Assembly (NCBI GenBank): GCA_040752415.1
Contig: JBFMGU010000133.1
Span: forward strand, 1 to 29,017
Reading direction: 5' to 3'
Source: Myxococcota bacterium
GTDB taxonomy: Bacteria; Myxococcota; JACRCW01
Length of the DNA stretch: 29,017 nucleotides
Part shown: positions 1-29,017 of the stretch, one piece after another
Position numbering within the stretch: position 1 is the first letter of the stretch
How the letters are laid out: each line of letters starts with the position of its first letter
Translations under genes and position numbers: made by a program
The notes under the pieces: model-generated
What the model was told of the DNA's origin: nothing
What the model saw: the letters and a program-made list of their open reading frames with translations, nothing else
The model's database searches: none

Positions 1-145
1 GCGCGGGGGCTGGCGGGGTGGGGGCCTGGGCCACGGTCGGCGTCGACGAAGTCTTTGCGTCGGGGAAGACCACGTTGAAGACCACGGCCGCGCCGCCCAC
101 CAGGAGCAGCAGCACCACCGACAGCAGTGCGACCCGTCGACCCAT
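1..145 (-). CDS. 5' part of a membrane-anchored or exported protein (runs off the left edge)
   Basis: ATG at 145 reads MGRRVALLSVVLLLLVGGAAVVFNVVFPDAKTSSTPTVAQAPTPPAPA: basic N-terminus, hydrophobic helix, Pro/Thr linker. The frame is open to the edge, divergent from the thioesterase, and not in the ORF track. Confidence 0.7.
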   Translation of the reverse strand, partial: MGRRVALLSVVLLLLVGGAAVVFNVVFPDAKTSSTPTVAQAPTPPAPA

Positions 146-212
146 CGCGCGACCTACTGTAGTTCCCTGCGGCCCCAGCGCCACTCCCTGGCGCGGCAAC
201 AGGTCCAGAGGC

Positions 213-641
213 ATGTCTTTCACTTCCATACAGCGCATCCGGTTTGACGACGTGGATGGCGCTGGAATCGTCTACTACCCGCGGTTCTTCCACCTGTGTC
301 ACGCGGCGTTCGAGGACTTCTTCAACGCGGAGGGCCCCTACAGCTACCCGGAGCTCATCGGGAAGCGGCGCATGGGATTCCCCACGGTGCACCTGGAGTC
401 GGACTTCCGCTTCCCGCTCAAGTACGGCGACAGCGCGCGCGTCACGCTGGCGGTGGAGAAGGTGGGCCACAAGAGCGCCACGTTCCGCTACACCATCCAC
501 CGCGACGAGGGTGGCGAGCTGTCATTCGAGTGTCGCATCGTCACCGCGCTCATGGACCTCAACACCGGCAAGAGCGTGGCCATCGAGGGAGAGCTGCGGT
601 CATTGCTGCTGCGCCATCAGGCGGAGAGCAGCCACTCGTAG
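213..641 (+). CDS. Acyl-CoA thioesterase, hotdog fold (4-hydroxybenzoyl-CoA thioesterase/YbgC-FadM-like), 142 aa
   Basis: Signature IRFDDVDGAGIVYYPRFF, then FPTVHLESDFRFPLKYGD and VEKVGHKS. ATG 213 follows AGAGG; the track's start at 18 is over-extended. Confidence 0.88.
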   Translation: MSFTSIQRIRFDDVDGAGIVYYPRFFHLCHAAFEDFFNAEGPYSYPELIGKRRMGFPTVHLESDFRFPLKYGDSARVTLAVEKVGHKSATFRYTIHRDEGGELSFECRIVTALMDLNTGKSVAIEGELRSLLLRHQAESSHS

Positions 642-1780
642 ATGTTCTCCTGCTGCTTGACCATGGCGTGGATGTCGAACTCCTTGAGCAGCGACGTCGC
701 GCGCTCGGTCACCGCGGGCGGAGTGCGCAAGAGCGTGAGCACCGCGTTCCCCAGCGCGTCCGCGTCTCCCACGGGAACCACCTGCCCCGTCCCCTCCACG
801 ACGACCTCGCGCGTCCCACCCGCGTCGGTGGCGGCCACGGGCAGCCCGGCGGAGAGCGCTTCCAGCACGCTGCGCGGCAATCCCTCGTGCACGCTGGAGA
901 GCATGGAGACGTCGCCCGCGGCGAGGATGCGCGGCACGTCGTGGCGCCAGCCCAGCACATGGATGCGGTTGGTGAGCCCCAGCTGGGCGGCCTCGGCGTC
1001 AAACGCGGCGCGCAGCTCACCCTCGCCGACAAAGACCCAGTGCGCCTGCGGCAGCTCGGCGGCCACGCGGGCGAAGGCCTTGAGGCCCACCAGCGGCGCC
1101 TTCTGGGCCTTGAAGTTGGCCACGGTGACCACCACCGGCGCGTCGACGGGAATCTGCAGCTCCGCGCGCACGGCGGCCCGGGCCTCGGCGTCGGGATGGA
1201 ACGCGCTGAGGTCAATGCCGCTGCGGATGAGGTGCCCGCCGTCCTTGGCCACCAGGCGCAGCTTCTCCGCGGTCTCCATGTCGCGCTTGCTCACGAAGAT
1301 CATGGCATCCGTGAAGCCGCTCACCGCGCGCTCGGCCAGCTGATAGGCCTGGCGCACCGCCCACGCCTGTCCGTCGTGGAAGCCGAAGCCGTGCACGGTG
1401 TGGACGATGGCGCGCGCCCCCAGCCGCTTGGCCGCCACGCGTCCCAGGATGCCCGCCTTGGACGAGTGCGTGTGCACCACCAGCTGTCCATGCGTCTTCT
1501 TGTGATGCAGCGCGATGGCGTTGCGGACCTCCTCCATGGCCTTGAGGTCCTGCGCGGGTGAGACGGGGCGCGCCAGCGCGGGACAGAAGATGACCGGGAT
1601 GCCCAGCTTGCGCGCTTCCTCGTCGAGGACGCCGCCCGGCCCGCACACCAGCGAGGCGCGGAAGCGCTTCTTGTCCAGGTTGGCCACGGTGTGCAGCGTG
1701 TTGCGCTGCGCGCCGCCCAGCTCCAGCTGCGTGATCACGTGGACCACCGCCGGCCGTTTGTCCATGTCGTCGCGGCTCAC
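617..1780 (-). CDS. Glycosyltransferase family 4 (GT-B fold)
   Basis: VHVITQLELGGAQR, HTHSSKAGILGR, HTVHG and the E-x7-E motif HEGLPRSVLEALSAGLPVAATDAGG. Start is GTG 1780 (GTGA overlap with the upstream stop) or ATG 1765. Confidence 0.92.
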   Translation of the reverse strand: MSRDDMDKRPAVVHVITQLELGGAQRNTLHTVANLDKKRFRASLVCGPGGVLDEEARKLGIPVIFCPALARPVSPAQDLKAMEEVRNAIALHHKKTHGQLVVHTHSSKAGILGRVAAKRLGARAIVHTVHGFGFHDGQAWAVRQAYQLAERAVSGFTDAMIFVSKRDMETAEKLRLVAKDGGHLIRSGIDLSAFHPDAEARAAVRAELQIPVDAPVVVTVANFKAQKAPLVGLKAFARVAAELPQAHWVFVGEGELRAAFDAEAAQLGLTNRIHVLGWRHDVPRILAAGDVSMLSSVHEGLPRSVLEALSAGLPVAATDAGGTREVVVEGTGQVVPVGDADALGNAVLTLLRTPPAVTERATSLLKEFDIHAMVKQQENIYEWLLSA

Positions 1781-2844
1781 CCCACCAGCTCCCTCTCGCC
1801 GCGCGGCTCCGCGGCGGTCTGCGTGCGGTCCGCCGGCACGGGCGCGGGCACCTTCCGGGGATCCACGCGCCACAGGAGCATTCCCGCCAGCAAGCTGAAC
1901 GCCATCCCCATGATGCCGACGGCAAGCGCGATGCGCACGTCGGCCCGCGCCGCGGCCACACCACCCAGGCTGCACAGCGCGGTGATCACCATGGCACCGG
2001 CGGCAATGCGCGCGGGACTGACCCCGTGACGACGGAGGCGCACCGCGAAGTGGTCCGGCGAGCCGTGATAGATGCGCAGCCCCAGGTGCATGCGACACAC
2101 CACCACGAAGGTCATGTCAAACAGCGGGACGGCGAGGATGGCCAGCGGCGTGATGAGCGGCGCCACCGGGTTTTGCTGCGAGTACTGGCTCATCACCGTC
2201 ACCGCGGCCAACGTGATGCCCACCAGCATGCTCCCGGTGTCGCCCAGGTACATGCGCGCGGGCCGCCAGTTGTGACGCAGGAAGCCCACCAGGCCACCGC
2301 ACAGCGCGGCGCACAGGAAGGCCTCCGCGGTCAGTCCGGTGTGCAGGCACCACAGTCCCAGCACCAGGCCGGCCACCGCGCCCACGCCGGCGCACAGACC
2401 GTCGCTGACGTCGAGGATGTTGAACGCGTTGGTGACGCTGACAATCCAGAACACGGTGGCCACGTCGGCCACGTACCAGGGCACGGCGTCCAGGTGGATG
2501 GTGATGCCGCCCTTCACCAGCACCAGCGCCGCCAGGATCTGGCCCAGCAGCTTGTCCTTGGGGACCAGGGTGCCCAGGTCGTCGACGAGACCCACGCTCA
2601 CCACCAGGCTGGCGCCGAGGAGGAGCGCCATGAGACGCGCGTCGAACTCCTGCGTCACGCTCAGGGCCACCAGCATGGCAATGAACACCACCAGGCCGCC
2701 CAGGTAGGCCACCGGTTTGTGCTGTTCCTTCAGCTTCCCGTCGCCATGGTCGAGGATGCCGTAACGCTCCGCGGCGTGGATCAGCAGCGGCGCCACGTAG
2801 AGCGCAATGCCGGTGGCCAGCAGCAGCGTGAGGGCAAACAACAC
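1777..2844 (-). CDS. MraY/WecA/TagO-family polyprenyl-phosphate N-acetylhexosamine-1-phosphate transferase
   Basis: About 10-11 hydrophobic segments; motifs KPVAYLGGL, VGLVDD, TNAFNILDVSDGL and NWRPARMYLGDTGS. Confidence 0.9.
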   Translation of the reverse strand: MLFALTLLLATGIALYVAPLLIHAAERYGILDHGDGKLKEQHKPVAYLGGLVVFIAMLVALSVTQEFDARLMALLLGASLVVSVGLVDDLGTLVPKDKLLGQILAALVLVKGGITIHLDAVPWYVADVATVFWIVSVTNAFNILDVSDGLCAGVGAVAGLVLGLWCLHTGLTAEAFLCAALCGGLVGFLRHNWRPARMYLGDTGSMLVGITLAAVTVMSQYSQQNPVAPLITPLAILAVPLFDMTFVVVCRMHLGLRIYHGSPDHFAVRLRRHGVSPARIAAGAMVITALCSLGGVAAARADVRIALAVGIMGMAFSLLAGMLLWRVDPRKVPAPVPADRTQTAAEPRGERELVG

Positions 2845-2864
2845 GTCAGCAATCCTGCCGCATC

Positions 2865-3839
2865 TCAGGCACGGGACGCCACGGGCGCGGCGGTGGGCGG
2901 ACGCTGGAAGCGCTGGGGGAAGAGCTCCCGCAGGAGTGCGTGCATGTGCGACGCGTTGGCCTCCAGGGCCTCCTTGCGCGCCACGTCGACGAGCTCGTCG
3001 GCGAACTCACCGCAGGTCTTGAAGCGGTTGCCGGGCTTGCGCTCCAGCGCCTTGAGCATGGCGTTCTGCAGCCGACGGGGAATCTCGCCCTCGACCTTGC
3101 GCGGCTTGACGAACTTGGCGTCCTTGACGCGCTCCATCAGGTCCACCTCGGTCTCGCCCGGCGCCACGTAGTACGCGCGTCGACCGGTGCAGAGCTCGTA
3201 GAGGACCAGGCCCACGGCGAACTCGTCGGTGCGACCGTCCAGCGGCTCACCGCGGATCTGCTCCGGCGCCATGAAGCTGAGCTTGCCCTTCACGCCCACG
3301 TTGAGACTGGTGAAGCCCTCCAGCGCGGAGAGCTTGGCAATGCCAAAGTCCGCCACCTTCACCTGGCCGGCCAGGCTGCAGAAGAGGTTCTCCGGGCTGA
3401 TGTCGCGGTGTATGATGCCAAAGGGCCGTCCCGACGACGGAGAGCGCGCCTGGTGCACGTAGTCCAGCCCGCGCAGCGCCTGGATGCAGACGTAGATGGC
3501 CACCGCCATGCTGATGCCCACACCCTGCTCGATGGAGGCGCGCTGCACGTCGGAGAGGTCCGGGCCGTCCATCATCTCCATGACCATGTAGTAGCGGCCG
3601 TAGAACTCCCCGCTCTCATAGACCTGGACGATGTTGGGGTGGCGCAGCATGGTGGTGACGTCGGCCTCGGTGAGGAACATGTCCACCACGTCCGCACGGC
3701 CCTCCAGCTCCGGCAGCAGACGCTTGAGCACGAGCGGAGGAGAGCCCGGGGGCGCGTTCATGCGCTGCGCCTCGAACACCTCGCTCATGCCGCCCTGCGC
3801 CAGGCGCCGGATGAGGACGTAGTTGCCGAACTGCTCCAT
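2865..3839 (-). CDS. Hanks-type Ser/Thr protein kinase (kinase domain only, 324 aa)
   Basis: LAQGGMSEV, LVLKRL, HPNIVQV, HRDISPEN, DFGIAK, KGKLSFMAPEQ. No transmembrane or sensor extension. Confidence 0.93.
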   Translation of the reverse strand: MEQFGNYVLIRRLAQGGMSEVFEAQRMNAPPGSPPLVLKRLLPELEGRADVVDMFLTEADVTTMLRHPNIVQVYESGEFYGRYYMVMEMMDGPDLSDVQRASIEQGVGISMAVAIYVCIQALRGLDYVHQARSPSSGRPFGIIHRDISPENLFCSLAGQVKVADFGIAKLSALEGFTSLNVGVKGKLSFMAPEQIRGEPLDGRTDEFAVGLVLYELCTGRRAYYVAPGETEVDLMERVKDAKFVKPRKVEGEIPRRLQNAMLKALERKPGNRFKTCGEFADELVDVARKEALEANASHMHALLRELFPQRFQRPPTAAPVASRA

Positions 3840-3923
3840 GACGGGTGACCGCGCTCTCCATGCGCCTCGACGGGAATTCGGGCGCCGACAGACGCTAGCA
3901 GCCGCCGGCTCCCCCGAGAAGCC

Positions 3924-4457
3924 TCAAGGTACGCCCGCGTCCTGCTCCAGCCTGGGCATCCGCAAGGTCTCGAGCCGCAGCGTGGGACGCAGACAACCCG
4001 CGCCCGCCGTCACCGACACCACACGCACCGCCACCGCCTGGCGCAGCGCCGCACGCGCGTCCTCATCCAGGCCCGGATCCGTGGGGATCAGCGTGGGCCC
4101 CTCCGGTCGGGAGCGCGGCACGCACGCCACCACCAGTCGATCCGTCGCCAGCGGCGCGCCCTGGGCATCCACGAGCTGCAGTCGGAGATGGACGTCCTGC
4201 GGGATCTTCTCCGTCGACGTGAAGGTGATCCCCGCCGGCCCCTCGCCACCCGGCGCCAGCTCCACGACGATCCCGGGGACACCACCATCCACCACGACGA
4301 GGGTCGCGCCGCCACCGTCGAGCGGGGTCAACCGCTGCGCCGCGGATTGGAGCGCGCCGGTCCCCTCCGACGGTTTCTCCTTCTCCCGGCGGGAGCACGC
4401 CGCCACGCACGCAAGGGCCAGGAGACATGCAACGGCAGCACGAACGGGAGCGGGCAT
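3924..4457 (-). CDS. Hypothetical lipoprotein, 177 aa
   Basis: Signal peptide with lipobox-like VAAC (MPAPVRAAVACLLALACVAAC); co-oriented just upstream of the kinase. Confidence 0.65.
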   Translation of the reverse strand: MPAPVRAAVACLLALACVAACSRREKEKPSEGTGALQSAAQRLTPLDGGGATLVVVDGGVPGIVVELAPGGEGPAGITFTSTEKIPQDVHLRLQLVDAQGAPLATDRLVVACVPRSRPEGPTLIPTDPGLDEDARAALRQAVAVRVVSVTAGAGCLRPTLRLETLRMPRLEQDAGVP

Positions 4458-4593
4458 GGCGGCAACCTACCGCACAACGCGGGCGCGAGGTGACCGGGGT
4501 CACGAGGGCGGCCAGTGTCGCGCGGGGTCCGGGTGGCGTGTAACCTGCCGCGTCCTGAATGGGGGAAACCCCGGCGAGAACATGGAGGATGCC

Positions 4594-6873
4594 GTGAGGA
4601 AGCAGGCGTGGCTGTTGGGTGCGGTGCTGAGCCTGACGGGCTGTCCCGACTGCAGTGAGCTGCTGGAGGGACCGGGGTTCTACGGGAAGATCACGCTGGC
4701 GGGCGGTTCCTCGTCGACGGCGGGAGCGGAGAAGCCGGCGGGGGGGCTGGCGCTTCCGATTGCCCGCGCGGTGCGCACGCTGCCGTCCAACATGCGCACG
4801 CTGGCCAACCACGTCCTGGCCGACCACAACGGCACGCCGCGCTTCTCCGGTCCGCAGAAGCCCGCGCAGCGCGAGCCTCTCGTCGAGAAATGGCGCCCGG
4901 GGCAGGTCATTGTGGCCAGCACGCTGCCGCAGCGTCGCAACCTGGGTCAGCTCACCGCCTCGCTCAACACCTCGCTGCAGCCGCTGCAGATGACCGCGCG
5001 CCTGGCCGCCTGCAACGAGGCCACCACGTGCCTGTGGAAGGTGCATGATCGCGACGGGAAGCTCATTGACCTCGAGGCCACGCGTCGCGCCGCGGAGCAC
5101 ATGAACACCGCGCGAGAGGTCCGCTACGCCGAGCTGAACCGCATCCGCGTGGCCATGGCCGAGCCCAACGACGAGTACCGGGGCCTGCAGTGGCACTACG
5201 ACCTGATGAACCTGCCCGCGGCGTGGGACGTCACCACCGGGAGCAACAACGTCACGGTCGCGGTGATCGACACCGGGATCAGCTACGCCAACCCCGACTT
5301 CACCGGTCGGCTGGGCAGCGGCGTGGACCTGATCAGCGAGGCCACCATCTCCAACGACGGCGACGGTCGCGACAACGACCCCGAGGATCCCGGCGACGAC
5401 CCCGCGGCCGGTGGCGGCACGTTCCACGGCACGCACGTGGCGGGCACCATTGGGGCGGCCAGCGACAACGACACCGGCGTGGCGGGCGTGTCCTGGCAGG
5501 GCGTCATCCTGCCGGTGCGCGCGCTGGGCATTGGCGGCGGAACGGACTTCGACATCGCCGGCGGCGTGCGTTGGGCCATTGGCGAGGACGTGGAAGGCGT
5601 CTCCGGCAATGACCGGCCCGCCGACGTCATCAACATGTCGCTGGGAGGTGCGGGCAACAGCTTCACCGAGGAGGAGGCCATCGAGGCCGCAGTGTCGGCG
5701 GGCGCGCTGGTGTTCGTGGCGGCGGGGAACGAAGACCAGGATGCCAGCAGCTTCACGCCGGCCAACATCGAGGCGGCCATCACCGTGGGAGCGGTGAACG
5801 CCGCGGGCTCCCGCGCAAGCTACAGCAACTTCGGCTCGGCGGTGGACGTCATGGCGCCGGGCGGGCAGATGGAGGAGGACCGCACCGGAGATGGCTACGG
5901 CGACGGCGTCCTCTCCACGCTGCGCACCAGCTACGACTTCGTCCACGGCACCTCCATGGCCACCCCACACGTGGCGGGGCTGGGCGTGCTGATGAAGTCG
6001 CTCAACCCGGCGATCACGCAGGAGGACGCGGTGGCCATCCTGAAGGACACCGCGCGCACGGAGGACCAGTTCCGCTGCGACGAGTGCGGCGGCGCGGCCC
6101 TCATCGACGCGGCCTCGGTGGTGGCGCGACTGGCGGGCGGTGCCAACGCGCCGTTCCTCTCCGTGAGCCCGGGCGGTGCGTTCCTGGCGGCGCGGGAGAA
6201 CCAGCTCACCGTCACCGTGCGCAACAGCGGCGCGGGCTCACTGGCGTGGAGCGCGGAGTTCGAGGGCAACCCGCAGGGCTTCTCCATTGACGGCGCCACC
6301 AGCGGCTCCCTGGATTCCCGGCAGAGCACGACGCTGAATGTGGTGCTGAACCGGCAAGCACGGTCCGGCGTGGCCACGCTGCTGGTGCGTGCGCCCAATG
6401 AAGACAACCAGGACCGTCGCATCTCCCTGCGTTACGACGAAGCGCTCAGCCGCAAGAAGCCCGACGTGCCCGAGGCGATTGTGGGCGCGCTCATCCGCAA
6501 GGGGGAGGAGCTGGAGGTGGCCAATGACAAGAACGGAGACCCGGCCGCGCGCCTGGCCAAGCGTGACGACGGATTCACCTTCAAGCTGGAGCCGCTGGAT
6601 CCCAACGAGTACCTGATCGTGGGAATCACCGACGACAACGGCAATGGCCAGTGGGAAGACGGCGAAGGCATTGGCCTCTACCCGGACCTGGCGGACCCGA
6701 AGTTCGTGAAGCTGGAAGAAGACCAGAAGCTCACCGACGTGAACTTCGTGGTGCGACCCACGTTCCTGGGTGGCGAGAACACCTGCCCGGAGAACAGCCA
6801 CGCCGACGGAGAGAACTGCATCTGCGACAGCGCCTTCCACGTCTCCGACGACGGACGCTCCTGCGTGCAGTGA
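4594..6873 (+). CDS. Subtilisin-like S8 serine protease, lipoprotein, with C-terminal Ig-like, Ca-binding-loop and EGF-like Cys modules
   Basis: Catalytic triad VAVIDTG / HGTHVAGTI / GTSMATPHVAG, oxyanion AAGNE and the NDGDGRDNDPEDPGD insertion. GGAGG precedes GTG 4594, lipobox LTGC. The track's start at 3823 is over-extended. Confidence 0.93.
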   Translation: MRKQAWLLGAVLSLTGCPDCSELLEGPGFYGKITLAGGSSSTAGAEKPAGGLALPIARAVRTLPSNMRTLANHVLADHNGTPRFSGPQKPAQREPLVEKWRPGQVIVASTLPQRRNLGQLTASLNTSLQPLQMTARLAACNEATTCLWKVHDRDGKLIDLEATRRAAEHMNTAREVRYAELNRIRVAMAEPNDEYRGLQWHYDLMNLPAAWDVTTGSNNVTVAVIDTGISYANPDFTGRLGSGVDLISEATISNDGDGRDNDPEDPGDDPAAGGGTFHGTHVAGTIGAASDNDTGVAGVSWQGVILPVRALGIGGGTDFDIAGGVRWAIGEDVEGVSGNDRPADVINMSLGGAGNSFTEEEAIEAAVSAGALVFVAAGNEDQDASSFTPANIEAAITVGAVNAAGSRASYSNFGSAVDVMAPGGQMEEDRTGDGYGDGVLSTLRTSYDFVHGTSMATPHVAGLGVLMKSLNPAITQEDAVAILKDTARTEDQFRCDECGGAALIDAASVVARLAGGANAPFLSVSPGGAFLAARENQLTVTVRNSGAGSLAWSAEFEGNPQGFSIDGATSGSLDSRQSTTLNVVLNRQARSGVATLLVRAPNEDNQDRRISLRYDEALSRKKPDVPEAIVGALIRKGEELEVANDKNGDPAARLAKRDDGFTFKLEPLDPNEYLIVGITDDNGNGQWEDGEGIGLYPDLADPKFVKLEEDQKLTDVNFVVRPTFLGGENTCPENSHADGENCICDSAFHVSDDGRSCVQ

Positions 6874-6898
6874 CGCGTGGACCGCGGGCGAACCGCGG

Positions 6899-7018
6899 GG
6901 CGCTGACCAGGGCGGCGAGGGCCCGCCGCACTCCAGGTCGAGGACCGTTCCCGACGGTGAAGACACGCTGGCGCTGGCCAGGGCGGCGAGGGCCCGCCGC
7001 ACTCCAGGTCGTGGTCCG
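6899..7018. repeat. Two direct copies of a ~49-bp palindromic REP-like element between convergent genes
   Basis: Identical 34-bp core CCAGGGCGGCGAGGGCCCGCCGCACTCCAGGTCG at 6907-6940 and 6978-7011 (period 71 bp), each with the hairpin GCGGCG-AGGGCC-CGCCGC. Similarity extends into the flanks. Confidence 0.8.
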
Positions 7019-7091
7019 CTTGCGACGTTCGCGAAACGCGATGGGTTGCGTGTGCTGACCGGAGCGCTGGCGTCGTCGTCGCGGACGGTTG

Positions 7092-9476
7092 TTACATCCG
7101 GTAGGAGGCGCGCAGCAGCAGCATCTGGTTGGCCTGGTGCAGGTCACGCGGGATGTACTTGCCGTCGCCGAGGATGAACTCCTGGATGAGCGGCTCCTCC
7201 TCGAACATGGCCATGTAGCTGAGGTCAAACGTGAGACCCCAGGCCACGCGGTACATGGCGCTGGCGTCGAAGATGAAGGCCTGCCCGGTGGCCTTGGGCG
7301 GATAGAGCGCGGCGTCCGCGCCGGGGTTGGAGCCGTTGGCGCGGTAATCCACGTCGGACGTGTAGTAGCGCTCGTTCTCGCTCAGCTCGTAGGTGAAGCC
7401 GCTGTCCAGGAACAGGTAATCGAATGCCTGCACGCCCACGCGGGCCCGGGCAATCAGCGCGCGGTTGTGCCAGGAATCAATGGCGGTGGCGCTGATGTCG
7501 TAGGTGATGTTGTCGTAGAGCGTGGGGTCACGCAGGCCGGCGGTGAGGCCCACGCGCACGTAGTCATCCTGGTTGGGATAGCGGTCCTTGCCCTCGTTGT
7601 CGGCGTCGCACTCGTCCTTGGTGTAGTAGAGCTCCGGCACGCCGTCCTTGCCGGGATTGCCGTCCGCGTCCTTGCGGTCCCGCGCGCACGCGCTGCCGCC
7701 AATGGGCCGCGGCTTGGGGTGATCCCGACGCCACTCCATGAACGCCTCGCTGTAGAGCTGCGCGGACGCGGTGGGGAAGAAGAAGCCCATGGGCGAGACC
7801 CAGCCCAGCACGCGGAGGCGCTCGCGCTGCACCATGCCCAGGTTCTCGAGGTTGAAGACCTTGCTGTCGATCTGGGTCTTCATGCGCGCCACCTGCTTCT
7901 CCCCGTAGGGATTGCCGTTCTTGCGGCGCGCGTCGTCGACCTGCGCGAACGCGTACTGCTGCAGCATGTCGCTCTGGTAGTAGTTCCAGCTCAACGCCGT
8001 CACGTAGGACTGGTAGTGGTGGAACTGCACGTTGAGGGAGAGCGGCAGGTCACCGCGGAAGGTCATGTCGGCGAGCGCCTCGCGCAGGCCAAAGCTCGTG
8101 TCCAGCAGCGGGTGGGAGTAGTCGGTGATGCGCAGCGGGTCGTCGCCCTTGGGCGGGGTGCCCAGCACCGTGTCGTTGTCGATGGCTTCCTGCAGGTTCC
8201 ACGCGCGCAGGCCCCACGGGTCCCAGCTCAGGCGCAGCGAGAAGTTCAGCGGCGCGGTGGGACGGAAGGTGGTGGCGTTGTTGATGAGCACCGCGTCCAC
8301 GACGTGCACCGCGGTGTCCAGGGGATCCCGTCCCAACCGCTCGATCACCGGCTGGCTGTTGGCCAGGTCACGGTTGCGCATCTGGTAGCGCGGCAGCGGC
8401 GTGAAGAACGTGGCCTGCACGCTGGTGTCGGAGGTGAACATGGGCAGGCGCAGCGCGAAGTAGCCGCCCGCCGTCATGAACTGCGCGTGCAGGACCGTCT
8501 GCGCCTCCCAGAAGTCGAACCACCACTGCTTGAAGTCCGGGTCCTCCAGCGAGCTGGTCACCGGGTAGGTGGAGACGTGGCACCAATTGGCCTCCCTGCG
8601 CTCCTTGGTGCACTCCGTGTCGGTGGGGAAGAACCCGTCGACGTTGCGGTAGTCATGATCCAGCCACATGCGCGGGTGCAGCGGATTGGGCATGAACCCG
8701 GCGAAGCCGCCCACGCGGATCATGTCCAGGATGCCCACGTCCGCGTGCACGCCGTCGACGGTGGACTGGTACGTGTACGGCACAATGGCGCGCCCCAGCG
8801 TCAGCGAGAACAGTGGGTGCCGCACGGCGAGGTTGGCCTCGGTGACGCGGTCGAACGTGTAGTAACGCGGGTGCCGCACGCCGCTGCGACCACGGTAGCG
8901 CTCCGTGCTCAGCAGCGAGTCACCGTTGGTGTTGATGGGCCGGTAGTACGCGCGCTGCTGCATGAAGCCGTCAAAGTGCAGCCCCACCGGCAGACCGAAC
9001 AACGTGTCGGCGTCGACCTGCGCGCCGATCTGCCCGTAGCCCCACTCCACCTGCAGCGGGCTGGACACGGTGTAGAGCGTGCTGGTCCACACCTTCCCGT
9101 CGACGGTGTTGGGCATGGGCCGCGGCACGTACTTCTCCGCCATGATGGGCAGCTTGCGTGCGCCCGGCGGGGAGAGCACCTGCGGCCACGTCTGCGGCAC
9201 CGCGGGAGCCGTCTTGGGTGGTGCCTTGCCCGCGTCGGCGGGTGGGGCATTCACCGACGGAGCCTGAGCGGCCGGGGCCTCCCCCGTCGTCGCAGGAGCG
9301 GGTGCGGGGGCGGGCTGCGCGGGAGCGGGCTCCGCCGCGGGAGTGGGCTGCGGTGCGGGCGCGGGTTGCTGCGCGGGCGTGGGTTGCGCGGTGGCCTGAC
9401 GCGCGGCCGCGCGTGCGTCGACGATGGAGCCGAGCGTCAGGCCGAGCGCGAGGAGGAGCGCGTTGCGTCGCATCAT
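7092..9476 (-). CDS. Putative outer-membrane beta-barrel protein (candidate porin partner of the multiheme cytochrome), 794 aa
   Basis: Sec signal MMRRNALLLALGLTLGSIVDARA, a P/A/Q-rich linker, and many amphipathic strands (VRVGLTAGLRD, YDISATAIDS, LIARARVGVQAF, LFLDSGFTYELS, FIFDASAMYRV, LTFDLSYMAMF). C-terminal strand LLLRASYRM resembles a BAM beta-signal. ATG 9476 overlaps the cytochrome stop (ATGA). Confidence 0.75.
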   Translation of the reverse strand: MMRRNALLLALGLTLGSIVDARAAARQATAQPTPAQQPAPAPQPTPAAEPAPAQPAPAPAPATTGEAPAAQAPSVNAPPADAGKAPPKTAPAVPQTWPQVLSPPGARKLPIMAEKYVPRPMPNTVDGKVWTSTLYTVSSPLQVEWGYGQIGAQVDADTLFGLPVGLHFDGFMQQRAYYRPINTNGDSLLSTERYRGRSGVRHPRYYTFDRVTEANLAVRHPLFSLTLGRAIVPYTYQSTVDGVHADVGILDMIRVGGFAGFMPNPLHPRMWLDHDYRNVDGFFPTDTECTKERREANWCHVSTYPVTSSLEDPDFKQWWFDFWEAQTVLHAQFMTAGGYFALRLPMFTSDTSVQATFFTPLPRYQMRNRDLANSQPVIERLGRDPLDTAVHVVDAVLINNATTFRPTAPLNFSLRLSWDPWGLRAWNLQEAIDNDTVLGTPPKGDDPLRITDYSHPLLDTSFGLREALADMTFRGDLPLSLNVQFHHYQSYVTALSWNYYQSDMLQQYAFAQVDDARRKNGNPYGEKQVARMKTQIDSKVFNLENLGMVQRERLRVLGWVSPMGFFFPTASAQLYSEAFMEWRRDHPKPRPIGGSACARDRKDADGNPGKDGVPELYYTKDECDADNEGKDRYPNQDDYVRVGLTAGLRDPTLYDNITYDISATAIDSWHNRALIARARVGVQAFDYLFLDSGFTYELSENERYYTSDVDYRANGSNPGADAALYPPKATGQAFIFDASAMYRVAWGLTFDLSYMAMFEEEPLIQEFILGDGKYIPRDLHQANQMLLLRASYRM

Positions 9477-11875
9477 TCGAGCCCCCGCCGCAGGCCTTGA
9501 CCCTGCTTGCCGCCAGGAACCTTGCGCTTCCAGCTGATCTGGTTGTGGCACGGGAGGCAGTTCGGGTCGGGCAGGTTCCAGTGGTAGTTCTCGCCGACGG
9601 GATCCAGGAAGTCCTGCATGTGGCAGCTGATGCACTCCGTGCTCATGCCGGAATACACGTTGTTGCCGTGGCACTGTCGACAATCCAGCACGCGGTGCAC
9701 CCCTTGTAGCGGGAAGCCCGTGGTGGCGTGCGTGAAGGAGGAGGGCATCCAGCCCTGCACGCGGTGGCACTGCGCGCAGTTGCGCAATGCGCCGGCGTGG
9801 ATGTCGTCCTGCTTGTGACAGGTCCAGCACTGCGTGCCCGTACCGGTGCGGTCCACGGCGCCACCGTGACACTTGGTGCACTCCAGGTTGTCATGCTGAC
9901 CGGCGAGCGAGAACGGCGGCACGTCGTGGTAGCGGTCCACGATGCGCGTGCGCCAGTCGTCGGTGCCGTGGCAACGCGCGCACGTCGACGCGGCCAGGAT
10001 GCCGTGCGGGTCACCGTGGCAATCCTTGCAGCTGGTGCCCTGGGAACGGAACGTCCAGTCCACCTGCGGCGTGGGGTCGTTCTTCGTCTTCTCGACGAAA
10101 TGGCAGCCCACGCACTGCGCGCGCGCATGCGCGTCGGTGAGGGCGTACTTGGTCATGGTGTTGTGGTTGAACTTCAACGCGCCGCCCTGCGTGGTGTGGC
10201 ACTTGGCGCAGTCATTCCCCAGCTTGCCTGCGTGGATGTCCTGCCCGCCGTGGCAGCTCACGCACTGCGTCTCCTTCACCGCGTAGCTCGCGGGCGCGGT
10301 GGAATGACATTTGGCGCAGCTCACCGACGCATGCCGCCCCGTGAGCGGATACTTCGTCTGCGTGTTGTGATCGAAGTTCACCTGCTGGAACGCAAAGCCC
10401 TCGGTGTGACACTTCTTGCAGTCCGGTCCGCCGCCAAGGGTTCCGTTGTGCTTGTCCTCGTGACAGCTGATGCAGTCGGCGCCCACCTTCAGCTTCTTGA
10501 GTCCCTCGTCGTGGCACTTCTCGCACGAGACCGCGGCGTGACTGCCGGCCTGCGCAAACACGCTGGAGAGCTTGTCATGTGACGGGAGGCGCAGATTGTC
10601 GGAGCCGGGCACGTGGCACTTGGTGCACATGCCGGGGTTGTCGTTGAATTGCCCGTCGTGCTCGGTGGCGTGGCTGTGGCAATCCACGCACTGCGTGCTC
10701 TTGAACCGCTCAAAGGTATCTTCCGCGGTGGCCTTGCCCTTGACGCGGTGGCATTCCGTGCAGGCCACGGTGGCGTGACGCCCGGTGAGCTCCATCTTGG
10801 TCTCCGCGCCGTGGCTGAAGGAGACGTTGGAGCCTTTGAAGCCGCTGGGCTGGTGGCACTTGTTGCACTCGATCTTCTCGAAGCGGTCCACGCCGTTGAC
10901 GATGTGGATGTCATCCTCGCGGTGGCACCCGATGCAGTTGATGGACGGGTTGGGCACCACCTCCTTGGGATGGCACTTCTGACACGACGTCTTCGCGTGC
11001 TGGAAGGTCAGCGGGAACTCGGTCTTGTTGTGGTCGAACTTGTAGTCCTTCCAGTTGGCCTTCTCCTCGGCATGGCACTTGTCACAGGAGCGGCCTTCCG
11101 CGGTGTACGTGTTCTTGTGGACGTCCTTGTGGCAGCTGATGCAGCCCTGCGGACGCGACGACATCTTGAAGATCTTTCCGCCGGGATGACATTCCACGCA
11201 GCGGATGTCGTCGTGGGCGCCCTTGAGCGCGTACTCCGCGGTCTTGGCGTGGTTGAAGGTCTTGAGGATCTGGTTCTGGCTGGAGATGGAGCGCGCATCA
11301 TAGGTGTGGCAGGCCTTGCACTCCATCAGTTCCTTGCGCGTGGACGCGAAGTTGTGGACGTCCTGGTGGCAGGAGAGGCACTTCTGGTCCAGGCCAATGA
11401 GCTTGGGGCTGCCGCTCTTGTCGAACTTCTTGGTGTGGCAATCCACGCACTTGACGCGTTTGTGCGCGCCTTCCAGCTCGTAGCCGGTGAGCTCATGCGG
11501 GAAGGAGTCGCGGCCGCCGTAGGGACGCCAGTCAATGATCTGCGCCTTCTCGCCCTTGTGGTCGGCGTGACACTTCTCGCAGTTCTTCTGGTACTCCTTG
11601 CGTGCGTGCAGGCCCTCGCCCGCGTCGATCCTGGCCTTCAGGTCGCGGTGGTCATGGCAGCCCAGGCACTTGTTCCGCTCAATGCCGCCGCCCACGCCTT
11701 CCGCGTGACACTTCTTGCAGTCCAGGTTGGCGTGGCCCTTCACGCGGGGCCCGGGCTCGGCGGAGAAGAAGTCCACCGCGCGCGCGTCGGCGACGACGAG
11801 ACCGACCCACGCGACCAACAGCGCGAAGGGGGCCCACGTCTTCAGAAGGTGCAACACCCTGCTCAGCGTGCTCAC
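9473..11875 (-). CDS. Exported multiheme cytochrome c with 30 CxxCH motifs in ten tri-heme modules (~800 aa)
   Basis: 30 CxxCH counted by hand (CKKCH to CLPCH); repeating unit FxH..(Y/F)xLxGxH..CxxCH..CxxCH..H..CxxCH; signal peptide ending ADARA. Start uncertain: GTG 11875 (after AAAGG) or TTG 11899. Confidence 0.95.
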   Translation of the reverse strand: MSTLSRVLHLLKTWAPFALLVAWVGLVVADARAVDFFSAEPGPRVKGHANLDCKKCHAEGVGGGIERNKCLGCHDHRDLKARIDAGEGLHARKEYQKNCEKCHADHKGEKAQIIDWRPYGGRDSFPHELTGYELEGAHKRVKCVDCHTKKFDKSGSPKLIGLDQKCLSCHQDVHNFASTRKELMECKACHTYDARSISSQNQILKTFNHAKTAEYALKGAHDDIRCVECHPGGKIFKMSSRPQGCISCHKDVHKNTYTAEGRSCDKCHAEEKANWKDYKFDHNKTEFPLTFQHAKTSCQKCHPKEVVPNPSINCIGCHREDDIHIVNGVDRFEKIECNKCHQPSGFKGSNVSFSHGAETKMELTGRHATVACTECHRVKGKATAEDTFERFKSTQCVDCHSHATEHDGQFNDNPGMCTKCHVPGSDNLRLPSHDKLSSVFAQAGSHAAVSCEKCHDEGLKKLKVGADCISCHEDKHNGTLGGGPDCKKCHTEGFAFQQVNFDHNTQTKYPLTGRHASVSCAKCHSTAPASYAVKETQCVSCHGGQDIHAGKLGNDCAKCHTTQGGALKFNHNTMTKYALTDAHARAQCVGCHFVEKTKNDPTPQVDWTFRSQGTSCKDCHGDPHGILAASTCARCHGTDDWRTRIVDRYHDVPPFSLAGQHDNLECTKCHGGAVDRTGTGTQCWTCHKQDDIHAGALRNCAQCHRVQGWMPSSFTHATTGFPLQGVHRVLDCRQCHGNNVYSGMSTECISCHMQDFLDPVGENYHWNLPDPNCLPCHNQISWKRKVPGGKQGQGLRRGLE

Positions 11876-11956
11876 GCGGCCTTTGCGCGCGCCGGTCAAA
11901 ACCGAGGGGCCAACGGCAGGTGGGCGCGAGGACCCGCCGCGGCCCTGACCACGAGG

Positions 11957-13957
11957 TCAGTAGTACAGCACCACCCCGATGTGAAGGGTGCCGATCACGA
12001 AGAGGACGATGGAAGTGACGATGTGGAAGCGCTTCCACTTGCCCATGAGCCGCTGGGCAGTGCCGTAGAACCGCTGCCGACGCTCCAGCACCAGCTTGCT
12101 GTCAATCAGCTCCAGGGTCTGCTTGCGCAGCGCCTTGTTCTTGATGTTCTTGAGCCCGCCCAGGCGCAGCTGCAGGAGTCGTCGCCAGCGCTGGATGTCG
12201 GAGGTGGCGAGGAAGAGGAGGAACTTCCAGCTGCCCAGGTTCTCATCCTTGGGCTGACGGGCGCGCTCCTCCTCCATGATCAGCTCCAGCATGTTGATGC
12301 TGCGGGTGTGCTGGTTCCACTGGCTGGCGAGCGTGGTGATGGACTTGTCCAGGTCCTTCAGCTCCCGGTCAATGCTGAATTCCTTCCCGGGAATCTGGTT
12401 GGCGATGTACTGGCCGAGCAGACCCGAGATGACGACGAGGGTCATGGCGTACACGCCCAGCGAGGGCCACTTGGAGAAGTTGAGGTTTCCGTGCAGGAAC
12501 ACCAGCGCGGGGCCCAACGTCCCCAGCGCGTTGTGCAGCGCGAACCAGGTGTACTTGGAGCCGATGAAGCTGAGCGCGGGGATGCGGTTGCGCATGCTGT
12601 AGATGAGCGTGCCGCCCATGCAGCTGGCGCCGATGATGCCCAGCCACAACCCGAGGCCACGGCCGCTGTCGAACCCGCCCTCCATCTGGTTGTCCTCGGG
12701 GAAGAAGGGCATGAAGGACAGGTCGGGGATCCAGCGACGGAAAATCCACTCGAACAGGCACGCCACGGTGAGGATGCCGGCGAGCCAGTAGCTGAACCTG
12801 GGTAGCCAGCGACCACCCTCCTGCGTGGAGAGTCCCTTCTCGAACGGGTCCACCGCGCACGCGTCCTCGGTGGCCACGTTGGCGGACAGGCCGAAGAGCA
12901 GCTCGGGCACCGCGTCGATCATGGAGCCGGTGGGGCAGGCGCTGATGCAGGCCATGTCGTCGTAGCCGGCGCAGCGGTCACACTTCACCGCGTTCTTCTT
13001 GGGGACCTTCTTGCCCGCGTTGTCCCAGACCGTGGTGTCGAAGTTCTCGGGGATGTCGTAGATGAAGATGGAGTCGTTGGGGCAGTTGCGCGCACAGACG
13101 TTGCAGCCCGTGCAGTTCTCCATGGCAATGCGGATTTCATTGCTGATGGGGTCGCGGTTGATCGCGTTGAAGTTGCAATCAATCAGGCAGCGCGGGTCGT
13201 AACACTGACGACACGAGATGCTGAAGTTGATGAGCCCCACCTGCGGGCCAAAGCGCTCCAGGCGGGAGAAGCCATGGCGGTCCTCACAGGCCTGCACGCA
13301 CTTGTCGCAGTCAATGCACAGCTCCAGCTGGCGGATCTTGGTGCGCGTGGAGAAGCTGAAACCGTTCTTGACGAAGAAGTCGAAGATCTCCTCGCGTCCG
13401 CTCTCGCGCAGCTGCTGGATGCGGTGGATCCAGTTCTCGGCGTGGTTGCGCAGCTCATCCTGGAACTTGGGATGCTTCTGCAGCACCTCCGCCGCCCGAC
13501 GCGCGGGCACGCGGATGAGCTGCACCTCGGTGATGGCGTAGACGTGGAGGCCGCCGGCGGCGGCGGTGATGTCGTCGGCGAAGAAGTCGCCGGCGCCGAA
13601 CACGGCCAGCGTCTGGCCTTCCGCCTTGAACGTCTCCGCCTTCACCTTCTTCTTGGAAGCGGCCAGGCCATCCTCGGTGCCCACCGCCACGCCCACCTGG
13701 CCGGCGACGACGAAGTTGAGGCTGGGCTCCGGGGCCTTGGGGGCATCTCCGCCGAGGAAGAGCACGTCGCGCTCCACCACCTCACCCTTGGCGGTGGCCT
13801 CGAAGATCTTGAGCACCTCGTCGGGCGCGTCCTGGAAGAGCGGGAGGCGACGGAGCGCGGAGGCGGGTGGCGGCGGCGCCTTGATGTTCTTGGCGGCCAG
13901 CTTGGCTTTCTTCTCGGCAAGCTTGGCGGCCTTGTCTGCTGCGGCTGTCGCGGCCAT
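11957..13957 (-). CDS. Fusion of a degenerate cyclic-nucleotide-binding (CAP/CRP-like) domain, a 4x[4Fe-4S] ferredoxin (DmsB/NrfC-like) and a four-His cytochrome b/ferric-reductase-like membrane domain
   Basis: LRRLPLFQ...FVVAGQVGV...LAVFGAGDFF; Cys groups CIDCDKCVQAC, CRQCYDPRCLIDC, CTGCNVCARNCP and CDRCAGYDDMACISACP; about 5 TM helices with two His pairs each 14 residues apart (ALH..FLH, RFH..TLH). GGAGG lies 7 nt before the ATG. Confidence 0.9.
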   Translation of the reverse strand: MAATAAADKAAKLAEKKAKLAAKNIKAPPPPASALRRLPLFQDAPDEVLKIFEATAKGEVVERDVLFLGGDAPKAPEPSLNFVVAGQVGVAVGTEDGLAASKKKVKAETFKAEGQTLAVFGAGDFFADDITAAAGGLHVYAITEVQLIRVPARRAAEVLQKHPKFQDELRNHAENWIHRIQQLRESGREEIFDFFVKNGFSFSTRTKIRQLELCIDCDKCVQACEDRHGFSRLERFGPQVGLINFSISCRQCYDPRCLIDCNFNAINRDPISNEIRIAMENCTGCNVCARNCPNDSIFIYDIPENFDTTVWDNAGKKVPKKNAVKCDRCAGYDDMACISACPTGSMIDAVPELLFGLSANVATEDACAVDPFEKGLSTQEGGRWLPRFSYWLAGILTVACLFEWIFRRWIPDLSFMPFFPEDNQMEGGFDSGRGLGLWLGIIGASCMGGTLIYSMRNRIPALSFIGSKYTWFALHNALGTLGPALVFLHGNLNFSKWPSLGVYAMTLVVISGLLGQYIANQIPGKEFSIDRELKDLDKSITTLASQWNQHTRSINMLELIMEEERARQPKDENLGSWKFLLFLATSDIQRWRRLLQLRLGGLKNIKNKALRKQTLELIDSKLVLERRQRFYGTAQRLMGKWKRFHIVTSIVLFVIGTLHIGVVLYY

Positions 13958-14032
13958 GCGTGAACCTCCCTGCCCCGCAATCCCGACGATCTGAGCACAA
14001 TGCGCGAACGCCGGCCATCCGTTGGCGCAGGA

Positions 14033-16831
14033 TCAGCGCCCGCCCCGTTTCCCTTTGCCCTTCTTGCCCTTCTTGGGTGCTGGCGCCGAGTCCCCGCCCT
14101 CCTCCCCCATGGCCTGCAGCGCCTCCGCGGCCTGGATGCGACGCTCGTCCCGCTCGTCGGAGTTCTCGAGGAACTGCTTGAGCGCCTCCACGGCGCCCTT
14201 CTTGTCCTTCTCCGCCTGCAACGCGAGGCCGAAATACAGGTGCGCGCCGGGTTCCTCATTGGCCTTGGCGGCCTGCTTGAGGACCTTGAGGCCCTGCTCC
14301 TTCTGGCCCGCGTCGTAGAGCGCCTTGCCAATCACGCCAGCGGCCTTGGGGTCGGCCTTGGCCATCTCCGGCAGCTTCTCCGGGGTGGCGCGCGCCAGGC
14401 CCGTGTAGGACCGCAGCGCACTCTCCCAGTCGCCACTGGCCACCGCGGCGGCGCCGGCTCCCACGGCCACGTCGGGGTCGGTGGGGTCCAGCTCCGCGGC
14501 CTTCTTCAGCTCCTTCTCGGCGGCGGCGGACTGCCCCTTCTGCGCCAACGCGCGGGCCTTCAGCGCGCTGGCGCGCGGACTCTCGAAGCCGGCGTTGTCC
14601 AGCGCCTGGAGGGCCTTCATGGCGCCCGCCACGTCGCCATCATCCAGCATCACGCGCGCTTGCAGCAGGTGCGCGGCGGGATCCTGCGGATTGAGGTCCA
14701 TGGCGTCCTTGATGTGCTTGAGCGCGTCGGTGCGGTCTCCCGCGGCGGCCTCGGCGCGCGCCAGGGCCAGCATCAGCGCGGCGTCCTTCTTCGCCTCCTC
14801 CAGGGCCTTCTGCAGCTCGTCCTTGGCCTCCCGCGCCTTGCCCTGCATGACCAGCGCGTCGGCGCGCACCACGGCCCCGACGGCACGCAGGCGGAGCATG
14901 GCGGCGCGCGGGCTCAGGTCAGGCACGTCCAGCGCGGCGGCAATCTCGCCTTCCGGGAAGTAGCGTGCGTGCAGGAGCGTCTCCCACGGCGTGATGGCGC
15001 CGGGACGCACCACCACGTTGCCGAACGGGAGGCGCAGCACGGGGAACTCGCTCTTGGCCTTGAACTGCGCCTTGACCTCACGCACCCATTCCTGGCCGCG
15101 CGCGGCGGCGGCGGAGGCACGCACCACGTCCTTGTGGAACGCCACCTCCGCCTCCTCCTTCTCCGCCGCCTTCTGGAAGAGCGAGAGCGCCTTGTCGACG
15201 TCACCCATGGCCAGGCGGACCCGCGCCACCTCGGCGAGCGCCTGGGGGACCTCGTCGGTCATGGAGGCGGCGCGCTCCAGGAAGGGACCGGCCTTGTCTT
15301 CCTGGCCGCGCAGGTACGCGCTGAGCGCCAGGCCCATGGCCACCCGCGCCGCCATGTCCGGGTGCGTGGCCTTGCTGTCCAGCAACGACTGCGCGGCCTT
15401 CTCGAAGGTGGCGCGCGCGGTGTCGTCGGCGTGGGAGGTGAACAGGCCCAGGATGACGCCCGGGCCGTGGTTGGGAGAGAGCTTCACCAGCCGCTCGGCC
15501 AGGGCGCGGGCCTCCTTCTCGTCGCCAAGGCGGGCGTGCGCGCGGGCCAGGCTGTGCAGCGCCAGGGGCAGCGTGGGGTCCTTGCGGTGGGCCTTGCGGT
15601 AGGCCTCGGCGGCGGCGGCGTCATCACCCTTGTCCTCCGCCATGCGCCCCACCACCACGTCGAGCCACGCGTCCTCCGGGTGCTCCTCCAGCGCCTTCTT
15701 GAGGTCCTCCTCCAGCGCGGCGTCCTTCTTCCCGCCGTGGCTGGCCACGAGGTGACGCGCAAGCAATGCGGCGGCGGTACGCAGGCCCGGGCTGCCTTCC
15801 TCACCCACGGCGTTGAGGGCGCGCTCGGCGGACTCCCGGAAGTAGTCGCCACCGCCGAGGTCCGCGGCACGCACGGCGAGCGCGAGGGCCATCAGGGGCT
15901 GCGCCGCCTCGAACTCCGGGGAGCCGCTGTTGACCTTGTCCAGGATGTCCGCGGCCTGCACGTAGGAGGAAGGCGCGTCCTCCCGCAGGAGCGCATAGGC
16001 GCGCTGCAGCGGCGTGCCGGTCTTGCTGGCGGAGAGCTTCTTGTGGACGAGGAAACCCGCAGGCACACCGGCCAGCACCGCAAACGAGAAGACGACGATG
16101 GTGCTGGCGATGCGCAAACCCGCTCCCGAGCTCGTCTGGCCCTGCTTGGCCTGGTTCACATCCAGCGGCAACACCCCGGCAGAGAGCAGGCTCTGCAGGG
16201 CCTTGTCCAGATCTACTTGACCGAGGGCGGGCTCGGCGGTGGCAGCTCCGGCGGCGGGGGCGTCGAGGGCACCGGCCTTCACCTGCTCCAGGCTGACCAT
16301 CCGGGTGGCTTCCTTCTTGGCCTCCTGGCTGACCACCGCGCCGGGCGCGGCCTCCACCTTCTTGTAGCCGCGCTTGATGAGGTTGCGCGTGCGGTCGAGC
16401 TGCTTGCGGCTCTCGGCGTCGTCGGGGTTGAGCGCAACCGCCTGCTCCAGGAACTTCACCGCCTGTTCACGCAGGCCCTTGAGGAGCAGGTAGCGACCCA
16501 GCAGCGCGTAGGGACGGGAGTCCTTGGGCGCCACCTGGATGGCCTTCTTGAGATTGTCGACGGCCTCCTTGGCGTTGACCTGCTCCCAGTGCGCCTCCGC
16601 CAGGTACAGCAGCCCCTCCAGGTTGTTGGGGTTCTGCTTGAGCCCGTCCTCGGCGATCTTCTGGGCTTCCGCCCACGCCTTGTTCTTCAGCTTCTCCTGG
16701 GCCTGCTGCACCCACGGCGGCACCCCCTCCGCCAGCTCCAACATGGCGATGGAGAAGAACTGCGTCTGCGCCGGGTTGAACGTCTTGGGCGGCGCGGCAG
16801 TGGCCTTGGTGGGGTTCGGTGCAGGAGGCAC
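14033..16831 (-). CDS. Large tetratricopeptide-repeat protein with a single internal transmembrane helix
   Basis: Repeated TPR-like units (A..L.KA...P.D..A...LG) on both sides of the hydrophobic segment IASTIVVFSFAVLAGVPAGFLV; Lys-rich C-terminus. Start uncertain (GTG 16831 or ATG 16744). Confidence 0.85.
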   Translation of the reverse strand: MPPAPNPTKATAAPPKTFNPAQTQFFSIAMLELAEGVPPWVQQAQEKLKNKAWAEAQKIAEDGLKQNPNNLEGLLYLAEAHWEQVNAKEAVDNLKKAIQVAPKDSRPYALLGRYLLLKGLREQAVKFLEQAVALNPDDAESRKQLDRTRNLIKRGYKKVEAAPGAVVSQEAKKEATRMVSLEQVKAGALDAPAAGAATAEPALGQVDLDKALQSLLSAGVLPLDVNQAKQGQTSSGAGLRIASTIVVFSFAVLAGVPAGFLVHKKLSASKTGTPLQRAYALLREDAPSSYVQAADILDKVNSGSPEFEAAQPLMALALAVRAADLGGGDYFRESAERALNAVGEEGSPGLRTAAALLARHLVASHGGKKDAALEEDLKKALEEHPEDAWLDVVVGRMAEDKGDDAAAAEAYRKAHRKDPTLPLALHSLARAHARLGDEKEARALAERLVKLSPNHGPGVILGLFTSHADDTARATFEKAAQSLLDSKATHPDMAARVAMGLALSAYLRGQEDKAGPFLERAASMTDEVPQALAEVARVRLAMGDVDKALSLFQKAAEKEEAEVAFHKDVVRASAAAARGQEWVREVKAQFKAKSEFPVLRLPFGNVVVRPGAITPWETLLHARYFPEGEIAAALDVPDLSPRAAMLRLRAVGAVVRADALVMQGKAREAKDELQKALEEAKKDAALMLALARAEAAAGDRTDALKHIKDAMDLNPQDPAAHLLQARVMLDDGDVAGAMKALQALDNAGFESPRASALKARALAQKGQSAAAEKELKKAAELDPTDPDVAVGAGAAAVASGDWESALRSYTGLARATPEKLPEMAKADPKAAGVIGKALYDAGQKEQGLKVLKQAAKANEEPGAHLYFGLALQAEKDKKGAVEALKQFLENSDERDERRIQAAEALQAMGEEGGDSAPAPKKGKKGKGKRGGR

Positions 16832-16980
16832 GGCCGGGGTAGCCTAGGGCAGACCCGCCGGGGCCACCAAGCGGCTTGATGCGCAGGATCCGCGCGCTTG
16901 TCCACGCCCTGGACGCCGCTTCCGCACGGCGTGAAGCAGGGCTGTACAGGAGACGCCGATACCTTCGCCGAAGGGGTCTT

Positions 16981-17589
16981 TCAGCCTTTCCGGCGACGAT
17001 ACTCGCCGCGCTCAGGCATGCCCGCGGGGACCTTGAAGAGCGAGTCGTCCACCTTCAGGGAGATGTCGCGCCGGACAATGCGGCCGACGCCTGCGTCCAA
17101 GATGACCTCGATGGCCACCGGGAGGTTTCCAAGTGACGGGGCGATCCAAGCCCATACCGTCCGCACAGGCACCCCCGAGGTCACGGAAGCCCGCGTCACG
17201 TTCGTATGGATGCCATATACCTTCCGCCTTGTCAGACTTGAGGTCTGCAACAACCGCGTCCGTGTACCAGTACAATGGGTTCGGATCTTCACCCAGCGGA
17301 TTCGGGTCCGACTCGTTGAAGCAAGGTGCGTCGGGCTGAGCATGAACTTCCGCCCTCTGCTCGCGTCATGGAAGTCGACGATCTTCAGCTCGTCATGCAG
17401 GAACTCCCGACGCCAGCTTCCCGCCTTTCGGAAATACAGGCCATCGAACACGCCCCGCCGTTCTGGCGGGAGTGCACCCGTGAGCTCGATTCGGACCCCG
17501 AATTCTGGGCGACTGCCGACAGGTCCGCGCGCACTCAGGTTCGACTTTCGCACTTTTCCCAAGCCATTCCCGGCACTGGCTCGCACCAT
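16981..17589 (-). CDS. Hypothetical protein resembling DUF4412/LolA-like beta-sheet proteins; possibly frameshifted or degraded
   Basis: GLYFRKAGSWRREF..IVDF..KFMLSP and the C-terminal AWIAPSLGNLPV..DISLKVDDSLFKVPAG pattern. The middle segment reads better in another frame; start unclear. Confidence 0.5.
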   Translation of the reverse strand: MVRASAGNGLGKVRKSNLSARGPVGSRPEFGVRIELTGALPPERRGVFDGLYFRKAGSWRREFLHDELKIVDFHDASRGRKFMLSPTHLASTSRTRIRWVKIRTHCTGTRTRLLQTSSLTRRKVYGIHTNVTRASVTSGVPVRTVWAWIAPSLGNLPVAIEVILDAGVGRIVRRDISLKVDDSLFKVPAGMPERGEYRRRKG

Positions 17590-17702
17590 TTCCGACGAGA
17601 GCTTCCTGATCGTAGGGACTTTCTGCACCCCTGGTACGGGGTACCATGTGCAGAAACGGGCACCGGCGTATTTTCTCCGGCCCGCGGCGAGGCCGACCTG
17701 CA

Positions 17703-20700
17703 ATGAGAATGACCCTTCCCGCCCTGGCGGTTGCGTGGCTGGCCTGCGCCTGCCCACGCGACGCGCCTCCAGCGCCAGCCGCGCCGCCAACGGACGCGAC
17801 CCCGGGTCCGCGTGGGACGACACCGGCGCCGCGGCGCGTCGACAAGTCCACGATCAAGGATGGCCAGTACGAGGAGCGTTCAGCGGACGACAAGGTCCTG
17901 GTGCGTGCCTGGGTGAAGAACGGGGAATTCCACGGCGAATTCACGCGCTGGGACGAGCAGGGCAGAGTCCTGGACCAGGGCTCCTACGTGAATGGGAAGC
18001 GGGAAGGGCGTTGGACCGTTACCGACCCGGTGCAGAAGGTTGCCGGGAAGGGCGATTATCAACAGGACCAGCGGCACGGCGAATGGACATTCTGGAGCCG
18101 GGAACTGGGAACGCTCGAGGCGACCTACGAGCACGGTGTCGAGATGGGGCGCTGGGTGAGGTCCCATCCCAACCATCATCGCGCCGAGATGGGGCAGATG
18201 CTCGCCGGGAAGCGCACGGGCTTCTGGCAATCCTGGGCTCCCGACGGAACCCAGCTCACCAGTGAAGGTGCCTACTGGAATGGGCAAAAGGCCGGCTTCT
18301 GGCGGACGTGGTCCCCCGACGGCGCGCCATTGCCCGACGAGCTCTACGAGGAAGGCGTCCTCGTCACGCCCTCGCCCGAGCCGGCTTCTCCGCCGCCGGT
18401 GGCGCTGGAGGTGTTCTGGGTGGGCAAGCGCGGCGCCGCGGAGAGCGCGGGTCTGAAGCGCGGGGATGTGATCAACGCGGTCGACGACGTCCCATTCAGC
18501 GACGGGGAAGCGTTCGCGTTCCTCGTGCAGGAGAGCGTGGCCGACAAGCGGCTGCGGGTCACACGAGGCGAAGAGGCGCTGCAGCTGGACGTCAAGGCGC
18601 AGGCGGGCGCCCTCGTTCCCGCGCTCGGCGTCGCGATGTGGGAGAGCTGTCTGCCGCGGTCTGTCGCGCGCCCTCCGTCATGGGACGATGCGCTGAGTGC
18701 GAGCGCGGCCGATGCCGCCGCGGACCCCGCCGCGATTTCCCCCGTGCGCGACGCGGGCATGGGCGTGAAAGGCCTCGTCGGTGCGCAGGATGCATCCGCG
18801 CCCGTGCCGGACAACAAGGCACGCAGGCCCGCCACCCTCCCTCCCGAGGATGCGCACGTCGCCGCCGGGTGCTTGTCCTACGCCGTCCAGCGGCAGTTGC
18901 GCGCCCGCGCGGGAGAGCTGGCGAGTTGCTTTGACACCTTGACCGACCCGCAGCTGCAAGCCAGCACCATCATCCCGGTCCGCCTCGGCGTGACGGCAAC
19001 GGGAGAGATGGCCATGGCTTCCGTCGAGCGCACCGGGCCGCTCGGTGCGGAATGGAGTGCCTGTGTCGCAAGCGCCTTGGCCGCAGGGCGGGACGCCGTG
19101 CCGCACACGCCAGACCGCGTGGATGTCCGAATCGTGTTCGTGCCCGCGCCCACCGCGCCCCTCCGAGCGGCTCTTCCCGACGACATCGAGCGACTGGACG
19201 ATGCGATCGAGAATCCCGGGAAAGCCGCCATGCTTCCCGAGCTGTTGCTGGCGCGGGCGCGCGTGGGTCGAGGCTGTGATCCCATCGGCAAGGGCGAGGC
19301 GGGCAACGCGTGCGAGTATGGCGGTGAAGGCTTCAAGGAGATGGCCGAGCGGTTCCCTGAGCATTGGCTGAGTCCCGACGCCCACCTGGAGTACTTCGCC
19401 AGCCGGACGTCGCAGCGCTGCGAGATGTGGACGTGTGAGGACGTCGCCGCGCGACTTGTTGAAGTGTTTCGAAACGTCGCAACCACCCGCGTGGCCGCGC
19501 TCGCCGCCGGCCAGGCCAACATCATGCTCGGCGGGCCACCGCTGGAGCGGATCACGGGACTGAGCGACGTGCCGGACCTGGCGAACGCGGTCAAGAACGC
19601 CAATGTCCCCAAGCTCGAGAAGGAGCTGGTGGCCTACCATGCCGCCACCGACGCCTTGCCGCGCTACGCACGAGCGAAGGCACTCGAAGGTGTCGCCGTG
19701 GCATGGCTTAGGTTCGGTGAGCGCGACCGGGCAAGCCGCGTGCTGCGGGGCATCATCCGCACGGCGCCGGGCTACCCGCATCTTGCCCGGGTTCGAAAGG
19801 TGCTGGCGCTGTTCCCCGCGCGGAGCATGCGCATGCTGCCTGCGCAGCCGATGCATTTCACAACGGTGCTCTTGCGCTGGGATGCTCCACCGGTGTCGGT
19901 GGAAACCATCAGCGTCCGACGAGACGAACGCGAAATCGCCGTGGTGCCCGGCTCCGCGCGACACTTCCTGGACCGCGGGCTTGGCGCCGCGGAGGAGCAC
20001 AGCTATTCGCTGCACGCGCGGTCCGGTGAGGAGACCGTCTCCAGCAACGTCGTCACCGCCATCACGCCCGATCGCACCCTGATTGGCAGGGTTGGATTGT
20101 TCAGCCGCGAGGACAACGCGTTCTACGTGATTGGGCAGACCTTGACGGGACGCGTTGGACGCGGCGCCCCGGACATCCTCCGGGCTTCCGACGACGGCAC
20201 CGCGGTGGAGCGCTTCATGGCTCCCAGGATCGTCGGCGTGCGGGACCTCGGATGGGGCTTCCCGGCGGATCGCTACCTCGGGGGAACCTGGCTCGTGGAC
20301 TGGCACCACCAGGCGATCCTCAAGTTCGCGCCGGGCGCCGAACCGTCGGACCCGGAGCTGAGCCATGAAGGAATCTGCGTCTCCGTGGATGTCGCTACGT
20401 CACGCTACCGGGTCGGCGACGCACCGTGCCTCTGGGACGTGCGCACGGAACACGTCTGGCGCCCGGACAACAGCGACTCGCGCAACCGCTACTTCCTCAA
20501 CGCCGCCGGCACGGAAATCTGGTACGGCGAACACGGTGGCATCATCTCCCCCGTCTCCGGGGCGCCGGATTGGGCCCAGACCATCCATCTGCAAGGCGCC
20601 GCCTACAACACCGCACTGGCGGTCGACGTGGACCGTCACACGGCCTGGTATCTCCGCTTGCTGCGAGCGGGAGGCATGGAGCTGGTGAAGGTCCGCCTCA

Positions 20701-20891
20701 AGGGCGGCAAGCTGGTCTGGCGCGCCACACTCGAGGAGTTGGTGCACAAGGGCTCCTGTTCGGCCGTCATGGCCACCAACCCTGCCACGGGAGACCTCTG
20801 GATGCTCCTCACGTCGGGGCCCGAGGATCAGCGACCGGCGCTGGTCAAGCTGTCCGAGAGCGGGACGGTGTTGCTGAACCTGGTGCCCTGA
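17703..20891 (+). CDS. Mosaic exported (lipo)protein: MORN2/YwqK-like repeats, PDZ, AgmX/TonB-C-like domain, helical/TPR-like region, fibronectin type III and a beta-rich C-terminus (1062 aa)
   Basis: Signal with LACAC; repeats of GxYxNGKREGxW; GAAESAGLKRGDVINAVD (PDZ); RARAGELASCF..VRLGVTATGE..SACVASAL; VLLRWDAP..FLDRGL..HSYSLHA..SNVVTAITP (FN3). Confidence 0.8.
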   Translation: MRMTLPALAVAWLACACPRDAPPAPAAPPTDATPGPRGTTPAPRRVDKSTIKDGQYEERSADDKVLVRAWVKNGEFHGEFTRWDEQGRVLDQGSYVNGKREGRWTVTDPVQKVAGKGDYQQDQRHGEWTFWSRELGTLEATYEHGVEMGRWVRSHPNHHRAEMGQMLAGKRTGFWQSWAPDGTQLTSEGAYWNGQKAGFWRTWSPDGAPLPDELYEEGVLVTPSPEPASPPPVALEVFWVGKRGAAESAGLKRGDVINAVDDVPFSDGEAFAFLVQESVADKRLRVTRGEEALQLDVKAQAGALVPALGVAMWESCLPRSVARPPSWDDALSASAADAAADPAAISPVRDAGMGVKGLVGAQDASAPVPDNKARRPATLPPEDAHVAAGCLSYAVQRQLRARAGELASCFDTLTDPQLQASTIIPVRLGVTATGEMAMASVERTGPLGAEWSACVASALAAGRDAVPHTPDRVDVRIVFVPAPTAPLRAALPDDIERLDDAIENPGKAAMLPELLLARARVGRGCDPIGKGEAGNACEYGGEGFKEMAERFPEHWLSPDAHLEYFASRTSQRCEMWTCEDVAARLVEVFRNVATTRVAALAAGQANIMLGGPPLERITGLSDVPDLANAVKNANVPKLEKELVAYHAATDALPRYARAKALEGVAVAWLRFGERDRASRVLRGIIRTAPGYPHLARVRKVLALFPARSMRMLPAQPMHFTTVLLRWDAPPVSVETISVRRDEREIAVVPGSARHFLDRGLGAAEEHSYSLHARSGEETVSSNVVTAITPDRTLIGRVGLFSREDNAFYVIGQTLTGRVGRGAPDILRASDDGTAVERFMAPRIVGVRDLGWGFPADRYLGGTWLVDWHHQAILKFAPGAEPSDPELSHEGICVSVDVATSRYRVGDAPCLWDVRTEHVWRPDNSDSRNRYFLNAAGTEIWYGEHGGIISPVSGAPDWAQTIHLQGAAYNTALAVDVDRHTAWYLRLLRAGGMELVKVRLKGGKLVWRATLEELVHKGSCSAVMATNPATGDLWMLLTSGPEDQRPALVKLSESGTVLLNLVP

Positions 20892-20906
20892 GCTTGGAAC
20901 GCGACC

Positions 20907-22640
20907 TCAGCAGCCACAACACGGCGTGTCACACGTGGCCGTCGGGCCAATGGTGGCGCGCGGGAAGAGCTCGTTGATGATGTCCTGGGGACCGCGGTGC
21001 AGCGGCCCCTTTCCGGAGCCGAATTCCTTCACGAGGCGATTGACCTGGTCCTCGGCACCCTCGGCGCTGTGATCCTCCACGAAGCCCACGAGGATGTTGG
21101 AGTGGCGGGGAATGCGGATCCACACGTCGACGCTACCCTCGCCCGGCCAGGAGATGCCGTTCCGGGCCACGTCGTGGATGGATTTGATGTCCGCCTGGAA
21201 CGTGTCGCAGTCCATGAAGTAGTTGATTTCCAGCGCGAAGGCGTAGAGCTGCTTGGACTTCCTGGCGCCGCCCGAAGGGCTGGTGATCGTCGCCACCGCC
21301 CACGGCCCATTGGGGAACTTCGAGCGGAGCCGGCCGATCCCCCGGGCATGCGCCTTCCGGCTCCGGTCAAAGGCCGCTTCGACCTGTCGGTTGCGGCGGT
21401 CCATCTCGCTGCGCTCACGTTCCTTGCGTTTGCGCTCCTCGCGGGAATCGTCCGGCTCGATCTCGAGCATGCCGCAGTCCCCCTCGGTGTTCGGTCCGCA
21501 GGGGCCTCGCTCGTCCACGGCGGTCACGCAGGCGTCCTTTGGCACCGCCGAGAGGTCCAGGCTGGCCTCGTCGACGATGGTTGCCGCCTGCCGCTTCCCG
21601 CGACAGCCATAGAGCAGCTGGAAGGAGACGGACCCCTTCCCGGCCCCCTGCATCTGCGACGAGGCCCACGCGGCCACCTGCCACTTCCCGGCCTGGACCG
21701 CCAGTTGCGCCAGCTTCTTGAACACCTCCGGGTCGTCGTCGAGCAGCGCGGCGCGCTCCTGCAACTGCATGGCCTCGAGGACATGCCCCTGCTTTTCCTG
21801 CTCTTCTGATTGCTGGAGCAGCCGCATGGGATCGGCGGGCAAGGGGGACAGGTACGCCCATGCCAACCATCCGCTGACGCGTGGGGCCTCCTCCTCCGAC
21901 GACGTGTCCAAGCCCAGGCGCGCGAGGTCGATGCTGAGCACCTGCTTGGGCGTTTGCGCAATCGACACCTGGGCGAAAGCATCCTGAACGCTGTCGATCA
22001 CAACGGGGGTGTTGATGAAAAGCTGTTGAATCACCGCGCCGTCGGGACGAGGGTCGCTGCGCAGGCGCAGGCGCGTGGCACTGACATAGAGCTTGGTCCC
22101 CGGCGCCGGAGGCGTGGTGCTCGATGGTTGCGACGCGGAAGCAGCGGAGTTTGGGGCGTGCATGGGCAGCTTCTTGAGTCGCAGATAAACGGCGCGCGCG
22201 CGTTGCTCATCCCCGGTGACGTCGTGGATGGCGGCGAGGATTTCCAGGGGCTCGCGCTGTTGGGGGTTCGCGGCGGCAGCCAGCTCGGCAGCCGCGGCGG
22301 CGTCGGAGAGCTGGCCCCCCGTCAGGGCTGTCCTGGCCCTCGCCATCTCCGTTTCGTAGTCGGGTAGGCTGGCGGACAGGGCGCTGTCAGCGACGAAGCA
22401 CACTTCACCGTCGGCCAATGTAACCTGACGGAAGAGGCCGCCCCGGAGCTGCGTCACGGTGGCTTCCGCCGTGACCTGCTCACCGAAGCGGACCCGCTTG
22501 CGGTTCTTCACCCCGCCGTCAACCGGGTCGACGCAATTGGTCTGGGGCACCGTCACGTTGAGCCGGACCGGCTCGGCGCCGGTGGCCGGCAGGCTGCAGA
22601 TGACGCCGACAACAGCCACGGACAAGGATCGAAGCCTCAA
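20907..22640 (-). CDS. Exported protein with two SH3b-like domains and TPR-like helices, Cys-rich C-terminus (577 aa)
   Basis: TTG 22640 follows AGGAG and gives the signal peptide MRLRSLSVAVVGVICSLPATGA. SH3-like segments VRFGEQV..RQVTLADGEVCFVADSALS and YVSATRLRLRSDP..GWLAWAYLS; ends TCDTPCCGC. Confidence 0.7.
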   Translation of the reverse strand: MRLRSLSVAVVGVICSLPATGAEPVRLNVTVPQTNCVDPVDGGVKNRKRVRFGEQVTAEATVTQLRGGLFRQVTLADGEVCFVADSALSASLPDYETEMARARTALTGGQLSDAAAAAELAAAANPQQREPLEILAAIHDVTGDEQRARAVYLRLKKLPMHAPNSAASASQPSSTTPPAPGTKLYVSATRLRLRSDPRPDGAVIQQLFINTPVVIDSVQDAFAQVSIAQTPKQVLSIDLARLGLDTSSEEEAPRVSGWLAWAYLSPLPADPMRLLQQSEEQEKQGHVLEAMQLQERAALLDDDPEVFKKLAQLAVQAGKWQVAAWASSQMQGAGKGSVSFQLLYGCRGKRQAATIVDEASLDLSAVPKDACVTAVDERGPCGPNTEGDCGMLEIEPDDSREERKRKERERSEMDRRNRQVEAAFDRSRKAHARGIGRLRSKFPNGPWAVATITSPSGGARKSKQLYAFALEINYFMDCDTFQADIKSIHDVARNGISWPGEGSVDVWIRIPRHSNILVGFVEDHSAEGAEDQVNRLVKEFGSGKGPLHRGPQDIINELFPRATIGPTATCDTPCCGC

Positions 22641-22991
22641 GAATTCTCTCCTGCGTCGGTCAAGGTCTCGAGCTCTGCGAGCAACGACGCTTCCATCGCG
22701 GGCCCGATGATGACTCTGGCCATCCACACGACGCGACGCAAGCCCGCCGAGGGGCCCCTCCCAAGCACGCTGGTCTTCCTCGACGTCGGAGTCGGTCAGG
22801 TCGCGATTTGACATTGAAAGCTCCGTCGCCCACCGAGCTCTGGGGCCGTCCAGCCAAGTCGATGTCTCTGGCGTCGTCGCACACCTTCCCCACAGCATTG
22901 TCTACGTGGGCCAGGTACCGGCAGTTGTCCTGTTACAGTCAGTGGCTGGTCCGGCGTCGCCCTCGACATCGAGCCGAGGGCAACCTTCAGA

Positions 22992-23047
22992 TGGGCCGCA
23001 CCGACCTACGCCGTTCATCGACAGCGAGCCCCGGACGGTGCGGCCCA
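22992..23047. repeat. 12-bp perfect inverted repeat (stem-loop) downstream of the MerT-like gene
   Basis: TGGGCCGCACCG (22992-23003) pairs with CGGTGCGGCCCA (23036-23047); no U-tract. Confidence 0.5.
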
Positions 23048-23079
23048 CGATGCCGTACGGGCAGTACGCGGTGAGTCCA

Positions 23080-23556
23080 CTACGAAAGTGGTCCGTGGTC
23101 CTGCTCTTGAACCGCCCGTGCACTGAGCCGCGTGCCCAATTCCTCCTGCTGCGCAGGCACGATGTAACGGTCGAAGTACCAGGCCGTGAGCCGTTCGAGC
23201 GAAAGGTAGACGCCGGTGGCCATCACGGCGATGACCGCCGTCAGCAACACCAGGTTCTTGCGTGCTCGCGCCGGGTCCACCGAGCACTGGGCCTGACGCC
23301 GTCGATACAGGACAACGCCGCCGATACCGATGGCGACAGCCAGGGCGCGGAGGAGCCAGGCACCGAGGCCAGGGCTGCCATCTTCGCGGTAGAACGCGTC
23401 CGCGAAGGAGATTGCGTAGACGGCACCCCCAAGCCCGAGAAGGAACAGCGCCGCGGGAAGGACGCAGCAGAGGATGCTGGTCACGCCAACCGTCGCCGCC
23501 ACCTTGAACGCCCACTGCCAGAGGCCCGGGGGTTGCGCCGTGTGTCCGTGGGCCAT
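23080..23556 (-). CDS. MerT/MerF-like small membrane protein with a vicinal Cys pair (158 aa)
   Basis: TSILCCVLPAALFLLGLGGA resembles the MerT TM1 CC motif; three hydrophobic segments; YRRRQAQC loop; GGAGG upstream of ATG 23556. Confidence 0.65.
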   Translation of the reverse strand: MAHGHTAQPPGLWQWAFKVAATVGVTSILCCVLPAALFLLGLGGAVYAISFADAFYREDGSPGLGAWLLRALAVAIGIGGVVLYRRRQAQCSVDPARARKNLVLLTAVIAVMATGVYLSLERLTAWYFDRYIVPAQQEELGTRLSARAVQEQDHGPLS

Positions 23557-23674
23557 GGGATGCACCTCCGCAACCTGATGTCTCCGTTGGGCTCTTCGTC
23601 CGCACGCTAAGCGGTAGGCGGCAGCTCGAAGCCCGAGACGGAAGGTGCAGCGCGAGCGGCCCGGTGCGTGTTCC

Positions 23675-24073
23675 TCACACCGGACGCGCGTCGCGCTTTT
23701 CGCCCGCGCCCGCCAGCAGCGCCAGGTCCTCGAGGTCCACGTCCAGAATCATGGCCGCGGTCTCCAGGAAGGTCTTTGCCGTCACGGCGTACATGCGGTC
23801 CTCGTAGAACACGGAGACAAACACGCCCGCGCATTCCGGAACGGGAACGTCCAGGCTGTGGCAGTGGTAGGCCAGGCGCCGCATCACGTTCTCGAGCCAT
23901 CCAGCGTCGGGATGCGCAGGGGCCACCAGCTCGTAGTTGAAGCGGTCGGGGCCGTGCGTGGCGCGGAATCTCTCGCCGGCCTCCGCCAACGCCGCTGTGC
24001 CTTTGGACGCCGGTGCCACGTAGAACGACTGTCCGAGAACCGGTTTGAGGTCCACCCATGACGCCACCTTCAT
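23675..24073 (-). CDS. Hypothetical protein resembling the myxobacterial STAUR_1299 family (132 aa)
   Basis: AAGGAGG before ATG 24073; pattern NYELV..RLAYHC..PECAGVFVSVFYED..AVTAKTF recalled from this family, not verified by search. Confidence 0.6.
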   Translation of the reverse strand: MKVASWVDLKPVLGQSFYVAPASKGTAALAEAGERFRATHGPDRFNYELVAPAHPDAGWLENVMRRLAYHCHSLDVPVPECAGVFVSVFYEDRMYAVTAKTFLETAAMILDVDLEDLALLAGAGEKRDARPV

Positions 24074-24108
24074 CTTTGCCTCCTTTCCACATGACGCGCT
24101 GAACGCCA

Positions 24109-25275
24109 TCATCTCGGTGTCGGGGGCGGTGCTGCCGGCGCCGAAGGCGATGCTGCGCCAGACGGGGGCGGTCGGGGGCCACTCGTTGTGGTCACATACG
24201 GCGTTGCCATCGGAACCGTCGGCTCTGGAGGAGCGCCCTCCAACCTGTTCTGGCGGTAGAACCCGGCGGGGTTGACCCTCAGGAACTCCACCATCTTCGG
24301 CAATGTTTCGCGAAGTGTTCGCTTGGGTTCCCACCCCAACAGCTTTCGAGCGCGCGTGATGGCGAGCTCGTAGTGGTCGTCGGCGAGGTCGACCATCCAC
24401 GGCTTGATGAACGGCTCATCGACCCCGGGAATCACGTCCTGGACCCACGCACCTGCCTTGGCCACTGCCTTGGGAATGTGGCGCGTTTCCCAGTGCTCCT
24501 CGTGAATCAGCCAGGCGAAGATCCGCTGCAGCTCGTCGTACGAAAGCGTTTCCGGTTCCCCCACGAGCATGATGGTCTCGGGCCCCAGCCGGCTCCGCGC
24601 CATGACGGTGAGGCGCATCAGCTCGACGAGATCATCGAGATGCACGAACGCTTGCCCCGTGGCCGTGTCACCGGGGAACACCTGGGCCGTCACCCTGCGC
24701 TCGTAGATCCGCTGCATCTGGTGCGCGATGGGAACGGAGTGACACCGGTCATCATAGACGCCGGCGATCCGGAGAATGACGACGGGGAGGTCCTGGTGCC
24801 CCGACAGGATCACGCGCTCGGTCTCGAGTTTGGAACGCGGATAGATCCACTTGGGTTCCAGGGGCCAGTCTTCGTTGATCTGCTGCCCGGGCCGACAAGG
24901 CGCGTGCACCAGCATGGTGCTGGAGAACACGAACTGTTCCACCTGCATGTCCCGCAGCGCCCGAAGCAGTCGTTCCGTGCCGCGAACGGTGACCTTCTCG
25001 TACAGCTCGCTCGGCTCGCCGGAGAAGTCGTGGTGGTCGGCAAGGTGGATGGTCGAGGCGATCTTCGTCCCGAAGCGTCGTCTCACCTGGGCCATTGCCA
25101 CGCTGACGCTCTCGTCGGACGCCATGTCCACGTGGAAGAACTCAATGTCCTGGTGCGGTGCGGGAACCTTCTGGTCAAAGCCGACGATTCGGTACGTTGA
25201 CGCCAGCCTTTGAGCGACAGCCGTGCCAATGAGGCCGCTGCATCCCGTCATCAACAGCAGGGGTCGATCAGACAC
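24109..25275 (-). CDS. NAD-dependent epimerase/dehydratase (extended SDR)
   Basis: TGCSGLIG Rossmann motif, FVFSSTM, YPRSK (YxxxK), LRIAGVY, FVHLDDLV; GAGGAG before GTG 25275; Pro-rich tail. Confidence 0.9.
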   Translation of the reverse strand: MSDRPLLLMTGCSGLIGTAVAQRLASTYRIVGFDQKVPAPHQDIEFFHVDMASDESVSVAMAQVRRRFGTKIASTIHLADHHDFSGEPSELYEKVTVRGTERLLRALRDMQVEQFVFSSTMLVHAPCRPGQQINEDWPLEPKWIYPRSKLETERVILSGHQDLPVVILRIAGVYDDRCHSVPIAHQMQRIYERRVTAQVFPGDTATGQAFVHLDDLVELMRLTVMARSRLGPETIMLVGEPETLSYDELQRIFAWLIHEEHWETRHIPKAVAKAGAWVQDVIPGVDEPFIKPWMVDLADDHYELAITRARKLLGWEPKRTLRETLPKMVEFLRVNPAGFYRQNRLEGAPPEPTVPMATPYVTTTSGPRPPPSGAASPSAPAAPPPTPR

Positions 25276-25336
25276 GGAGCCCTCCTCACCGTCGTAGGAT
25301 CCGGGATAACGGTTTGCGCCACGCCGTGCGACAAGC

Positions 25337-25738
25337 TCATCCCTGCTGGTGTGCCGCGCCGCTGCCCGGCTGCTCGGCGGAGCCTGGTTCGACGGGCGGA
25401 GGCCCCTCCTCGACGGTCAGGGGGAGGCCGGCGGCCACCCAGTCCTGTTTGCCCCCGCGGTAGTCGCGGACGCGCGTGTATCCCAGCGCCGCCAGCTCCC
25501 GGGCAGCGTTCGCCGAGGCCTGTCAGGAGAACCCGCTGCAGTAGACGACGATGTCCGCCTCCTTGTCTGGCAGCTTGATTGGAGCGAGCTCGGCCAGGTT
25601 CTGGGGCGGCAGGTTGATTGCACCGGGGAGATGTCCCTGACGGAAGGAAGCCGGCGGGAGCGTTTCCACGAGCGTGAAGGGCGTGCGTTGAACCATCTTC
25701 CCGCTCAGCTCATCCCGGCTGATGATTCCCGAGTCCAC
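25337..25738 (-). CDS. Single-domain rhodanese (sulfurtransferase) with an in-frame TGA at codon 72; probable selenoprotein (133 aa), alternatively a pseudogene
   Basis: GHLPGAINLP..DIVVYCSGFS-[TGA 25523-25525]-QASANAARELAALGYTRVRDYRGGKQDWVAAGLP. The rhodanese fold continues in frame across the TGA to a second stop at 25337-25339. GGAG precedes GTG 25738. Confidence 0.85.
25487..25508 (-). promoter_or_regulatory. Candidate bacterial SECIS hairpin
   Basis: On the mRNA, CGCUGCC-C-G[GGAG]C-U-GGCGGCG forms a 7-bp stem plus a G-C closing pair. The G-initiated 4-nt apical loop begins 23 nt after the UGA. Confidence 0.6.
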
Positions 25739-26093
25739 GCTGTGGCTCCCTTCCGCACCCCCTGAAGTTCCGCACTCGCCGACGTGCGCAGCTCCCTCCC
25801 GGGATGTGACGGATACCGTGGACCACGTCAGGTGCGTCAGCGCCGAAGCCACAGGACTGATCCCGGCTTCCCCGGCGGCGGCAACCTGGCCGAAGACTAT
25901 GTGGAGCTAAGCCCTGACGAATCTCCGGCGCACGGCATGCAGGCGCCAACGCTTCGGCTTGCTTCACTGTCCAAGACCGAGGGCGAGACTGTTGCTCGAG
26001 GTCCGAGCGCTACAACTTCTTCCGGTGACGTGACCAGCGCCTGCTACCCATCACCACGCCGAGGGCCGTGGACGCGCGCACGGGGAGACTCCG

Positions 26094-26309
26094 ATGGAAT
26101 ACGACGACTTCGAACAGGGCGAGTGTGAGGACTGCCGCCAGACCGTGACCCCGCCGCAGGACCCGGTGTACCGCCTTGGTGAGGACGCCTTCCTCTGCCT
26201 CCAGTGCGCCACCCGCCGAGGCGGCGTCTACAACGCTGACGAGGATCGGTGGGTCGTGGAACCGTCACTGCGAGGCATCGAAGGCCTGGCCAATCCGCCG
26301 CCACCGTGA
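26094..26309 (+). CDS. Small acidic CxxC-x20-CxxC (Zn-finger-like) protein, 71 aa
   Basis: CEDC...CLQC, GGGGAG ribosome-binding site, GC3-rich codons. Confidence 0.7.
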   Translation: MEYDDFEQGECEDCRQTVTPPQDPVYRLGEDAFLCLQCATRRGGVYNADEDRWVVEPSLRGIEGLANPPPP

Positions 26310-26633
26310 CGGTGCACACCGGCTCCCACCGTGAGCGCTCGTCGACCAGCGTCCGTCCCGCCATCAGCTCCCAACACGCGCCGCCCATTCGCCGGAGATC
26401 AGCGGCGTCCGCGAGGGTTCCCGGCCAGCTCGTCGAGCGTCGGCCGCTGGCCCAGGCGCGCTGCCCCTGAGCTCTCCGGCGGGTGAGGCCCGGCTTCCCA
26501 CGCTCAAGGCCCAGGTGATCGGCACGCCAGCCCCGGCCCCGGCAAGCTTTGCCCCCGCGCCCGGGCGTCTTGCGTTAGGATGCCGCAGCGGCGGACCCTG
26601 CGGGCAAAGAACCACGCAGCCGGGAGACGGGCG

Positions 26634-29017
26634 ATGGCAACCAAGCTGGGTGATCTGGAAATCCTGGACATGGTGGCCACGGGCGGCATGGCGGAGGTCT
26701 ACCGCGCCCGGCTGAACACCAAGGAGGGGGAAGGCAAGCAGTTCGCCGTCAAGCGCATCCTGCCGCAGTTCACCAAGGACCCGGACCTCGTCCAGATGTT
26801 CATTGACGAGGCGCGCGTGGCCCAGCAGCTGCGCAACCCCAACATCGTGCAGGTCCATGACCTCGCGATGAGCGACTCCAACGACTACTACATCGTGATG
26901 GAGTTCGCCGACGGGAAGGACCTGGCGGACGTCATCTACGCGGCGTCCATCAAGGGCATCCGCATCACTCCCGCGGTGGCCACCCAGATTGCGCGGGAGA
27001 CGCTGCTGGCGCTGGATTACGCGCACAACGCCAAGGATTCGTCGGGCCGGCCGATGAATCTCATCCACCGCGACATCAGCCCGCACAACGTCATGATCGG
27101 CTACGAGGGCTGGGTGAAGCTGACGGACTTTGGCATTGCCAAGGTTGCGCACAGCGGTCACCACACCATGGCCGGCGTGGTGAAGGGCAAGTTCGGGTAC
27201 ATGAGCCCGGAGCAGGCGCGCGGGAAGAAGCTGGACGCCCGCAGCGACCTCTACAACGTGGGCATCCTGCTCTACGAGATGATCACCGGCGAGCGCCTGT
27301 TCGCCGGCAGCAGCGACATCTCCACGCTGGACCGCATGCGCAGCGCCGAGGTGCCGGTCCTGCCGCCGACGCTGAGCTGCCCGCCGGACCTGGAGGCGAT
27401 CATCCGCAAGTCGCTGAGCAAGGCGGCGGATGACCGCTATCCCGACGCGGGAACGTTCGAGCTGGCGCTGGGCCAGTGCGCGCACAAGAACGGCATGGTG
27501 GCCAAGGCGGCGGACATTGCGCGCCTGATGCGTGAGGTGTTCGGGCCGCAGAAGGAGCAGAAGGCTTCCCGCACGCGCCTGGTGTCCCTGCAGAGCATGA
27601 CCGAAAAGCCGGGCGGCGCCGCCTCACCGTTGGCCGCGGCCGCGGCCACGTCGGAGAAGAAGGGCGGAGGGGTCATTGCCGGCAAGGGCGTGGTGACGCT
27701 GAACACGCAGCGCCCGGCTCCGCCGCCTCCCGCGCCCGCCGCGGACCTGGACGTGGCCTCGACGATGATGCTGCGCCAGGAGGACCTCCCCAAGTTCGAC
27801 GCGTCGCTGTCCAAGCAGGCGCAAGGCGGGGACCCGTGGGCTTCCGACGTCAACAAGTCCGGCTCCGGCCCCAAGCCCGGCAAGCGCGCGCAGCCCCTCC
27901 CCGCCACGCCCACGCCTCCCGCGCCCCCCGCCGCCAAGCCCGCCGCTCCGACGGGAATCCGGAGCTCCCTGCCCTCCCTGGGCAGCGGAACCAAGGAGCT
28001 CTCGTCGGCGGGCGCGGCGGTGCTGCCCAAGAAGGCCCCCAACCAGGACGAGCCGGACCGCACGCGCTTCGAGCCCAACGCACAGGCCGCCGCCGCTGCC
28101 GCCTCCGCCGCGGTGCTGCCCAAGAAGGCGCCGAGCCAGGACGAGCCGGACCGCACGCGCTTCGAGCCCAATGCGCAGGCCGCGGCCGCCGCTGCCTCCG
28201 CCGCGGTGTTGCCCAAGAAGGCGCCGAGCCAGGACGAGCCGGACCGCACGCGCTTCGAGCCCAACGCGCAGGCCGCGGCCATGGCGGACATCCAAGCCGC
28301 GGAGAATTCCTCCGACGACGCGGCGCGCGAGTTCGAGGAGGTGGGCGCCACGCGGGCGGAGACGTCGTCGCTGGGGAAGGCGCAGGTGGCGGCGGGAGTG
28401 CAGGTGCGCTCCGGGACGGTGCAGCCCCTGGTGGGGACCAGCGCCAAGGCGGTGGAGATTCCGCAGCCCAAGGGCAACGGCGGCGGGCCGGAGCGGACGC
28501 GCATCGAGGCGGGACGGGGTGCGGCACCGCTGGCTCCCAAGCCGGAGAAGAGCGCGGCGGGGCCCACGCCGGTGCCCACCAGCGCGCGCGTCATGCCCCT
28601 CTCCGACGAGACCTCCGACCGCTCCAACAAGCCCAAGCGCAGGCCGGTGGATTGGAAGGACCCCTCGCTCGTCGAGGAGAGCGGACGCCAGGCGATTGCG
28701 CCACCCCCGCCGCCGCCCGGGCCCTCCGTGGGCAAGAAGGGACGCCTGGCGGAGGAGCTGGCCATCCCGGTGGATCCCAGCGCCATCACCGGCGAGATCC
28801 GCGCGCAGGTCCGTGAGGACGAGGCGCCCGCCAGTCCGCCGCCAGGCCTGGCCGCCAAGCTCCCCGCCAACCTGCCTCCGCCCGGCGCCACCGCCATGTT
28901 CATGGCCGACGCGCTGGCCGCCGCCGAGCTGCTGGGCGGCAACACCGGCGACGGAGCCGCGCCCGCCGCCGAGAAGGCCGCGCCGCCTCCGCCCACCGAG
29001 CCCGCCCCGCCGCCCCC
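26634..29017 (+). CDS. Hanks-type Ser/Thr protein kinase with a long Pro/Ala-rich disordered tail (runs off the right edge)
   Basis: Translated by hand, since it is absent from the ORF track: MATKLGDLEILDMVATGGMAEVYRA..FAVKRILP..MFIDEARV..HRDISPHN..LTDFGIAK..KGKFGYMSPEQ..SDLYNVG. GGGAG upstream; no stop seen before the edge. Confidence 0.95.
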   Translation, partial: MATKLGDLEILDMVATGGMAEVYRARLNTKEGEGKQFAVKRILPQFTKDPDLVQMFIDEARVAQQLRNPNIVQVHDLAMSDSNDYYIVMEFADGKDLADVIYAASIKGIRITPAVATQIARETLLALDYAHNAKDSSGRPMNLIHRDISPHNVMIGYEGWVKLTDFGIAKVAHSGHHTMAGVVKGKFGYMSPEQARGKKLDARSDLYNVGILLYEMITGERLFAGSSDISTLDRMRSAEVPVLPPTLSCPPDLEAIIRKSLSKAADDRYPDAGTFELALGQCAHKNGMVAKAADIARLMREVFGPQKEQKASRTRLVSLQSMTEKPGGAASPLAAAAATSEKKGGGVIAGKGVVTLNTQRPAPPPPAPAADLDVASTMMLRQEDLPKFDASLSKQAQGGDPWASDVNKSGSGPKPGKRAQPLPATPTPPAPPAAKPAAPTGIRSSLPSLGSGTKELSSAGAAVLPKKAPNQDEPDRTRFEPNAQAAAAAASAAVLPKKAPSQDEPDRTRFEPNAQAAAAAASAAVLPKKAPSQDEPDRTRFEPNAQAAAMADIQAAENSSDDAAREFEEVGATRAETSSLGKAQVAAGVQVRSGTVQPLVGTSAKAVEIPQPKGNGGGPERTRIEAGRGAAPLAPKPEKSAAGPTPVPTSARVMPLSDETSDRSNKPKRRPVDWKDPSLVEESGRQAIAPPPPPPGPSVGKKGRLAEELAIPVDPSAITGEIRAQVREDEAPASPPPGLAAKLPANLPPPGATAMFMADALAAAELLGGNTGDGAAPAAEKAAPPPPTEPAPPP
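28014..28280 (+). repeat. Intragenic tandem repeat, 93-bp unit x ~2.9
   Basis: The Val codons of successive units are at 28020, 28113 and 28206; each unit encodes AAVLPKKAP(N/S)QDEPDRTRFEPNAQAAAAAAS. Confidence 0.92.

Follow-up and report, generated by a model that had tools for sequence, protein, structure and literature searches.

A predicted envelope-spanning electron conduit of the PCC3/PCC4 kind, with a fused Fe-S/heme b membrane protein and a 30-heme cytochrome, in a Myxococcota bacterium

Gram-negative bacteria are known to pass electrons to and from minerals, electrodes, and partner cells through porin-cytochrome conduits, and in the experimentally tested Mtr and Pcc systems the electrons enter from the quinone pool. 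Myxococcota are known mainly as aerobic predators and degraders. The locus described here, found on a contig of a Myxococcota bacterium (29,017 nucleotides; referred to below as the window), raises the question of whether three neighboring genes form a conduit of this type and, if so, from which side of the inner membrane it is fed. An initial annotation of the DNA had proposed a cytoplasm-to-surface conduit encoded by three co-oriented genes, the last two coupled through an ATGA overlap. All three do lie on the minus strand, with the following features:

7092..9476, minus strand: gene 3, a 794-aa outer-membrane protein, coupled to gene 2 (ATGA overlap)
9473..11899, minus strand: gene 2, an exported 30-heme c-type cytochrome of 808 aa (30 CXXCH)
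11957..13957, minus strand: gene 1, a 666-aa inner-membrane fusion protein (translation; 49 homologues)
11960..12802, minus strand: five-helix membrane domain of gene 1, residues 386-666 (motifs and hydropathy)
12908..13336, minus strand: four [4Fe-4S]-type Cys groups of gene 1, HycB/HydN-like, residues 208-350 (16 Cys)
13388..13855, minus strand: divergent cNMP-binding-like domain of gene 1, residues ~35-190 (profile against PDB)
14033..16831, minus strand: possible accessory gene for a 932-aa TPR protein (Pfam TPR families)

Genes 1 and 2 are spaced by 57 nt, and the ATG of gene 3 overlaps the TGA of gene 2 (ATGA at 9473-9476). No second CXXCH-rich ORF was found in the window, where every ORF except gene 2 has at most one CXXCH; the window therefore encodes no surface cytochrome, as had been noted at the outset. 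None of its ORFs encodes a flavin or NAD(P)H module, so that the predicted chain has neither of its two ends closed off within the window. Scanning positions 6700-17700 was uninformative: it turned up no promoter-like site, and 10 terminator-like sites where 7.1 would be expected.

Gene 1 was originally described as lacking a signal peptide, which would leave its Fe-S domain in the cytoplasm, and both hydropathy and charge distribution agree with this placement. Residues 1-380 contain no hydrophobic segment (the highest 19-residue hydropathy is 1.21) and thus no signal peptide. A candidate Tat signal ('LRRLPLF', residues 35-41) was rejected, as no hydrophobic stretch follows it and it aligns to the start of cNMP-binding domains. 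The corresponding domain of gene 1 is divergent and is best called cNMP-binding-like: a 21-sequence N-terminal profile run against the PDB found cNMP-binding-domain proteins in all 24 of the matches listed (best E 0.0043), PF00027 (cNMP_binding) gave E 0.071 with the whole of gene 1 and E 0.0024 with the isolated domain (18.3 bits, cut-off 27.5), and, judged by eye, the phosphate-binding cassette seems to lack its Gly-Glu and its Arg. Downstream of this domain lies a ferredoxin of the four-cluster type seen in HycB, HydN, NrfC, and DmsB, with four Cys groups and 16 Cys (214/217/220/224, 249/252/257/261, 282/285/288/292, and 326/329/337/341), all 16 of them invariant in 14 of 14 aligned relatives. 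Fer4 families of Pfam match gene 1, its Fe-S domain matches HycB3 (E 1.6e-6) and HycB4 (E 2.1e-6) in the PDB, and residues 211-378 match AegA, PadI, and HydN of NCBIfam, far under the equivalog cut-offs. PF13247 is found in 12 of 14 members of the gene-1 family, though not in the window protein at E<=0.1.

The remainder of gene 1 is predicted to span the inner membrane. Hydropathy identifies segments 388-406, 434-455, 500-518, and 646-664; helix 3 (471-492), which is rich in His and Gly, falls under the hydropathy threshold and was placed by motif. Helix 3 carries W471x3H475x13H489, helix 4 carries S511GLLG515 (SGXXG), and helix 5 carries W641x3H645x13H659. The four heme-b-type His residues of the earlier description are thereby located at H475, H489, H645, and H659, each of which is invariant among 14 sequences, together with G512, G515, and W641 (W471 is nearly so), and we infer that the domain binds two b hemes. 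Loop 411-433 has 1 K/R and 5 D/E, and the 123-residue loop preceding helix 5 has 26 K/R, charges that fit a cytoplasmic N-terminus and Fe-S domain and a parallel arrangement of helices 3 and 5. A search for ferric-reductase transmembrane domains had also been advised, and its outcome was mixed: Ferric_reduct (PF01794) matches 4 of 14 family members weakly (best E 0.028), and DUF4405 (PF14358) matches 10 of 14 (best E 2e-5), but the window protein reaches DUF4405 only below the cut-off (E 0.0048, 17.8 bits vs 26.7). DUF4405 does not occur in the related papers listed by the literature search.

Gene 2 contains exactly 30 CXXCH motifs, 0 CX3CH, 0 CX4CH, and 63 His, and its N-terminus is signal-peptide-like, ending ARA|VD, both in keeping with the exported 30-heme cytochrome first recognized here; translation starts either at TTG 11899 or at the in-frame GTG 11872, 27 nt downstream. 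Aligned with one another, its repeats form ten triheme (c7-like) modules of ~70 aa, eight stretches match Pfam Cytochrome_C7, and the best solved-structure match of residues 468-645 is PDB 3ov0 (E 1e-5). Among 34 relatives, 28 of the 30 CXXCH motifs are retained in every one. Module 1 is the best conserved across subfamilies (0.46), and module 10 is among the least conserved (0.29, equal to modules 3 and 8; 0.21 against close relatives), a gradient that would match a conserved inner-membrane partner at one end and a fast-evolving barrel at the other.

Gene 3 comprises a signal peptide (1-23), a Pro/Ala-rich linker to ~115, and a predicted barrel (125-793). An AF2 model built with only 6 sequences was unusable (pLDDT 46.7) and was replaced by one built with 52 sequences, which has pLDDT 69.3, pTM 0.71, and 22 long strands. 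Foldseek returned 404 matches at E<=0.001 with this model, all of those listed being outer-membrane or envelope barrel proteins, and MtrB ranked 8 (E 4.7e-9, TM 0.29); VIA comparison with porins gave Z up to 15.2. AF2, Foldseek, and VIA thus concur with the idea that gene 3 encodes a transmembrane barrel, here predicted to be a 22-strand outer-membrane beta-barrel. An MtrB/PioB-type assignment by HMM, which had been suggested, did not hold, as gene 3 has no Pfam or NCBIfam match; the 52 members of the barrel family also lack Pfam matches at E<=0.1. The fold resembles porins generically, with a likeness to 6r2q_B that is no better than that to other barrels.

A further suggestion had been to model the barrel together with the terminal cytochrome modules. 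Barrel residues 115-794 and cytochrome residues 574-808 were modeled with purpose-built alignments and no hemes, and the median score of the complex was 0.62, versus 0.22 for the best of 3 controls; 116 of 157 solved complexes attain the mark applied to this score, compared with 2 of 215 mismatched pairs. Contacts agree between runs to 46% or more, the partner has a pLDDT of 59 or higher, and residues 659-765 of the cytochrome make contact with most of the 22 predicted strands or their immediate neighbors. The model places the C-terminal cytochrome modules inside the barrel, and the last modules are predicted to sit in the lumen. The score may partly reflect likeness, because a solved cytochrome-in-barrel complex exists (MtrAB, 6r2q).

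The occurrence of the module in relatives was assessed using 130 confirmed gene-1 relatives, of which 80 loci were kept for linkage counts. The carriers are Myxococcota MAGs of the Kofleriaceae/Haliangiales type, and in their full-length relatives the gene-1 fusion is a single ORF. A 23-30-heme cytochrome is present at 64 of the 80 loci, directly downstream at 50 and upstream on the opposite strand at 14. The other 16 include eight that end within 1.5 kb of gene 1 and seven with at most 4.2 kb of upstream sequence; L007 is the sole gene-1 locus with full flanks and no cytochrome. Downstream sequence of 1.5 kb or more is available for 56 of the cytochrome genes. Of these, 51 are followed by an ORF of at least 450 aa with a signal-like N-terminus, and 48 of these barrel-like ORFs either share their first 10 or 4 nt with the end of the cytochrome gene or start right after it; YRF is the C-terminal end in 33 complete ones. 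Homology of these ORFs to gene 3 was decided by hhalign rather than hmmsearch. The alignment identifies them as remotely homologous to gene 3 (97.4%, E 1.3e-11, 446 columns), and the two Kofleriaceae barrel subtypes match each other (hhalign E 1.9e-83). With hmmsearch, a 6-sequence barrel profile found L005 alone among the locus ORFs, and a 20-sequence profile gave weak matches (E 3e-6 to 1e-3), all at the expected position. In divergent-type relatives, a 12-13-heme cytochrome directly follows the barrel gene.

Conserved synteny of the three genes, raised earlier as a check, is consequently borne out as wide co-occurrence but not as strict linkage. One exception is G011, the closest relative genome, where a cytochrome of 67% identity and a barrel of 46% are encoded, yet nothing in the genome matches gene 1. 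The genes upstream of this pair are two non-redox ORFs and one for a MacB/FtsX permease; cytochrome and barrel can thus exist without gene 1. At 16 loci, the gene directly upstream of the gene-1 homologue encodes a protein that is anchored in the membrane and combines 2x[4Fe-4S] with a FAD/NAD(P) domain of the Pyr_redox type; at L107, a single protein has the Pyr_redox flavoprotein module fused to the five-helix domain; and at L109, a stand-alone membrane protein of ~320 aa has the same motifs and no Fe-S domain. A word-based search for a split, stand-alone gene-1 membrane domain returned one 215-aa fragment and nothing else. Atlas clusters of 312-345 aa may represent further stand-alone membrane proteins, as a lead only.

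The sequences themselves show the motifs and how well these are conserved, as well as the linkage of the genes and their coupled translation. On balance, we favor the view that the products of the three genes form an electron conduit across the envelope, running outward from cytoplasmic Fe-S clusters, through b hemes and a multiheme wire, to a barrel. The cytoplasmic four-cluster ferredoxin domain would feed the fused five-helix membrane domain, in which b heme 1, ligated by H475 and H645, would lie near the cytoplasmic face and b heme 2, ligated by H489 and H659, near the periplasmic face. The outer b heme would pass electrons to the N-terminal end of the 30-heme periplasmic wire, and the last two or three wire modules would be housed inside the 22-strand barrel, allowing the terminal hemes to reach the cell surface. 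Most likely, the conduit would carry reducing equivalents outward, taking them from a donor in the cytoplasm and handing them to an acceptor outside the cell or at its surface, with no obligatory quinone step. We infer the contact between gene 1 and the cytochrome, and likewise where the electrons come from, which way they flow, and where they end up. Cytoplasmic input, already part of the first interpretation of this DNA, is favored by the 16 relatives in which the gene for the NAD(P)H/FAD-Fe-S protein immediately precedes the gene-1 homologue.

How novel is such a conduit? The available part of He et al. 2017 (PMC5566968) describes PCC3 and PCC4 as genome-predicted clusters in which a porin is combined with periplasmic cytochromes of many hemes and with a five-helix inner-membrane protein that carries SGXXG in helix 4 and WX3HX13H in helices 3 and 5; the PCC3 and PCC4 membrane proteins are without significant mutual similarity. 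Residues 471-489, 511-515, and 641-659 of gene 1 match these motifs exactly; given this PCC3/PCC4 signature, the differently built conduit of the initial annotation is not supported as one without precedent. As in the published clusters, a porin gene adjoins a periplasmic cytochrome with very many hemes (the PCC3 median is 21), and the 12-13-heme cytochrome that follows the barrel in divergent-type relatives resembles the PCC3 extracellular cytochrome, although the window itself has none. PCC4 subgroup II has an Fe-S gene (PF13247) directly upstream of the membrane protein gene (PMC5566968, available part); an Fe-S part is present here too, but it is fused and has four clusters plus a cNMP-like domain. 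He et al. regarded one fused Fe-S/membrane annotation as probably two genes. PCC4 has three cytochromes of 4, 5, and 10 hemes, whereas one 30-heme wire is found here, and the PCC3/PCC4 carriers described are Proteobacteria or Planctomycetes rather than Myxococcota. Judged from published motif and cluster descriptions, the three genes probably make up a conduit of the PCC3/PCC4 kind, if by a modest balance of evidence. The claim of a new build was therefore overstated; the novelty lies in a genuinely fused protein, a wire of 30 hemes, and a family of barrels outside Pfam. The literature searches turned up no description of the fused architecture, or of the module in Myxococcota. The available part of a 2026 peat preprint holds no relevant passage on such a module, that of an activated-sludge secretome paper mentions Myxococcota cytochromes in general terms only, and that of a 2025 preprint labels PCC3 'functionally unverified'.

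Likenesses to other systems are more partial. The genes share with MtrAB/MtrCAB, MtoAB, and PioAB their adjacency, a barrel-sheathed periplasmic multiheme cytochrome, and, in the model, the same lumen pose. However, gene 2 has 30 hemes, not the 10 of MtrA/DmsE (TIGR03508, 43.1 bits vs cut-off 192.2), gene 3 belongs to no Pfam/NCBIfam family and has 22 predicted strands where the MtrB barrel has 26, and electrons would enter by way of an Fe-S/heme-b fusion instead of a quinol dehydrogenase of the CymA/NapC type. The Geobacter Pcc/Ext systems differ in sequence (ExtN, 34 bits against a cut-off of 200; GSU2203, 17.5 bits against 325), and the second cytochrome of Pcc (an OmcB-like 12-heme lipoprotein beside an OmaB-like 8-heme protein) has no counterpart in the window. 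The repeated triheme modules recall GSU1996-type c7 polymers (PDB 3ov0), which have four modules and 12 hemes, whereas gene 2 has ten modules, 30 hemes, and a coupled barrel gene. A cytoplasmic multi-cluster Fe-S protein is also wired through a di-heme-b membrane subunit in NarHI and in Hmc/Tmc, in the latter continuing to a periplasmic multiheme cytochrome c, but these complexes have separate subunits, other folds and His spacings, and no outer-membrane barrel, and are tied to quinone or sulfate respiration. He et al. likened the PCC3/PCC4 membrane protein to the transmembrane domain of ferric reductase/NADPH oxidase (PMC5566968, available part). With that group (PF01794), gene 1 shares two HX13H pairs in helices 3 and 5 and, by prediction, two stacked b hemes that would take electrons over the membrane from a redox domain in the cytoplasm; it differs in having five helices, not six, an N-terminal four-cluster ferredoxin in place of a C-terminal FAD/NADPH domain, and a predicted cytochrome c wire as acceptor in place of O2 or Fe(III) chelates.

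The same proteins could be connected otherwise. The five-helix domain might act as a quinol:cytochrome c or cytochrome c:quinone oxidoreductase, with the Fe-S/cNMP-like part as a side branch or a redox-sensing regulator. He et al. proposed a quinone-active cytochrome b for this motif family (PMC5566968, available part), and stand-alone ~320-aa membrane proteins without an Fe-S domain, such as that of L109, point the same way, as does the G011 pair; since G011 lacks gene 1, other entry points (e.g., the quinone pool via another protein) must exist. We nevertheless consider this reading unlikely: the ferredoxin is fused in all full-length aligned relatives with every cluster Cys invariant (16/16 in 14/14), the upstream flavoprotein of 16 relatives, fused in one, makes the cytoplasmic side hard to discount, and no quinone-site motif was identified in this analysis. 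Less likely still is an inward conduit, in which donors outside the cell (minerals with Fe(II) or Mn(II), reduced humics, or a partner cell) would supply electrons to a cytoplasmic acceptor. According to the available parts of the sources, PCC3/PCC4 are found in Fe(II) oxidizers and have been modeled as uptake routes (PMC5566968), the inner-membrane gene of PCC3 was upregulated during iron oxidation by Sideroxydans CL21 (2025 preprint), and Mtr-type conduits are called reversible (PMC10734462). However, inward electron movement would oppose the membrane potential, and because ferredoxin-type clusters and NAD(P)-linked flavoproteins are, in general bioenergetics, low-potential partners, uptake from donors in the Fe(II) range would be uphill. 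The carriers, moreover, are Kofleriaceae/Haliangiales-type MAGs, and these groups are to our knowledge not known lithotrophs.

One could also dispense with a trans-outer-membrane wire altogether, taking the 30-heme protein as a periplasmic electron store or soluble-substrate reductase and the barrel as a substrate channel or ordinary porin. The window indeed lacks a surface cytochrome, and the barrel has no sequence family, a similarity to porins that is generic only, and 22 strands, fewer than MtrB. Yet 48 of 56 cases preserve the overlap between the cytochrome stop and the start of the barrel gene, the modeled complex outscores the controls and has the cytochrome reaching residues in, or adjacent to, most of the 22 strands, and divergent-type relatives encode a 12-13-heme cytochrome after the barrel gene, as in PCC3, which together make this arrangement improbable.

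An outward conduit fed from the cytoplasm would have consequences beyond this locus. PCC3/PCC4 have been a prediction since 2017, and the Myxococcota variant, in which the membrane protein is fused to a complete cytoplasmic Fe-S relay, offers a hypothesis for that protein as a NOX-like, cytoplasm-fed transmembrane electron gate, besides adding the new barrel family and the single-chain wire. Dozens of genomes of the Kofleriaceae/Haliangiales type, which come from soils, sludge, and sediments, would carry predicted extracellular electron transfer hardware, with a bearing on iron, manganese, and humic cycling in those settings. It is tempting to speculate, tentatively, that many Myxococcota carry a quinone-bypassing, NADPH-oxidase-like export line leading from NAD(P)H/ferredoxin through Fe-S clusters, b hemes, and wire to sheath. 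If so, cytoplasmic reducing power could be sent straight to minerals, humics, oxygen, or prey cells, and with oxygen as the acceptor, extracellular reactive oxygen would result.

Finally, the TPR gene is co-oriented with genes 1-3 and ends 75 nt upstream of gene 1; its product has a single internal hydrophobic helix (~residues 240-262). By tblastn, it was not found in the Kofleriaceae-type loci, and matches lie upstream of the gene-1 homologue in L001-L006; L097, L100, and L101 match as well but duplicate the contigs of L005, L003, and L001, respectively.

The three consecutive minus-strand genes marked out by third-position G+C in the window (G+C 64-76%) very probably encode an electron conduit, as the initial annotation had read them, although the arrangement is not unprecedented, the class to which it belongs having already been predicted in passages of He et al. 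2017 (PMC5566968). The genes, together with their upstream neighbor, are as follows:

14033-16831, minus strand: gene for a 932-aa TPR protein, its end 75 nt upstream of gene 1
11957-13957, minus strand: gene 1, predicted inner-membrane Fe-S/heme-b fusion, 666 aa
9473-11899, minus strand: gene 2, 30-heme cytochrome, 808 aa
7092-9476, minus strand: gene 3, predicted barrel, 794 aa, with an ATG start overlapping the TGA of gene 2

Coordinates, motifs, and overlap were re-derived from the window, and the earlier description of the three genes proved accurate, as did the statement that the window encodes no surface cytochrome: among all window ORFs, none other than gene 2 carries more than one CXXCH. 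The TPR protein has no N-terminal signal and a single internal hydrophobic helix at about residues 240-262; its gene also precedes the gene-1 homologue in window-type relatives (L001-L006) and is absent from Kofleriaceae-type loci, and a role for its product as a scaffold or in assembly of the conduit is possible. The wider surroundings (3823-6873, plus strand; 2865-3839, minus; 26580-29015, plus; 17646-20891, plus) are typical of myxobacteria: an S8 subtilase of 1016 aa, transcribed convergently with gene 3, is accompanied by two Ser/Thr protein kinases, a PDZ-domain protein of 1081 aa, and glycosyltransferases, with no redox-related gene among these neighbors.

Gene 1 combines three parts. 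Its first 380 residues contain no hydrophobic stretch by hydropathy and begin with a divergent, cNMP-binding-like domain of about 190 residues, its 16 Cys fall into four ferredoxin-type groups, and its membrane domain is C-terminal. In an alignment of the window protein with 13 sequences (29-71% identity) drawn from 49 database relatives, all 16 Cys were invariant across the 14 sequences, as were H475, H489, H645, and H659. The closest matches to the Fe-S region are the four-cluster subunits HycB3/HycB4 and HydN and the AegA N-terminus, at scores far below the equivalog cut-offs. For the N-terminal domain, a 21-sequence profile weakly matched cNMP-domain proteins in 24 of the 24 PDB matches listed (best E 0.0043), the Pfam score is below cut-off, and the residues that bind the nucleotide phosphate in cNMP domains are, judged by eye, not conserved. 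Hydropathy calls helices at 388-406, 434-455, 500-518, and 646-664, between which lies a His/Gly-rich helix at 471-492. Helix 1 is followed by an acidic loop (1 K/R, 5 D/E), and the 123-residue loop preceding the last helix holds 26 K/R, a charge distribution that fits a cytoplasmic N-terminus and Fe-S domain and implies that helices 3 and 5 run in the same direction. H475 and H645 would then lie near the inner face and H489 and H659 near the outer face, a predicted geometry that fits two stacked b hemes. Pfam models of DUF4405 and Ferric_reduct matched 10 (best E 2e-5) and 4 (best E 0.028) of the 14 family members, respectively.

Gene 2 begins with a signal-peptide-like N-terminus and contains exactly 30 CXXCH motifs and 63 His, and both the motif spacing and alignment of its parts resolve it into ten triheme modules of about 70 aa. 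Pfam recognizes eight Cytochrome_C7 stretches, and the best match among solved structures is 3ov0 (E 1e-5). Cytochromes of this type align end to end, with 28 of the 30 heme motifs retained in all 34 sequences. The remaining two, at residues 476-480 and 546-550 (about 10460-10474 and 10250-10264, minus strand), are complete only in four window-type sequences; the other 30 of the 34 retain the second Cys and the His and lack the first Cys, reflecting either single-thioether heme attachment or loss of the site. Conservation between subfamilies is highest in module 1 (0.46 identity), and module 10 is among the least conserved, with identities of 0.29 to the distant set (a tie with modules 3 and 8) and 0.21 to close relatives.

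Gene 3 has a signal peptide followed by a Pro/Ala-rich stretch of about 90 residues. This linker between signal peptide and barrel (residues 24-115; 9132-9407, minus strand) is low-complexity in both groups of relatives, being Pro/Ala-rich in window-type proteins and strongly acidic, with Asp/Glu runs, in Kofleriaceae-type proteins. No Pfam or NCBIfam model matched gene 3, nor did any Pfam barrel model match a member of its 52-sequence alignment. The window-type family is rare, with five relatives by word search and 20 profile matches among 1.84 billion representatives. An AlphaFold2 model built from 6 sequences had a pLDDT of 46.7, and one built from 52, with remote relatives from the loci added, reached 69.3 (pTM 0.71), including 246 residues at pLDDT of at least 90 and ten-residue blocks within strands averaging about 85-97. 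The latter model shows 22 long strands over residues 125-793; on one side most strand junctions span 3-5 residues, and the long loops (27-71 residues) are mostly on the opposite side, which in the model is the usual outer-membrane pattern. Foldseek returned 404 PDB matches at E<=0.001, and those listed are all outer-membrane or envelope barrel proteins (porins, ushers, TonB-dependent receptors; MtrB at rank 8), while VIA-align gave Z up to 15.2 over about 280 residues, to substrate-specific porins. Together, these matches describe a generic large outer-membrane barrel of no specific known family, and the 22 modelled strands bear out the earlier view that the protein is barrel-like. From that strand number, the standard barrel-geometry formula would put the C-alpha diameter near 40 Å, a width that in TonB-dependent receptors accommodates the plug domain and that, by this estimate, would suffice for a triheme module of about 70 residues.

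The initial annotation had also proposed modelling the barrel with the terminal cytochrome modules. Because module 1 is the best conserved and module 10 among the least, barrel residues 115-794 were modelled with modules 8-10 (574-808), from custom alignments and with hemes left out. The median score was 0.62, relative to 0.22 for the best of three controls; among solved complexes 116 of 157 attain that mark, and among mismatched pairs 2 of 215 do. Contact agreement between runs was at least 46% and partner pLDDT at least 59. For most of the 22 predicted strands, residues within or next to the strand make confident contacts with cytochrome residues 659-765, which would position the cytochrome in the barrel lumen. 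The model thus supports binding of the C-terminal modules to the barrel, although a solved cytochrome-in-barrel complex (6r2q) exists and the pass may partly reflect likeness to it.

The arrangement recurs widely. Searching one genome per species yielded 130 gene-1 relatives, of which the best 80 loci were kept; their labels are nearly all Myxococcota, Kofleriaceae, Haliangiales, or the older "Deltaproteobacteria". Among these 80 loci, a cytochrome lies directly downstream of gene 1, as in the window, in 50 (type A); in 14 (type B) it lies upstream at a distance of a few kb, encoded on the opposite strand; in 8 the contig stops no more than 1.5 kb from gene 1, and 8 fit none of these descriptions. 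Seven of the last 8 have no more than 4.2 kb of upstream sequence, and five of these seven carry the flavoprotein typical of type B, so that these are probably type B loci cut by a contig end; L007 is the only one of the 80 with full flanks and no cytochrome. The 80 loci hold 60 ORFs with 23-30 CXXCH. Of 56 cytochrome genes followed by at least 1.5 kb, 51 precede an ORF of at least 450 aa with a signal-like N-terminus; the start of this ORF and the stop of the cytochrome overlap by 10 nt in 43 cases and by 4 nt in 4, and abut in 1; 33 complete ORFs end in YRF. BLAST detects hardly any similarity between these ORFs and gene 3, and profile-profile comparison aligns the two (97.4%, E 1.3e-11) over 446 columns to the C-terminal Y-R-F/M. 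Barrel ORFs of types A and B match one another at E 1.9e-83. In a sample of 401 Myxococcota genomes, where counts are a floor, strong barrel matches occur in at least 6, weak ones are concentrated in one family (at least 10 of 20 genomes), and two large families had none (0/172 and 0/67).

The expected synteny of all three genes, while widespread, is not universal. In the closest relative, G011, the cytochrome (67% identity) and barrel (46%) are present (L098, contig C89, 4378-15565 with the upstream genes), and no gene-1 homologue was found anywhere in the 92%-complete genome; upstream of the pair are a MacB/FtsX-type permease, a probable lipoprotein rich in Ser (753 aa), and an EF-hand-like ORF of 444 aa. 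The cytochrome-barrel pair is therefore the core, with an inner-membrane entry that can vary. Other loci carry additions. In three of four type A loci tested (L025, L043, L075), a response regulator (REC + HTH_3, Cro/C1-type) lies about 1 kb upstream of the gene-1 homologue on the opposite strand and may be a local regulator. In the four type B loci examined, an extra 12-13-heme ORF directly follows the barrel gene, and in the one tested for it (L016) an SH3-domain protein precedes the cytochrome. Finally, in 16 loci, none of type A, a membrane-anchored 2x[4Fe-4S] protein with Pyr_redox_3/Pyr_redox_2 FAD/NAD(P) domains (about 530-740 aa; Pfam E 5.6e-42; tblastn) is encoded directly upstream of the gene-1 homologue (L008, L009, L011, L013, L015-L017, L019, L021, L022, L029, L033, L045, L046, L062, L068).

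With respect to known systems, Pfam and NCBIfam family models separate the window system from Mtr/Mto/Pio and Geobacter Pcc/Ext. Instead, its membrane-domain signature points to the predicted PCC3/PCC4 class of porin-cytochrome clusters, of which it would be a further form. In the passages of He et al. (PMC5566968) that define these clusters from genomes, PCC4 combines a porin and a membrane protein with three periplasmic cytochromes (4, 5, and 10 hemes), and in subgroup II an Fe-S gene (PF13247) lies just upstream of the membrane protein; in PCC3 and PCC4 alike, that protein has five helices, of which helix 4 carries SGXXG and helices 3 and 5 each carry WX3HX13H. Residues 471-489, 511-515, and 641-659 of gene 1 match that signature, as those passages give it, exactly. 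PCC3 is still called untested in passages of later papers (PMC10734462; preprint 10.1101/2025.02.27.639646). What is new in the window is the true fusion of a cNMP-like domain, four-cluster ferredoxin, and membrane domain, the single 30-heme wire of ten triheme modules, the Pfam-unknown barrel family, and the myxobacterial host range; literature searches found no published description of the fused form.

An outward path is the reading that fits best, in which a cytoplasmic donor would reduce the four [4Fe-4S] clusters of gene 1, electrons would pass through the predicted inner and outer b hemes to cytochrome module 1 and on to module 10, and the cytochrome would deliver them through the barrel lumen to a surface acceptor. 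For the five-helix domain, the same passages of He et al. (PMC5566968) draw a likeness to the ferric reductase domain and propose a quinone-active cytochrome b; a quinone-coupled domain is a rival entry point. The fusion in gene 1 and the upstream flavoproteins point elsewhere, as does a 750-aa protein of another myxobacterial genome (G034), in which a TM anchor, two Fe-S motifs, and an FAD/NAD(P) oxidoreductase are fused to the five-helix domain (L107, contig C20, 85-2337, plus strand): among relatives, the domain has repeatedly been joined to cytoplasmic electron-input modules. G034 also encodes a 321-aa stand-alone five-helix protein (L109, contig C8, 1093-2058, minus strand), a form that favors the rival, and both G034 proteins carry two WX3HX13H motifs. 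The fusion and the flavoproteins of the sister clusters thereby offer a concrete, testable role for the PCC3/PCC4 membrane protein.

Inward flow through the conduit is a second rival reading. We infer the outward direction from the low potential of ferredoxin-type clusters and NAD(P)-linked flavoproteins, and from the membrane potential, which would aid outward and oppose inward electron movement. A purely periplasmic role for the cytochrome is a further rival, to be set against its modelled place in the barrel lumen. No flavoprotein is adjacent to the window's three genes, and the best match to the type B flavoprotein in the window's own genome is 38% identical over 260 residues (contig C473). 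On the outer side of the path, that genome holds 35 ORFs with at least four CXXCH, including a cluster of 13-, 11-, 10-, and 5-heme ORFs (contig C157, 32961-41436) and, outside it, five 11-heme ORFs of about 1200-1300 aa (on C60, C495, C209, C169, and C334). These multiheme ORFs, those of C157 included, are candidate surface partners, and the 11-heme ORF of C157 has weak similarity (about 28-33%) to the 12-13-heme cytochrome encoded after the type B barrel.

Follow-up and report, generated by a model that had tools for sequence, protein, structure and literature searches.

The window, i.e. the whole analysed stretch of 29,017 nucleotides from a Myxococcota bacterium, carries on its minus strand a frame of 133 codons (25738-25337) with a GTG start and an in-frame TGA as codon 72. 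This TGA is followed by QASANAARELAALGYTRVRDYRGGKQDWVAAGLP and then by the true stop at 25339-25337, and the loop around it reads YC-SGFS-TGA-QAS. The following features were assigned:

25337..25738, minus strand: gene for a predicted 133-residue single-domain rhodanese selenoprotein (sequence, Pfam, AlphaFold model)
25746..25752, minus strand: Shine-Dalgarno-like AAGGGAG, 7 nt before the GTG (sequence; putative function)
25433..25699, minus strand: rhodanese domain PF00581, residues 14-102 (E 1.2e-15)
25538..25540, minus strand: TGC codon of Cys67, which lines up with the active-site cysteine of PspE (Cys in 107 of the 120 listed homologues)
25523..25525, minus strand: in-frame TGA, codon 72, predicted selenocysteine in the motif C-x4-U-x2-S (homologue columns)
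25487..25508, minus strand: SECIS-type hairpin within the coding sequence, stem 25508-25502/25493-25487, loop GGAG 25499-25496
25340..25417, minus strand: low-complexity Pro/Gly/Glu tail, residues 108-133

The initial annotation had proposed that the ORF stops at YCSGFS but that an intact rhodanese C-terminal half continues in frame with unchanged codon bias, and that standard annotation would truncate the gene. All of this held. With the TGA read through, PF00581 extends over residues 14-102 (E 1.2e-15), whereas the match of the ORF that ends there breaks off at position 70 of the 102-position profile. The GC3 was 0.80 before the TGA and 0.91 in codons 73-107, and the hexamer coding score was 0.27 before the TGA, 0.43 after it and 0.02 in the last 26 codons. 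The Pro/Gly/Glu tail is longer than the tails of the relatives and is unconserved. In the public collection, the gene product is a 71-residue NCBI protein ending in YCSGFS.

An NAD-dependent epimerase-family gene lies on the same strand, 61 nt 3′ of the rhodanese gene, and is not a recurring neighbour among the relatives' loci. No promoter-like or terminator-like sites were found in 25100-26500. Divergent from the rhodanese gene, a 71-codon ORF at 26094-26309 (plus strand) encodes two CxxC pairs and has no Pfam or NCBIfam match. Elsewhere on the minus strand of the window, an ORF with 30 CxxCH heme motifs (9473-11899), genes for a 4Fe-4S protein (11957-13957) and a TPR protein (14033-16831), and a 929-codon ORF without Pfam or NCBIfam match (7092-9881) were observed; the region 7092-16831 looks like an electron-transfer cluster.

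A protein search at E 1e-10 returned 1017 homologues, and the 120 listed among them carry at column 72 Cys in 98 cases, Ser in 12, Trp in 8, Arg in one and another residue in one. The YC-x4-C pattern that the initial annotation had named for this subfamily is thus the common one among the listed proteins. All eight Trp proteins are JGI calls. In one protein cluster, Trp forms stand beside members that stop exactly at column 72, and one Trp form pairs with a TGA locus on the tree with 99% support, so Trp was counted as TGA. Among the best 80 of at least 510 confirmed metagenome loci, 73 carry TGA, six TGC or TGT and one another codon, a ratio that is not a family frequency, as Trp forms made up 8 of 18 query rows and biased the sample towards TGA. 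In 401 genomes of the host phylum, 21 had a match, and the 22 places outside the host comprised eight TGA, eleven TGC and three with a short canonical loop; the unpublished genome G195 is counted only within the 401-genome tallies. The expected pairing of Cys and TGA across genomes was hence recovered, and the TGA, shared with metagenome loci and other genomes of the phylum, is no private nonsense mutation.

A second phylum sample gave one match in 401 genomes (Cys form), a genome-contig scan with one protein query gave one distant locus, and viral contigs gave two weak loci. Three of eight plasmid matches were opened, with a TGA in Gemmatirosa kalamazoonensis, at about position 645,450 of its plasmid 1, and a TGC in both Leisingera and Embleya. 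A profile of the N-terminal half matched 6836 of 8000 scored proteins, a figure that includes both stumps and complete Cys forms. The top 120 of these 6836 all end at the TGA, four residues after YC, an outcome favoured by the truncated query, and two of them are named from Pyrinomonadaceae.

Downstream of the TGA, the first and second codon positions of 72 loci are 84-86% identical, compared with 43% for third positions outside the hairpin, and amino-acid identity among the relatives is 78% after the TGA vs 66% before it. As third positions vary freely and amino acids are kept, the second half appears to be working coding sequence, and this pattern indicates purifying selection on it. The 73 TGA relatives among the best 80 metagenome loci start mostly about 70 codons before the TGA and stop 38-51 codons past it (61 in the window gene). 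Since the relatives stop so soon, the family is taken to be single-domain and the window copy to be whole. A truncated rhodanese-CBS fusion was considered and rejected, as all 73 TGA relatives stop within these 38-51 codons; a CBS domain was found in none of 18 longer homologues.

Mapping the TGA label onto a 223-row tree takes 23 changes, of which well-supported branches force at least nine, indicating repeated swaps between Sec and Cys. The tree was built by a quick method on 114 columns with 105 of 219 forks open, and it resolves neither the placement of the window gene nor gain versus loss of the TGA. Nested among the TGA forms is a clade of twelve homologues (P0056, P0059, P0065 and nine others, one named from Blastocatellia) in which Cys67 and Cys/Sec72 are both lost and the rest of the domain is kept. 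In one further relative (L062:2184-2201), the TGA and the hairpin are kept and Arg (CGT) replaces Cys67.

In the hairpin, a stem of 7 bp is extended by a G-C pair that closes the GGAG loop (-13.7 kcal/mol). Its loop begins 23 nt after the UGA, and the whole element spans 18-39 nt counted from the recoding site. The consensus bacterial SECIS in a recent review has a loop of 3-9 nt, a stem of 4-16 bp and a G in the first two loop positions, at a distance of 16-37 nt from the UGA and with an MFE of at most -7.5 (PMC13188914, Fig. 2 legend). With a 4-nt loop starting GG, 7+1 bp, 23 nt and -13.7, the window hairpin lies within this model. However, in DNA of 69% GC its stability is no higher than that of shuffled sequences (z = +0.08 for 34 nt, -0.28 for 50 nt and -1.11 for 100 nt), and a loose hairpin rule also accepted 333 of 500 TGA sites used as host controls. 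Folding energy was therefore rejected as proof of a SECIS.

Conservation was more informative. Across 72 distinct metagenome TGA loci, silent sites within the hairpin are nearly fixed (GCC in 71 of 72, CGT in 65 of 70 and GCG in 60 of 66 at codons +7, +8 and +11), compared with at most 74% for the commonest codon of Ala, Arg, Gly, Pro, Val, Leu, Thr or Ser elsewhere. In 71 distinct of 75 rows, 96.7% of the cells are paired, 18 of them changed on both sides; none of 500 shuffles reached this level and slid controls reached at most 66.5%. Two pairs show a two-sided change, a number not above shuffles. RNAalifold recovered the same core stem unaided. A pattern derived from the family (G-U/G-G-A in a loop that at least five pairs close, 21-29 nt in) was built to match the TGA loci and does so at 70 of 82. 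It also matches 1 of 17 Cys loci and, among 500 host control sites, five, of which two are the window gene itself and a second C-x4-TGA rhodanese. The window loop starts with GG and most relatives have GU, both of which are allowed by the SECIS model of the review (PMC13188914). Conservation, not stability, thus lifts the hairpin above chance. The GGAG hairpin at 23 nt described in the initial annotation is present and conserved, but the stability stressed there is not evidence by itself.

The host genome (11.0 Mb, 69% GC, 96.8% complete, 4.3% contamination) is matched in GC by the window (0.68). The initial annotation had named the presence of selA, selB, selC and selD in the host as a check, and all were found: selA, selB and selD each score above the curated cut-off, selD itself containing one TGA, and the tRNA-SeC with a UCA anticodon is the sole UCA-anticodon tRNA there. 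These genes lie on contigs other than that of the window. A Sec formate dehydrogenase was looked for in the host and not found. The host's family and order are represented by a single other genome, in which neither a match at 1e-15 nor selA or selB was found. Among the other TGA-carrying genomes of the phylum, selB is present in eight of eight and selA in seven of eight, the genome without selA being 78% complete. With regards to the background of 272 selB genomes in 401, the co-occurrence would have a probability of about 0.05 if genomes were independent, which kin are not, and as a test of Sec decoding it is weak. On the three plasmid records searched, including that of G. kalamazoonensis, no selB was found (plasmids only).

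Several side observations concern the same host. A second rhodanese with YC-x4-TGA (L129:471-917; G000:C269, plus strand) has an N-terminal lipoprotein-like leader and a hairpin with a CGUGA loop in a different codon phase, and it is distant from the window gene on the tree. The TGA scan gave further Sec candidates on contigs C14, C190, C388, C390, C510 and C171, named by motif only (U-x2-C or T-x2-U): frames resembling TlpA, DsbA, thioredoxin and, twice, peroxiredoxin, plus SelD. An array of 24 tRNA genes occupies about 2.3 kb (G000:C471:45565-47816).

From the host sel genes, the Cys/TGA column, the constraint after the TGA and the conserved hairpin, we consider it close to certain that the UGA at codon 72 is decoded as selenocysteine, as the initial annotation had inferred. 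That the TGA is instead a true stop, in a pseudogene or through an assembly error, or tryptophan under another code, is highly improbable. A single base change turns TGC into TGA, the hairpin is no more stable than its shuffles, and with 26 rhodanese matches in the host one copy could be spared. However, the same TGA recurs at 73 metagenome loci, in eight other genomes and on the G. kalamazoonensis plasmid, and the sequence past it shows the signature of purifying selection described above. The tryptophan code was rejected, since TGG encodes the conserved Trp100 at 72 of 72 loci and the only host UCA anticodon belongs to tRNA-SeC; moreover, the TGA column aligns with Cys, not Trp. The stop, pseudogene and Trp-code alternatives thus appear largely refuted, and the locus is very likely a real, functional selenoprotein gene cut short by annotation.

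Residues 1-112 were modelled with AlphaFold, using Cys for Sec and a 60-row alignment; the model reached a mean pLDDT of 95, superimposes on solved rhodaneses with TM 0.86-0.89 and places residues 67-73 in the loop that links a strand to a helix. Cys67, whose loop is two residues longer than that of PspE, lines up with the PspE cysteine and is probably the catalytic cysteine. It is lost in 13 of the 120 listed homologues, all of which also lack Cys/Sec72, compared with 1 of the 107 that keep Cys67; this co-loss amounts to about two events, as 12 of the 13 form one clade. It points to Cys67 and residue 72 working as a pair. The classical six-residue rhodanese loop, CRXGX[R/T] (PMC11094781), is absent from the window protein. 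Arginine is missing from the loop in 101 of the 120 listed homologues, and E-T/A-L stands where other rhodaneses of the same alignments carry D-x-R.

In the classical rhodanese loop, arginines bind thiosulfate. For the window protein, we regard as somewhat probable a role as a cytoplasmic sulfur-redox enzyme in which the Cys67/Sec72 pair discharges persulfide sulfur. Following the established bacterial pathway, SelB with Sec-tRNA would bind the hairpin loop and decode the UGA. Because the loop lacks the usual arginines, the donor of the sulfane sulfur that Cys67 takes up would be a thiol persulfide or a polysulfide in preference to thiosulfate. Sec72, five residues on at the helix start, would then attack the sulfur on Cys67, releasing sulfide or passing the sulfur on while a Cys-Sec bond forms, and a thioredoxin-fold protein would reduce this bond again. 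It is the co-loss of Cys67 and residue 72, together with the arginine-poor loop, that favours such a persulfide-discharging cycle with Sec72 as the resolving residue. However, a loop lacking the classical motif gives no guarantee of sulfur transfer. Most of the 116 neighbour ORFs, taken from 72 loci, bear no relation to one another, and no conserved neighbourhood, operon or link to sulfur operons was found among them. In raw counts, thioredoxin-fold neighbours occur at six of the 72 loci and DinB-family neighbours at three; a thioredoxin-fold, DinB, ArsR, MerR or ArsM-like neighbour is found at 17 of 72, a raw count with no background. No biochemistry of any C-x4-C/U rhodanese was found in the full-text literature, a scope outside which most subscription papers fall.

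Two other functions were weighed for the same selenoprotein. In one, which we consider unlikely though possible, Cys67/Sec72 would bind or reduce a metal or metalloid (arsenic, mercury, copper) in stress defence, joined in many relatives by a His-x-His tail. This tail occurs in 54 of 73 TGA forms vs 4 of 98 Cys proteins, ArsR-type HTH proteins neighbour TGA forms at 4 of 72 loci, MerR-type at 3 of 72 and ArsM-like methyltransferases, below NCBIfam cut-offs, at 2 of 72, and the Cys form on the Leisingera plasmid lies beside an 'arsenic resistance protein'. However, such neighbours are absent at most loci, the tail is perhaps the trait of a single clade, and the window copy has neither the tail nor a metal- or arsenic-type neighbour. 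Rhodanese-fold arsenate reductases use a C-x5-R oxyanion loop, which the window protein also lacks. ArsM-like methyltransferases beside TGA forms were noted at L024:2485-3648, L083:421-1626 and L122:632-1597.

The other function is rather improbable: on its rhodanese scaffold, the selenoprotein would carry selenium or reduce peroxides or disulfides in general, without any sulfane-sulfur chemistry. In its favour, most other Sec candidates of the host are oxidoreductases with a thioredoxin fold, a Prx-like selenoprotein gene lies directly 3′ at three loci, and the 2026 review regards most selenoproteins still uncharacterised as likely redox proteins (PMC13188914). Against this, no sel genes were found among the 116 neighbour ORFs scanned, and the rhodanese fold and cysteine position are fully retained, which a sulfur-transfer role explains directly. 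At the three loci mentioned (L025:719-1226, L030:1147-1435, L052:718-948), the frame immediately 3′ of the rhodanese gene is peroxiredoxin-like and has a TGA-x2-C motif itself, so that two selenoprotein genes apparently stand in tandem.

Returning to the persulfide-discharging pair, its fullest version can be offered only tentatively: a minimal cytoplasmic Cys/Sec rhodanese, among the most abundant unannotated environmental selenoproteins, with Sec-resolved, selenenylsulfide-cycling reduction of persulfide (or metal/arsenic). If true, Sec as the resolving residue would be a chemistry so far shown for no rhodanese. The clade sits in protein databases as stumps of about 70 residues, a widespread annotation error that is corrected here. 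As a soluble protein of 112-133 residues with natural Cys, Sec and Ser variants, it also offers an easy system for probing the second loop chalcogen, further assets being the cultured strain Gemmatirosa kalamazoonensis, which has a copy, and the solved structure of a C-x4-C relative.

Sec-containing rhodanese-like proteins had been mentioned in the initial annotation as predicted in bacteria, and the review indeed catalogues five forms, all predictions only (PMC13188914). Form 1 (PF00581, motif UxxS, predicted, representative WP_010941598.1; Table 1 of PMC13188914) is the closest: it shares the PF00581 domain and one Sec in the same column, YC-x4-U-x2-S in the representative and U-Q-A-S in the window, compared by motif and by eye, the alignments having used Cys stand-ins. 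A 450-residue Cys protein (P0290), judged by eye as form-1-like in build, has 40% identity to the window gene (E 1e-11) and a Cys opposite the TGA, and 18 multi-domain Cys queries likewise align a Cys with it at E down to 1e-11 and below; the window gene is therefore findable by standard homology search. However, the representative has 423 residues, a signal-peptide-like start and several rhodanese repeats, and the nine entries in deep-Sep supplement file 1 all exceed about 250 residues. The window protein is single-domain and leaderless, with E-T/A-L for D-x-R, and lacks the exported multi-domain build of the published form 1 examples, which the review does not state as defining (PMC13188914).

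TsoB (NF045694, WP_332113227.1), a rhodanese/DsbD fusion-like protein with UxxxxU listed as form 5, has the same spacing of two chalcogen residues and is the best Sec-rhodanese profile match (residues 5-110, E 2.7e-12); the two sites probably occupy the same columns. The window protein differs in reaching 45.6 bits against a cut-off of 805, in lacking the DsbD part of the 572-position model and in having one Sec instead of two, Cys67 being encoded by TGC. TsoB is reportedly the subject of work by Haft and Tolstoy in 2025. LYCAU (NF041203, form 3, CxU) and forms 2 and 4 (UxxG) likewise carry Sec in or near the rhodanese loop but at other positions; the window protein has no CxU and scores 37 bits against the NF041203 cut-off of 115. 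No NCBIfam model scored above its cut-off for the window protein. The single-domain sulfurtransferases PspE and GlpE, far below whose NCBIfam cut-offs it lies, share the fold and the first-cysteine position, but their loop is two residues shorter, contains arginine and has no second Cys/Sec.

No description of a stand-alone C-x4-U rhodanese clade was found in the full-text literature, most subscription papers lying outside this scope. G. kalamazoonensis and Blastocatellia are among the genomes that BSepDB covers by homology search, so that the database may already contain clade members without a name. A solved relative is BH2092 of Bacillus halodurans (PDB 3NHV, 3O3W), a structural-genomics target for which the literature search found no functional paper. 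It is a single-domain rhodanese with a C-x4-C loop that aligns without gaps to the window model (TM 0.89, rmsd 1.2, 26% identity) and differs in having Cys where the window protein has the predicted Sec. The window gene represents neither a new recoding system nor a new Sec site, the latter being the column of the catalogued rhodanese form 1. Apparently new here is the minimal build, with one domain, no signal peptide and no loop arginine, in a large clade.
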